The position numbers and the translations under genes were made by a program. Shown piece after piece: positions 1 through 64,000 of a stretch of 64,000 nucleotides of DNA. The notes under the pieces are model-generated. The model saw nothing but the letters and a program-made list of their open reading frames with translations. It did no database searches and had not been told where the DNA came from. The stretch lies in assembly GCA_950097015.1 (NCBI GenBank), contig CATNEN010000039.1:1-64000 (forward strand), written 5' to 3'. Numbering within the stretch: position 1 is the first letter of the stretch; each line of letters begins with the position of its first letter. Source of the stretch: Macrostomum hystrix. Taxonomy: Eukaryota; Animalia; Platyhelminthes.

Positions 1-269
1 GGGGGAGAAATTGAGGGCGAGCTGTCATTAATCCTTCTCGGTCTGGCCGGATGCAAGCTGCTTGCACTTTACATCCGCATATAGCTAGGAAATTGCTAGC
101 GCGCCATTCTAGCTGTCTGTCGGGCACACTTCCGAATTTCTTGTTACTTACCAATTGTTCCGTTTCTGCTAATTCCCAAGTTTACTTTTGTTTTGACGAC
201 AAGCTTCAGCTAAAACAGGTGAGATTCGCGACATTCGCTGTCACTATAGTGGGAGTCCGAACAGGGCAG

Positions 270-780
270 CCCCGAACGGGAATTCTACCAAGTAGGAAAC
301 CCCAAAATGGGAATGCTACTGAGGAAAACCGGAAATCGGAATCCCGATGAGGAAATCCCGAATTGGGAATCCAACCGAGGAAACTCCTAAGTGGGAATCC
401 CATTGAGGAAATCCCAAAAAGGAATCCTACTAAGGAAATCCCAAAGTGGGAATCCCTCTGAGGAAATCCCGATATGGAAATCCTATTTAAGAAATCCCGA
501 ACTAGGAATCCTAGTGAGGAAATCCCGTAATAGGAATTCTACCAAGGGTAAATTCCGAAATCAAAATCCTACTGAGGAAATATCGAAATGGGAATCCTAA
601 TTGAGAAACTCCAAGAAGGAATCCAGCTATGAAAATCCCATAATTTGGGCATTACTGTGTAAATCCTGGAATGGAACCCAAGTAGTGATATTGCTAAATC
701 TGAATCCTCAATCCTATTCAATCCAATATTGAAAATTCCCCAAATCGATGTCCCCACTGAGGAAATCCCAATATAAAAAT
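270..780 (+). repeat. Degenerate ~28-30 bp minisatellite (GAGGAAATCCCnAAnTGGGAATCCTACT-like)
   Basis: Recurrent GGAAATCCC / GGGAATCC motifs at ~30 bp spacing; boundaries approximate. Confidence 0.8.
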
Positions 781-994
781 CCATCGCAGCAACAAGCATC
801 CGCAAAGCTTTCAGGCGCAGTTTCCAGAGCCATCGCCGGCAGCAGCCGCATGGGGCAGCGGCATGGGGAAGCGAATCCGGCGCATCGGCCGGTACCTGAT
901 GGGCGGCGTCTGCCTCGGGCGTGGCAGCTTCTCCCGGGTTGAGCTGGCGGTGCACGAGGTTGCGGAGTGCCAGGTCAGTCGCTAGATACCATTC

Positions 995-1410
995 CTACAT
1001 TCCAAAATGGGAATCCTATTCTCAGATCCCCAAATGGGAATCCCAATCTCAGATCCCGAAACTGGAATCCCGATCTCAGATCCCAAACAGGAATCCCAAT
1101 CTCAGATCCTCAAACTAGAATCCCATTCTCAGATCCTCAAACCAGAATCCCATTCTCAGATCCCCAAACAGGAATCCCAATCTCAGATCCCGAAACTGGA
1201 ATCCCGATCTCAGATCCCAAACAGGAATCCCAATCTCAGATCCTCAAACTAGAATCCCATTCTCAGATCCTCAAACTAGAATCCCAATCTCTGATCCCGA
1301 AACTGGAATCCCGATCTCACATCCCCCAAATGGGAATCCCAATCTCTGATCCTCAAACTAGTATCCCATTCTCAGATCCCCAAACAGGAATCCCAATCCC
1401 AGATAGCCAA
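995..1410 (+). repeat. ~27-28 bp minisatellite (CTCAGATCCCnAAACTGGAATCCCAAT-like)
   Basis: Direct tandem units visible; they generate the repetitive ORFs 967..1422 and 1007..1252. Confidence 0.9.
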
Positions 1411-1940
1411 ATTAAAAACTGAATTCTAAGAAAGTTTTTTACGTTTTCTTGTTTTCAACACTTCGTCGACGTGTTAGCCAATTTTAATCCGCAAAGCAGC
1501 ATTCGCTCCGTCCATCCCATTCCGTCTCCGGCCCCTCCCACAATGTCCCACGATTTGCTCTTCGGGGAAATCAAAGAGACTGTTCATCAAGAGGCTACTG
1601 CCACAATTATCCCTGCCAGGGATCATTGCTGGCAGGGCTGGTCGATCTGAGGATCCCAGACAATCTTTGCTGACTGATAGCATTCGGGCTAATTTCCAGT
1701 TGAAATAACTGATAACTTTTTTCTGGGGTACAAAGCGATATCGATTCTGATTGCAAGCTGGCAAAATCAGGCATCAAACTTGCTGATCAAGAAAAGAAAC
1801 AAATCTCAAGAACACGAAAAAATAATGCGAAAATTTCAAATCAAATTAAAATTTTCAGTCCAAAATCTGAAAAATCTAAACTGCAACCCACAGAAACAAA
1901 ATTCCATAAGTTTAAATCGCATATCTAAAATCCTTAATAT

Positions 1941-2290
1941 AAAATCTGAAATCCCAAATCTGAAATCCCAAATCTGAGATCCCAAATCTGAAATCCCAAA
2001 TCTGAGATCCCAAATCTGAAATCCCAAATCTGAAATCCCAAATCTGAGATCCCAAATCTGAAATCCCAAATCTGAAATCCCAAATCTGAGATCCCAAATC
2101 TGAGATCCCAAATCTGAAATCCCAAATCTGAGATCCCAAATCTGAAATCCCAAATCTGAAATCCCAAATCTGAAATCCGAAATCTGAGGTCCCAAATCTG
2201 AAATCCCAAATCTGAAATCCCAAATCTGAGATCCCAAATCTGAGATCCCAAATCTGAAATCCCAAATCTGAGATCCCAAATCTGAAATCA
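1941..2290 (+). repeat. 14-bp tandem repeat AAATCTGA(A/G)ATCCC
   Basis: About 25 near-perfect tandem units. Confidence 0.95.
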
Positions 2291-2378
2291 TAAATATAAA
2301 CTCTGAAATCCGAAAATGTGAAATGCAAATCGCAGATAAATTCTTTATTAACGATTCCCAAATTCTTAGTAACAAAGA

Positions 2379-5300
2379 CCCTAACCCTAACCCTACCCTA
2401 ACCCTAACCTAACCCTAACCCTAACCCTAACCCTAACCCTAACCCTAACCCTAACCCTAACCCTAACCCTAACCCTAACCCTAACCCTAACCCTAACCCT
2501 AACCCTAACCCTAACCCTAACCCTAACCCTAACCCTAACCCTAACCCTAACCCTAACCCTAACCCTAACCCTAACCCTAACCCTAACCCTAACCCTAACC
2601 CTAACCCTAACCCTAACCCTAACCCTAACCCTAACCCTAACCCTAACCCTAACCCTAACCCTAACCCTAACCCTAACCCTAACCCTAACCCTAACCCTAA
2701 CCCTAACCCTAACCCTAACCCTAACCCTAACCCTAACCCTAACCCTAACCCTAACCCTAACCCTAACCCTAACCCTAACCCTAACCCTAACCCTAACCCT
2801 AACCCTAACCCTAACCCTAACCCTAACCCTAACCCTAACCCTAACCCTAACCCTAACCCTAACCCTAACCCTAACCCTAACCCTAACCCTAACCCTAACC
2901 CTAACCCTAACCCTAACCCTAACCCTAACCCTAACCCTAACCCTAACCCTAACCCTAACCCTAACCCTAACCCTAACCCTAACCCTAACCCTAACCCTAA
3001 CCCTAACCCTAACCCTAACCCTAACCCTAACCCTAACCCTAACCCTAACCCTAACCCTAACCCTAACCCTAACCCTAACCCTAACCCTAACCCTAACCCT
3101 AACCCTAACCCTAACCCTAACCCTAACCCTAACCCTAACCCTAACCCTAACCCTAACCCTAACCCTAACCCTAACCCTAACCCTAACCCTAACCCTAACC
3201 CTAACCCTAACCCTAACCCTAACCCTAACCCTAACCCTAACCCTAACCCTAACCCTAACCCTAACCCTAACCCTAACCCTAACCCTAACCCTAACCCTAA
3301 CCCTAACCCTAACCCTAACCCTAACCCTAACCCTAACCCTAACCCTAACCCTAACCCTACCCTAACCCTAACCCTAACCCTAACCCTAACCCTAACCCTA
3401 ACCCTAACCCTAACCCTAACCCTAACCCTAACCCTAACCCTAACCCTAACCCTAACCCTAACCCTAACCCTAACCCTAACCCTAACCCTAACCCTAACCC
3501 TAACCCTAACCCTAACCCTAACCCTAACCCTAACCCTAACCCTAACCCTAACCCTAACCCTAACCCTAACCCTAACCCTAACCCTAACCCTAACCCTAAC
3601 CCTAACCCTAACCCTAACCCTAACCCTAACCCTAACCCTAACCCTAACCCTAACCCTAACCCTAACCCTAACCCTAACCCTAACCCTAACCCTAACCCTA
3701 ACCCTAACCCTAACCCTAACCCTAACCCTAACCCTAACCCTAACCCTAACCCTAACCCTAACCCTAACCCTAACCCTAACCCTAACCCTAACCCTAACCC
3801 TAACCCTAACCCTAACCCTAACCCTAACCCTAACCCTAACCCTAACCCTAACCCTAACCCTAACCCTAACCCTAACCCTAACCCTAACCCTAACCCTAAC
3901 CCTAACCCTAACCCTAACCCTAACCCTAACCCTAACCCTAACCCTAACCCTAACCCTAACCCTAACCCTAACCCTAACCCTAACCCTAACCCTAACCCTA
4001 ACCCTAACCCTAACCCTAACCCTAACCCTAACCCTAACCCTAACCCTAACCCTAACCCTAACCCTAACCCTAACCCTAACCCTAACCCTAACCCTAACCC
4101 TAACCCTAACCCTAACCCTAACCCTAACCCTAACCCTAACCCTAACCCTAACCCTAACCCTAACCCTAACCCTAACCCTAACCCTAACCCTAACCCTAAC
4201 CCTAACCCTAACCCTAACCCTAACCCTAACCCTAACCCTAACCCTAACCCTAACCCTAACCCTAACCCTAACCCTAACCCTAACCCTAACCCTAACCCTA
4301 ACCCTAACCCTAACCCTAACCCTAACCCTAACCCTAACCCTAACCCTAACCCTAACCCTAACCCTAACCCTAACCCTAACCCTAACCCTAACCCTAACCC
4401 TAACCCTAACCCTAACCCTAACCCTAACCCTAACCCTAACCCTAACCCTAACCCTAACCCTAACCCTAACCCTAACCCTAACCCTAACCCTAACCCTAAC
4501 CCTAACCCTAACCCTAACCCTAACCCTAACCCTAACCCTAACCCTAACCCTAACCCTAACCCTAACCCTAACCCTAACCCTAACCCTAACCCTAACCCTA
4601 ACCCTAACCCTAACCCTAACCCTAACCCTAACCCTAACCCTAACCCTAACCCTAACCCTAACCCTAACCCTAACCCTAACCCTAACCCTAACCCTAACCC
4701 TAACCCTAACCCTAACCCTAACCCTAACCCTAACCCTAACCCTAACCCTAACCCTAACCCTAACCCTAACCCTAACCCTAACCCTAACCCTAACCCTAAC
4801 CCTAACCCTAACCCTAACCCTAACCCTAACCCTAACCCTAACCCTAACCCTAACCCTAACCCTAACCCTAACCCTAACCCTAACCCTAACCCTAACCCTA
4901 ACCCTAACCCTAACCCTAACCCTAACCCTAACCCTAACCCTAACCCTAACCCTAACCCTAACCCTAACCCTAACCCTAACCCTAACCCTAACCCTAACCC
5001 TAACCCTAACCCTAACCCTAACCCTAACCCTAACCCTAACCCTAACCCTAACCCTAACCCTAACCCTAACCCTAACCCTAACCCTAACCCTAACCCTAAC
5101 CCTAACCCTAACCCTAACCCTAACCCTAACCCTAACCCTAACCCTAACCCTAACCCTAACCCTAACCCTAACCCTAACCCTAACCCTAACCCTAACCCTA
5201 ACCCTAACCCTAACCCTAACCCTAACCCTAACCCTAACCCTAACCCTAACCCTAACCCTAACCCTAACCCTAACCCTAACCCTAACCCTAACCCTAACCC

Positions 5301-7381
5301 TAACCCTAACCCTAACCCTAACCCTAACCCTAACCCTAACCCTAACCCTAACCCTAACCCTAACCCTAACCCTAACCCTAACCCTAACCCTAACCCTAAC
5401 CCTAACCCTAACCCTAACCCTAACCCTAACCCTAACCCTAACCCTAACCCTAACCCTAACCCTAACCCTAACCCTAACCCTAACCCTAACCCTAACCCTA
5501 ACCCTAACCCTAACCCTAACCCTAACCCTAACCCTAACCCTAACCCTAACCCTAACCCTAACCCTAACCCTAACCCTAACCCTAACCCTAACCCTAACCC
5601 TAACCCTAACCCTAACCCTAACCCTAACCCTAACCCTAACCCTAACCCTAACCCTAACCCTAACCCTAACCCTAACCCTAACCCTAACCCTAACCCTAAC
5701 CCTAACCCTAACCCTAACCCTAACCCTAACCCTAACCCTAACCCTAACCCTAACCCTAACCCTAACCCTAACCCTAACCCTAACCCTAACCCTAACCCTA
5801 ACCCTAACCCTAACCCTAACCCTAACCCTAACCCTAACCCTAACCCTAACCCTAACCCTAACCCTAACCCTAACCCTAACCCTAACCCTAACCCTAACCC
5901 TAACCCTAACCCTAACCCTAACCCTAACCCTAACCCTAACCCTAACCCTAACCCTAACCCTAACCCTAACCCTAACCCTAACCCTAACCCTAACCCTAAC
6001 CCTAACCCTAACCCTAACCCTAACCCTAACCCTAACCCTAACCCTAACCCTAACCCTAACCCTAACCCTAACCCTAACCCTAACCCTAACCCTAACCCTA
6101 ACCCTAACCCTAACCCTAACCCTAACCCTAACCCTAACCCTAACCCTAACCCTAACCCTAACCCTAACCCTAACCCTAACCCTAACCCTAACCCTAACCC
6201 TAACCCTAACCCTAACCCTAACCCTAACCCTAACCCTAACCCTAACCCTAACCCTAACCCTAACCCTAACCCTAACCCTAACCCTAACCCTAACCCTAAC
6301 CCTAACCCTAACCCTAACCCTAACCCTAACCCTAACCCTAACCCTAACCCTAACCCTAACCCTAACCCTAACCCTAACCCTAACCCTAACCCTAACCCTA
6401 ACCCTAACCCTAACCCTAACCCTAACCCTAACCCTAACCCTAACCCTAACCCTAACCCTAACCCTAACCCTAACCCTAACCCTAACCCTAACCCTAACCC
6501 TAACCCTACCCTAACCCTAACCCTAACCCTAACCCTAACCCTAACCCTAACCCTAACCCTAACCCTAACCCTAACCCTAACCCTAACCCTAACCCTAACC
6601 CTAACCCTAACCCTAACCCTAACCCTAACCCTAACCCTAACCCTAACCCTAACCCTAACCCTAACCCTAACCCTAACCCTAACCCTAACCCTAACCCTAA
6701 CCCTAACCCTAACCCTAACCCTAACCCTAACCCTAACCCTAACCCTAACCCTAACCCTAACCCTAACCCTAACCCTAACCCTAACCCTAACCCTAACCCT
6801 AACCCTAACCCTAACCCTAACCCTAACCCTAACCCTAACCCTAACCCTAACCCTAACCCTAACCCTAACCCTAACCCTAACCCTAACCCTAACCCTAACC
6901 CTAACCCTAACCCTAACCCTAACCCTAACCCTAACCCTAACCCTAACCCTAACCCTAACCCTAACCCTAACCCTAACCCTAACCCTAACCCTAACCCTAA
7001 CCCTAACCCTAACCCTAACCCTAACCCTAACCCTAACCCTAACCCTAACCCTAACCCTAACCCTAACCCTAACCCTAACCCTAACCCTAACCCTAACCCT
7101 AACCCTAACCCTAACCCTAACCCTAACCCTAACCCTAACCCTAACCCTAACCCTAACCCTAACCCTAACCCTAACCCTAACCCTAACCCTAACCCTAACC
7201 CTAACCCTAACCCTAACCCTAACCCTAACCCTAACCCTAACCCTAACCCTAACCCTAACCCTAACCCTAACCCTAACCCTAACCCTAACCCTAACCCTAA
7301 CCCTAACCCTAACCCTAACCCTAACCCTAACCCTAACCCTAACCCTAACCCTAACCCTAACCCTAACCCTAACCCTAACCC
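2379..7381 (-). repeat. Telomeric repeat array (CCCTAA)n / (TTAGGG)n, ~5.0 kb
   Basis: About 830 near-perfect hexamers; single-base deletion variants near 2391-2410, ~3360 and ~6508; C-rich strand on +, i.e. left-arm telomere polarity. Confidence 0.99.
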
Positions 7382-7980
7382 ATCGTATTATGCAGCAGTG
7401 GTATCGTATAATGCACCAGTGGTATGGTCCTATGGAGCAGTGGTATGGTCCACTGCTGCATAGGGCCCATATGGTCCACATAATACGATATCACTCGTGC
7501 ATAGGGCCATACCACTGGTGCATTAGACCATACCACTGGTGCATAATACGATACCACTAATGCATAGGGCAATACCACTGGTGCATTGGATCATACCACT
7601 AGTGCATGGGATCATACCACTGGTGCATGATACGATACCACTGTGCATAATACGATACCGCTAGTGCATAATACGATACCACTAGTGCATAATACGATAC
7701 CACTGGTGCATAATACGATACCACTAGTGCATAATACGATACCACTAGTGCATAATACGATACCACTGGTGCATAATACGATACCACTAGTGCATAATAC
7801 GATACCGCTAGTGCATAGCACTGCTGCATGGGCCCATACCACTGGTGCATAATACGATACGACTAGTGCATGGCACCATTCCACTAGTACATGGGGCCAT
7901 ACCACTGGTTCATAAGACCATACCACTGGTGCATAATACGATATCACTCGTGCATGGGGCCATACCACTGGTGCATAATA
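7382..7980. repeat. 21-bp subtelomeric minisatellite ATACCACT(G/A)GTGCATAATACG; first ~70 bp in inverted orientation
   Basis: Tandem units 7478-7980; 7384-7446 reads CGTATTATGCAGCAGTGGTAT..., the reverse complement of the unit. Confidence 0.92.
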
Positions 7981-8470
7981 CGCCCAGCCATGTCCAACCA
8001 TGCCCAACCATGCCCAGCCATGCCCAGGCTTGCCAAACCATGCCCAGGCTTGCCAAACTATGCCCAGCAATGTCTAACCATACGTAGCTTTACCTGCCAT
8101 GCCCAGCCATGCCCAACCATGCCTAGCTATACCTGCCATGTCCAACCATGCCCAGCCATGCCCAGGCTTGCCAAACCATGCCCAGGTTTGCCAAACTATG
8201 CCCAGCAATGTCTAACCATACGTAGCTTTACCTGCCATGCCCAGCAATGTCTAACCATGCCTAGCTATACCTGCCATGCCCAACCATGCCCAACTATTCC
8301 CAGCCATGCCCAACCATGCCCAACTATTCCCAGCCATGCCCAACCATGCCCAGCCTTGCCCAGCCATGTCCAACCATGCCCAACCATGCCCAGCCATGCC
8401 CAGGCTTGCCAAACCATGCCCAGGCTTGCCAAACCATGCCCAGGCTTGCCAAACTATGCCCAGCAATGTC
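7981..8470 (+). repeat. 10-bp minisatellite CCATGCCCA(A/G) with longer-period variants
   Basis: Tandem units visible directly. Confidence 0.92.
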
Positions 8471-9588
8471 GAGAGCCGATTCCTATGAGAGCCGATTCCT
8501 ATGAGGGCCGATTCCTATGAGAGCCGATTCCTATGAGGGCGGATTCCTTTGAGAGCCGATTCCTATGAGGGCCGATTCCTATGAGGGCCGATTCCTATGA
8601 GAGCCGATTCCTATGAGTGCAAATTCCTATGAGAGCCGATTCCTATGAGAGCCGATTCCTATGAGAGCCGATTCCTATGTGAGCCGATTCCTATGAGAGC
8701 CGATTCCTATCGGTTCCTATGAGAGCCGATTCCTATGAGAGCCGATTCCTATCGGTTCCTATGAGAGCCGATTCCTATGAGAGCCGATTCCTATCGGTTC
8801 CTATGAGAGCCGATTCCTATGAGGGCCGATTCCTATTAGGGCCGATTCCTATGAGAGCCGATTCCTATGAGAGCCGATTCCTATGAGAGCCGATTCCTAT
8901 GAGAGCCAATTCCTATGAGAGCCGATTCCTATGAGAGCCGATTCCTATGAGAGCCGATTCCTATGAGGGCCGATTCCTATGAGAGCCGATTCCTATGAGG
9001 GCCGATTCCTATTAGGGCCGATTCCTATGAGAGCCGATTCCTATGAGAGCCGATTCCTATGAGGGCCGATTCCTATGAGAGCCGATTCCTATGAGGGCCG
9101 ATTCCTATTAGGGCCGATTCCTATGAGAGCCGATTCCTATGAGAGCCGATTCCTATGAGAGCCGATTCCTATGAGAGCCGATTCCTATGAGAGCCGATTC
9201 CTATGAGAGCCGATTCCTATGTGAGCCGATTCCTATGAGAGCCGATTCCTTTGAGAGCCGATTCCTATGAGGGCCGATTCCTATGAGACACGATTCCTAT
9301 GAGGGCCGATTCCTATGAGGGCCGATTCCTATGAGAGCCGATTCCTATGAGAGCCGATTCCTATGAGAGCCGATTCCTATGAGAGCCGATTCCTAAGAGA
9401 GCCGATTCCTATGAGACCCGATTCCTATGAGAGCCGATTCCTATGAGGGCCGATTCCTATGAGACACGATTCCTATGAGAGCCGATTCCTATGAGAGCCG
9501 ATTCCTATCGGTTCCTATGAGAGCCGATTCCTATGAGACCCGATTCCTATGAGAGCCGATTCCTATGAGAGCGGATTCCTATGAGGGC
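8471..9588 (+). repeat. 16-bp satellite GAGAGCCGATTCCTAT (telomere-proximal block)
   Basis: About 70 tandem units, including a CCTATCGGTT short variant. Confidence 0.97.
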
Positions 9589-12500
9589 CTTTATGGAAAG
9601 TCAAAGACATTGACGGATAACAAGTCAAACTCATGGAATTCTAAAAAAAGCCACAACTTTCTGTCCTGACCATCTAGAGGCGCCGGACTGGCGCCTCTAG
9701 ACTCGGGGCGTCAACCTCTAGTCGAGAAATGTCATTTCCAACATTGCCCACCAATGACGGAAATTTCGACCTTGGCAAATTTTCGACTTAATATTGCTCT
9801 TTGACAAGTTAGGTAGCCGCTCAGAGCCCAAGTTGGCTCCCAAAAGAAAATCTCGGGGGACTCAACCGGAATCTATAGAGCATCGCCAGGCCTTTCGAAC
9901 GACACCAAAATCAGTTCCCTAGGACCTCGGGAACCGTCTCGAATCGGCCCGAGAAGGATGTAGGAAGCATTGACTTTATGGAAAGTCAAAGACATTGACG
10001 GATAACAAGTCAAACTCATGGAATTCTAAAAAAAAGCCACAACTTTCTGTCCTGACCATCTAGAGGCGCCGGACTGGCGCCTCTAGACTCGGGGCGTCAA
10101 CCTCTAGTCGAGAAATGTCATTTCCAACATTGCCCACCAATGACGGAAATTTCGACCTTGGCAAATTTTCGACTTAATATTGCTCTTTGACAAGTTAGGT
10201 AGCCGCTCAGAGCCCAAGTTGGCTCCCAAAAGAAAATCTCGGGGGACTCAACCGGAATCTATAGAGCATCGCCAGGCCTTTCGAACGACACCAAAATCAG
10301 TTCCCTAGGACCTCGGGAACCGTCTCGAATCGGCCCGAGAAGGATGTAGGAAGCATTGACTTTATGGAAAGTCAAAGACATTGACGGATAACAAGTCAAA
10401 CTCATGGAATTCTAAAAAAAGCCACAACTTTCTGTCCCGACCATCTAGAGGCGCCGGACTGGCGCCTCTAGACTCGGGGCGTCAACCTCTAGTCGAGAAA
10501 TGTCATTTCCAACATTGCCCACCAATGACGGAAATTTCGACCTTGGCAAATTTTCGACTTAATATTGCTCTTTGACAAGTTAGGTAGCCGCTCAGAGCCC
10601 AAGTTGGCTCCCAAAAGAAAATCTCGGGGGACTCAACCGGAATCTATAGAGCATCGCCAGGCCTTTCGAACGACACCAAAATCAGTTCCCTAGGACCTCG
10701 GGAACTGTCTCGAATCGGCCCGAGAAGGATGTAGGAAGCATTGACTTTATGGAAAGTCAAAGACATTGACGGATAACAAGTCAAACTCATGGAATTCTAA
10801 AAAAAGCCACAACTTTCTGTCCTGACCATCTAGAGGCGCCGGACTGGCGCCTCTAGACTCGGGGCGTCAACCTCTAGTCGAGAAATGTCATTTCCAACAT
10901 TGCCCACCAATGACGGAAATTTCGACCTTGGCAAATTTTCGACTTAATATTGCTCTTTGACAAGTTAGGTAGCCGCTCAGAGCCCAAGTTGGCCTCCCAA
11001 AAGAAAATCTCGGGGGACTCAACCGGAATCTATAGAGCATCGCCAGGCCTTTCGAACGACACCAAAATCAGTTCCCTAGGACCTCGGGAACTGTCTCGAA
11101 TCGGCCCGAGAAGGATGTAGGAAGCATTGACTTTATGGAAAGTCAAAGACATTGACGGATAACAAGTCAAACTCATGGAATTCTAAAAAAAGCCACAACT
11201 TTCTGTCCCGACCATCTAGAGGCGCCGGACTGGCGCCTCTAGACTCGGGGCGTCAACCTCTAGTCGAGAAATGTCATTTCCAACATTGCCCACCAATGAC
11301 GGAAATTTCGACCTTGGCAAATTTTCGACTTAATATTGCTCTTTGACAAGTTAGGTAGCCGCTCAGAGCCCAAGTTGGCTCCCAAAAGAAAATCTCGGGG
11401 GACTCAACCGGAATCTATAGAGCATCGCCAGGCCTTTCGAACGACACCAAAATCAGTTCCCTAGGACCTCGGGAACTGTCTCGAATCGGCCCGAGAAGGA
11501 TGTAGGAAGCATTGACTTTATGGAAAGTCAAAGACATTGACGGATAACAAGTCAAACTCATGGAATTCTAAAAAAAGCCACAACTTTCTGTCCTGACCAT
11601 CTAGAGGCGCCGGACTGGCGCCTCTAGACTCGGGGCGTCAACCTCTAGTCGAGAAATGTCATTTCCAACATTGCCCACCAATGACGGAAATTTCGACCTT
11701 GGCAAATTTTCGACTTAATATTGCTCTTTGACAAGTTAGGTAGCCGCTCAGAGCCCAAGTTGGCCTCCCAAAAGAAAATCTCGGGGGACTCAACCGGAAT
11801 CTATAGAGCATCGCCAGGCCTTTCGAACGACACCAAAATCAGTTCCCTAGGACCTCGGGAACTGTCTCGAATCGGCCCGAGAAGGATGTAGGAAGCATTG
11901 ACTTTATGGAAAGTCAAAGACATTGACGGATAACAAGTCAAACTCATGGAATTCTAAAAAAAAGCCACAACTTTCTGTCCCGACCATCTAGAGGCGCCGG
12001 ACTGGCGCCTCTAGACTCGGGGCGTCAACCTCTAGTCGAGAAATGTCATTTCCAACATTGCCCACCAATGACGGAAATTTCGACCTTGGCAAATTTTCGA
12101 CTTAATATTGCTCTTTGACAAGTTAGGTAGCCGCTCAGAGCCCAAGTTGGCTCCCAAAAGAAAATCTCGGGGGACTCAACCGGAATCTATAGAGCATCGC
12201 CAGGCCTTTCGAACGACACCAAAATCAGTTCCCTAGGACCTCGGGAACTGTCTCGAATCGGCCCGAGAAGGATGTAGGAAGCATTGACTTTATGGAAAGT
12301 CAAAGACATTGACGGATAACAAGTCAAACTCATGGAATTCTAAAAAAAGCCACAACTTTCTGTCCTGACCATCTAGAGGCGCCGGACTGGCGCCTCTAGA
12401 CTCGGGGCGTCAACCTCTAGTCGAGAAATGTCATTTCCAACATTGCCCACCAATGACGGAAATTTCGACCTTGGCAAATTTTCGACTTAATATTGCTCTT

Positions 12501-15500
12501 TGACAAGTTAGGTAGCCGCTCAGAGCCCAAGTTGGCTCCCAAAAGAAAATCTCGGGGGACTCAACCGGAATCTATAGAGCATCGCCAGGCCTTTCGAACG
12601 ACACCAAAATCAGTTCCCTAGGACCTCGGGAACTGTCTCGAATCGGCCCGAGAAGGATGTAGGAAGCATTGACTTTATGGAAAGTCAAAGACATTGACGG
12701 ATAACAAGTCAAACTCATGGAATTCTAAAAAAAGCCACAACTTTCTGTCCCTGACCATCTAGAGGCGCCGGACTGGCGCCTCTAGACTCGGGGCGTCAAC
12801 CTCTAGTCGAGAAATGTCATTTCCAACATTGCCCACCAATGACGGAAATTTCGACCTTGGCAAATTTTCGACTTAATATTGCTCTTTGACAAGTTAGGTA
12901 GCCGCTCAGAGCCCAAGTTGGCCTCCCAAAAGAAAATCTCGGGGGACTCAACCGGAATCTATAGAGCATCGCCAGGCCTTTCGAACGACACCAAAATCAG
13001 TTCCCTAGGACCTCGGGAACTGTCTCGAATCGGCCCGAGAAGGATGTAGGAAGCATTGACTTTATGGAAAGTCAAAGACATTGACGGATAACAAGTCAAA
13101 CTCATGGAATTCTAAAAAAAGCCACAACTTTCTGTCCCGACCATCTAGAGGCGCCGGACTGGCGCCTCTAGACTCGGGGCGTCAACCTCTAGTCGAGAAA
13201 TGTCATTTCCAACATTGCCCACCAATGACGGAAATTTCGACCTTGGCAAATTTTCGACTTAATATTGCTCTTTGACAAGTTAGGTAGCCGCTCAGAGCCC
13301 AAGTTGGCTCCCAAAAGAAAATCTCGGGGGACTCAACCGGAATCTATAGAGCATCGCCAGGCCTTTCGAACGACACCAAAATCAGTTCCCTAGGACCTCG
13401 GGAACTGTCTCGAATCGGCCCGAGAAGGATGTAGGAAGCATTGACTTTATGGAAAGTCAAAGACATTGACGGATAACAAGTCAAACTCATGGAATTCTAA
13501 AAAAAGCCACAACTTTCTGTCCTGACCATCTAGAGGCGCCGGACTGGCGCCTCTAGACTCGGGGCGTCAACCTCTAGTCGAGAAATGTCATTTCCAACAT
13601 TGCCCACCAATGACGGAAATTTCGACCTTGGCAAATTTTCGACTTAATATTGCTCTTTGACAAGTTAGGTAGCCGCTCAGAGCCCAAGTTGGCTCCCAAA
13701 AGAAAATCTCGGGGGACTCAACCGGAATCTATAGAGCATCGCCAGGCCTTTCGAACGACACCAAAATCAGTTCCCTAGGACCTCGGGAACCGTCTCGAAT
13801 CGGCCCGAGAAGGATGTAGGAAGCATTGACTTTATGGAAAGTCAAAGACATTGACGGATAACAAGTCAAACTCATGGAATTCTAAAAAAAGCCACAACTT
13901 TCTGTCCCGACCATCTAGAGGCGCCGGACTGGCGCCTCTAGACTCGGGGCGTCAACCTCTAGTCGAGAAATGTCATTTCCAACATTGCCCACCAATGACG
14001 GAAATTTCGACCTTGGCAAATTTTCGACTTAATATTGCTCTTTGACAAGTTAGGTAGCCGCTCAGAGCCCAAGTTGGCTCCCAAAAGAAAATCTCGGGGG
14101 ACTCAACCGGAATCTATAGAGCATCGCCAGGCCTTTCGAACGACACCAAAATCAGTTCCCTAGGACCTCGGGAACTGTCTCGAATCGGCCCGAGAAGGAT
14201 GTAGGAAGCATTGACTTTATGGAAAGTCAAAGACATTGACGGATAACAAGTCAAACTCATGGAATTCTAAAAAAAGCCACAACTTTCTGTCCCTGACCAT
14301 CTAGAGGCGCCGGACTGGCGCCTCTAGACTCGGGGCGTCAACCTCTAGTCGAGAAATGTCATTTCCAACATTGCCCACCAATGACGGAAATTTCGACCTT
14401 GGCAAATTTTCGACTTAATATTGCTCTTTGACAAGTTAGGTAGCCGCTCAGAGCCCAAGTTGGCTCCCAAAAGAAAATCTCGGGGGACTCAACCGGAATC
14501 TATAGAGCATCGCCAGGCCTTTCGAACGACACCAAAATCAGTTCCCTAGGACCTCGGGAACTGTCTCGAATCGGCCCGAGAAGGATGTAGGAAGCATTGA
14601 CTTTATGGAAAGTCAAAGACATTGACGGATAACAAGTCAAACTCATGGAATTCTAAAAAAAGCCACAACTTTCTGTCCCTGACCATCTAGAGGCGCCGGA
14701 CTGGCGCCTCTAGACTCGGGGCGTCAACCTCTAGTCGAGAAATGTCATTTCCAACATTGCCCACCAATGACGGAAATTTCGACCTTGGCAAATTTTCGAC
14801 TTAATATTGCTCTTTGACAAGTTAGGTAGCCGCTCAGAGCCCAAGTTGGCTCCCAAAAGAAAATCTCGGGGGACTCAACCGGAATCTATAGAGCATCGCC
14901 AGGCCTTTCGAACGACACCAAAATCAGTTCCCTAGGACCTCGGGAACTGTCTCGAATCGGCCCGAGAAGGATGTAGGAAGCATTGACTTTATGGAAAGTC
15001 AAAGACATTGACGGATAACAAGTCAAACTCATGGAATTCTAAAAAAAGCCACAACTTTCTGTCCTGACCATCTAGAGGCGCCGGACTGGCGCCTCTAGAC
15101 TCGGGGCGTCAACCTCTAGTCGAGAAATGTCATTTCCAACATTGCCCACCAATGACGGAAATTTCGACCTTGGCAAATTTTCGACTTAATATTGCTCTTT
15201 GACAAGTTAGGTAGCCGCTCAGAGCCCAAGTTGGCTCCCAAAAGAAAATCTCGGGGGACTCAACCGGAATCTATAGAGCATCGCCAGGCCTTTCGAACGA
15301 CACCAAAATCAGTTCCCTAGGACCTCGGGAACTGTCTCGAATCGGCCCGAGAAGGATGTAGGAAGCATTGACTTTATGGAAAGTCAAAGACATTGACGGA
15401 TAACAAGTCAAACTCATGGAATTCTAAAAAAAGCCACAACTTTCTGTCCTGACCATCTAGAGGCGCCGGACTGGCGCCTCTAGACTCGGGGCGTCAACCT

Positions 15501-17890
15501 CTAGTCGAGAAATGTCATTTCCAACATTGCCCACCAATGACGGAAATTTCGACCTTGGCAAATTTTCGACTTAATATTGCTCTTTGACAAGTTAGGTAGC
15601 CGCTCAGAGCCCAAGTTGGCTCCCAAAAGAAAATCTCGGGGGACTCAACCGGAATCTATAGAGCATCGCCAGGCCTTTCGAACGACACCAAAATCAGTTC
15701 CCTAGGACCTCGGGAACCGTCTCGAATCGGCCCGAGAAGGATGTAGGAAGCATTGACTTTATGGAAAGTCAAAGACATTGACGGATAACAAGTCAAACTC
15801 ATGGAATTCTAAAAAAAGCCACAACTTTCTGTCCCGACCATCTAGAGGCGCCGGACTGGCGCCTCTAGACTCGGGGCGTCAACCTCTAGTCGAGAAATGT
15901 CATTTCCAACATTGCCCACCAATGACGGAAATTTCGACCTTGGCAAATTTTCGACTTAATATTGCTCTTTGACAAGTTAGGTAGCCGCTCAGAGCCCAAG
16001 TTGGCTCCCAAAAGAAAATCTCGGGGGACTCAACCGGAATCTATAGAGCATCGCCAGGCCTTTCGAACGACACCAAAATCAGTTCCCTAGGACCTCGGGA
16101 ACCTGTCTCGAATCGGCCCGAGAAGGATGTAGGAAGCATTGACTTTATGGAAAGTCAAAGACATTGACGGATAACAAGTCAAACTCATGGAATTCTAAAA
16201 AAAAGCCACAACTTTCTGTCCCTGACCATCTAGAGGCGCCGGACTGGCGCCTCTAGACTCGGGGCGTCAACCTCTAGTCGAGAAATGTCATTTCCAACAT
16301 TGCCCACCAATGACGGAAATTTCGACCTTGGCAAATTTTCGACTTAATATTGCTCTTTGACAAGTTAGGTAGCCGCTCAGAGCCCAAGTTGGCCTCCCAA
16401 AAGAAAATCTCGGGGGACTCAACCGGAATCTATAGAGCATCGCCAGGCCTTTCGAACGACACCAAAATCAGTTCCCTAGGACCTCGGGAACTGTCTCGAA
16501 TCGGCCCGAGAAGGATGTAGGAAGCATTGACTTTATGGAAAGTCAAAGACATTGACGGATAACAAGTCAAACTCATGGAATTCTAAAAAAAGCCACAACT
16601 TTCTGTCCCGACCATCTAGAGGCGCCGGACTGGCGCCTCTAGACTCGGGGCGTCAACCTCTAGTCGAGAAATGTCATTTCCAACATTGCCCACCAATGAC
16701 GGAAATTTCGACCTTGGCAAATTTTCGACTTAATATTGCTCTTTGACAAGTTAGGTAGCCGCTCAGAGCCCAAGTTGGCCTCCCAAAAGAAAATCTCGGG
16801 GGACTCAACCGGAATCTATAGAGCATCGCCAGGCCTTTCGAACGACACCAAAATCAGTTCCCTAGGACCTCGGGAACTGTCTCGAATCGGCCCGAGAAGG
16901 ATGTAGGAAGCATTGACTTTATGGAAAGTCAAAGACATTGACGGATAACAAGTCAAACTCATGGAATTCTAAAAAAAGCCACAACTTTCTGTCCTGACCA
17001 TCTAGAGGCGCCGGACTGGCGCCTCTAGACTCGGGGCGTCAACCTCTAGTCGAGAAATGTCATTTCCAACATTGCCCACCAATGACGGAAATTTCGACCT
17101 TGGCAAATTTTCGACTTAATATTGCTCTTTGACAAGTTAGGTAGCCGCTCAGAGCCCAAGTTGGCTCCCAAAAGAAAATCTCGGGGGACTCAACCGGAAT
17201 CTATAGAGCATCGCCAGGCCTTTCGAACGACACCAAAATCAGTTCCCTAGGACCTCGGGAACCGTCTCGAATCGGCCCGAGAAGGATGTAGGAAGCATTG
17301 ACTTTATGGAAAGTCAAAGACATTGACGGATAACAAGTCAAACTCATGGAATTCTAAAAAAAGCCACAACTTTCTGTCCCGACCATCTAGAGGCGCCGGA
17401 CTGGCGCCTCTAGACTCGGGGCGTCAACCTCTAGTCGAGAAATGTCATTTCCAACATTGCCCACCAATGACGGAAATTTCGACCTTGGCAAATTTTCGAC
17501 TTAATATTGCTCTTTGACAAGTTAGGTAGCCGCTCAGAGCCCAAGTTGGCTCCCAAAAGAAAATCTCGGGGGACTCAACCGGAATCTATAGAGCATCGCC
17601 AGGCCTTTCGAACGACACCAAAATCAGTTCCCTAGGACCTCGGGAACTGTCTCGAATCGGCCCGAGAAGGATGTAGGAAGCATTGACTTTATGGAAAGTC
17701 AAAGACATTGACGGATAACAAGTCAAACTCATGGAATTCTAAAAAAAGCCACAACTTTCTGTCCTGACCATCTAGAGGCGCCGGACTGGCGCCTCTAGAC
17801 TCGGGGCGTCAACCTCTAGTCGAGAAATGTCATTTCCAACATTGCCCACCAATGACGGAAATTTCGACCTTGGCAAATTTTCGACTTAAT
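9589..17890 (+). repeat. 385-bp satellite, ~21.5 nearly identical monomers, each with a 12-bp perfect hairpin
   Basis: Period 385-387 bp (identical ORFs at 10381, 11152, 13081, 13851 etc.); hairpin TCTAGAGGCGCC-GGACT-GGCGCCTCTAGA, first at 9673-9701. Confidence 0.98.
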
Positions 17891-18528
17891 TTGTACCATG
17901 CAACAATTTTCATTGCAACAAAGTATGTAGTTGAATGACTACAGCGTAGTAGTATAGCTATGAGACAAGTACCTTATGTTGTTTTTAATCTATTCTTGAA
18001 CGATTAATTATAGTTTATACTTATATTTGAACAATTTCATTTCCTTTACTCGTATCGGTTGTCAGTAAATGTTGTCAGTCATTGTGTTGAATTAAATTCG
18101 ATACAACCTTGTCACAGGAAAACACATCTTTTAATGGTTGTTTTTATAATATCCCATGACCCAGTTATGGGTTGGTGCACTTCAGAGAAACTGGGCAGCT
18201 TCGCTTTTCATGAAAGTGTCGCCGTATTCGCTGGCAGCTTGCAGACACTATGCGGCTATGCGGCTGATGTGATAATCGGCTAATCGTAACTGCTTTGGGC
18301 CTGCAGTAGATGCATTTCGTAGGAAGCACCCTACTCGAACATGAAGATGACAGACAGGTTAGAGAGTAGTAGGTGGCAACCCAAATGAGAAATTCTGTTA
18401 TTACAACTACGATATGACATGTCCTGCGTGCACTTTTTGTGAACTTTTTATGCTTTGAACAATTCTTGCGCCATATTTTGGCATCGGTAAAGTCTCCAAC
18501 TGCTCCGAAATGAAAACTTCCTCCCTTT

Positions 18529-19278
18529 TTGCTCTTTGACAAGTTAGGTAGCCGCTCAGAGCCCAAGTTGGCACCCAATAGACAATCTCGGGGGACTCAA
18601 CCGGAATCTATAGAGCATCGCCAGGCCTTTCGAACGACACCAAAATCAGTTCCCGGGGACCTCGGGAACTGTCTCGAATCGGCCCGAGAAGGATGTAGGA
18701 AGCATTGACTTTATGGAAAGTCAAGGACATTGACTGATAACAAGTCAAACTCATGAAATTCTAAAAATAGCCACAACTTTCTGTCCCGACCATCTAGAGG
18801 TGCCGGACTGGCGCCTCTAGACTCAGGGCGTCAACCTCTAGTCGAGAAATGTCATTTCCAACATTGCCCGCCAATGACTGAAATTTCGATTTGGTCAATT
18901 TTCGAATAAGTATTGCTCTTGACAAGTTAGGTAGCCGCTCAGAGCCCAAGTTGGCACCCAATAGACAATCTCGGGGGACTCAACCGGAATCTATAGAACA
19001 TCGCCAGGCCTTTCGAACGACACCAAAATCAGTTCCCGGGGACCTCGGGAACTGTCTCGAATCGGCCGGCCCGAGATTAAGGATGTAGGAAGCATTGACT
19101 TTATGGAAAGTCAAGGACATTGACTGATAACAAGTCAAACTCATGAAACTCTAAAAATAGCCACAACTTTCTGTCCCGACCATCTAGAGGCGCCGGACTG
19201 GCGCCTCTAGACTCGGGGCGTCAACCTCTAGTCGAGAAATGTCATTTCCAACATTGCCCACCAATGACGGAAATTTGG
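18529..19278 (+). repeat. Two diverged monomers of the 385-bp satellite
   Basis: Same sequence with several substitutions (e.g. GGCACCCAATAGACAATC vs GGCTCCCAAAAGAAAATC); resumes in the register at which the main array stops. Confidence 0.95.
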
Positions 19279-19983
19279 ATATGGATAATTGGATAAAATG
19301 CGCTGTATCCAGCTCTATCCTGGCCTTTGACCGGATATCCTGGCCAGGATAGCAAATATCCCGGAAAATATACCTGTGTTTTTTGGAGGGTTGGATTTAT
19401 CGGTCTATGCAAACACTTTTTGTTAATGTCTTCTGGTCTACTCGGAGATTCAGAGACCTACTCGCTGAGATTGCTATGGTGTCAATTTAATTGACCTAAG
19501 ACTGACATTCTTCTTTTGCTAAATCGCGATGTTTATAGTTCAAAATTTCTTATCTTCTGTTTGTTTATTTTTAGCAAAAGTACATTTAGCAAAATCGAGC
19601 AAAATGTATACGACCTATATGTTTCAGCTTTAGTTATTGTATATAATAGAACAATTGACAAGTGCCTCGTTAACTACTTGCGTCAGTCTCGTGTGAAGCC
19701 AAGCGCAGTTTAACTGATATTGCACAGCAAAAGCGTAAAAAACTAAGTTACCAACAAATTGAGGCAGTGTGTAATTTTCTCTAAGTTAAAATCTGTTTCT
19801 ACTACATATTGATATTTTTATATCGTTTCTATTGTTCGAATTTGCAAAGCAAAGTTTTAATTTGTTAATAAAAGACATTACTTTGCTTTGTCCATTGCTT
19901 TAATTGCTTTTTAAATTGTCTTGCTGTACGCGCACGCGCTTCGCTTATCACTCCCACTCGCACCTTGAACAATGAACTATAAG

Positions 19984-21755
19984 AAATGGCTTTGAGATTT
20001 CACTAGTGGAACCTAGTATATTATTTTTGTTATGTAATTGGTTTGTATCCTAATTGATTTTTATTGAACATATTTTAAATGAATATATTTTTATAGAAAA
20101 TATGTATAAAATCTTAGCTTAGACGTCTATCTACACCAAAGAGTACTAGACTTAGACTTAGAGTTGAAAAGTGGAGGTTGGACTTTTGGCAATTGAAACA
20201 ATTATCCTTATTGGTTTTTATTGAACATATTTTAAATGAATATATATTTATAGAAAATATGTATAAAATCTTAGACGTCTATCTACACCAAAGACTACCA
20301 TTGACTACCTTTAGATAGAATGCTACTAACCTATAAACTTTAGACTCCTAGCATAGTTAAAATCATTCTTTAAGGATTTGGAGCTAAAAGACGTTACTTT
20401 TTTTACTTAGACTTAGACTTAGACTTGAAAAGTGGAGCTTGGACTTTTGGCAATTGAAAGCAATTTCTTAGACTTAGATTTAGACTTAGAGTTGAAAAGT
20501 GGAGCTTGGACTTTTGGCAATTGAAAGCAATTTCTTAGACTTAGACTTCAACTTAGAGTTGAAAAGTGGAGCTTGGACTTTTGGCAATTAAAAGCAATTT
20601 CTTAGACTTAGACTTAGAGTTGAAAAGTGGAGCTAGGACTTTTGGCAATTGAAAGCAATTTCTTAGACTTAGACTTCAACTTAGAGTTGAAAAGTGGAGC
20701 TTGGACTTTTGGCAATTAAAAGCAGTTAAAAGCAATTGATAAAATGGCTTTGAGATTTCACTAGTGGAACCTAGTATATTATTTTTGTTATGTAATTGGT
20801 TTGTATCCTAATTGATTTTTATTGAACATATTTTAAATGAATATATTTTTATAGAAAATATGTATAAAATCTTAGCTTAGACGTCTATCTACACCAAAGA
20901 GTACTAGACTTAGACTTAGAGTTGAAAAGTGGAGGTTGGACTTTTGGCAATTGAAACAATTATCCTTATTGGTTTTTATTGAACATATTTTAAATGAATA
21001 TATATTTATAGAAAATATGTATAAAATCTTAGACGTCTATCTACTCCAAAGACTACCATTGACTACCTTTAAATAGAATGCTACTAACCTATAAACTTTA
21101 GACTCCTAGCATAGTTAAAATCATTCTTTAAGGATTTGGAGCTAAAAGACGTTACTTTTTTTACTTAGACTTAGACTTAGACTTGAAAAGTGGAGCTTGG
21201 ACTTTTGGCAATTGAAAGCAATTTCTTAGACTTAGACTTAGACTTAGAGTTGAAAAGTGGAGCTTGGACTTTTGGCAGTTGAAAGCAATTTCTTAGACCT
21301 AGATTTAGACTTAGAGTTGAAAAGTGGAGCTTGGACTTTTGGCAATTGAAAGCAATTTCTTAGACTTAGACTTCAACTTAGAGTTGAAAAGTGGAGCTTG
21401 GACTTTTGGCAATTAAAAGCAATTTCTTAGACTTAGACTTAGAGTTGAAAAGTGGAGCTTGGACTTTTGGCAATTGAAAGCAATTTCTTAGACTTAGACT
21501 TCAACTTAGAGTTGAAAAGTGGAGCTTGGACTTTTGGCAATTAAAAGCAATTTCTTAGACTTAGACTTAGAGTTGAAAAGTGGAGCTAGGACTTTTGGCA
21601 ATTGAAAGCAATTTCTTAGACTTAGACTTCAACTTAGAGTTGAAAAGTGGAGCTTGGACTTTTGGCAATTAAAAGCAATTTCTTAGACTTAGACTTAGAG
21701 TTGAAAAGTGGAGCTTAGACTTCTGGCAATTAAAAGCAGTTAAAAGCAATTGATA
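19984..21755 (+). repeat. AT-rich compound repeat: ~758-bp duplication containing 49/55-bp subrepeats (CTTAGA)2-3-GTTGAAAAGTGGAGCTTGGACTTTTGGCAATTGAAAGCAATTT
   Basis: AAATGGCTTTGAGATTTC starts at 19984 and again at 20742; the second copy has more subrepeats. Confidence 0.9.
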
Positions 21756-22283
21756 ATATTAGCTATGCATGAAATGCTACACAAAATCAAGAGGCTGGTG
21801 ATAACTCCATTTAGTTTTACTATTTGTTCGCAGAAATTATCATCTTTTGAATGGTGTGCAGTAGATAGTTTAAATTATTGCAATTGCAACTATTCAAAAG
21901 GGGATTGATTGTTAGACCTGAATGTATTCAACAGGAACTGATTATCACATCAGCTGTAATATTCAAAGGGGCATTCATTGAAATGATATATTTGAAGAGG
22001 GTTGATTGTAGTATAATGATTTTATGCTCCTAACATGGCCATTTAGGCCCCTATCATATTTAAAATCATTCTTGTCTTTTATTGTTATCTAATTCTTATA
22101 TCTATAGTATCCATATAGGAGATTACATTAACCTGAGAGTAATTTCTTAGACTTGAAAAGTGGAACTTGAACTTTTGGCAATCAGAAGTAATATTGATAA
22201 TATTAGCTACACAAAATCAAGAGGCTGGAGATACTCTATTAAGTTTTACTATTTGTTTGCAGCATCAGCATCATTAAAACGCC

Positions 22284-23547
22284 ATGGCAACCATCCTTGA
22301 TATATTGCGAGTGGGGCCGCTGCCTCTCGATCGTATTATGGGCCGCCCATTGGCTCCCTTGCAAATGTGCCCAATTAATAGTGCCTGCTTTATCACCTGT
22401 AAAGCGAAGGACGTCGTGCGGCTGCTCTGCCCGTGCCTTAGAAATACCCAAGCTGCCGGCGCATCAGGCAAAAGCATGGCATATACATCAGGGGATGCTG
22501 TAAGTCTGTATTTGATCTGCTCTGAAATGTAAATGTAAATGTCTTTTACAACCATATTGATGTTATTATTATTATTGTAGTTAATAATTTTAATATTAAT
22601 TTTATTATTTTAAAAAATTGGATATAAACGAATTTTAATTTAATTCCATTTAATTCCAAAAGTCGCAGCGTAGTATAGCCCTGGATAGCCCTAGAAGCAT
22701 AGCCCTGGATTTCTTAGACTTAATAAGTAAAACTTGGACTTTTGGCAATCAGAAGTCAAATCCCTAAATTTCTTAGACCTAAAAAATTAAACTTGGACTT
22801 CTGGCTGTCGAAAGTCAAAGCCCTCGATTTCTTTGACTTGAAAAGTGAAAGCCTTAACTTTGACTTGCCTTTCTCCTTCAGGTGCTTCAGTACTTTCCGG
22901 ATCAGGCATACTGCCTGTATCGGCACGGAGTCGGCAGTTTAAAACAACTGCTCAGAGCCTTGGGCAGGCCTGCCGCCCCAGCCGCCCCTGCCGCCCCTGC
23001 CGCCCCTGCCGCTCCTGCCGTGCAAGGCAATGCCCCAACGCCTGCTGCAAGGGCGTCTGGGGCAATATCTCAAGCACTTAATGTGTTTACGCTTGAGGCC
23101 GGGGAGCACTTCGGCGGACTCCTTCCGCCATTATCACAGCCGGTAGCAGAAATGCTACGGGCTGTGATTATGTGTCTGGAAAGGAGGGACGCGCAACGGC
23201 TCCTATGTCTGGCGAAGGCCACTGCCGAGGTGACGGCGCTGGCTATTGGTGCAGCTGCTGCATCAGCTGCAGCTGATGCCCCTCCTCATCCCGCCAACGC
23301 CGATCCCGCCGACGCCGATCCCGCCGACGCCAATCCGGCCGATCCCGCCGACGCCGATCCGGATGCTACAATTCCCGCCGACGCCGATCCGGATGCTACA
23401 ATTCCCGCCGCCCTACCACCGGACCAGTTTGGCGGGGCCGGTCCCGGCCCGTCGGCGGTAGCGGAGGACGAGGAGGAAGTAGAAGAAGAGCAGCAGCCGA
23501 GGGCCAAGAGGCAAAATACTGGCCGAAGGAAGAAGCGACGTCGCTAA
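22284..23547 (+). CDS. Predicted 2-exon gene join(22284..22499,22882..23547), 293 aa; BRO-N-like N-terminus, Ala/Pro/Asp low-complexity linkers, acidic patch, basic NLS-like C-terminus
   Basis: Donor GCT|GTAAGT at 22500 and acceptor TTCTCCTTCAG| at 22881 join two ORFs in phase 0; upstream acceptor-like TTTGTTTGCAG at 22262; motif AKDVVRLL..RNT; tail PRAKRQNTGRRKKRRR. Gene model is fairly good, domain call tentative. Confidence 0.6.
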
Positions 23548-23560
23548 ACTATTTTAAGTC

Positions 23561-24670
23561 TCAAAGAACTTGCACATTAGTTGCAACTAAATTACTAATA
23601 GTTGCATTATCTTCCTGCGCGGCAATCAGTCGCTCTTTTGTTACCGGCATGTGAAGAAAGTCAGTGAGCAGTTTCCGACAGGGAATTTCTTCTTCGTCAT
23701 CACTGAAGTAGTCTCTCGCATCTTCATATAACCCTTCATCTTCACTGTCACCATCATAGGTGTCTTCGATAATGTCTTCTACTGCGTCCTCAAAGATCTC
23801 CGTATCAGCGTAGCCACTCTCAATTAGGCTATTTTTATCACTCAAATTTTCAATTTCATCTTCAATAAGACGCCAGTCTTCGAGACTACCTCGAGACACA
23901 TAATGATCCGATGACATCTCCAACTTTTCGCTTCCTGTTTCAACTACTTCTTCCTCTCCCTTGGAAACTTCCTCGTAGACTTCTTCATGTTCAGATTCAG
24001 CTCCTTGCTCAATAGACTCGACTGCTGATAAGTTAATTTCCGCTTCTTTCTCATCAACCTCAGGCTCATACTCAAATTCTTTGTATTCTTCGTCAAGCTC
24101 AGCTTCAGACTTGTTACTCTCTTCATCAGCCGCAACTTCGGATTCTTCTAATTCTTCATCAGGCTCAAATTCAGATGCTCTTATTTCAAATTCTCCTTCA
24201 TCAGATTCAGCTTCGGATTCTTCTTCATCATACTCAGCTTCGAGTTCTTTAGACTCCTCTTCATCAGACTCAACTTCGGATTCATTAAATTCTTCTTCAT
24301 CAGACTCAGCTTCATTAAACTCTTCTTCATCAGACTCAGCTTCGGATTCTTTAAATTCTTCTTCATCAGACTCAGCTTCGGATTCATTAAATTCTTCTTC
24401 ATCAGACTCAGCTCCGGATTCATTAAATTCTTCTTCATCAGACTCAGCTTCATTAAACTCTTCTTCATCAGACTCAGCTTCGGATTCTTTAAATTCAGAC
24501 TCTTCTGAGTCCTTTTCTTTTTCTTCTTCACTACTACTATCTCTGAGCAATCTTTCACATTTCAATGCTGAGTTGATGATATTCTGTAAATTATCTGAGG
24601 CCAAAATTTCGCTAATAGTTACTCTAGAGGATCGGGGCCTCTCTGCTCGATCCTCGCTTTTCAGTTTCCC
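23561..24670 (-). CDS. ORF2 in the -1 frame after gag: ~367-aa Glu/Asp/Ser-rich protein with EAESDEEEF(N/K)E(S) repeats; probably expressed as a Gag fusion
   Basis: Open frame 23561..24739 overlaps the gag end in the -1 frame; no DSG/DTG protease, YxDD RT or integrase core motif seen. Confidence 0.7.
   Translation of the reverse strand, partial: GKLKSEDRAERPRSSRVTISEILASDNLQNIINSALKCERLLRDSSSEEEKEKDSEESEFKESEAESDEEEFNEAESDEEEFNESGAESDEEEFNESEAESDEEEFKESEAESDEEEFNEAESDEEEFNESEVESDEEESKELEAEYDEEESEAESDEGEFEIRASEFEPDEELEESEVAADEESNKSEAELDEEYKEFEYEPEVDEKEAEINLSAVESIEQGAESEHEEVYEEVSKGEEEVVETGSEKLEMSSDHYVSRGSLEDWRLIEDEIENLSDKNSLIESGYADTEIFEDAVEDIIEDTYDGDSEDEGLYEDARDYFSDDEEEIPCRKLLTDFLHMPVTKERLIAAQEDNATISNLVATNVQVL
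24627..24670 (-). promoter_or_regulatory. -1 programmed ribosomal frameshift signal
   Basis: Heptamer G GGA AAC (24670-24664) directly before the gag TGA; 8-nt spacer; 8-bp stem GAGGATCG/CGATCCTC (24655-24627) with 13-nt loop. Confidence 0.8.
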
Positions 24671-25758
24671 TGCTGCTGATTGGGATTGGCTGATCCAGAA
24701 CTTCGGCAGAACTTGGCAACATGCCCGCTCTTGCCACAACTGAAGCAGATCTGCGGCGGGCGATCCTGTTGCTGCTGCTGCTGATAGTTCTGCTTTTGAA
24801 TGTTTGACTGTTGTCTCTGCTGATAACTCTGCTGCTGATAATTCTGCTGCGGTCTCTGCTGATAGTTCGGCTGCTGATAATTCTGCTGTGGTCTGTGCTG
24901 ATAGTTCTGTTGCTGTTTCGGCTGGTAGTTCTGCTGCTGATAGTTCTGCTGCTGATGGTTCTGCTGATTGTAGTTCTGCGGCTGATAGTTCGGCTGCTGA
25001 TAATTCTGCTGCTGCCGTTGCTGCAAGTTCTGAGTGGCCATCTGGACACTGAGCATGAGTTCTTGCATGGTTCGCTTCTGTTGTTCCAATTCTTCTTGCT
25101 GTTTCAGCAGCATTTCTTCAATCCTGCTATGCTTTCTTTGTTCTGCTTCATCAGTCTTGGCCATCTTCATGCTGACGCCTTTGTGGGACATATTCCACGC
25201 TGTTTCCATGCGTCTCAGCATCCTTCGTGCATCTTGCAGAGTAGCTGGCGCAGCGAAGATAAGTTTTTCTCTAGTCTCAGCCGGAACTTTCACTCCTTTG
25301 ATGAATTGCTCTATTATTTCTTCTTCTCTTTGTTCTGCGGTCATATTCGGGAATGCTCTAGTAGCTAGTTCAATAAGAGCGTCGGAGAAACTTTCTACTG
25401 GTTCATTGCGTCCTTGGCAACGGCTTCTAAATTCTTCCCTAAACTCGGCAGAGCTTCCTGTTCTTCCGAAGCGTTCCACCAGTCTTTCTTTAAATTCTTC
25501 ATAGTCTAGATTGTCCGGCAAGTTCATACGCTGCACTGCGGCAAACGCAGTTGAGAGATCGAGGTTGGCTAGAAGCTCGCGCTTCCTGTGTGCCTCCTCT
25601 ATTCCTTCAGCTTCGCAGCGCTGGTCAAAGGCTGTCAGCCAAATTCTGATTTCCTGATTTGGCGTGTACTTTTGGATTTTGACATGTCTCATCGGTCCTA
25701 GCTCTAACCGATTTCTTAGTTCTTCCGCCAGCATGGCGATTGCATCATTGGCATTCAT
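24661..25758 (-). CDS. gag: Retrotransposon Gag, 365 aa (capsid-like region, coiled coil, Q/N/Y-rich repeats, CCHC zinc knuckle)
   Basis: YEEFKERLVERFG, major-homology-region-like RCQGRNEPVESFSDALIELATRAFP, EQFIKG, knuckle CFSCGKSGHVAKFC, QGN* end. Confidence 0.92.
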   Translation of the reverse strand: MNANDAIAMLAEELRNRLELGPMRHVKIQKYTPNQEIRIWLTAFDQRCEAEGIEEAHRKRELLANLDLSTAFAAVQRMNLPDNLDYEEFKERLVERFGRTGSSAEFREEFRSRCQGRNEPVESFSDALIELATRAFPNMTAEQREEEIIEQFIKGVKVPAETREKLIFAAPATLQDARRMLRRMETAWNMSHKGVSMKMAKTDEAEQRKHSRIEEMLLKQQEELEQQKRTMQELMLSVQMATQNLQQRQQQNYQQPNYQPQNYNQQNHQQQNYQQQNYQPKQQQNYQHRPQQNYQQPNYQQRPQQNYQQQSYQQRQQSNIQKQNYQQQQQQDRPPQICFSCGKSGHVAKFCRSSGSANPNQQQGN

Positions 25759-25825
25759 TGTTTGATTAATTTGACTATAAATGGCTTATTTCTAAGTAAG
25801 TTTCCGCTGCTTTTCCGATCCCTTT

Positions 25826-25837
25826 CCGCTGCCACCA
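25826..25837 (-). promoter_or_regulatory. Primer-binding site TGGTGGCAGCGG (complementary to the tRNA-Leu 3' end ...CCGCTGCCACCA)
   Basis: 3 nt downstream of the LTR end ...CTACGACA on the minus strand and ~70 nt upstream of the gag ATG. Confidence 0.8.
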
Positions 25838-25840
25838 AGT

Positions 25841-26438
25841 TGTCGTAGCGCCCCTCTCTTCTTCGTATTCCTCTTATTAATAATTCAAATTCTCCTCTTT
25901 CTAATAGTTCATTTGGAAACTGCCTCTTCCAGATTCCTTACTAATTTACCCTCGGTCACCCGTAGTGACCCGTTAATCCGCACCCTCACTGGGTGGGCTA
26001 ATACAAACTATGATAGTTTGGGTAGCGTGGCTTTCACACGATGTTTTTCTGGTCTCCTGCCAGTGATACTCTAGATTCTTAGATCTAGTTAATTCTGGAG
26101 ACTATGCTCACAGGTATTTCAGACACTGGGTCAGACAATTCGGGCTCTTTGGCCAGTCTGTACTCGGGCTTTCCCCGGATCGGAATGTTCGCAGTTTCCA
26201 CTTACTTTAGAAATAAGTAAGGCTTTGTAAGTTACTCGCGAGGAGAATTGAACTGTTTCTTAATAGGCTCGAAACGGTTAGTTTTTCCCTAAAGATTTTC
26301 CCTTGTATTTATATGAAACTGATTGGATATTCCCAGTATATTCTCAGTATATTTTACCACATTAAAACAAACCATTCGACAGAATATTTAAAAATATTTC
26401 AGGTACCAATTTGAATTTAACGAGTGAGGCCCGTCACA
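25841..26438 (-). repeat. Candidate 5' LTR, ~598 bp (TGTGACGG...CTACGACA)
   Basis: TG...CA termini, adjacent PBS, TATA-like ATATAAATAC near 26305-26314 on the minus strand. Outer boundary inferred because no second LTR is available. Confidence 0.65.
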
Positions 26439-26562
26439 ATAGCTCATATCTGCTATTATAGGAAGAAGATATCTATTTTTATAGGGCCCAAAGACAATAC
26501 AAACAAGTAGATAATAGAAGTAGAATGCAGAAAATTTGTTTGACTTTTGCGAATTGCCATCA

Positions 26563-26775
26563 CTTGCAGATGCGACCTGCTCTTCAAAGCGTGCTGAATT
26601 CTCTCCCTGTCCCAATTCTTGCAGATGCGACCTGCTCTTCAAAGCGTGCTGAATTCTCTCCCTGTCCCAATTCTTGCAGATGCGACCTGCTCTTCAAAGC
26701 GTGCTGAATTCTCTCCCTGTCCCAATTCTTGCAGATGCGACCTGCTCTTCAAAGCGTGCCGAGTTCTCTCCCTGT
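26563..26775 (+). repeat. 55-bp tandem repeat (TTCTCTCCCTGTCCCAATTCTTGCAGATGCGACCTGCTCTTCAAAGCGTGC(C/T)GA(A/G)); also at 31016-31192 and 36267-36443
   Basis: 3-4 tandem units at each locus; marks the 3' flank of the NTPase-nuclease gene unit. Confidence 0.92.
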
Positions 26776-27532
26776 GCCGCAATTCCTTATTCATCTCACC
26801 TCAATGCACTTTCACCTCAAACGCAATCAACATAATATTGTGCACCACGTGTCATTTTTCTATTTACTCCTTTTTCAGTTATTTGCAGTTATTTTCAAAA
26901 TAGAACATACACAAATTTTATTGAATAGACAAGGGCAAGAATTTTTTGGGTAAGAGGTAATTAGGAGATTTTACATATTCTGCTTTGAAAGAAACAATTA
27001 TAACGAATAATGGCACGCAGTTATTAATACATCTCGAAGCACGACATTTAGTAAAACCTCCAAGGTACAGCGAAAGTGCACAAATGCACCACTCACGAAA
27101 TTCAATAGAATATTTATTTATCGAACGCAAAACATGGGGCTCTATTTTCTAACAGATTCATTTATTTACATTTAGAACATTTATAAGAAACAGCCGGCCC
27201 CACACAACGTTGCATGCGCACTCAGTGTCAGCATTATTATTTTAATGATACAATTGTTTTAATGATCTGTAGTAATGTAATTATAATGTACATATGTAAT
27301 GTAATGTACATATGTAATGTAATGTACATATGTAATTATTTTAATAATATTATAATCCTTTCCAGTTTTGCATTTGTTTTTGCCTATGAAATCAATAAAT
27401 CCAATAAGAACTGCTTGTATTTACGCTCGCAATGTTGTTTTATTGTGCACAAAACATGGAGCATTGTTTTTTTGTTCATTTTTGCTTTAGACTGGAGAAT
27501 GAGGTGAGGGGTGGCTAGGTTGGGAATTGGGT
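26563..27532 (+). other. Diverged, gene-less 3' flank of a third copy of the NTPase-nuclease unit
   Basis: Shares the 55-bp repeats and the blocks ATTGTGCACCACGTGTC, GGCACGCAGTTATTAATAC and ATCAATAAATCCAATAAGAAC with 31016-32100, with indels. Confidence 0.85.
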
Positions 27533-27846
27533 GGCTAGGTGGGGAGGTTTGTCGGGCTAGGTGGGGAGTTGGCTAGGTGGGGAGTTGGCTAGGTGGGGAA
27601 TTCAATCCCCAATTGAATTGGGGAGTTGGGTGGCTTGGGTGTTTGTGTTTAGCAATGAGCATTTAGTGATGAGCATTTAGCAATGAGTGTTTAGCGATGA
27701 GCATTTAGCAATGAGTGTTTAGATTAGCAAGACTAGGAAATGCTGAAGCAGATGCGAAAGGAAATGACAAGGAACACCTGGCCCGAGAGTCAGCAGCCTG
27801 ATCAGTCAATCAGTCAGTCACTCGCTTCGCTCACATTTCAGCTCGC

Positions 27847-30800
27847 ATGCAGATGGCGCAGCCGTCGAAGGTGTGGACCCTGGACGATGTGGTAAGTAAT
27901 AAATATTAACTACTGAATTGCGACATGGTATGACATGAATTCAATGCACATCTTTAATTTGTTCTGCAGAAGCAACTTCTGGAGCACTTTCCATTCGGCT
28001 GCATATCCAGCAGTGGTGAAGAACTCTTTGGTATGCCGAGAAACTTCAGGCATGTTGCTTCGAGACTAACAGCCAATCCACAACTGACGTCGATTGTCAT
28101 GTATACTGGTGCATATCAAAGTGGGAAGACTCTCATTACCAATCTGTTGAAATCGCGATTTGATAAAGATGGCATCCCGTATTGTTCTGTGCCAGATTTG
28201 TCATGTCGGGCAAAAATAACAGAAACTCTACTGACGCTAGGAAATTGCCCTGATCCTAGGAAGTCATATTTTAGAGTTCCAGATTTTGCCGACTACGTGT
28301 TGCATATGGGTTTTCAACGCGAGAAGTTTAATCTTAAGCACCTTGCTATGAAGTTTCGTGAAGGTGAACGCGCTCCTATCCTGAGCAGGCAACAATCGCC
28401 ACCGTTGGCGATCTTCATCTATGATGAGACCACTAAGGTCGATACCACTCTTGGTTTTCGCGGGAGATCTGGCAGTGATCATATGTTGTATGATACCTCG
28501 CAGGCTTCGCTGCCGCCAGCGGCGGAACTTTTCTTTTGTGAGAGTGAAGCGCCCGTTAAAAGCAATTCGGTTCCTTTCCCATTAAATGCGACCACTGAAT
28601 CGGATAATTGTTTTTACTCGTTAAATCCGGAACAAAATATTTTCGGCAGATTTTGTCGCTGTCTTCTAGAATCCATGGACGGCAGCGGAAGAAGTTCTGT
28701 ACTGTTCTGCACTAGCCAGCTGTATTTCCCACAGTCCCAACAGGGTCTCAGTTCTTGGAATGGCCAATATGGTTTTTCTGGATCCGATCGCCAATACATA
28801 TGCAGGTACCTATCACCGCCAAGCATGCTTTGTTCCAAACACATCGAGCCAAATGACAAGACTCCGTGCAAAGCATCCAACTGTGTTGCTCGTTTTGTCC
28901 GAAAGAAACTTAAGCCTATCATTATTCAGGCTCGCGCTGCAAACATCGAAATCACTGAGGAAAATTGCCATACGTTGGTGATTGTGGGAATGTACCTGCT
29001 CAGCTCAGTCTACGATGCCTTCACGACGTTTCTAAACAGGTTGAACGATGTGAGCGCTTGTAAAACAGGTGCTAACAATTTCAATGGTATGCTCTCAGTA
29101 GCAGAGGAATGCATGCTAGGCACTTTGAAATCTAAGAAATGTCACAGAGGTTTGGAAAGGACTCTGCTCGTCACCTGTGGAGAGAACTCTCCTGACCGCA
29201 TTCGACTTCTAGCAAAGTTGGTCGTCGCAATTCTAACGAGTTATCCAGTTGACACTGGCCGCTTTGTGGTGAGAGAAGCACTTCGGAATTCGTTGTTCAG
29301 CCTCTCTGAGCCCTGCGACCTGTCCAGTGGCAAGATTCTGCCGCCTTTCACGGATTCTGTTTTTGCTTCCACTCAGTTTATCGTCCGGCCGGATTTCTGC
29401 CTCCTGAAGCTCTGCATTGAGATGATTCTGAACGCAAAGCCACGGATCCCATCGCGATTCAGGAGACAGATTGAATACGATATCAATAACATGAAGCCCA
29501 TTCTGACGCAACGTGATAAATGCCGACAAAGTTCTGGCACAGTGGCTGGCAACCAGTTTGAACGTGTCATGATCTCGAGGCTGCGCCTGATCCTCCGGAT
29601 GCTGCACCTTTCGGAGGTCAGATTTAATGAGAAAGAGAGTCCATCGCTATGCTCACTATTACACTGGGAGATTGTTGCATCGACCAACGTGATCTCTGAT
29701 CCGGACGACAGTGCGTCCTTGTCCGCGACCGCGACCTCACCTGATCCAGACAACACAGTGTACCCTGACGACACAGTGGATTCTGATCCAGATGATGCAG
29801 ATGATCCAGATGATGCAGCGCAGCACGTCCTCATGCCGCTTGGCGGCAGTATGTCTCCTGCTGTGAATTCAGTCCAATGTTCTGGTGATGCTGTGACATG
29901 GAGGAGCATTCAACGTAGCGCTAAAGTGCTGCGCTCTGCTCTGACAGCTACAGACGGAAGAGCTGGGATCCTGCTTGTCTCATCGGCTAATTGCAGGAGC
30001 AGTTTTTCCGGCGTCGATGTAGTAATGTTCTTTGCTCAGAAGAATCGCGTCGGCATCTACTTCATTGAGAGTAAGTAAATTTATTGCCAATGACAACTAA
30101 AAGAAAATTCGGAAATGAAAATTACCCTTTTAACACACTAACCCCGTGTCTTACATCCATAACAATTCCAGTGAAGTCGAGTGCTTTTGCAAATTCCCGA
30201 TCAACTGCTAAGGTGAAGCTTGATAAGTGCAGTGGATGGGCCAAATCTCTGAAGACTGAAACTGCAAGGGGTCTCGGTGTCGAGGAAGATGTTGTCTCCT
30301 GCATCTATGTCCTTGAGGCATGGAGGATAAGACAGCCTGAAAATCTTACTCTGATCGAGCCATTCGTCCAGTTCCTGTCATCCGACTTGTCCCCGGAACG
30401 ACTGTGTCGCATTCCCTCACTGGCCCTGATTGCGCCTTTGAATTTGATGGTCCACGAGGATTGCCTCATCAAATTAAAGAGGTGGGACTCGGGCACTTTG
30501 AACGAATCGATCGACTCTAACTACGAGAATCTTATTGTGGTAAGTTTGTGTATGGCTACTGCACCAACGAAGGATGTTAAAAATCGCTTGCATTTGAAAT
30601 TGAATGTATTTGTGACATTTTTTAAAATCTACCATTCTTAAATTATCGCCTACATTTGTTCCAGCCGGTGCCGGAGCGACTGACGACTGACGAGCGGTCC
30701 CCAGTGCCAGAAACATTGATTCATGATGAAGTGGAACAACTGAGACAGCAACTGAAGAGGGCGCAGCAGGAGAAGCAGCAGATGGCGAAGCAGCTGAAGG

Positions 30801-30937
30801 AGCTGGTAGAGAAGCAGCAGGCGCCAAAGCGTCAGTCGACGGAACCGATCTCTGCTAAGGAAAATTCTCCCTCGAAGCTGTCACGGCAGGCGTCGTCTCC
30901 GTCGCCGCTCACTCCGTCAATGAATGCGCTTCGCTAG
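27847..30937 (+). CDS. 4-exon gene join(27847..27891,27970..30070,30172..30539,30665..30937), ~928 aa: SAM-like header + P-loop NTPase + PD-(D/E)xK nuclease + coiled coil (Crinkler/RHS-type CR protein), copy 1
   Basis: Three GTAAGT...CAG introns that all keep frame (2787 nt total); Walker A GAYQSGKT (28108-28131), Walker B IFIYDE (28411-28428), GNQFE helix (29548-29562), SFSGVDVVMF...IYFIE-M-K across intron 2; N-terminal WTLDDVKQLL. Confidence 0.8.
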
Positions 30938-31742
30938 CGCGCTTCGCTATGCTAACTCCTATGTTTATTGTATGTATTGTGCCACGGCATTTTCATTTCC
31001 ATTGTACAGGATATATTCTCTCCCTGTCCCAATTCTTGCAGATGCGACCTGCTCTTCAAAGCGTGCCGAATTCTCTCCCTGTCCCAATTCTTGCAGATGC
31101 GACCTGCTCTTCAAAGCGTGCCGAGTTCTCTCCCTGTCCCAATTCTTGCAGATGCGACCTGCTCTTCAAAGCGTGCCGAGTTCTCTCCCTGTGCCGCAAT
31201 TCCTTATTCATCTCACCTCAATGCACTTTCACCTCAAACGCAATCAACATAATATTGTGCACCACGTGTCATTTTTCTATTTACTCCATTTTACTACATT
31301 TTTTACTACATATTACTACATTTTATGGCACGCAGTTATTAATACATCTCGAAGCACGACATTTAGTAAAACCTCCAAGGTACAGCGAAAGTGCACCAAT
31401 GCACCACTCACGAAATTCAATAGAATATTTATTTATCGAACGCAAAACATGGGGCTCTATTTTCTAACAGATTCATTTATTTACATTAAGAACATTTATA
31501 AGAAACAGCCGGCCCCACACAACGTTGCATGCGCACTCAGTGTCTGTGTCAGCATTATTATTTTAATGATAAAATTGTTTTAATGATATTTATTATTTTA
31601 TTGTAATTATTTTAATGATATTATAATCCTTTCTATACACTTTTTTTGTATCCAATTTCTTCAGGTCATGCAAACCTAAAATCGATTAATTTTGATTTCC
31701 TCATCTTGGTTGACCTGTAATAATAATACGGTGATAATTCAA

Positions 31743-31880
31743 GAGTAGGTTGGGTAGAGCGTAGGAGTAGGTTGGGTAGAGCGTAGGAGTAGGTTGGGTA
31801 GAGCGTAGGAGTAGGTTGGGTAGAGTGTTGGAGTAGGTTGGGTAGAGTGAAGGAGTAGAATGGGTAGGGTAGGTAGAGTA
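31743..31880 (+). repeat. 22-bp purine-rich repeat GAGTAGGTTGGGTAGAGCGTAG (second copy 36994-37153, one unit longer)
   Basis: Tandem units visible. Confidence 0.9.
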
Positions 31881-32096
31881 GAGAGCGGATTCTGAACGGG
31901 ATGAGAGGAGGCGGTATACAGGACGTGTCAACATAGTATTGTGCACCACGTGTCATTTTTCTGTTTTTGCTTTTGATATCAATAAATCCAATAAGAACTG
32001 CTCGTATTTACGCTCGCAATGTTGTTTTATTGTGCACAAAACATGGAGCATTGTTTTTTTGTTCATTTTTGCTTTAGACTGGAGAATGAGATGAGG

Positions 32097-32890
32097 GGTG
32101 GCTAGGTTGGGAATTGGGTGGCTAGGTGGGGAGTTGGGTGGCTAGGTTGGGAGGTTTGTCGGGCTAGGTGGGGAGTTGGCTAGGTGGGGAATTCGGTGGC
32201 TAGGTGGGGAATTGGGTGGCTAGGTGGGGAGTTGGGTGGCGAGGTGGGGAGTTGGGTGGCTAGGTTGGGAGGTTTGTCGGGCTAGTTGGGGAGTTGGCTA
32301 GGTGGGGAATTGGGTGGCTAGGTGGGGAGTTGGCTGGCTAGGTGGGGTGTTGGGTGGCTAGGTGGGGAGTTGGCTGGCTAGGTGGGGAGTTGGCTGGCTA
32401 GGTGGGGTGTTGGGTGGCTAGGTGGGCAGTTGGGTGGCTAGGTGGGGAGTTGGCTGGCTAGGTGGGGTGTTGGGTGGCTAGGTGGGCAGTTGGGTGGCTA
32501 GGTGGGGAGTTGGCTAGGTGGGGTGTTGGCTAGGTGGGGAGTTAGGTGGCTAGGTGGGGTGTTGGCTAGGTGGGGAGTTGGGTGGCTGGGTGGGCAGTTG
32601 GGTGGCTAGGTGGGGAGTTGGCTAGGTGGGGTGTTGGCTAGGTGGGGAGTTGGGTGGCTGGGTGGGCAGTTGGGTGGCTAGGTGGGCAGTTGGGTGGCTA
32701 GGTGGGGAGTTGGCTAGGTGGGGAGTTGGCTGGCTAGGTGGGCAGTTGGGTGGCTAGGTGGGGAGTTGGCTAGGTGGGGTGTTGGCTAGGTGGGGAGGTT
32801 TGTCGGGCTAGGTGGGGAGTTGGCTAGGTGGGGAGTTGGCTAGGTGGGGAATTCAATCCCCAATTGAATTGGGGAGTTGGGTGGCTTGGG
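32097..32890 (+). repeat. G-rich 16/20-bp minisatellite GGCTAGGTGGGGAGTT(GGGT), G-quadruplex potential; short version at 27508-27640
   Basis: Dense GGG/GGGG runs on the + strand directly upstream of each gene copy. Confidence 0.93.
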
Positions 32891-33097
32891 TGTTTGTGTT
32901 TAGCAATGAGCATTTAGTGATGAGCATTTAGCAATGAGTGTTTAGCGATGAGCATTTAGCAATGAGTGTTTAGATTAGCAAGACTAGGAAATGCTGAAGC
33001 AGATGCGAAAGGAAATGACAAGGAACACCTGGCCCGAGAGTCAGCAGCCTGATCAGTCAATCAGTCAGTCACTCGCTTCGCTCACATTTCAGCTCGC

Positions 33098-36000
33098 ATG
33101 CAGATGGCGCAGCCGTCGAAGGTGTGGACCCTGGACGATGTGGTAAGTAATAAATATTAACTACTGAATTGCGACATGGTATGACATGAATTCAATGCAC
33201 ATCTTTAATTTGTTCTGCAGAAGCAACTTCTGGAGCACTTTCCATTCGGCTGCATATCCAGCAGTGGTGAAGAACTCTTTGGTATGCCGAGAAACTTCAG
33301 GCATGTTGCTTCGAGACTAACAGCCAATCCACAACTGACGTCGATTGTCATGTATACTGGTGCATATCAAAGTGGGAAGACTCTCATTACCAATCTGTTG
33401 AAATCGCGATTTGATAAAGATGGCATCCCGTATTGTTCTGTGCCAGATTTGTCATGTCGGGCAAAAATAACAGAAACTCTACTGACGCTAGGAAATTGCC
33501 CTGATCCTAGGAAGTCATATTTTAGAGTTCCAGATTTTGCCGACTACGTGTTGCATATGGGTTTTCAACGCGAGAAGTTTAATCTTAAGCACCTTGCTAT
33601 GAAGTTTCGTGAAGGTGAACGCGCTCCTATCCTGAGCAGGCAACAATCGCCACCGTTGGCGATCTTCATCTATGATGAGACCACTAAGGTCGATACCACT
33701 CTTGGTTTTCGCGGGAGATCTGGCAGTGATCATATGTTGTATGATACCTCGCAGGCTTCGCTGCCGCCAGCGGCGGAACTTTTCTTTTGTGAGAGTGAAG
33801 CGCCCGTTAAAAGCAATTCGGTTCCTTTCCCATTAAATGCGACCACTGAATCGGATAATTGTTTTTACTCGTTAAATCCGGAACAAAATATTTTCGGCAG
33901 ATTTTGTCGCTGTCTTCTAGAATCCATGGACGGCAGCGGAAGAAGTTCTGTACTGTTCTGCACTAGCCAGCTGTATTTCCCACAGTCCCAACAGGGTCTC
34001 AGTTCTTGGAATGGCCAATATGGTTTTTCTGGATCCGATCGCCAATACATATGCAGGTACCTATCACCGCCAAGCATGCTTTGTTCCAAACACATCGAGC
34101 CAAATGACAAGACTCCGTGCAAAGCATCCAACTGTGTTGCTCGTTTTGTCCGAAAGAAACTTAAGCCTATCATTATTCAGGCTCGCGCTGCAAACATCGA
34201 AATCACTGAGGAAAATTGCCATACGTTGGTGATTGTGGGAATGTACCTGCTCAGCTCAGTCTACGATGCCTTCACGACGTTTCTAAACAGGTTGAACGAT
34301 GTGAGCGCTTGTAAAACAGGTGCTAACAATTTCAATGGTATGCTCTCAGTAGCAGAGGAATGCATGCTAGGCACTTTGAAATCTAAGAAATGTCACAGAG
34401 GTTTGGAAAGGACTCTGCTCGTCACCTGTGGAGAGAACTCTCCTGACCGCATTCGACTTCTAGCAAAGTTGGTCGTCGCAATTCTAACGAGTTATCCAGT
34501 TGACACTGGCCGCTTTGTGGTGAGAGAAGCACTTCGGAATTCGTTGTTCAGCCTCTCTGAGCCCTGCGACCTGTCCAGTGGCAAGATTCTGCCGCCTTTC
34601 ACGGATTCTGTTTTTGCTTCCACTCAGTTTATCGTCCGGCCGGATTTCTGCCTCCTGAAGCTCTGCATTGAGATGATTCTGAACGCAAAGCCACGGATCC
34701 CATCGCGATTCAGGAGACAGATTGAATACGATATCAATAACATGAAGCCCATTCTGACGCAACGTGATAAATGCCGACAAAGTTCTGGCACAGTGGCTGG
34801 CAACCAGTTTGAACGTGTCATGATCTCGAGGCTGCGCCTGATCCTCCGGATGCTGCACCTTTCGGAGGTCAGATTTAATGAGAAAGAGAGTCCATCGCTA
34901 TGCTCACTATTACACTGGGAGATTGTTGCATCGACCAACGTGATCTCTGATCCGGACGACAGTGCGTCCTTGTCCGCGACCGCGACCTCACCTGATCCAG
35001 ACAACACAGTGTACCCTGACGACACAGTGGATTCTGATCCAGATGATGCAGATGATCCAGATGATGCAGCGCAGCACGTCCTCATGCCGCTTGGCGGCAG
35101 TATGTCTCCTGCTGTGAATTCAGTCCAATGTTCTGGTGATGCTGTGACATGGAGGAGCATTCAACGTAGCGCTAAAGTGCTGCGCTCTGCTCTGACAGCT
35201 ACAGACGGAAGAGCTGGGATCCTGCTTGTCTCATCGGCTAATTGCAGGAGCAGTTTTTCCGGCGTCGATGTAGTAATGTTCTTTGCTCAGAAGAATCGCG
35301 TCGGCATCTACTTCATTGAGAGTAAGTAAATTTATTGCCAATGACAACTAAAAGAAAATTCGGAAATGAAAATTACCCTTTTAACACACTAACCCCGTGT
35401 CTTACATCCATAACAATTCCAGTGAAGTCGAGTGCTTTTGCAAATTCCCGATCAACTGCTAAGGTGAAGCTTGATAAGTGCAGTGGATGGGCCAAATCTC
35501 TGAAGACTGAAACTGCAAGGGGTCTCGGTGTCGAGGAAGATGTTGTCTCCTGCATCTATGTCCTTGAGGCATGGAGGATAAGACAGCCTGAAAATCTTAC
35601 TCTGATCGAGCCATTCGTCCAGTTCCTGTCATCCGACTTGTCCCCGGAACGACTGTGTCGCATTCCCTCACTGGCCCTGATTGCGCCTTTGAATTTGATG
35701 GTCCACGAGGATTGCCTCATCAAATTAAAGAGGTGGGACTCGGGCACTTTGAACGAATCGATCGACTCTAACTACGAGAATCTTATTGTGGTAAGTTTGT
35801 GTATGGCTACTGCACCAACGAAGGATGTTAAAAATCGCTTGCATTTGAAATTGAATGTATTTGTGACATTTTTTAAAATCTACCATTCTTAAATTATCGC
35901 CTACATTTGTTCCAGCCGGTGCCGGAGCGACTGACGACTGACGAGCGGTCCCCAGTGCCAGAAACATTGATTCATGATGAAGTGGAACAACTGAGACAGC

Positions 36001-36188
36001 AACTGAAGAGGGCGCAGCAGGAGAAGCAGCAGATGGCGAAGCAGCTGAAGGAGCTGGTAGAGAAGCAGCAGGCGCCAAAGCGTCAGTCGACGGAACCGAT
36101 CTCTGCTAAGGAAAATTCTCCCTCGAAGCTGTCACGGCAGGCGTCGTCTCCGTCGCCGCTCACTCCGTCAATGAATGCGCTTCGCTAG
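33098..36188 (+). CDS. Copy 2 of the SAM-like/NTPase/PD-(D/E)xK gene, join(33098..33142,33221..35321,35423..35790,35916..36188)
   Basis: Same translation and splice sites as copy 1 at offset +5251. Confidence 0.8.
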
Positions 36189-37367
36189 CGCGCTTCGCTA
36201 TGCTAACTCCTATGTTTATTGTATGTATTGTGCCACGGCATTTTCATTTCCATTGTACAGGATATATTCTCTCCCTGTCCCAATTCTTGCAGATGCGACC
36301 TGCTCTTCAAAGCGTGCCGAATTCTCTCCCTGTCCCAATTCTTGCAGATGCGACCTGCTCTTCAAAGCGTGCCGAGTTCTCTCCCTGTCCCAATTCTTGC
36401 AGATGCGACCTGCTCTTCAAAGCGTGCCGAGTTCTCTCCCTGTGCCGCAATTCCTTATTCATCTCACCTCAATGCACTTTCACCTCAAACGCAATCAACA
36501 TAATATTGTGCACCACGTGTCATTTTTCTATTTACTCCATTTTACTACATTTTTTACTACATATTACTACATTTTATGGCACGCAGTTATTAATACATCT
36601 CGAAGCACGACATTTAGTAAAACCTCCAAGGTACAGCGAAAGTGCACCAATGCACCACTCACGAAATTCAATAGAATATTTATTTATCGAACGCAAAACA
36701 TGGGGCTCTATTTTCTAACAGATTCATTTATTTACATTAAGAACATTTATAAGAAACAGCCGGCCCCACACAACGTTGCATGCGCACTCAGTGTCTGTGT
36801 CAGCATTATTATTTTAATGATAAAATTGTTTTAATGATATTTATTATTTTATTGTAATTATTTTAATGATATTATAATCCTTTCTATACACTTTTTTTGT
36901 ATCCAATTTCTTCAGGTCATGCAAACCTAAAATCGATTAATTTTGATTTCCTCATCTTGGTTGACCTGTAATAATAATACGGTGATAATTCAAGAGTAGG
37001 TTGGGTAGAGCGTAGGAGTAGGTTGGGTAGAGCGTAGGAGTAGGTTGGGTAGAGCGTAGGAGTAGGTTGGGTAGAGCGTAGGAGTAGGTTGGGTAGAGTG
37101 TTGGAGTAGGTTGGGTAGAGTGAAGGAGTAGAATGGGTAGGGTAGGTAGAGTAGAGAGCGGATTCTGAACGGGATGAGAGGAGGCGGTATACAGGACGTG
37201 TCAACATAGTATTGTGCACCACGTGTCATTTTTCTGTTTTTGCTTTTGATATCAATAAATCCAATAAGAACTGCTCGTATTTACGCTCGCAATGTTGTTT
37301 TATTGTGCACAAAACATGGAGCATTGTTTTTTTGTTCATTTTTGCTTTAGACTGGAGAATGAGATGA

Positions 37368-38420
37368 GGGGTGGCTAGGTTGGGAATTGGGTGGCTAGGT
37401 GGGGAGTTGGGTGGCTAGGTTGGGAGGTTTGTCGGGCTAGGTGGGGAGTTGGCTAGGTGGGGAATTCGGTGGCTAGGTGGGGAATTGGGTGGCTAGGTGG
37501 GGAGTTGGGTGGCGAGGTGGGGAGTTGGGTGGCTAGGTTGGGAGGTTTGTCGGGCTAGTTGGGGAGTTGGCTAGGTGGGGAATTGGGTGGCTAGGTGGGG
37601 AGTTGGCTGGCTAGGTGGGGTGTTGGGTGGCTAGGTGGGGAGTTGGCTGGCTAGGTGGGGAGTTGGCTGGCTAGGTGGGGTGTTGGGTGGCTAGGTGGGC
37701 AGTTGGGTGGCTAGGTGGGGAGTTGGCTGGCTAGGTGGGGTGTTGGGTGGCTAGGTGGGCAGTTGGGTGGCTAGGTGGGGAGTTGGCTAGGTGGGGTGTT
37801 GGCTAGGTGGGGAGTTAGGTGGCTAGGTGGGGTGTTGGCTAGGTGGGGAGTTGGGTGGCTGGGTGGGCAGTTGGGTGGCTAGGTGGGGAGTTGGCTAGGT
37901 GGGGTGTTGGCTAGGTGGGGAGTTGGGTGGCTGGGTGGGCAGTTGGGTGGCTAGGTGGGCAGTTGGGTGGCTAGGTGGGGAGTTGGCTAGGTGGGGAGTT
38001 GGCTGGCTAGGTGGGCAGTTGGGTGGCTAGGTGGGGAGTTGGCTAGGTGGGGTGTTGGCTAGGTGGGGAGTTGGGTGGCTAGGTGGGGAGTTGGGTGGCT
38101 AGGTGGGGAGTTGGCTGGCTAGGTGGGCAGTTGGGTGGCTAGGTGGGGAGTTGGCTAGGTGGGGTGTTGGCTAGGTGGGGAGTTAGGTGGCTAGGTGGGG
38201 TGTTGGCTAGGTGGGGAGTTGGGTGGCTGGGTGGGCAGTTGGGTGGCTAGGTGGGCAGTTGGGTGGCTAGGTAGGGAGTTGGCTGGCTAGGTGGGCAGTT
38301 GGGTGGCTAGGTGGGGAGTTGGCTAGGTGGGGTGTTGGCTAGGTGGGGAGTTGGGTGGCTAAAAGGGCAGTTGGGTGGCTAGGTGGGCAGTTGGGTGGCT
38401 AGTTGGGGAGTTGGCTAGAT
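37368..38420 (+). repeat. G-rich 16/20-bp minisatellite, longest tract; ends the gene array
   Basis: Same unit as 32097-32890, extended by ~350 bp past the duplication breakpoint. Confidence 0.93.
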
Positions 38421-39237
38421 GTTGGCTAGTTTTTTATTTTTTGTTGGATAATCATTTCTGTTCACAAAATGATTCCAGGGCTGTCTATTGTCGCGCCAGT
38501 CTGCGATGGCAGAGGTGGCAGAGGTCACCACTGAGGTGGCAGAAGATGAGTGGTGCCCCAGGCACCATTTAAGCTGCTGCCAAAAGTTGCTGGCCAATAC
38601 GTGCCGTAGGAAACATTGTCCAAGAGACAATGATTTCTACGCAATCTGCAATCGGCCAGGCTGCTTTTGGGGGCAAAATTCATGGTGCGAGGGGCCAGTT
38701 CCTTCGTGTTCTAAGCCGTCTTCGCCGCCTAAGCCTGGTTTAGACTGGCAAAGCTGCACTGTGCGGACCGCTTCTGCAAAATATCGTTGGTCCGTTCGTT
38801 TGGCTGCCAAACGTGCCGCAACTGGCAAAGTGCCAAGCCTAGCCACGCTGGCCAGTCTGGCGGCTTGCAGAAGCGGACCACTGCCACTGCACTTATGCAG
38901 TTGTGGTGTGCGGAAGGTTTTGGTCACCGACCTATGAATGAGTGACCCCTTAACGAAAAAACGGCCTTTTTCAGGGCCACCAAATTCGTGATTCTTGCGT
39001 TTAGTCAACTCTTTTAACTCCGCCATTGCCGGTCCCCAGCCCGGATGAAAAAGGAGGAGGGAAAGAAAATATACACATGCTCACGTTCGTGTCACTGTTT
39101 TTCTGTTTTCATTTTTGATAAAACTGTCTTGCCATTTTCCACTTGAAATGTCTCATGATGCTTTTTGTCTTTCTTATTTTCCGCATTACGTTGTAAATTG
39201 TAAACTAACGAAAGTAGTCAACTAAAAAGTCGCGAAG

Positions 39238-39390
39238 TCTGGTATCTGTTTGGCATTGGCATAGTGTCTGGCATGTGTCTGGCATCAGTTTGGCATTGTG
39301 TCTGGCATCGGCGTCTGTCTGGTGACTGTCTTGCATCTGTTTGGCATGGTGTCTGGCATTGGCATGTCTGGCATCTGTTTGGCATAAGCA
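39238..39390 (+). repeat. Short degenerate (GTCT/GTTT)GGCAT repeat
   Basis: About 10 TGGCAT motifs. Confidence 0.7.
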
Positions 39391-39956
39391 TCTCATGTGT
39401 GTATTTTTTAACTGATGGGTATAAAAGTGCAAGCAAAGCGCAGTTAAAAAACATTCTTTTGTGTGTGTGCTTTGCCTTTTTAGCTAAAACTAACAGTTAT
39501 AGTTTAATTTATATTTAACATAAACTTCTCTCGCGCTGCACATTTAACAATTTAGTAGCTTGGTCAGCAAACAAAGGAAGACAAAAAAGACCCAGGATTA
39601 TTAGCTTTATGCTACAAGTGTTATGCATTTCTAATCACTGCGTTGAATAGCACATATCAGTTTATGGTATCTAAATATCGTGGTGGAGGAATCCACTTGA
39701 TGGACGTTAGTATTCGTCATTCGAGTAATTAGGAGTCTGAATTGAAAAGCCAGGATGGGATTGAGAAGATTTCAGTAGTGTATTCAGAGAAGCGATCAGG
39801 ACGAGCAAAAAATGAGAAAAGAAAGGCATTATTATTAGAGTAGCGTTCAGGGCGAGATGTGGAAAATTGAAGATTTGGATCGGGGAAATCGTGATTAAAA
39901 TAGAAATTTGGGTCTACGAGGTGCATTCAAAAAGTTCTTTTCGGTCCTTTGGCATT

Positions 39957-40571
39957 AATAGGGACTACAGTAGGAGAAACCAACTGATGCCAACTGTGCA
40001 CCAATTCAACTAAATAGGGACTACAGTAGGAGAAACCAACTGATGCCAACTGTGCACCAACTCAACCAAATAGGGACTACAGGAGAAACCAACTGACGCC
40101 AACTGTACACCAACTTAATTAAATAGAGACTAAAGTGGGAGAAACCAACTGATGCCAACTGTGCACCAATTCAAATAAATAGGGACTACAGTAGGAGAAA
40201 CCAACTGACGCCAACTCTACACCATCTCAACTAAATAGAGACTACAGTAGGAGAAACCAACTGATGCCAACTGTGCACCAATTCAACTAAATAGGGACTA
40301 CAGTAGGAGAAACCAACTGATGCCAACTGTACACCATCTCAACTAAATAGAGACTACAGTAGGAGAAACCAACTGATGCCAACTGTGCACCAATTCAAAT
40401 AAATAGGGACTACAGTAGGAGACACCAACTGACGCCAACTGTACACCATCTCAACTAAATAGAGACTACAGTAGGAGAAACCAACTGATGCCAACTGTGC
40501 ACCATCTCAACTAAATAGAGACTACAGTAGGAGAAACCAACTGACGCCAACTGTACACCAACTGTACACCA
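39957..40571 (+). repeat. 56-bp tandem repeat AG(G/A)GACTACAGTAGGAGAAACCAACTGA(T/C)GCCAACTGT(G/A)CACCA...
   Basis: About 11 units, period 56 (39961 to 40017). Confidence 0.95.
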
Positions 40572-40943
40572 ACAGAAAGTTGTGGCTTTTTTTAGAATTC
40601 CATGAGTTTGACTTGTTATCCGTCAATGTCTTTGACTTTCCATAAAGTCAATGCTTCCTACATCCTTCTCGGGCCGATTCGAGACAGTTCCCGAGGTCCT
40701 AGGGAACTGATTTTGGTGTCGTTCGAAAGGCCTGGCGATGCTCTATAGATTCCGGTTGAGTCCCCCGAGATTTTCTTTTGGGAGGCCAACTTGGGCTCTG
40801 AGCGGCTACCTAACTTGTCAAAGAGCAATATTAAGTCGAAAATTTGCCAAGGTCGAAATTTCCGTCATTGGTGGGCAATGTTGGAAATGACATTTCTCGA
40901 CTAGAGGTTGACGCCCCGAGTCTAGAGGCGCCAGTCCGGCGCC
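40572..40943 (-). repeat. Single inverted, nearly complete (372 bp) monomer of the 385-bp satellite
   Basis: Reverse complement of the main-array unit; ends inside the hairpin arm (...CCAGTCCGGCGCC|). Confidence 0.95.
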
Positions 40944-40946
40944 ATC

Positions 40947-43900
40947 TCCTATGAGAGCCGATTCCTATGAGAGCCGATTCCTATGAGAGCCGATTCCTAT
41001 GAGAGCCGATTCCTATGAGAGCCGATTCCTATGAGAGCCGATTCCTATGAGAGCCGATTCCTATGAGAGCCGATTCCTATGAGAGCCGATTCCTATGAGG
41101 GCCGATTCCTATGAGAGCCGATTCCTATGAGGGCCGATTCCTATGAGAGCCGATTCCTATGAGGGCCGATTCCTATTAGGGCCGATTCCTATAAGAGCCG
41201 ATTCCTATGAGAGCCGATTCCTATGAGAGCCGATTCCTATGAGAGCCGATTCTTTTGAGAGCCGATTCCTATGTGAGCCGATTCCTATGAGAGCCGATTC
41301 CTATGAGAGCCGATTCCTATGAGGGCCGATTCCTATTAGGGCCGATTCCTATGAGAGCCGATTCCTATGAGAGCCGATTCCTATGAGAGCCGATTCCTAT
41401 GAGACCCGATTCCTATGAGGGCCGATTCCTATGAGAGCCGATTCCTATGAGAGCCGATTCCTATGAGAGCCGATTCCTATGAGAGCCGATTCCTATGAGA
41501 GCCGATTCCTATGAGGGCCGATTCCGATGAGAGCCGATTCCTATGAGAGCCGATTCCTATGAGAGCCGATTCCTCTGAGAGCCGATTCCTATGAGAGCCG
41601 ATTCCTATGAGGGCCGATTCCTATGAGAGCCGATTCCAATGAGAGCCGACTCCTATGAGAGCCGATTCCTATGAGAGCCGATTCCTATGAGAGCCGATTC
41701 CTATGAGAGCCGATTCCTATGAGGGCCGATTCCTATTAGGGCCGATTCCTATGAGAGCCGATTTCTATGAGAGCCGATTCCTATGAGAGCCGATTCCTAT
41801 GTGAGCCGATTCCTATGAGAGCCGATTCCTATGAGAGCCGATTCCTCTGAGAGCCGATTCCTATGAGAGCCGATTCCTATGAGGGCCGATTCCTATGAGA
41901 GCCGATTCCTATGACAGCCGATTCCTTTGAGAGCCGATTCCTATGAGAGCCGATTCCTATGAGAGCCGATTCCTATGAGGGCCGATTCCTATGAGAGCCG
42001 ATTCCTATGAGGGCCGATTCCTATGAGAGCCGATTCCCTATGAGAGCCAATTCCTATGAGAGCCGATTCCTATGAGAGCCGATTCCTATGTGAGCCGATT
42101 CCTATGAGACCCGATTCCTATGAGAGCCGATTCCCTAATAGACCCGATTCCTATGAGAGCCGATTCCTATGAGAGCCGATTCCTATGAGAGCCGATTCCT
42201 ATGAGGGCCGATTCCTATGAGACCCGATTCCTATGAGAGCCGATTCCTATAAGAGCCGATTCCTATGAGAGCCGATTCCTATGAGAGCCGATTCCTATGA
42301 GAGCCGATTCCTATGAGAGCCGATTTCTATGAGAGCCGATTCCTATGAGAGCCGATTCCTATGAGGGCCGATTCCTATTAGGGCCGATTCCTATGAGAGC
42401 CGATTCCTATGAGAGCCGATTCCTATGAGAGCCGATTCCTATGAGAGCCGATTCCTATGAGACCCGATTCCTATGAGGGCCGATTCCTATGAGAGCCGAT
42501 TCCTATGAGAGCCGATTCCTATGAGAGCCGATTCCTATGAGAGCCGATTCCTATGAGAGCCGATTCCTATGAGAGCCGATTCCTATGAGAGCCGATTCCT
42601 ATGAGGGCCGATTCCTATGAGACCCGATTCCTATACTATGAGGGCCGATTCCTATGAGAGCCGATTCCTATGAGGGCCGATTCCTATGAGAGCCGATTCC
42701 TATGAGAGCCGATTCCTATGAGAGCCGATTTCTATGAGAGCCGGATCCTATGGGAGCCGATTCCTATGAGAGCCGATTACTATGAGACCCGATTCCTATG
42801 AGAGCCGATAACTATGAGAGCCGATTCCTATGAGAGCCGATTCCTATGAGGGCCGATTCCTATGAGAGCCGATTCCTATGAGAGCCGATTCCTATGAGAG
42901 CCGATTCCTCTGAGAGCCGATTCCTATGAGAGCCGATTCCTATGAGGGCCGATTCCTATGAGAGCCGATTCCAATGAGAGCCGACTCCTATGAGAGCCGA
43001 TTCCTATGAGAGCCGATTCCTATGAGAGCCGATTCCTATGAGAGCCGATTCCTATGAGGGCCGATTCCTATTAGGGCCGATTCCTATGAGAGCCGATTTC
43101 TATGAGAGCCGATTCCTATGAGAGCCGATTCCTATGTGAGCCGATTCCTATGAGAGCCGATTCCTATGAGAGCCGATTCCTCTGAGAGCTGATTCCTATG
43201 AGAGCCGATTCCTATGAGGGCCGATTCCTATGAGAGCCGATTCCTATGAGAGCCGATTCCTTTGAGAGCCGATTCCTATGAGAGCCGATTCCTATGAGAG
43301 CCGATTCCTATGAGGGCCGATTCCTATGAGAGCCGATTCCTATGAGGGCCGATTCCTATGAGAGCCGATTCCCTATGAGAGCCAATTCCTATGAGAGCCG
43401 ATTCCTATGAGAGCCGATTCCTATGTGAGCCGATTCCTATGAGACCCGATTCCTATGAGAGCCGATTCCCTAATAGACCCGATTCCTATGAGAGCCGATT
43501 CCTCTGAGAGCCGATTCCTATGAGAGCCGATTCCTATGAGGGCCGATTCCTATGAGAGCCGATTCCTATGAGAGCCGATTCCTATGAGGGCCGATTCCTA
43601 TGAGAGCCGATTCCTATGAGGGCCGATTCCTATGAGAGCCGATTCCCTATGAGAGCCGATTTCTATGAGAGCCGATTCCTATGAGAGCCGATTCCTATGA
43701 GAGCCGATTCCTATGAGAGCCGATTCCTATGAGAGCCGATTCCTATGAGAGCCGATTCCTATGAGAGCCGATTCCTATGAGAGCCGATTCCTATGAGAGC
43801 CGATTCCTATAAGAGCCGATTCCTATGAGGGCCGATTCCTATGAGAGCCGATTCCTATGAGAGCCGATTCCTATGAGAGCCGATTTCTATGAGAGCCGAT

Positions 43901-46900
43901 TCCTATGAGAGCCGATTCCTATGAGGGCCGATTCCTATTAGGGCCGAATCCTATGAGAGCCGATTCCTATGAGAGCCGATTCCTATGAGAGCCGATTCCT
44001 ATGAGACCCGATTCCTATGAGGGCCGATTCCTATGAGAGCCGATTCCTATGAGAGCCGATTCCTATGAGAGCCGATTCCTATGAGAGCCGATTCCTATGA
44101 GAGCCGATTCCTATGAGGGCCGATTCCGATGAGAGCCGATTCCTATGAGAGCCGATTCCTATGAGAGCCGATTCCTCTGAGAGCCGATTCCTATGAGAGC
44201 CGATTCCAATGAGAGCCGACTCCTATGAGAGCCGATTCCTATGAGAGCCGATTCCTATGAGAGCCGATTCCTATGAGGGCCGATTCCGATGAGAGCCGAT
44301 TCCTATGAGAGCCGATTCCTATGAGAGCCGATTCCTCTGAGAGCCGATTCCTATGAGAGCCGATTCCTATGAGGGCCGATTCCTATGAGAGCCGATTCCA
44401 ATGAGAGCCGACTCCTATGAGAGCCGATTCCTATGAGAGCCGATTCCTATGAGAGCCGATTCCTATGAGAGCCGATTCCTATGAGGGCCGATTCCTATTA
44501 GGGCCGATTCCTATGAGAGCCGATTTCTATGAGAGCCGATTCCTATGAGAGCCGATTCCTATGTGAGCCGATTCCTATGAGAGCCGATTCCTATGAGAGC
44601 CGATTCCTCTGAGAGCCGATTCCTATGAGAGCCGATTCCTATGAGGGCCGATTCCTATGAGAGCCGATTCCTATGAGAGCCGATTCCTTTGAGAGCCGAT
44701 TCCTATGAGAGCCGATTCCTATGAGAGCCGATTCCTATGAGGGCCGATTCCTATGAGAGCCGATTCCTATGAGGGCCGATTCCTATGAGAGCCGATTCCC
44801 TATGAGAGCCAATTCCTATGAGAGCCGATTCCTATGAGAGCCGATTCCTATGTGAGCCGATTCCTATGAGACCCGATTCCTATGAGAGCCGATTCCCTAA
44901 TAGACCCGATTCCTATGAGAGCCGATTCCTATGAGAGCCGATTCCTATGAGAGCCGATTCCTATGAGGGCCGATTCCTATGAGACCCGATTCCTATGAGA
45001 GCCGATTCCTATAAGAGCCGATTCCTATGAGAGCCGATTCCTATGAGAGCCGATTCCTATGAGAGCCGATTCCTATGAGAGCCGATTTCTATGAGAGCCG
45101 ATTCCTATGAGAGCCGATTCCTATGAGGGCCGATTCCTATTAGGGCCGATTCCTATGAGAGCCGATTCCTATGAGAGCCGATGCCTATGAGAGCCGATTC
45201 CTATGAGAGCCGATTCCTATGAGACCCGATTCCTATGAGGGCCGATTCCTATGAGAGCCGATTCCTATGAGAGCCGATTCCTATGAGAGCCGATTCCTAT
45301 GAGAGCCGATTCCTATGAGAGCCGATTCCTATGAGAGCCGATTCCTATGAGAGCCGATTCCTATGAGGGCCGATTCCTATGAGACCCGATTCCTATACTA
45401 TGAGGGCCGATTCCTATGAGAGCCGATTCCTATGAGGGCCGATTCCTATGAGAGCCGATTCCTATGAGAGCCGATTCCTATGAGAGCCGATTTCTATGAG
45501 AGCCGGATCCTATGGGAGCCGATTCCTATGAGAGCCGATTACTATGAGACCCGATTCCTATGAGAGCCGATAACTATGAGAGCCGATTCCTATGAGAGCC
45601 GATTCCTATGAGGGCCGATTCCTATGAGAGCCGATTCCTATGAGAGCCGATTCCTATGAGAGCCGATTCCTCTGAGAGCCGATTCCTATGAGAGCCGATT
45701 CCTATGAGGGCCGATTCCTATGAGAGCCGATTCCAATGAGAGCCGACTCCTATGAGAGCCGATTCCTATGAGAGCCGATTCCTATGAGAGCCGATTCCTA
45801 TGAGAGCCGATTCCTATGAGGGCCGATTCCTATTAGGGCCGATTCCTATGAGAGCCGATTTCTATGAGAGCCGATTCCTATGAGAGCCGATTCCTATGTG
45901 AGCCGATTCCTATGAGAGCCGATTCCTATGAGAGCCGATTCCTCTGAGAGCTGATTCCTATGAGAGCCGATTCCTATGAGGGCCGATTCCTATGAGAGCC
46001 GATTCCTATGAGAGCCGATTCCTTTGAGAGCCGATTCCTATGAGAGCCGATTCCTATGAGAGCCGATTCCTATGAGGGCCGATTCCTATGAGAGCCGATT
46101 CCTATGAGGGCCGATTCCTATGAGAGCCGATTCCCTATGAGAGCCAATTCCTATGAGAGCCGATTCCTATGAGAGCCGATTCCTATGTGAGCCGATTCCT
46201 ATGAGACCCGATTCCTATGAGAGCCGATTCCCTAATAGACCCGATTCCTATGAGAGCCGATTCCTCTGAGAGCCGATTCCTATGAGAGCCGATTCCTATG
46301 AGGGCCGATTCCTATGAGAGCCGATTCCTATGAGAGCCGATTCCTATGAGGGCCGATTCCTATGAGAGCCGATTCCTATGAGGGCCGATTCCTATGAGAG
46401 CCGATTCCCTATGAGAGCCGATTTCTATGAGAGCCGATTCCTATGAGAGCCGATTCCTATGAGAGCCGATTCCTATGAGAGCCGATTCCTATGAGAGCCG
46501 ATTCCTATGAGAGCCGATTCCTATGAGAGCCGATTCCTATGAGAGCCGATTCCTATGAGAGCCGATTCCTATAAGAGCCGATTCCTATGAGGGCCGATTC
46601 CTATGAGAGCCGATTCCTATGAGAGCCGATTCCTATGAGAGCCGATTTCTATGAGAGCCGATTCCTATGAGAGCCGATTCCTATGAGGGCCGATTCCTAT
46701 TAGGGCCGATTCCTATGAGAGCCGATTCCTATGAGAGCCGATTCCTATGAGAGCCGATTCCTATGAGACCCGATTCCTATGAGGGCCGATTCCTATGAGA
46801 GCCGATTCCTATGAGAGCCGATTCCTATGAGAGCCGATTCCTATGAGAGCCGATTCCTATGAGAGCCGATTCCTATGAGGGCCGATTCCGATGAGAGCCG

Positions 46901-49900
46901 ATTCCTATGAGAGCCGATTCCTATGAGAGCCGATTCCTCTGAGAGCCGATTCCTATGAGAGCCGATTCCAATGAGAGCCGACTCCTATGAGAGCCGATTC
47001 CTATGAGAGCCGATTCCTATGAGAGCCGATTCCTATGAGAGCCGATTCCTATGAGGGCCGATTCCTATTAGGGCCGATTCCTATGAGAGCCGATTTCTAT
47101 GAGAGCCGATTCCTATGAGAGCCGATTCCTATGTGAGCCGATTCCTATGAGAGCCGATTCCTATGAGAGCCGATTCCTCTGAGAGCCGATTCCTATGAGA
47201 GCCGATTCCTATGAGGGCCGATTCCTATGAGAGCCGATTCCTATGAGAGCCGATTCCTTTGAGAGCCGATTCCTATGAGAGCCGATTCCTATGAGAGCCG
47301 ATTCCTATGAGGGCCGATTCCTATGAGAGCCGATTCCTATGAGGGCCGATTCCTATGAGAGCCGATTCCCTATGAGAGCCAATTCCTATGAGAGCCGATT
47401 CCTATGAGAGCCGATTCCTATGTGAGCCGATTCCTATGAGACCCGATTCCTATGAGAGCCGATTCCCTAATAGACCCGATTCCTATGAGAGCCGATTCCT
47501 ATGAGAGCCGATTCCTATGAGAGCCGATTCCTATGAGGGCCGATTCCTATGAGACCCGATTCCTATGAGAGCCGATTCCTATAAGAGCCGATTCCTATGA
47601 GAGCCGATTCCTATGAGAGCCGATTCCTATGAGAGCCGATTCCTATGAGAGCCGATTTCTATGAGAGCCGATTCCTATGAGAGCCGATTCCTATGAGGGC
47701 CGATTCCTATTAGGGCCGATTCCTATGAGAGCCGATTCCTATGAGAGCCGATTCCTATGAGAGCCGATTCCTATGAGAGCCGATTCCTATGAGACCCGAT
47801 TCCTATGAGGGCCGATTCCTATGAGAGCCGATTCCTATGAGAGCCGATTCGTATGAGAGCCGATTCCTATGAGAGCCGATTCCTATGAGAGCCGATTCCT
47901 ATGAGAGCCGATTCCTATGAGAGCCGATTCCTATGAGGGCCGATTCCTATGAGACCCGATTCCTATACTATGAGGGCCGATTCCTATGAGAGCCGATTCC
48001 TATGAGGGCCGATTCCTATGAGAGCCGATTCCTATGAGAGCCGATTCCTATGAGAGCCGATTTCTATGAGAGCCGGATCCTATGGGAGCCGATTCCTATG
48101 AGAGCCGATTACTATGAGACCCGATTCCTATGAGAGCCGATAACTATGAGAGCCGATTCCTATGAGAGCCGATTCCTATGAGGGCCGATTCCTATGAGAG
48201 CCGATTCCTATGAGAGCCGATTCCTATGAGAGCCGATTCCTCTGAGAGCCGATTCCTATGAGAGCCGATTCCTATGAGGGCCGATTCCTATGAGAGCCGA
48301 TTCCAATGAGAGCCGACTCCTATGAGAGCCGATTCCTATGAGAGCCGATTCCTATGAGAGCCGATTCCTATGAGAGCCGATTCCTATGAGGGCCGATTTC
48401 TATGAGAGCCGATTCCTATGAGAGCCGATTCCTATGTGAGCCGATTCCTATGAGAGCCGATTCCTATGAGAGCCGATTCCTCTGAGAGCCGATTCCTATG
48501 AGAGCCGATTCCTATGAGGGCCGATTCCTATGAGAGCCGATTCCTATGAGAGCCGATTCCTTTGAGAGCCGATTCCTATGAGAGCCGATTCCTATGAGAG
48601 CCGATTCCTATGAGGGCCGATTCCTATGAGAGCCGATTCCTATGAGGGCCGATTCCTATGAGAGCCGATTCCCTATGAGAGCCAATTCCTATGAGAGCCG
48701 ATTCCTATGAGAGCCGATTCCTATGTGAGCCGATTCCTATGAGACCCGATTCCTATGAGAGCCGATTCCCTAATAGACCCGATTCCTATGAGAGCCGATT
48801 CCTCTGAGAGCCGATTCCTATGAGAGCCGATTCCTATGAGGGCCGATTCCTATGAGAGCCGATTCCTATGAGAGCCGATTCCTATGAGGGCCGATTCCTA
48901 TGAGAGCCGATTCCTATGAGGGCCGATTCCTATGAGAGCCGATTCCCTATGAGAGCCGATTTCTATGAGAGCCGATTCCTATGAGAGCCGATTCCTATGA
49001 GAGCCGATTCCTATGAGAGCCGATTCCTATGAGAGCCGATTCCTATGAGAGCCGATTCCTATGAGAGCCGATTCCTATGAGAGCCGATTCCTATGAGAGC
49101 CGATTCCTATAAGAGCCGATTCCTATGAGGGCCGATTCCTATGAGAGCCGATTCCTATGAGAGCCGATTCCTATGAGAGCCGATTTCTATGAGAGCCGAT
49201 TCCTATGAGAGCCGATTCCTATGAGGGCCGATTCCTATTAGGGCCGATTCCTATGAGAGCCGATTCCTATGAGAGCCGATTCCTATGAGAGCCGATTCCT
49301 ATGTGAGCCGATTCCTATGAGACCCGATTCCTATGAGAGCCGATTCCCTAATAGACCCGATTCCTATGAGAGCCGATTCCTATGAGAGCCGATTCCCTAT
49401 GAGAGCCGATTCCTATGAGAGCCGACTCCTTTCAGAGCCGATTCCTATGAGAGCCGATTCCTATGAGAGCCGATTCCTATGAGCGCCGATTCCTATGTGA
49501 GCCGATTCCTATGAGAGCCGATTCCTATGAGAGCCGATTCCTATGAGAGCCGATTCCTATGAGAGCCGATTCCTATGAGAGCCGATTCCTCTGAGAGCCG
49601 ATTCCTATGAGAGCCTATTCCTATGAGGGCCGATTCCTATGAGAGCCGATTCCTATGAGAGCCGATTCCTATGAGAGCCGACTCCTATGAGAGCCGATTC
49701 CTATGAGAGCCGATTCCTATGAGAGCCGATTCCTATGTGAGCCGATTCCTATGAGACCCGATTCCTATGAGAGCCGATTCCCTAATAGACCCGATTCCTA
49801 TGAGAGCCGATTCCTATGAGAGCCGATTCCCTATGAGAGCCGATTCCTATGAGAGCCGATTCCTTTCAGAGCCGATTCCTATGAGAGCCGATTCCTATGA

Positions 49901-52900
49901 GAGCCGATTCCTATGAGAGCCGATTCCTATGTGAGCCGATTCCTATGAGAGCCGATTCCTATGAGAGCCGATTCCTATGAGAGCCGATTCCTCTGAGAGC
50001 CGAATCCTATGAGAGCCGATTCCTATGAGGGCCGATTCCTATGAGAGCCGATTCCTATGAGAGCCGATTCCTATGAGAGCCGACTCCTATGAGAGCCGAT
50101 TCCTATGAGAGCCGATTCCTATGAGAGCCGATTCCTATGAGAGCCGATTCCTATGAGGGCCGATTCCTATGAGACCCGATTCCTATGAGAGCCGATTCCT
50201 ATAAGAGCCGATTCCTATGAGAGCCGATTCCTATGAGAGCCGATTCCTATGAGAGCCGATTCCTATGAGAGCCGATTTCTATGAGAGCCGATTCCTATGA
50301 GAGCCGATTCCTATGAGGGCCGATTCCTATTAGGGCCGATTCCTATGAGAGCCGATTCCTATGAGAGCCGATTCCTATGAGAGCCGATTCCTATGAGAGC
50401 CGATTCCTATGAGACCCGATTCCTATGAGGGCCGATTCCTATGAGAGCCGATTCCTATGAGAGCCGATTCCTATGAGAGCCGATTCCTATGAGAGCCGAT
50501 TCCTATGAGAGCCGATTCCTATGAGAGCCGATTCCTATGAGAGCCGATTCCTATGAGGGCCGATTCCTATGAGAGCCGATTCCTATACTATGAGGGCCGA
50601 TTCCTATGAGAGCCGATTCCTATGAGGGCCGATTCCTATGAGAGCCGATTCCTATGAGAGCCGATTCCTCTGAGAGCCGATTCCTATGAGGGCCGATTCC
50701 GATGAGAGCCGATTCCTATGAGAGCCGATTCCTATGAGAGCCGATTCCTCTGAGAGCCGATTCCTATGAGAGCCGATTCCTATGAGGGCCGATTCCTATG
50801 AGAGCCGATTACAATGAGAGCCGACTCCTATGAGAGCCGATTCCTATGAGAGCCGATTCCTATGAGAGCCGATTCCTATGAGAGCCGATTCCTATGAGGG
50901 CCGATTCCTATTAGGGCCGATTCCTATGAGAGCCGATTTCTATGAGAGCCGATTCCTATGAGAGCCGATTCCTATGTGAGCCGATTCCTATGAGAGCCGA
51001 TTCCTATGAGAGCCGATTCCTATGAGAGCCGATTCCTTTGAGAGCCGATTCCTATGAGAGCCGATTCCTATGAGAGCCGATTCCTATGAGGGCCGATTCC
51101 TATGAGAGCCGATTCCCTATGAGAGACAATTCCTATGAGAGCCGATTCCTATGAGAGCCGATTCCTATGTGAGCCGATTCCTATGAGACCCGATTCCTAT
51201 GAGAGCCGATTCCCTAATAGACCCGATTCCTATGAGAGCCGATTCCTCTGAGAGCCGATTCCTATGAGAGCCGATTCCTATGAGGGCCGATTCCTATGAG
51301 ACCCGATTCCTATGAGAGCCGATTCCTATAAGAGCCGATTCCTATGAGAGCCGATTCCTATGAGAGCCGATTCCTATGAGAGCCGATTCCTATGAGAGCC
51401 GATTTCTATGAGAGCCGATTCCTATGAGAGCCGATTCCTATGAGGGCCGATTCCTATTAGGGCCGATTCCTATGAGAGCCGATTCCTATGAGAGCCGATT
51501 CCTATGAGAGCCGATTCCTATGAGAGCCGATTCCTATGAGACCCGATTCCTATGAGGGCCGATTCCTATGAGAGCCGATTCCTATGAGAGCCGATTCCTA
51601 TGAGAGCCGATTCCTATGAGAGCCGATTCCTATGAGAGCCGATTCCTATGAGAGCCGATTCCTATGAGAGCCGATTCCTATGAGGGCCGATTCCTATGAG
51701 AGCCGATTCCTATACTATGAGGGCCGATTCCTATGAGAGCCGATTCCTATGAGGGCCGATTCCTATGAGAGCCGATTCCTATGAGAGCCGATTCCTATGA
51801 GAGCCGATTTCTATGAGAGCCGGATCCTATGGGAGCCGATTCCTATGAGAGCCGATTACTATGAGACCCGATTCCTATGAGAGCCGATAACTATGAGAGC
51901 CGATTCCTATGAGAGCCGATTCCTATGAGGGCCGATTCCTATGAGAGCCGATTCCTATGAGAGCCGATTCCTATGAGAGCCGATTCCTCTGAGAGCCGAT
52001 TCCTATGAGAGCCGATTCCTATGAGGGCCGATTCCTATGAGAGCCGATTCCAATGAGAGCCGACTCCTATGAGAGCCGATTCCTATGAGAGCCGATTCCT
52101 ATGAGAGCCGATTCCTATGAGAGCCGATTCCTATGAGGGCCGATTCCTATTAGGGCCGATTCCTATGAGAGCCGATTTCTATGAGAGCCGATTCCTATGA
52201 GAGCCGATTCCTATGTGAGCCGATTCCTATGAGAGCCGATTCCTATGAGAGCCGATTCCTCTGAGAGCCGATTCCTATGAGAGCCGATTCCTATGAGGGC
52301 CGATTCCTATGAGAGCCGATTCCTATGAGAGCCGATTCCTTTGAGAGCCGATTCCTATGAGAGCCGATTCCTATGAGAGCCGATTCCTATGAGGGCCGAT
52401 TCCTATGAGAGCCGATTCCTATGAGGGCCGATTCCTATGAGAGCCGATTCCCTATGAGAGCCAATTCCTATGAGAGCCGATTCTTATGAGAGCCGATTCC
52501 TATGTGAGCCGATTCCTATGAGACCCGATTCCTATGCGAGCCGATTCCCTAATAGACCCGATTCCTATGAGAGCCGATTCCTCTGAGAGCCGATTCCTAT
52601 GAGAGCCGATTCCTATGAGGGCCGATTCCTATGAGAGCCGATTCCTATGAGAGCCGATTCCTATGAGGGCCGATTCCTATGAGAGCCGATTCCTATGAGG
52701 GCCGATTCCTATGAGAGCCGATTCCCTATGAGAGCCGATTTCTATGAGAGCCGATTCCTATGAGAGCCGATTCCTATGAGAGCCGATTCCTATGAGAGCC
52801 GATTCCTATGAGAGCCGATTCCTATGAGAGCCGATTCCTATGAGAGCCGATTCCTATGAGAGCCGATTCCTATGAGAGCCGATTCCTATAAGAGCCGATT

Positions 52901-54202
52901 CCTATGAGGGCCGATTCCTATGAGAGCCGATTCCTATGAGAGCCGATTCCTATGAGAGCCGATTTCTATGAGAGCCGATTCCTATGAGAGCCGATTCCTA
53001 TGAGGGCCGATTACTATTAGGGCCGATTCCTATGAGAGCCGATTCCTATGAGAGCCGATTCCTATGAGAGCCGATTCCTATGAGACCCGATTCCTATGAG
53101 GGCCGATTCCTATGAGAGCCGATTCCTATGAGAGCCGATTCCTATGAGAGCCGATTCCTATGAGAGCCGATTCCTATGAGAGCCGATTCCTATGAGGGCC
53201 GATTCCGATGAGAGCCGATTCCTATGAGAGCCGATTCCTATGAGAGCCGATTCCTCTGAGAGCCGATTCCTATGAGAGCCGATTCCTATGAGGGCCGATT
53301 CCTATGAGAGCCGATTCCAATGAGAGCCGACTCCTATGAGAGCCGATTCCTATGAGAGCCGATTCCTATGAGAGCCGATTCCTATGAGAGCCGATTCCTA
53401 TGAGGGCCGATTCCTATTAGGGCCGATTCCTATGAGAGCCGATTTCTATGAGAGCCGATTCCTATGAGAGCCGATTCCTATGTGAACCGATTCCTATGAG
53501 AGCCGATTCCTATGAGAGCCGATTCCTCTGAGAGCCGATTCCTATGAGAGCCGATTCCTATAAGGGCCGATTCCTATGAGAGCCGATTCCTATGAGAGCC
53601 GATTCCTTTGAGAGCCGATTCCTATGAGAGCCGATTCCTATGAGAGCCGATTCCTATGAGGGCCGATTCCTATGAGAGCCGATTCCTATGAGGGCCGATT
53701 CCTATGAGAGCCGATTCCCTATGAGAGCCAATTCCTATGAGAGCCGATTCCTATGAGAGCCGATTCCTATGTGAGCCGATTCCTATGAGACCCGATTCCT
53801 ATGAGAGCCGATTCCCTAATAGACCCGATTCCTATGAGAGCCGATTCCTCTGAGAGCCGATTCCTATGAGAGCCGATTCCTATGAGGGCCGATTCCTATG
53901 AGACCCGATTCCTATGAGAGCCGATTCCTATAAGAGCCGATTCCTATGAGAGCAGATTCCTATGAGAGCCGATTCCTATGAGAGCCGATTCCTATGAGAG
54001 CCGATTTCTATGAGAGCCGATTCCTATGAGAGCCGATTCCTATGAGGGCCGATTCCTATTAGGGCCGATTCCTATGAGAGCCGATTCCTATGAGAGCCGA
54101 TTCCTATGAGAGCCGATTCCTATGAGAGCCGATTCCTATGAGACCCGATTCCTATGAGGGCCGATTCCTATGAGAGCCGATTCCTATGAGAGCCGATTCC
54201 TA
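40947..54202 (+). repeat. 16-bp satellite GAGAGCCGATTCCTAT, ~13.3 kb, with ~2.6-2.8 kb higher-order periodicity
   Basis: Marker TCCTATACTATG at ~42629, 45391, 47961, 50581, 51708. Confidence 0.98.
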
Positions 54203-54956
54203 ACTCGAGGCCAGCCGCCCAGCTCTGCGTGGGCAGCAACTCGAGGAGCCGCCGCCCCGATTCCGCATCGCCGGGCCAGACGACGAAGCACGATTCCCTG
54301 GTAGCGCTTGCGCCGACCGCCAGGGGCTCGCCCTTCAGTTGAAGTTGCCACAACATAGCATCTATGTTGCGGCAAATGTCGCTGAGCTGTTCGCTGCTCA
54401 GCCTTTTCCCGTCTCTGCCGGTGATGATGACGGCAGGTTGCCTACGTGCGATGGCGGCGTAGGTAGCTTGTGGTCCCGGGCCCTGTCCGGTGGCGTCCCC
54501 ACCCTCGGGATCTGCGTCGGCGGTGGGCACAGGGCCCTCCGCCTCCGCTTCTCCTTCGGGCCGGGCAGCCGTCCGGATGGGCGCCGGGCCCTCCTTGGCC
54601 CGCGACCCTGGCCTCGGGGCGTCGTGGGCTCCGCCCCGTGCAGGAGCCTGGGCAGGAGGCACAAGGCCCCCCGCCCCAGCCCCCGCCCTAGGCAGAGCCC
54701 CTTCGGCCCCTCTGGCCTGGGCCTGGTCCTTGGACAATGGAGCCGACGTGCCGTGGGCCAGCATGCGCCTACGGCGTTTTGCCGCTCCAGAGGTGGTGGA
54801 GCGCTTAGCGCCCCGGTCATCGCGCGAGTTGGGCAGCGCGGCATTTGTGGCGGTCGCGGGGCCAGCTAGCCCGGGCGCCGCAGCGTGTATGGCCTCAGGC
54901 ACCATGGTGTCCTCGGCCGGAGCAGTTGAAGGGCTAGAAGCCATTGAAAGCTGCAA
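54203..54956 (-). pseudogene. 3'-truncated non-LTR ORF1 (DUF4780-like)
   Basis: ~250 open codons running into the satellite; motif resemblance by eye. Confidence 0.6.
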
Positions 54957-55613
54957 TGAAGAGAGGGGCTTCCTGTAGACACAGGCAGGAATAACCCGCT
55001 CAGCCGCGATCCCAAAACTGAGCGGGGGCAGCCAAAAAAGACAAGTTACAACCCGGGGTGGGATGCCAGGACCACCGGGAGGAACCGTAGGAGACCAGAC
55101 TACTCCCTGGCCAAGCGTCCATCAGCACGGTCAACACTGGGACATTGGAGGGTGCCATTTAGCCGGCGCCGAGGCCTGCGGGCTGGCCGCAAACCCTGTT
55201 AAGGTCAAAGGGTGACACCTGTCCCTCAGGGCCGTAGCCAGAGGTACCTGATCACGCACAGGTGCACGAAAATTGCGGACAAGCCACATACCCTGTTAAG
55301 GTCAAAGGGTGACACCTTTCCCTCCAGCCGGGGCTAGAGGTACCCAGTTTGGCCGGAGGCCCTGGATGGGTCATCCAGCGCTGTTGCCCATTCTGTCCGG
55401 CTGCCCTAGGGTCAGCCTTGAACACTCGCGGGACGTGTACCCATGGGTCAGCTGACGGGACAGCGTTGGAGGGATTCCTGCACCCGAAGGTACAGGTCTC
55501 CTTCCTGCCAGGCCTGCTCAAAAAACGGCTGCAGGTGTGAGGCATCGCAGACCAAAGCCCGTGGGCCTGGACTGACTCATACCTCACAGGCACTGTGTCC
55601 CGCCGGTGCGAGC
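54203..55613 (-). mobile_element. 5' portion (5'UTR plus truncated ORF1) of a LOA/R1-group non-LTR retrotransposon
   Basis: GC-rich; ORF 54168..54956 has SGAAKRRRR, TYAAIAR, LSSEQL and W-AAGLEL features resembling DUF4780-type ORF1; truncated by the satellite. Confidence 0.65.
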
Positions 55614-56648
55614 GAATCGGCCCTCATAGGAATCGGCTTTCATAGGAATCGGCTCTCATAGGAATCGGCTCTCATAGGAATCGGCTCTCATAGGAATCGG
55701 CTCTCATAGGAATCGGCCCTCATAGGAATGGGCCCTCATAGGAATCGGCTCTCAAAGGAATCGGCCCTCATAGGAATCGGCTCTCATAGGAATCGGCTCT
55801 CATAGGAATCGGGTCTCATAGGAATCGGCTCTGATAGGAATCGGCTCTCATAGGAATCGGCTCTCATAGGAATCGGCCCTCATAGGAATCGGCCCTCATA
55901 GGAATCGGCTCTCAAAGGAATCGGCCCTCATAGGAATCGGCTCTCATAGGAATCGGCTCTCATAGGAATCGGCTCTCATAGGAATCGGCTCTCATAGGAA
56001 TCGGGTCTCATAGGAATCGGCTCTCATAGGAACCGATAGGAATCGGCTCTCATAGGAATCGGCTCTCATAGGAATCGTGTCTCATAGGAATCGGCCCTCA
56101 TAGGAATCGGCTCTCATAGGAATCGGGTCTCATAGGAATCGGCTCTCTTAGGAATCGGCTCTCATAGGAATCGGCTCTCATAGGAATCGGCTCTCATAGG
56201 AATCGGCTCTCATAGGAATCGGCCCTCATAGGAATGGGCCCTCATAGGAATCGGCTCTCAAAGGAATCGGCCCTCATAGGAATCGGCTCTCATAGGAATC
56301 GGCTCTCATAGGAATCGGGTCTCATAGGAATCGGCTCTGATAGGAATCGGCTCTCATAGGAATCGGCTCTCATAGGAATCGGCCCTCATAGGAATCGGCC
56401 CTCATAGGAATCGGCTCTCAAAGGAATCGGCCCTCATAGGAATCGGCTCTCATAGGAATCGGCTCTCATAGGAATCGGCTCTCATAGGAATCGGCTCTCA
56501 TAGGAATCGGGTCTCATAGGAATCGGCTCTCATAGGAACCGATAGGAATCGGCTCTCATAGGAATCGGCTCTCATAGGAATCGTGTCTCATAGGAATCGG
56601 CTCTCATAGGAATCGGCTCTCATAGGAATCGGCTCTCATAGGAATCGG
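55614..56648 (-). repeat. Inverted block of the 16-bp satellite (ATAGGAATCGGCTCTC on +)
   Basis: Reverse-complement units between the two retrotransposon fragments. Confidence 0.97.
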
Positions 56649-57764
56649 TTTCCCTGGGTGCTAGTGGCGCTAGCCCATATGAGGCTGGCGTACGAGATCG
56701 AGGGTCTGATGATCGTGGTGTAGATCCACCAGAGCTTCTGGGGGGTGAGGCCCCAAGTGGTGCCAACGGCTCGCCTGACTTGCGCCAGGGTCGCCAGGGC
56801 CCTCTTGGTTTTGAAACGGAGGTGGTGACTCCAGTTCTATGGTCCTATGGTCCTATGGTCCAAGATCAGACCAAGGCAGCGAGTTTGCTTGCTCATGGCG
56901 ATGTCCTTGCCGTAGAGAGTGAGGGGTTTTATGGTCCAACGCAGCTTGCTGGTAAACATGATCGCCACGGTCTTGGACTCGGAGAGTCTGAGCCCGCAGC
57001 GCGTCGCCCAGCTTTCAGCTCTGTTGATGAAACCCTGAACGAGGTCTCTGGTGGTTTCCGCTGAAGGTCCCGCACAGGTGGCGGTCACATCATCGGCGTA
57101 TCCCACTTTTTGGACCGGATCTTGCGGAGCATCTTCAAGCAGCTCATCCATGACAAGATTCCAAAGAAGAGGAGTAAGGACCCCGCCCTGAGGGCCCCCT
57201 TTCTGGACTGGCGCTGAAAGCGTGTGCCCATTGAGGTTGGCCACAACAGAGCGGTGTTGGATCATGTACATAATCCAGCGGACAAGGTGGGGGTGCGTGG
57301 CTCTAGATTCAAGAGCTCTACGGAACGCTTCGAAACGGACGTTGTCGAAGGCCCCCTCGATGTCGATGAAGACGGAAAGAGCAAAACTGTTACCCAGCAC
57401 TGCTCGTTCCAGCTTTTCCACGATGGAGTGGAGAGCGCTCTCAGTGGATCTGCCAGCCCTAAAGGCGTGCTGGTTCTGAGAGAGAGGAGAGCTCCACAGA
57501 GAGGAGGCGCCAGAGCACCAGTCTCTCAAGCAGCTTCAGTAAGGAGGAAGTCAGGCTGATAGGACGGTAGGCCTTGACTGATTGATAGTCGTCTTTTGCG
57601 GGCTTGGGAAGGAAGACCACGCGGGCCTCCCTCCAGGTGGCTGGTACATAGACCAGCTCCACGCAGGCCCGCAGAAGCTGACAGAGAATGTCCAGGAAGC
57701 AGGGATTTTTCACTGCCTCGTGCAAGAAGACCGGGTAAATGCCGTCTGGGCCCGGAGCCTTGTA
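56649..57764 (-). pseudogene. Non-LTR reverse transcriptase fragment (LOA/R1-like), frameshifted and truncated at both ends
   Basis: KAPGPDG, WREARVVFLPK, YRPISLTS, QHAFRAGRST, FIDIEGAFDNV, KGGPQGGVLTPLLWN, GYADDV, LGLILD, TWGLTP; frameshift near 57480-57500 and disruption at 56837-56860. Confidence 0.93.
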
Positions 57765-60700
57765 CGGATTCCTTTGAGAGCCGATTCCTTTGAGACCCGA
57801 TTCCTATGAGAGCCGATTCCTATGAGAGCCGATTCCTATGAGACCCGATTCCTATGAGGGCCGATTCCTATGAGACCCGATTCCTATGAGAGCCGATTCC
57901 TATGAGAGCCGATTCCTATGAGAGCCGATTCCTATGAGAGCCGATTCCTATGAGAGCCGGTTCCTATCGGTTCCTATGAGAGCCGGTTCCTATCGGTTCC
58001 TTTGAGAGCCGATTCCTATGAGAGCCGATTCCTATCGGTTCCTATGAGAGCCGATTCCTATGAGACCCGATTCCTATGAGAGCCGGTTCCTATCGGTTCC
58101 TATGAGAGCCGGTTCCTATCGGTTCCTATGAGACCCGATTCCTATGAGAGCCGATTCCTATGAGAACCGATTCCTATGAGAGCCGATTCCTATGAGAGCC
58201 GATTCCTATGAGAGCCGATTCCTATGAGAGCCGATTCCTATGAGAGCCGATTCCTATGAGAGCCGATTCCTATGAGAGCCGATTCCTATGCGGGCCGATT
58301 CCTATGAGAGCCGATTCCTATGAGGGCGGATTCCTTTGAGAGCCGATTCCTTTGAGGGCCGATTCCTATGAGGGCCGATTCCTATGAGAGCCGATTCCTA
58401 TGAGGGCCGATTCCTATGAGGGCCGATTCCTATGAGAGCCGATTCCTATGAGAGCCGATTCCTATTAGAGCCGATTCCTATGAGAGCCGATTCCTATGAG
58501 AGCCGATTCCTATCGGTTCCTATGAGACCCGATTCCTATGAGAGCCGATTCCTATGACAGCCGATTCCTATGAGAGCCGATTCCTATGAGAGCCGATTCC
58601 TATCGGTTCCTATGAGAGCCGTTTCCTATGAGACCCGATTCCTATGAGAGCCGATTCCTATCGGTTCCTATGAGAGCCGATTCCTATGAGACCCGATTCC
58701 TATGAGAGCCGGTTCCTATCGGTTCCTATGAGAGCCGGTTCCTATCGGTTCCTATGAGACCCGATTCCTATGAGAGCCGATTCCTATGAGAACCGATTCC
58801 TATGAGAGCCGATTCCTATGAGAGCCGATTCCTATGAGAGCCGATTCCTATGAGAGCCGATTCCTATGAGAGCCGATTCCTATGAGGGCCGATTCCTATG
58901 AGAGCCGATTCCTATGAGGGCCGATTCCTATGAGAGCCGATTCCTATGAGAGCCGATCCTATGAGAGCCGATTCCTATGAGAGCCGATTCGTATGAGACC
59001 CGATTCCTATGAGACCCGATTCCTATGAGAGCCGATTCCTATGAGAGCCGATTCCTATGAGAGCCGATTCCTATGAGAGCCGATTCCTATGAGGGCCGAT
59101 TCCTTTGAGAGCCGATTCCTATGAGAGCCGATTCCTATGAGGGCCGATTCCTATGAGAGCCGATTCCTATGAGAGCCGATTCCTATGAGAGCCGATTCCT
59201 ATGAGACCCGATTCCTATGAGACCCGATTCCTATGAGGGCCGATTCCTATGAGAGCCGATTCCTATGAGAGCCGATTTCTATGAGGGCGGATTCCTTTGA
59301 GAGCCGATTCCTTTGAGGGCCGATTCCTATGAGGGCCGATTCCTATGAGAGCCGATTCCTATGAGGGCCGATTCCTATGAGGGCCGATTCCTATGAGACC
59401 CGATTCCTATGAGAGCCGATTCCTATGAGAGCCGATTCCTATGAGAGCCGATTCCTATGAGAGCCGATTCCTATCGGTTCCTATGAGACCCGATTCCTAT
59501 GAGAGCCGATTCCTATGACAGCCGATTCCTATGAGAGCCGATTCCTATGAGAGCCGATTCCTATCGGTTCCTATGAGAGCCGTTTCCTATGAGACCCGAT
59601 TCCTATGAGAGCCGATTCCTATGAGGGCTGATTCCTATGAGAGCCGATTCCTATGAGACCCGATTCCTATGAGAGCCGATTCCTATCGGTTCCTATGAGA
59701 GCCGATTCCTATGAGAACCGATTCCTAAGAGAGCCGGTTCCGATCGGTTCCTATGAGTGCCGGTTCCTATCGGTTCCTATGAGAGCCGGTTCCTATCGGT
59801 TCCTATGAGAGCTGATTCCTATGAGACCCGATTCCTATGAGAGCCGGTTCCTATCGGTTCCTTTGAGAGCCGGTTCCTATCGGTTCCGATGAGACCCGAT
59901 TCCTATGAGAGCCGATTCCTATGAGAGCCGATTCCTATGAGAGCCGATTCCTATGAGAGCCGATTCCTGTGAGACCCGATTCCTATGAGAGCCGATTCCT
60001 ATGAGAGCCGATTCCTATGAGAGCCGATTCCTATGAGAGCCGATTCCTATCAGGGCCGATTCCTATGAGGGCCGATTCCTATGAGGGCCGATTCCTATGA
60101 GAGCCGATTCCTATGAGAGCCGATTCCTATGAGAGCCGATTCCTATGTGAGCCGATTCCTATGAGAGCCGATTCCTATCGGTCCCTATGAGACCCGATTC
60201 CTATGAGAGCCGATTCCTATGAGAGCCGATTCCTATGAGAGCCGATTCCTATGAGAGCCGATTCCTATGAGAGCCGATTCCTATCGGTCCCTATGAGACC
60301 CGATTCCTATGAGGGCCGATTCCTATGAGAGCCGATTCCTATGAGGGCCGATTCCTATGAGAGCCGATTCCTATGAGAGCCGATTCCTATGAGACCCGAT
60401 TCCTATGAGGGCCGATTCCTATGAGAGCCGATTCCTATGAGAGCCGATTCCTATGAGAGCCGATTCCTTTGAGACCCGATTCCTATGAGAGCCGATTCCT
60501 ATGAGAGCCGATTCCTATGAGACCCGATTCCTATGAGAGCCGGTTCCTATCGGTTCCTATGAGAGCCGGTTCCTATCGGTTCCTATGAGAGCCGATTCCT
60601 ATGAGAGCCGATTCCTATGTGAGCCGATTCCTATGAGACCCGATTCCTATGAGAGCCGATTCCTCTGAGAGGCGATTCCTATGAGAGCCGATTCCTATAA

Positions 60701-63700
60701 GACCCGATTCCTATGAGAGCCGATTCCTATGAGAGCCGATTCCTATGAGAGCCGATTCCTATCAGGGCCGATTCCTATGAGGGCGGATTCCTATGATACC
60801 CGATTTCTATGAGAGCCGATTCCTATGAGACCCGATTCCTATGAGAGCCGGTTCCTATCGGTTCCTATGAGAGCCGGTTCCTATCGGTTCCTATGAGAGC
60901 CGATTCCTATGAGAGCCGATTCCTATGTGAGCCGATTCCTATGAGACCCGATTCCTATGAGAGCCGATTCCTCTGAGAGCCGATTCCTATGAGAGCCGAT
61001 TCCTATAAGACCCGATTCCTATGAGAGCCGATTCCTATGAGAGCCGATTCCTATGAGAGCCGATTCCTATCAGGGCCGATTCTTATGAGGGCCGATTCCT
61101 ATGAGGGCCAATTCCTATGAGGGCCGATTCCTATGAGAGCCGATTCCTATGAGAGCCGATTCCTATGAGAGCCGATTCCTATGAGAGCCGATTCCTATGA
61201 GAGCCGAATCCTATGAGAGCCGATTCCTATAAGAGCCGATTCCTGTGAGACCCGATTCCTATGAGAGCCGATTCCTATGAGAGCCGATTCCTATGAGAGC
61301 CGATTCCTATGAGAGCCGATTCCTATCAGGGCCGATTCCTATGAGAGCCGATTCCTATGAGAGCCGATTCCTATGAGACCCGATTCCTATGAGAGCCGAT
61401 TCCTAGGAGAGCCGATTCCTATGAGAGCCGATTCCTATCAGAGCCGATTCCTATCGGTTCCTTTGAGAGCCGATTCCTATGAGACCCGATTCCTATGAGA
61501 GCCGATTCCTATGAGAGCCGATTCCTATGAGAGCCGATCCTATGAGAGCCGATTCCTATGAGACCCGATTCCTATGAGACCCGATTCCTATGAGGGCCGA
61601 TTCCTATGAGAGCCGATTCCTATGAGAGCCGATTTCTATGAGGGCGGATTCCTTTGAGAGCCGATTCCTTTGAGGGCCGATTCCTATGAGGGCCGATTCC
61701 TATGAGAGCCGATTCCTATGAGGGCCGATTCCTATGAGGGCCGATTCCTATGAGACCCGATTCCTATGAGAGCCGATTCCTATGAGAGCCGATTCCTATG
61801 AGAGCCGATTCCTATGAGAGCCGATTCCTATCGGTTCCTATGAGACCCGATTCCTATGAGAGCCGATTCCTATGACAGCCGATTCCTATGAGAGCCGATT
61901 CCTATGAGAGCCGATTCCTATCGGTTCCTATGAGAGCCGTTTCCTATGAGACCCGATTCCTATGAGAGCCGATTCCTATGAGGGCTGATTCCTATGAGAG
62001 CCGATTCCTATGAGACCCGATTCCTATGAGAGCCGATTCCTATCGGTTCCTATGAGAGCCGATTCCTATGAGAACCGATTCCTAAGAGAGCCGGTTCCGA
62101 TCGGTTCCTATGAGTGCCGGTTCCTATCGGTTCCTATGAGAGCCGGTTCCTATCGGTTCCTATGAGAGCTGATTCCTATGAGACCCGATTCCTATGAGAG
62201 CCGGTTCCTATCGGTTCCTTTGAGAGCCGGTTCCTATCGGTTCCGATGAGACCCGATTCCTATGAGAGCCGATTCCTATGAGAGCCGATTCCTATGAGAG
62301 CCGATTCCTATGAGAGCCGATTCCTGTGAGACCCGATTCCTATGAGAGCCGATTCCTATGAGAGCCGATTCCTATGAGAGCCGATTCCTATGAGAGCCGA
62401 TTCCTATCAGGGCCGATTCCTATGAGGGCCGATTCCTATGAGGGCCGATTCCTATGAGAGCCGATTCCTATGAGAGCCGATTCCTATGAGAGCCGATTCC
62501 TATGTGAGCCGATTCCTATGAGAGCCGATTCCTATCGGTCCCTATGAGACCCGATTCCTATGAGAGCCGATTCCTATGAGAGCCGATTCCTATGAGAGCC
62601 GATTCCTATGAGAGCCGATTCCTATGAGAGCCGATTCCTATCGGTCCCTATGAGACCCGATTCCTATGAGGGCCGATTCCTATGAGAGCCGATTCCTATG
62701 AGGGCCGATTCCTATGAGAGCCGATTCCTATGAGAGCCGATTCCTATGAGACCCGATTCCTATGAGGGCCGATTCCTATGAGAGCCGATTCCTATGAGAG
62801 CCGATTCCTATGAGAGCCGATTCCTTTGAGACCCGATTCCTATGAGAGCCGATTCCTATGAGAGCCGATTCCTATGAGACCCGATTCCTATGAGAGCCGG
62901 TTCCTATCGGTTCCTATGAGAGCCGGTTCCTATCGGTTCCTATGAGAGCCGATTCCTATGAGAGCCGATTCCTATGTGAGCCGATTCCTATGAGACCCGA
63001 TTCCTATGAGAGCCGATTCCTCTGAGAGGCGATTCCTATGAGAGCCGATTCCTATAAGACCCGATTCCTATGAGAGCCGATTCCTATGAGAGCCGATTCC
63101 TATGAGAGCCGATTCCTATCAGGGCCGATTCCTATGAGGGCGGATTCCTATGATACCCGATTTCTATGAGAGCCGATTCCTATGAGACCCGATTCCTATG
63201 AGAGCCGGTTCCTATCGGTTCCTATGAGAGCCGGTTCCTATCGGTTCCTATGAGAGCCGATTCCTATGAGAGCCGATTCCTATGTGAGCCGATTCCTATG
63301 AGACCCGATTCCTATGAGAGCCGATTCCTCTGAGAGCCGATTCCTATGAGAGCCGATTCCTATAAGACCCGATTCCTATGAGAGCCGATTCCTATGAGAG
63401 CCGATTCCTATGAGAGCCGATTCCTATCAGGGCCGATTCTTATGAGGGCCGATTCCTATGAGGGCCAATTCCTATGAGGGCCGATTCCTATGAGAGCCGA
63501 TTCCTATGAGAGCCGATTCCTATGAGAGCCGATTCCTATGAGAGCCGATTCCTATGAGAGCCGAATCCTATGAGAGCCGATTCCTATAAGAGCCGATTCC
63601 TGTGAGACCCGATTCCTATGAGAGCCGATTCCTATGAGAGCCGATTCCTATGAGAGCCGATTCCTATGAGAGCCGATTCCTATCAGGGCCGATTCCTATG

Positions 63701-64000
63701 AGAGCCGATTCCTATGAGAGCCGATTCCTATGAGACCCGATTCCTATGAGAGCCGATTCCTAGGAGAGCCGATTCCTATGAGAGCCGATTCCTATCAGAG
63801 CCGATTCCTATCGGTTCCTTTGAGAGCCGATTCCTATGAGACCCGATTCCTATGAGAGCCGATTCCTATGAGAGCCGATTCCTATGAGAGCCGATCCTAT
63901 GAGAGCCGATTCCTATGAGAGCCGATTCCTATGAGACCCGATTCCTATGAGACCCGATTCCTATGAGAGCCGATTCCTATGAGAGCCGATTCCTATGAGA
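57765..64000 (+). repeat. 16-bp satellite, CCTATCGGTT-rich subfamily with a ~2.36 kb higher-order repeat; runs off the window
   Basis: Marker AGAACCGATTCCTAAGAGAGCCGGTTCCGATCGG at ~59714 and ~62071. Confidence 0.98.

Follow-up and report, generated by a model that had tools for sequence, protein, structure and literature searches.

According to the accessible parts of two reports (PMC5009743, PMC11299033), G GGA AAC belongs to the heptamers most prone to slippage, and PEG10, PNMA3, PNMA5, and rodent Rtl3, which use it, combine it with a downstream pseudoknot or stem and specify a C-terminally extended Gag. These are immobile host genes conserved across mammals, and the extension of PNMA3 and PNMA5 is not Pol-like. 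Plant TR-GAG elements, as described in the available portion of PMC8704663, are non-autonomous LTR elements that retain an intact gag without enzymes and are mobilized by an autonomous relative; they have two LTRs and a single ORF. A survey of Macrostomum lignano that starts from RT domains describes 137 families (PMC12801592; preprint 10.1101/2024.12.18.629116; both as far as available). The last consensus in supplementary file 5 of that survey, from a full-length family, contains CAG GGA AAC, read by eye, shortly upstream of a protease-like DTG. Unlike the element described below, this family has a complete pol, and a search with short motifs showed no relation between its sequence and ours. 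Given that the same heptamer is used by PEG10, PNMA3, PNMA5, and Rtl3 as well as by another M. lignano family, the G GGA AAC signal can be regarded as an ordinary gag-pol signal. The named proteins closest to our locus are also from M. lignano, which points to this flatworm or a close relative as the likely host; they are the Pol proteins PAA58172.1 and PAA49551.1 (P0003 and P0007, respectively) and the Gag protein A0A1I8IYI7 (P0001), which is only presumed to belong to one family with P0007.

The window, by which we mean the whole 64-kb stretch of DNA analyzed, is eukaryotic and repeat-rich. It contains a 5-kb (TTAGGG)n tract at 2378-7381, a ~5.25-kb unit in duplicate, and several satellites. 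Its minus strand carries an element that consists, in order, of a candidate 5' LTR, a PBS-like site, an intact gag, the heptamer G GGA AAC, a predicted pseudoknot, and a second reading frame (ORF2) in the -1 frame. The features are as follows.

25841..26438, minus strand: candidate 5' LTR, ending ...CGACA at 25841 (sequence reading and motif scan)
25826..25837, minus strand: PBS-like site TGGTGGCAGCGG, 3 nt past the LTR end (sequence reading)
24661..25758, minus strand: gag, from ATG at 25758 to TGA at 24661, 365 aa
24664..24670, minus strand: slippery heptamer G GGA AAC, directly 5' of the gag TGA and in the correct phase
24597..24655, minus strand: predicted H-type pseudoknot, with stem 1 at 24655-24648/24634-24627 (8 bp) and stem 2 at 24641-24636/24602-24597 (6 bp)
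23561..24664, minus strand: ORF2 in the -1 frame, 367 codons, net charge -118, Pol derivative without protease, RT, and RNase H (PR-RT-RH)
24060..24500, minus strand: acidic tandem array, 55% D+E, built of AESDEEEFNE/ESE units that span 27-42 bp and all keep the frame
23585..23809, minus strand: RNase H-integrase linker remnant and pre-integrase helix, matching residues 773-843 of P0007
23711..23797, minus strand: two FFAT-like motifs, FEDAVE and YEDARD, within the acidic tract of the linker remnant
22284..23547, plus strand: converging neighbor gene of two exons (22284-22499 and 22882-23547), 293 aa with a basic C-terminus, outside the element

The candidate LTR starts with TGTGAC at 26438 or TGTCG at 26381, and its boundaries are putative because a second copy was not found anywhere in the 64-kb window. 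A motif scan identified a TATA-like box at 26313 and CCAAT at 26326 and no canonical heat-shock element. This single TG...CA region is followed by the TGG-led PBS-like site, which we take to be that of tRNA-Leu; no tRNA gene was found in the window, and relatives of the element DNA were not found in metagenome or viral contigs. The presence of a Ty3/Gypsy-type capsid with a CCHC knuckle, together with Pol-derived sequence from an element of the PR-RT-RH-integrase type, indicates that the element is a Ty3/Gypsy LTR retrotransposon by origin. Unlike P0003 and P0007, it lacks protease, RT, RNase H, and the integrase core. Whereas TR-GAG elements have two LTRs, a PBS, a polypurine tract (PPT), and a single Gag ORF, the window copy has one LTR-like region and a second ORF of 367 codons, derived from pol and accessed by frameshifting. 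No description of this arrangement was found in our literature searches, which provide limited evidence.

The predicted Gag is composed of a capsid region, a coiled coil, Q/N/Y-rich repeats, and a CCHC knuckle, and its C-terminus reads QQQGN. Among 801 candidates, residues 20-200 gave two matches only, A0A1I8IYI7 with 81% identity and another with 78%, and both homologs end in GN. A0A1I8IYI7 scored 0.90-0.95 against Retrotrans_gag/Ty3_capsid clusters and gave a TM score of 0.75 against a PNMA model. The family assignment of Gag rests on this 81%-identical homolog; the AlphaFold model of the window Gag itself is poor (pTM 0.25, pLDDT 51). The top five fold matches of that low-confidence model were PNMA2 and Arc capsids, all nonsignificant (E of at least 0.02), and no fold match reached E<=0.001. 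The homolog and the model thus point to a possible PNMA-like capsid fold, a likeness to PNMA-type genes. A zf-CCHC match (E=0.003) fell below the cut-off. A sequence search of the PDB returned two matches, both judged to be chance. An exact look-up in the protein collection yielded no exact copy of the window Gag, and a weak search of 1119 candidates yielded no fused Gag forms of 640-2000 aa.

An earlier, sequence-only reading of this DNA had described a gag end at which GGGAAAC is followed by an 8-nt spacer and a perfect 8-bp stem, all of which were confirmed at 24670-24627. The description of the stem was correct but incomplete: it would serve as stem 1 in a predicted pseudoknot, in which stem 2 has 6 bp and the loops have 6, 1, and 24 nt. 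GGGAAAC is unique in the element and, of six XXXYYYZ heptamers (26440 to 23561), is the last within gag. A stem of 8 bp was reached in 3 of 2000 shuffles and a pseudoknot of 14 bp (8+6) in none of 2000, with the site being the only one of its kind among 2780 element windows. A phased XXXYYYZ heptamer, a spacer of 5-9 nt, and a predicted stem or pseudoknot, the features by which programmed -1 frameshifting is recognized in sequence, were thus all found. Ribosomes would be expected to slip at G GGA AAC, as they would in the parent element for the production of Gag-Pol.

The -1 frame had been said to stay open for ~367 codons of E/D/S-rich sequence and to give a fusion of ~730 aa. We counted 367 codons with no stop (30% E, 12% S, 9% D) and predict a Gag-ORF2 fusion of 732 aa (365+367). 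The other two frames contain 12 and 93 stops, and ORF2 remained open in none of 5000 base shuffles. The repeats proposed earlier are real, but the proposed unit size of 30/33 bp is not, with units being mainly 30 and 36 bp, ranging from 27 to 42 bp, and all multiples of 3. Decayed units of the array are free of stops, although 30% of ORF2 codons specify Glu, one transversion from a stop.

The absence of protease, RT, RNase H, and an integrase core held up on closer analysis: ORF2 has neither a D[ST]G protease motif nor a Pfam match, and tblastn with a full Pol over the entire 64 kb detected the RNase H-integrase linker only. The last ~75 residues of ORF2 match this linker of an M. lignano Gypsy Pol with 27 of 49 residues identical, and the match, which includes YEDARDYF and CRKLLTD of P0003 and P0007, exceeded those of all 1000 shuffles, also when the non-acidic 42 residues were scored alone. 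A phmmer search with the last 123 residues against 1.84 billion representative proteins gave two matches. The better one (E=4.9e-7) was a 1358-aa M. lignano Pol with RT, RNase H, H2C2, and rve in canonical order, for which 9 of 10 near-identical members are named; the second, P0004 (E=6.6e-4, 24% identity), belongs to a repeat protein that is unrelated, and it was set aside as chance. The resemblance to an 'L..AQ..D..L' helix that had been noted at the end of the frame therefore reflects real homology to the Pol linker. In P0007, RNase H ends at residue 720 and the first His of the integrase zinc finger is residue 905, the linker between them being 38% D+E, and the match ends 62 residues ahead of that His. 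Counted from the protease DTG to the linker of P0007, the in-frame loss of Pol (PR-RT-RH) amounts to at least 709 residues. The distance from the slip site to YEDARD is 313 codons in the window, compared with a 77-residue linker in P0007.

Judged by this homology, ORF2 is a derivative of pol, of which at least the last ~75 residues are RNase H-integrase linker. Because the acidic frame derives from pol, the earlier description of ORF2 as an acidic protein 'instead of Pol' does not hold. On the basis of the species label and the linker match, we infer that the window Gag is linked to the P0007 Pol family. The first 45 codons, the repeat array, and the middle of ORF2 showed no match to Pol above shuffles. 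No ORF2 orthologue was found in the search with the last 123 residues among 1.84 billion representatives, and no Pol with a tail nearly identical to that of the window was found in protein searches. A weak search of 307 candidates, which missed even P0003, revealed no relatives of greater length for the ORF2 tail, and P0013 (42 aa, in the P0003 cluster) had no match to the window. An Atlas search with the ORF2 tail gave only leads below 0.9, with two of the five rows listed being Integrase_H2C2 clusters.

The linker homology ends at 23585, and the frame closes ~7 codons further on at 23561, which is 13 bp from the stop codon of the converging two-exon gene, whose exon 2 has no Pfam match. Integrase was not found in the window, with the linker match stopping short of the integrase zinc finger, and there is no purine tract of at least 11 nt near the ORF2 end. 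Given that integrase and a second LTR are both absent from the window, the copy is 3'-cut, having been broken off before integrase. The end of homology beside a neighboring gene, together with the lack of a second LTR and of a purine tract, suggests that the stop codon and the free acidic C-terminus are probably an accident of this copy, and a free polyanionic tail may thus be peculiar to it. The role as a nucleic-acid mimic or histone chaperone that the sequence-only reading suggested for this tail would be based on composition.

Part of the element was present in eight DNA or untyped public sequencing runs from two studies, with at least half of its sampled words in four of them (0.52-0.78 in these best four). 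No RNA run was among them, a result that says nothing about expression. Variants were compared over 258 bases (24503-24760) around the frameshift site in contigs of four of the eight runs, a region that lies outside the array and the 3' junction. In run X2, two overlapping contigs cover the window form of the gag/ORF2 junction without a difference. Run X1 yielded three contigs with an ORF2-type start, which showed no difference, 10 differences in 121 bases, and 20 in 137 bases, respectively. For the last of these, which is 85% identical, 17 of the 20 differences were listed; they introduce no stop and amount to 8 synonymous codons and 6 with replacements, most of them conservative. Its dN/dS was about 0.15-0.21 (Fisher p 0.006-0.001), and acidic residues continue in frame in its loose end. 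For the 92%-identical variant, 8 of the 10 differences were listed, with 1 synonymous and 5 replacement codons and no purifying signal (p=1.0). The ORF2-type start with its acidic onset is therefore old and, in one of the two comparisons, constrained.

The listed differences in the four runs compared all fall outside the heptamer and both stems. A diverged contig present in runs X1 and X4 departs from the window sequence immediately past stem 1, with 11 of the next 25 bases matching, and the last five of the six stem 2 bases are then in register (compared by hand, hypergeometric p of ~0.03). These variants support the predicted pseudoknot. The depth of each ORF2-type contig in X1 was ~75, compared with 510-560 (~7-fold) for the other continuation, a hint rather than a copy number. 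The ORF2-type contigs may lead on to integrase, as in an RT-less lineage, or to protease, as in a normal subfamily with an acidic spacer, and the X1 variants may be alleles or homeologues instead of transposed copies. If the 85% variant is an ordinary full-length element with an acidic pre-protease spacer, its dN/dS is silent on a Pol-less lineage. The sequence-only reading had named a normal pol in related copies and stops in the acidic frame as observations that would count against it; P0007 indeed has a normal pol, in which the acidic linker is short, but the -1 frame stretch compared is stop-free across the variants.

Our preferred reading, to which we assign a probability of about 0.45, is that the window copy belongs, with its 3' end cut off, to a small Pol-deleted Ty3/Gypsy sublineage that depends on a helper. 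An old in-frame deletion of PR-RT-RH would have joined the spacer that follows the pseudoknot to an already acidic linker, which would then have expanded as units were duplicated in tandem without loss of frame. The fusion of uncut members would continue into integrase (Gag-acidic spacer-integrase), and an autonomous relative would supply protease and RT; we infer the dependence on a helper, the fusion to integrase, and translation. Given that the frame stops ~7 codons past the homology and beside a neighboring gene, the 732-aa acid-tailed product of the window copy would be a by-product, and the copy would be unable to transpose. In favor of such a sublineage we counted the linker homology with its exact end, the absence of any other Pol piece or second LTR from the window and of a PPT near the ORF2 end, the variants with an ORF2-type start and the low dN/dS of one of them, the stop-free decayed array units, and the lack of a Pol with a near-identical tail; against it, among the sequences examined none was uncut and carried integrase or a 3' LTR, and the 92% variant gives no sign of purifying selection. 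The broader proposition built on this reading is rather doubtful. It would make the element part of a long-lived animal LTR lineage without protease, RT, and RNase H, in which a selected pseudoknot frameshift gives a fixed fraction of Gag a polyanionic spacer of ~300 residues that contains the FFAT-like pair, followed in uncut copies by an integrase of its own; such a lineage would borrow reverse transcription and bring capsid, membrane tether, and integration machinery.

A one-off dead copy is nearly equal in likelihood to a member of a sublineage. Two GAA-rich stretches, the pre-protease spacer and the RNase H-integrase linker, would have recombined in frame with loss of PR-RT-RH, a later rearrangement would have taken integrase and the 3' LTR, and the acidic fusion would have no selected role. 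Several observations fit a single dead copy: the element is 3'-cut amid satellites and duplications, pol is normal in the named relative P0007, whose linker is 38% D+E, there could be room for protease and RT in an unbranched contig of 1411 bp, and open frames are to be expected in a young copy. Two placements of the deletion junction were tried and set aside as weak and post hoc: ORF2 27-59 against linker 750-780 (equaled in 47-507 of 3000 shuffles) and ORF2 201-225 against linker 723-748 (21-48 of 3000). The latter, in which ORF2 weakly resembles the linker start, also counts to that extent for a one-off copy, and the junction would then fall inside the array. Such a copy requires, on the other hand, that an autonomous subfamily, so far unseen, has a long acidic spacer ahead of protease; protein searches found no Pol close to the window tail (one of them being the weak one that missed P0003), and only a third of random deletions preserve the frame.

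Of the two alternatives offered by the sequence-only reading, the non-autonomous element fits the in-frame loss of protease, RT, and RNase H and the variants with an ORF2-type start. The domesticated capsid, by contrast, we consider improbable. A PNMA3/5-like host gene, in which an acidic tail on a fixed fraction of Gag serves the host, would account for the intact gag and ORF2 and for a heptamer and pseudoknot of the class found in PNMA3, whose frameshift product, in the portion of PMC5009743 available, holds no Pol domain. Unlike PNMA-type genes, however, the window element has kept LTR-like and PBS-like sequence, occurs in several variants, and has an extension that ends in a Pol remnant, cut ahead of the zinc finger. 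It also lies in a repeat-rich setting that bears telomere repeats, and no orthologue of ORF2 was found among the 1.84 billion representatives.

Slightly more improbable still is an autonomous element with a permuted pol, in which linker and integrase come first and PR-RT-RH follow, and of which the window copy would have lost everything from integrase on. A single break would suffice, and an integrase-before-RT order does occur in Gmr1-like elements; we know of no element with integrase ahead of protease. The Gmr1/Osvaldo cluster is well represented in M. lignano, but the one family of that cluster examined has the canonical order (PMC12801592, in the parts available), as does the Pol closest to the window. 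An assembly artefact that joined unrelated pieces is the least probable of all, given that window-identical contigs from two studies span the pseudoknot into the acidic start, that the best four runs contain the 0.52-0.78 of sampled words given above, and that the 1.1-kb frame is open throughout, even though satellites and tandem duplications dominate the window and the 3' junction and the array lie outside the run comparison.

If an RT-less lineage does exist, annotation seeded with RT would miss such elements. An element that can still move would then have retained a gag-pol frameshift to set the dose of an extension that is non-enzymatic or has integrase only, and the arrangement would be a possible intermediate between full elements and PNMA3/5-type genes. 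If the deletion is a one-off, the copy is ordinary transposon debris and a good example of a frameshift pseudoknot.

The linker remnant also contains the two FFAT-like motifs. The VAP-binding consensus for single-Phe FFAT-like motifs given in the accessible part of PMC4068158 is (D/E)(D/E)FEDAx(D/E), and E-I-FEDAVE and G-L-YEDARD fit its core, with a mismatch at the residue before the aromatic. Two such motifs were present in 2 of 20,000 shuffles, the pattern having been picked after it was seen. Narrow phrase searches of the open-access literature found no paper on FFAT motifs in retrotransposons and none on an acidic RNase H-integrase spacer. The P0007 Pol linker carries a corresponding pair, YEDASD and YEDARD, and the paired motifs, being common to the window element and a multi-copy full-length Pol, might provide a lead on the docking of particles to VAP at the ER or nuclear envelope.

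ORF2, the acidic open reading frame in the –1 frame relative to Gag, carries a pair of FFAT-like motifs, which is listed here with other features of the window.

23711–23797 (–): FFAT-like motif pair, [FY]EDAx[DE], within an acidic tract
24778–25011 (–): Q/N/Y-rich repeat region of Gag (QQQNYQQPNY)
22284–23547 (+): two-exon gene, 293 aa
27958–30078 (+): 706-codon ORF
20040–21740: ~758-bp tandem duplication
2378–7381: telomere repeat (CCCTAA), about 835 copies
40947–64000: 16-bp satellite array, 23 kb

The counterpart of the motif pair in P0007, a full-length Macrostomum lignano Ty3/Gypsy Pol, is located at residues 784–803 in the RNase H–integrase linker, and the pair is common to the window remnant and the linker of a multi-copy full-length Pol. 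It is possibly a VAP-binding site within a retrotransposon protein. The Q/N/Y-rich stretch of Gag is far longer in the window than in the two homologs of this protein; its composition is prion-like.

ORF2 and the two-exon gene converge, with their stop codons 13 bp apart. The product of this gene contains Ala/Pro/Asp repeats and a basic, NLS-like COOH-terminus (RRKKRRR), exon 2 yielded no Pfam match, and the intron carries another occurrence of the repeat unit of the ~758-bp duplication, which itself includes 67/61-bp AT-rich repeats.

The 706-codon ORF encodes a P-loop-like GAYQSGKT and had no Pfam match. It shares with a second ORF of 188 codons a ~5.25-kb unit that contains 55-bp and 20-bp repeats and is tandemly duplicated, the second occurrence being about 5251 bp downstream. 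Pieces of this unit (26563–27500) also flank the LTR-like region, the candidate 5′ LTR of the Gag/ORF2 element.

The telomere-repeat array is internal to the window, with other sequence to either side, and represents either a telomere array in an interstitial position or the site of a join; it is followed by 21-, 10-, 16- and 385-bp satellites. The unit of the 23-kb satellite is also present at 8471–9589, and the array itself contains an inverted block near 55.9–56.6 kb.

What the first reader, a model, noticed from the sequence alone, without database searches (positions are those of the whole stretch)
27847..36188. Subtelomeric tandem array of an intact spliced SAM-like + NTPase + PD-(D/E)xK nuclease gene (Crinkler/RHS-type architecture) in an animal-like genome
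Seen: three separate ORFs of the track (681, 185 and 93 aa) plus a 15-codon first exon join through three canonical GTAAGT..CAG introns into one ~928-aa protein. It has WTLDDVKQLL (like the W-x-x-x-D-V start of SAM domains), Walker A GAYQSGKT, Walker B IFIYDE, a sensor-like SVLFCTS strand, GNQFE, SFSGVDVVMF, IYFIEMK and a C-terminal coiled coil. Known: header + NTPase + restriction-endonuclease fold is the layout of CR proteins (oomycete/chytrid Crinkler effectors and trypanosome RHS proteins, the latter subtelomeric and tandemly amplified), proposed to derive from transposases. Inference: this is an amplifying CR-like nuclease family in a TTAGGG-telomere organism, acting as an immunity/toxin effector, a selfish drive locus or the enzyme of an unclassified mobile unit. 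It is the best candidate for an undescribed system in this window.
Basis: partly seen in the sequence, partly recalled or inferred. Interest (0 to 1): 0.9.

Follow-up and report, generated by a model that had tools for sequence, protein, structure and literature searches.

The report
Orphan flatworm NTPase gene, tandemly duplicated
Two identical tandem copies of a real, spliced and expressed gene of a Macrostomum flatworm encode a 928-residue protein with ATP-binding motifs that is likely an NTP-driven enzyme and possibly a nuclease, but it has no detectable relatives anywhere and its proposed Crinkler/RHS kinship could not be confirmed.

Summary
Exons 27847-27891, 27970-30070, 30172-30539 and 30665-30937 join into a 928-codon frame with no internal stop. 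Contigs from four public runs of two studies lack exactly these three GT..AG introns. Their 5' ends carry the 3' part of the Macrostomum lignano spliced leader. The window is therefore flatworm DNA, and the gene is expressed and trans-spliced.

A second copy at +5251 is identical over 4294 bases. There are only two copies in the window. The (CCCTAA)n array 20 kb away is internal to the window, so "subtelomeric" is unproven.

- **NTPase:** Walker A and Walker B are present, and protein-language-model features point to AAA_22/STAND-type NTPases.
- **No relatives:** nothing matched in Pfam, NCBIfam, PADLOC, PDB sequences, 5.8 billion clusters or 1.84 billion representatives.
- **Nuclease:** it rests on a D698...E715-x-K717 motif and a low-confidence alpha-beta-beta-beta prediction. 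Fold searches found no nuclease.
- **SAM domain or Crinkler header:** there is no room for either.

A related species' copy differs mostly by amino-acid-changing substitutions, 24 of the 28 listed. My reading is a lineage-restricted, fast-evolving P-loop NTPase, possibly nuclease-coupled, with a likely role in genetic conflict.

The parts
27840..27846 (+). Trans-splice acceptor (AG at 27840-27841) and 5-nt 5' UTR. In mRNA the Macrostomum spliced leader is joined here.
   Evidence: In 4 of 4 runs the contigs carry a 21-23 nt loose 5' end...GCGAAGACTCAATTTATTGCAT, at 27841. This equals the 3' part of the 35-nt M. lignano SL printed in PMC8629364. The sequence 'tttcag' precedes it.
27847..27891 (+). 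Exon 1, 15 codons (MQMAQPSKVWTLDDV).
27892..27969 (+). Intron 1 (78 nt, GTAAGT..CAG).
   Evidence: The joint that skips these 78 nt appears in 4 of 4 runs.
27970..30070 (+). Exon 2 (700 codons plus 1 base). Holds the NTPase motifs, a helical middle part, an acidic low-complexity stretch and the first part of the candidate nuclease module.
28108..28131 (+). Walker A, GAYQSGKT (residues 62-69), preceded by the hydrophobic strand SIVMYT.
28411..28428 (+). Walker B, IFIYDE (residues 163-168).
28696..28716 (+). SVLFCTS strand (residues 258-264), a candidate sensor-1 strand.
   Evidence: The motif is located. Its role is inferred.
29698..29826 (+). Acidic D/P/S-rich low-complexity linker (about residues 592-634). 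It carries in-frame indels in the related species.
30001..30069 (+). SFSGVD...IYFIE: candidate PD-(D/E)xK strands beta2 and beta3, with D698 at 30016-30018 and E715 at 30067-30069.
   Evidence: The motif is located. The 90-aa AF2 model (pLDDT 60) gives helix, strand, strand, strand here. No nuclease fold match was found.
30071..30171 (+). Intron 2 (101 nt). It splits the E-x-K motif after the first base of the M716 codon.
   Evidence: The joint 30070/30172 appears in 4 of 4 runs and in X9 and X10 of the related organism C.
30172..30539 (+). Exon 3 (K717 at 30174-30176, then 121 further codons).
30540..30664 (+). Intron 3 (125 nt).
30665..30937 (+). Exon 4: coiled-coil stretch (residues 860-890, nt 30728-30820), an S/P-rich tail and the TAG stop.
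   Evidence: Pfam gives only weak sub-threshold coiled-coil-type hits.
33098..36188 (+). Copy 2 of the gene (exons 33098-33142, 33221-35321, 35423-35790, 35916-36188), letter-identical to copy 1.
27532..31825 (+). The 4294-bp block that is 100% identical to 32783-37076 (period 5251).
   Evidence: Gapped alignment 27502-32841 against 32756-38116 is 99.3% identical.
32096..32839 (+). G-rich 20-mer minisatellite (GGGTGGCTAGGTGGGGAGTT)n between the copies. A longer array lies at 37369-38414 after copy 2 and a short one at about 27502-27603 before copy 1. Likely the substrate of unequal crossing-over.
   Evidence: The mechanism is inferred.
26563..27603 (+). Degenerate remnant of the unit's 3' flank upstream of copy 1 (93-99% identical in pieces), with no gene.

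Best explanation
This is a real, expressed, spliced-leader trans-spliced four-exon gene of a Macrostomum flatworm, present as two identical tandem copies, whose 928-residue intracellular protein is likely an AAA_22/STAND-like P-loop NTPase that would use NTP binding or hydrolysis to control a small C-terminal alpha/beta module, possibly a PD-(D/E)xK nuclease, with a coiled coil predicted to mediate oligomerisation.

Shown:
- The gene model, its splicing and the spliced leader.
- The duplication.
- The Walker A and Walker B motifs and the D...ExK motif.
- The absence of any detectable homologue in the libraries searched.
- An excess of amino-acid-changing differences against a related species, with the reading frame mostly kept.

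Inferred:
- The NTPase fold class.
- Nuclease activity.
- Oligomerisation.
- A role in genetic conflict, either defence against invading nucleic acids or a selfish or toxin-like function, suggested by fast protein evolution and by local duplication between minisatellites in satellite-rich DNA.
- Duplication by unequal crossing-over between the G-rich minisatellite arrays that flank each unit.
For: Gene and expression:
- The frame is 928 codons with canonical introns.
- All three junctions and the SL 5' end appear in contigs of 4 of 4 runs from 2 studies, while genomic run X1 is unspliced.
- The SL is identical to the published M. lignano SL (passages read).

NTPase:
- G-x4-GKT follows a hydrophobic strand, and hhhhDE lies 95 residues further on.
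- In the Atlas search of residues 1-330 of exon 2, 10 of the 10 best named clusters are AAA_22/AAA_16/nSTAND/KAP/NACHT-type NTPases at 0.90-0.92.
- The Atlas search of the whole exon also lists NTPase clusters, and two clusters that combine an NTPase with Mrr_cat, at 0.84-0.85. These are leads only.

Nuclease candidate:
- D698 lies 17 residues before E715-M-K717, and both follow hydrophobic runs.
- AF2 places them on two consecutive strands after a helix and a strand, in both models.
- The 17/19 spacing is close to the 16/18 spacing of the invariant D203...Q219-x-K221 of E. coli Mrr relatives.

Location: there is no signal-peptide-like or membrane-span-like hydrophobic stretch (maximum KD19 1.49; N-terminal 30 residues -0.08).

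Fast evolution with the frame kept:
- 24 of the 28 listed exon-2 substitutions against organism C are non-synonymous.
- That gives pN/pS 1.8. P(>=24 of 28) is 0.19 at omega 1 and 8.6e-5 at omega 0.3.
- Listed indels are 5+1, 3 and +9 nt, i.e. in frame.
- Divergence is lowest around Walker A (6 of 148 letters) and at 29160-29421 (6 of 262). It is highest in the insert between Walker B and SVLFCTS (30 of 310).

Duplication: 4294 identical bases at period 5251, with flanking minisatellites of different lengths, 744 against 1046 bp.
Against: - No profile or sequence search found any relative or family. Pfam gave 0 families for exon 2 at E<=1, and NCBIfam and PADLOC gave 0.
- PDB sequence searches gave 0 or one chance hit.
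- None of 7996 scored candidates matched in the 5.8-billion-cluster search, and there were 0 hits among 1.84 billion representatives.
- The AF2 model of exon 2 is unusable (pLDDT 36.5). The 90-residue model is only pLDDT 60 and lacks the part encoded by exon 3.
- hhalign of the spliced protein against a shallow Mrr_cat alignment gave probability 0.6% or less, and at a different site.
- The helix preceding the candidate strands carries no acidic residue.
- The Atlas notes that shuffled proteins reach 0.9 in 4-10 of 100 cases.
- One 2-nt deletion is listed in one low-depth contig of organism C.
- Only 40 difference rows were shown and 103 were not; 28 of the shown rows lie in exon 2. The substitution sample is therefore partial.
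- pN/pS near 1 also fits relaxed constraint.
Confidence: 0.4

Rival explanations
1. It is a STAND/AAA_22-like NTPase with no nuclease. The protein would be an NTP-dependent switch or scaffold, for example in signalling or assembly. The D...ExK pattern would be a chance match in a small alpha/beta or protein-binding domain.
For: - The NTPase leads are the only supported feature.
- Every test of the nuclease came back empty or inconclusive.
- By my own estimate, not a call, a pattern of four hydrophobic residues followed by E-x-K is expected by chance about 0.07 times in a protein of this size and composition.
- Earlier follow-ups in this scan on other genomes also failed to confirm nuclease motifs that first readers proposed beside NTPases (notes e1-7142049 and e1-7381036). 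I did not check those notes.
Against: - D and ExK sit on consecutive predicted strands, with spacing typical of Mrr-type enzymes.
- Two Atlas clusters that combine an NTPase with Mrr_cat appear among the leads.
Confidence: 0.35
2. It is a true member of the Crinkler/RHS-type (CR) class, a header-less NTPase + HTH + REase toxin module. It would be related by descent to oomycete CRN C-termini and trypanosome RHS proteins.
For: - The order NTPase motifs, long helical region, D...ExK module matches the commonest CR C-terminal layout, NTPase + HTH + REase, as summarised in PMC5289972.
- CR homologues in animals and degenerate headers are in print (PMC12957317, Introduction and abstract read).
- Tandem copies in repeat-rich DNA recall CRN and RHS loci.
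Against: - No Pfam family of any kind matches at E<=1.
- There were 0 hits among 1.84 billion representatives and none in the 5.8-billion-cluster collection, whose listed sources include UniRef, NCBI and EukProt.
- There is no header: only 46 residues lie before the NTPase strand.
- The primary CR paper (Zhang et al. 2016) is not held, so its family definitions could not be compared.
Confidence: 0.1
3. It is the enzyme of a mobile or selfish DNA unit. The 5.25-kb unit would be, or would derive from, a transposon-like element that amplifies itself.
For: - The copies are identical.
- The surroundings are satellite- and repeat-rich, with a gag-like CCHC ORF nearby.
- NTPase + REase pairs are linked to transposons in prokaryotes, according to PMC5289972.
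Against: - No inverted repeats of 25 nt or more occur in 26000-39500.
- Unit borders are minisatellites, not termini.
- The gene has three spliceosomal introns and a trans-spliced leader, like host genes.
- Only two copies are in the window.
- The orthologue in a related species keeps an intron position.
Confidence: 0.08
4. It is a young orphan gene drifting without enzymatic function. The Walker and D...ExK motifs would be remnants or chance, and the transcript would encode a protein under little or no selection.
For: pN/pS of about 1.8 is not significantly above 1 (P 0.19). There are no homologues. AF2 confidence is low.
Against: - A 928-codon frame across four exons is kept open.
- Indels in the related species are mostly in frame.
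- Divergence is uneven, with the Walker A region among the most conserved.
- The Atlas recognition value of 2388 is in the range of known families.
- Spliced contigs appear in all four transcript-type runs.
Confidence: 0.07

Closest known systems
CR (Crinkler/RHS-type) proteins with NTPase + HTH + REase C-termini (oomycete CRNs, trypanosome RHS). Known to me through PMC5289972 (section 11 and passages read) and PMC12957317 (abstract and Introduction read). The primary paper, Zhang et al. 2016, is not held.
   Same: - The same order of a P-loop NTPase motif set, a long helical stretch and a candidate D...ExK module.
- Intracellular.
- Tandem copies in repeat-rich DNA.
- Fast-evolving.
   Different: - No header domain (46 residues before the NTPase).
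- No sequence or profile similarity to any family.
- The REase fold is not demonstrated.
- A coiled-coil and S/P-rich tail.
- Spliceosomal introns and an SL.
- The host is a free-living flatworm.
Bacterial and archaeal AAA_22/AAA_16/nSTAND NTPases, some fused to Mrr_cat restriction-type nucleases (Pfam names as given by the Atlas).
   Same: - Language-model features of the N-terminal 330 residues of exon 2 resemble these families at 0.90-0.92.
- Walker A and B grammar.
- Possible coupling of an NTPase to a nuclease.
   Different: - No HMMER-detectable similarity.
- hhalign against an Mrr_cat alignment gave probability 0.6% or less.
- A roughly 60-90-residue variable insert lies between Walker B and the next core strand.
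- It is a eukaryotic, intron-bearing gene.
Chromosome-end, lineage-only NTPase-like gene families reported by earlier follow-ups of this scan in a diplomonad (notes e1-7142049 and e1-7141960; unchecked AI notes).
   Different: A different organism and size (928 against 1650-1744 residues). No sequence relation was tested. Here only two copies are seen.

Membership tests
CR (Crinkler/RHS-type) proteins | N-terminal header domain (Ubl-type with LxLFLAK, about 130 residues, or another header). | tested here: not met
   Only 46 residues precede the strand SIVMYT before Walker A. The header length comes from the PMC12957317 Introduction. No LxLFLAK is present. Header loss is described for animal CR-like proteins in that paper, so this alone does not exclude descent.
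CR (Crinkler/RHS-type) proteins | Sequence or profile similarity to CR C-terminal domains (CR-NTPase, CR-REase, RHS protein families). | tested here: not met
   Pfam gave 0 families for exon 2 at E<=1, and for exon 3 only DUF6647 at E 0.15. There were 0 hits among 1.84 billion representatives and none among 7996 scored candidates. I did not verify that dedicated CR models are in the Pfam copy.
CR (Crinkler/RHS-type) proteins | Domain order NTPase, HTH, REase. | tested here: inconclusive
   The motif order fits. The helical middle part is predicted only at pLDDT 35-52. Neither an HTH nor a REase fold was established.
P-loop NTPases (ASCE; AAA_22/STAND-like) | Walker A, G-x4-GK[ST], after a hydrophobic strand. 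| tested here: met
   SIVMYTGAYQSGKT, residues 56-69.
P-loop NTPases (ASCE; AAA_22/STAND-like) | Walker B, hhhhD[DE]. | tested here: met
   IFIYDE, residues 163-168; the only such match in the protein.
P-loop NTPases (ASCE; AAA_22/STAND-like) | Profile or fold match to a P-loop family. | tested here: inconclusive
   HMM libraries found nothing. AF2 is unusable in this part (pLDDT 25-37). Atlas features: 10 of the 10 best named clusters are NTPase families at 0.90-0.92, which the tool rates as a lead.
PD-(D/E)xK (restriction-endonuclease-fold) nucleases | D ... (D/E)-x-K motif on consecutive strands beta2 and beta3. | tested here: met
   D698 and E715-M-K717. They lie at the start of one predicted strand and the end of the next (pLDDT about 65). 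This is met at the motif level only.
PD-(D/E)xK (restriction-endonuclease-fold) nucleases | Alpha-beta-beta-beta-alpha-beta core fold resembling solved nucleases. | tested here: inconclusive
PD-(D/E)xK (restriction-endonuclease-fold) nucleases | Profile similarity to a nuclease family. | tested here: not met
   No Pfam match. PDB phmmer of the 78-residue piece gave 0 hits at E<=10. hhalign against an Mrr_cat alignment of 14 sequences gave probability 0.6% or less. That alignment is shallow and the query is a single sequence, so this is a weak test.
SAM domain | A five-helix bundle of about 65-70 residues (size recalled, from no call) starting with W-x3-[DE]-V. | tested here: inconclusive
   WTLDDV is present, but only about 46 residues lie before the NTPase strand. 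The exon-2 part gave no SAM family at E<=1. The exon 1-2 join could not be submitted to the profile tools.

The most novel reading that the evidence does not exclude
A flatworm-restricted, header-less NTPase-nuclease toxin or defence family with no detectable sequence relatives in any public collection. It would evolve under diversifying selection and multiply by minisatellite-mediated unequal crossing-over beside telomere-type repeats. That would make it an independent animal counterpart of trypanosome RHS and oomycete Crinkler loci.
Probability: 0.2. Interest if true: 0.7.

Novelty: new variant of a known kind. Interest (0 to 1): 0.42.

Why it matters
If the NTPase-nuclease reading is right, Macrostomum would carry a lineage-specific, fast-evolving nucleic-acid-targeting enzyme. 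Macrostomum is a laboratory model with RNAi, transgenesis and in situ methods (my recall, from no call). The enzyme would sit in unstable, repeat-rich DNA. That would give a tractable animal system for asking what header-less Crinkler/RHS-like proteins do in free-living organisms, a question raised in PMC12957317.

If only the NTPase holds, this is one more orphan STAND-like gene. The practical result is a verified gene model: four exons, SL trans-spliced, two identical copies. The protein is invisible to all sequence-based annotation.

Tried and rejected
- **Sequence searches, all empty.** Pfam, NCBIfam and PADLOC on the exons. PDB sequence searches with exon 2, its first 330 residues and its last 78 residues. 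The 5.8-billion-cluster word search. The exhaustive HMMER search of 1.84 billion representatives (after two refusals for a full queue).
- **No genome or earlier notes.** No whole genome is held for the window, so genome-wide copy number and chromosomal distribution could not be examined. There are no earlier scan notes for this genome or sequence.
- **AF2 of exon 2 without an alignment.** pLDDT was 36.5, so it was not used for fold search.
- **Mrr_cat comparison.** I looked for NTPase-fused Mrr_cat proteins to build a comparison profile. The 'longer' search gave 4 proteins, none with an NTPase. The 120 proteins listed by the 'near' search were all at least 80% identical to E. coli Mrr. The resulting 14-sequence alignment gave hhalign probability 0.6% or less.
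- **Other local checks.** No Rfam family in the window. No SL sequence in the window. No inverted repeats around the units.
- **RNA holders.** 'No RNA holder listed' by the look-up of sequencing runs. The runs laid are nevertheless transcript-like, because their contigs are spliced and carry the SL.
- **3' end of the mRNA.** Contigs stop at 31044-31045 in 4 runs, but a 55-bp tandem repeat starts at 31015. This may be an assembly break, and no AATAAA was seen before it.
- **Literature.** The search for the SL 3' letters found nothing. The search on Macrostomum telomeric repeats and satellites found nothing relevant. PMC10468722 had no useful passage. Zhang et al. 2016 is not held under its DOI or PMC id.
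- **Full spliced protein.** It could not be given to the profile, fold or Atlas tools because it is a joined sequence. It was used only inside scripts.
Full report
**What is in the sequence.**
Stop-to-stop frames of 706, 188 and 103 codons lie on the + strand at 27958-30078, 30075-30641 and 30626-30937. The same three recur at 33209-35329, 35326-35892 and 35877-36188. An ATG lies at 27847. Donors GTAAGT follow 27891, 30070 and 30539, and acceptors CAG precede 27970, 30172 and 30665. Joined in a script, the four exons give 2787 nt, which is 928 codons plus a stop, with no internal stop.

| Motif | Residues |
|---|---|
| GAYQSGKT | 62-69 |
| IFIYDE | 163-168 |
| SVLFCTS | 258-264 |
| GNQFE | 542-546 |
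| SFSGVD | 693-698 |
| IYFIEMK | 711-717 |
| Q/K/E-rich heptad-like stretch | 860-890 |

**Transcript evidence.**
One search for public runs listed 11 holders from 4 studies. I laid 8 of them.
- Runs X2 and X6 (study P2) and X3 and X5 (study P1) each have contigs that skip exactly 27891/27970, 30070/30172 and 30539/30665, with GT..AG ends.
- One X3 contig of 2923 nt covers 27841-31044 with all three introns removed and no other difference.
- The large genomic run X1 has a 3352-nt contig over 27693-31044 that keeps the introns, and shows no such joint.
- The joined form is therefore RNA-derived, even though the runs' kind is recorded only as a guess.

**Spliced leader and organism.**
In all four transcript-type runs the contig continues 5' of 27841 with 21-23 letters that are not in the window. 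These letters are the 3' part of the 35-nt Macrostomum lignano spliced leader printed in PMC8629364 (passages read). The acceptor is tttcag at 27836-27841. So the window is DNA of a Macrostomum flatworm, and the mRNA is SL trans-spliced 5 nt upstream of the ATG. The AUG at the end of the SL is out of frame with the main ATG. By my reading it opens a frame of 17 codons that ends in TGA across the exon 1-2 junction.

**Duplication and surroundings.**
- At an offset of 5251 the sequence is letter-identical from 27532 to 31825, and all four exons of copy 2 are identical.
- Each unit ends in a G-rich 20-mer minisatellite, at 32096-32839 and 37369-38414, with a short version at about 27502-27603.
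- The arrays differ in length, and a 22-mer array has 5.7 against 6.7 copies. This argues for two real loci rather than one locus assembled twice.
- Upstream of copy 1 there is only a degenerate remnant of the 3' flank (26563-27603).
- tBLASTn of the spliced protein against the window finds only the two copies.
- No inverted repeats of 25 nt or more occur in 26000-39500.
- The (CCCTAA)n array at 2378-7381 (834 units, 99% matches) lies 20 kb to the left. It has non-telomeric sequence on both sides. Whether this is a chromosome end cannot be decided here, because no whole genome is held.
- The rest of the window is mostly satellites. There is also a gag-like ORF with a weak CCHC zinc knuckle on the minus strand.

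**Searching for relatives.**
Nothing was found at any level of sequence comparison.
- Pfam gave 0 families for the 700-residue exon 2 at E<=1. It gave only sub-threshold noise for exons 3 and 4.
- NCBIfam and PADLOC gave 0.
- PDB chain sequences gave 0, apart from one chance hit at E 1.3.
- The word-indexed search of 5.8 billion clusters scored 7996 candidates, none at E<=0.001.
- The exhaustive phmmer run over 1,835,955,588 representatives gave 0 hits at E<=0.001.
- The protein itself is absent from these collections. "No relatives" therefore means none outside Macrostomum as far as these libraries reach.

**Related Macrostomum-type organisms.**
Runs of organism C (X9, X10) carry contigs over exon 2 with 2-10% other letters, and they keep the 30070/30172 junction. 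Organism D (X11) carries genomic pieces with 2-9% other letters.

**How it evolves.**
- Of the 28 exon-2 substitutions that one search listed for organism C, 24 change the amino acid and 4 do not. Only 40 difference rows were shown and 103 were not.
- With 1613.7 non-synonymous and 486.3 synonymous sites, this gives pN/pS 1.8.
- Getting 24 or more of 28 has probability 0.19 at omega 1, 0.0066 at omega 0.5 and 8.6e-5 at omega 0.3. Strong purifying selection is excluded. Positive selection is not demonstrated.
- Listed indels are 5+1, 3 and +9 nt, all in frame. The 9-nt insertion falls after a complete codon in the loop before SFSGVD. One 2-nt deletion is listed in one contig of depth 4.5.
- Divergence is uneven. 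It is 6 of 148 letters around Walker A, 6 of 262 at 29160-29421, and 30 of 310 across Walker B and the insert that follows it (table 8).

**The NTPase claim.**
Walker A follows a hydrophobic strand, Walker B lies 95 residues downstream, and each pattern occurs once in the protein. The Atlas comparison of residues 1-330 of exon 2 with named clusters returned ten clusters at 0.90-0.92, all AAA_22, AAA_16, nSTAND1, KAP, AAA_35 or NACHT-type NTPases or ABC_tran. The tool warns that shuffled proteins reach 0.9 in 4-10 of 100 cases, so this is a lead. Together with the motifs I put the NTPase at about 0.85. No HMM and no structure confirms it.

**The nuclease claim.**
- D698 and E715-x-K717 follow hydrophobic runs, and intron 2 splits the ExK motif.
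- AF2 without an alignment predicts helix, strand, strand, strand for the end of exon 2. It does so both in the 700-residue model (local pLDDT about 53-55) and in a 90-residue model (pLDDT 60, pTM 0.50).
- D698 sits just before the second strand and E715 at the end of the third. In a hairpin they would face each other (inference).
- The 17/19 spacing is close to the invariant D203...Q219-x-K221 of Mrr relatives.
- hhalign of the spliced protein, run inside a script, gave probability 0.6% or less against a shallow Mrr_cat alignment, and at another site.
- The half of the domain encoded by exon 3 could not be included in any fold job.
- I rate the nuclease at about 0.35-0.4.

**SAM and CR header.**
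Only 46 residues precede the NTPase strand, and no SAM family matched the exon-2 part. A CR header of about 130 residues (PMC12957317 Introduction) cannot fit. The protein has no signal-peptide-like or membrane-span-like stretch.

**Comparison with the known.**
According to PMC5289972 (section 11 read), NTPase + HTH + REase is the commonest CR C-terminal layout. It makes up just over a quarter of CR C-termini. The REase is thought to be the toxic part and the NTPase its regulator, and CRN genes can lie head-to-tail in repeat-rich DNA. PMC12957317 (abstract and Introduction read) reports CR homologues in animals with degenerate headers that behave as selfish elements.

The present protein has the same order of motifs and a similar genomic setting. 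It fails the two membership features that could be tested, the header and the profile similarity, and the third (the folds) is inconclusive. So it may work like a header-less CR module, but it cannot be filed as one. The primary CR paper is not held. Earlier follow-ups in this scan on other genomes also could not confirm nuclease motifs proposed beside NTPases. Those are unchecked notes and only add caution.

**Verdict.**
It is a real, expressed, duplicated, fast-evolving orphan gene for a likely P-loop NTPase, with a possible nuclease module. Crinkler/RHS membership, the SAM domain, the subtelomeric location and amplification beyond two copies are not shown.

Noticed in passing
window 27836-27846 (and 33087-33097): The mRNA is trans-spliced to the Macrostomum lignano spliced leader at a tttcag acceptor 5 nt before the start codon. 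The SL's own terminal AUG is out of frame and opens a short upstream frame of 17 codons that ends across the exon 1-2 junction.
   Followed up: partly
window 2378-7381: A 5-kb, 99% pure (CCCTAA)n array (834 units) lies inside the window. About 2.4 kb of 14-, 27- and 28-mer satellites lie on its left, and a 21-mer satellite follows directly on its right. It is either an interstitial telomere-type array or an assembly join at a chromosome end.
   Followed up: partly
window 9589-17890: A 385-bp satellite with 21.5 copies at 99% identity. The unit contains a GC-rich palindrome (CTAGAGGCGCC...GGCGCCTCTAG). No Rfam family matches.
   Followed up: no
window 40947-64000 and 8471-9589: A 16-mer satellite (TCCTATGAGAGCCGAT) fills the last 23 kb of the window (about 1445 units, 83% matches). 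It also occurs as a 1.1-kb block next to the telomere-type array. GC rises to 0.61 at 54001-56000 inside it.
   Followed up: no
window 23561-25785, minus strand: A gag-like ORF of 374 codons with a Q/N-rich repeat and a CCHC zinc knuckle (zf-CCHC E 0.0028, below Pfam's cut-off). It overlaps a 518-codon ORF with long acidic SE/DE repeats. This may be a retroelement remnant or a domesticated gag.
   Followed up: partly
window 32096-32839, 37369-38414, about 27502-27603: G-rich 20-mer minisatellites (GGGTGGCTAGGTGGGGAGTT)n bound each gene unit and differ in length between units. Their runs of G could form G-quadruplexes (not tested).
   Followed up: no
window 31015-31202, 36266-36453, 26563-26785: A 55-bp tandem repeat (3.4-4 copies) lies just downstream of the stop codon. 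All transcript contigs end at its start (31044-31045), and its depth in the runs is much higher than that of the gene. It is therefore a dispersed repeat.
   Followed up: partly
window 20405-21738: Two arrays of a 67-bp repeat (4.9 and 8.9 copies) lie in an AT-rich stretch (GC 0.31 at 20001-22000), together with an exact 300-bp direct repeat at 19984-20283 and 20742-21041.
   Followed up: no
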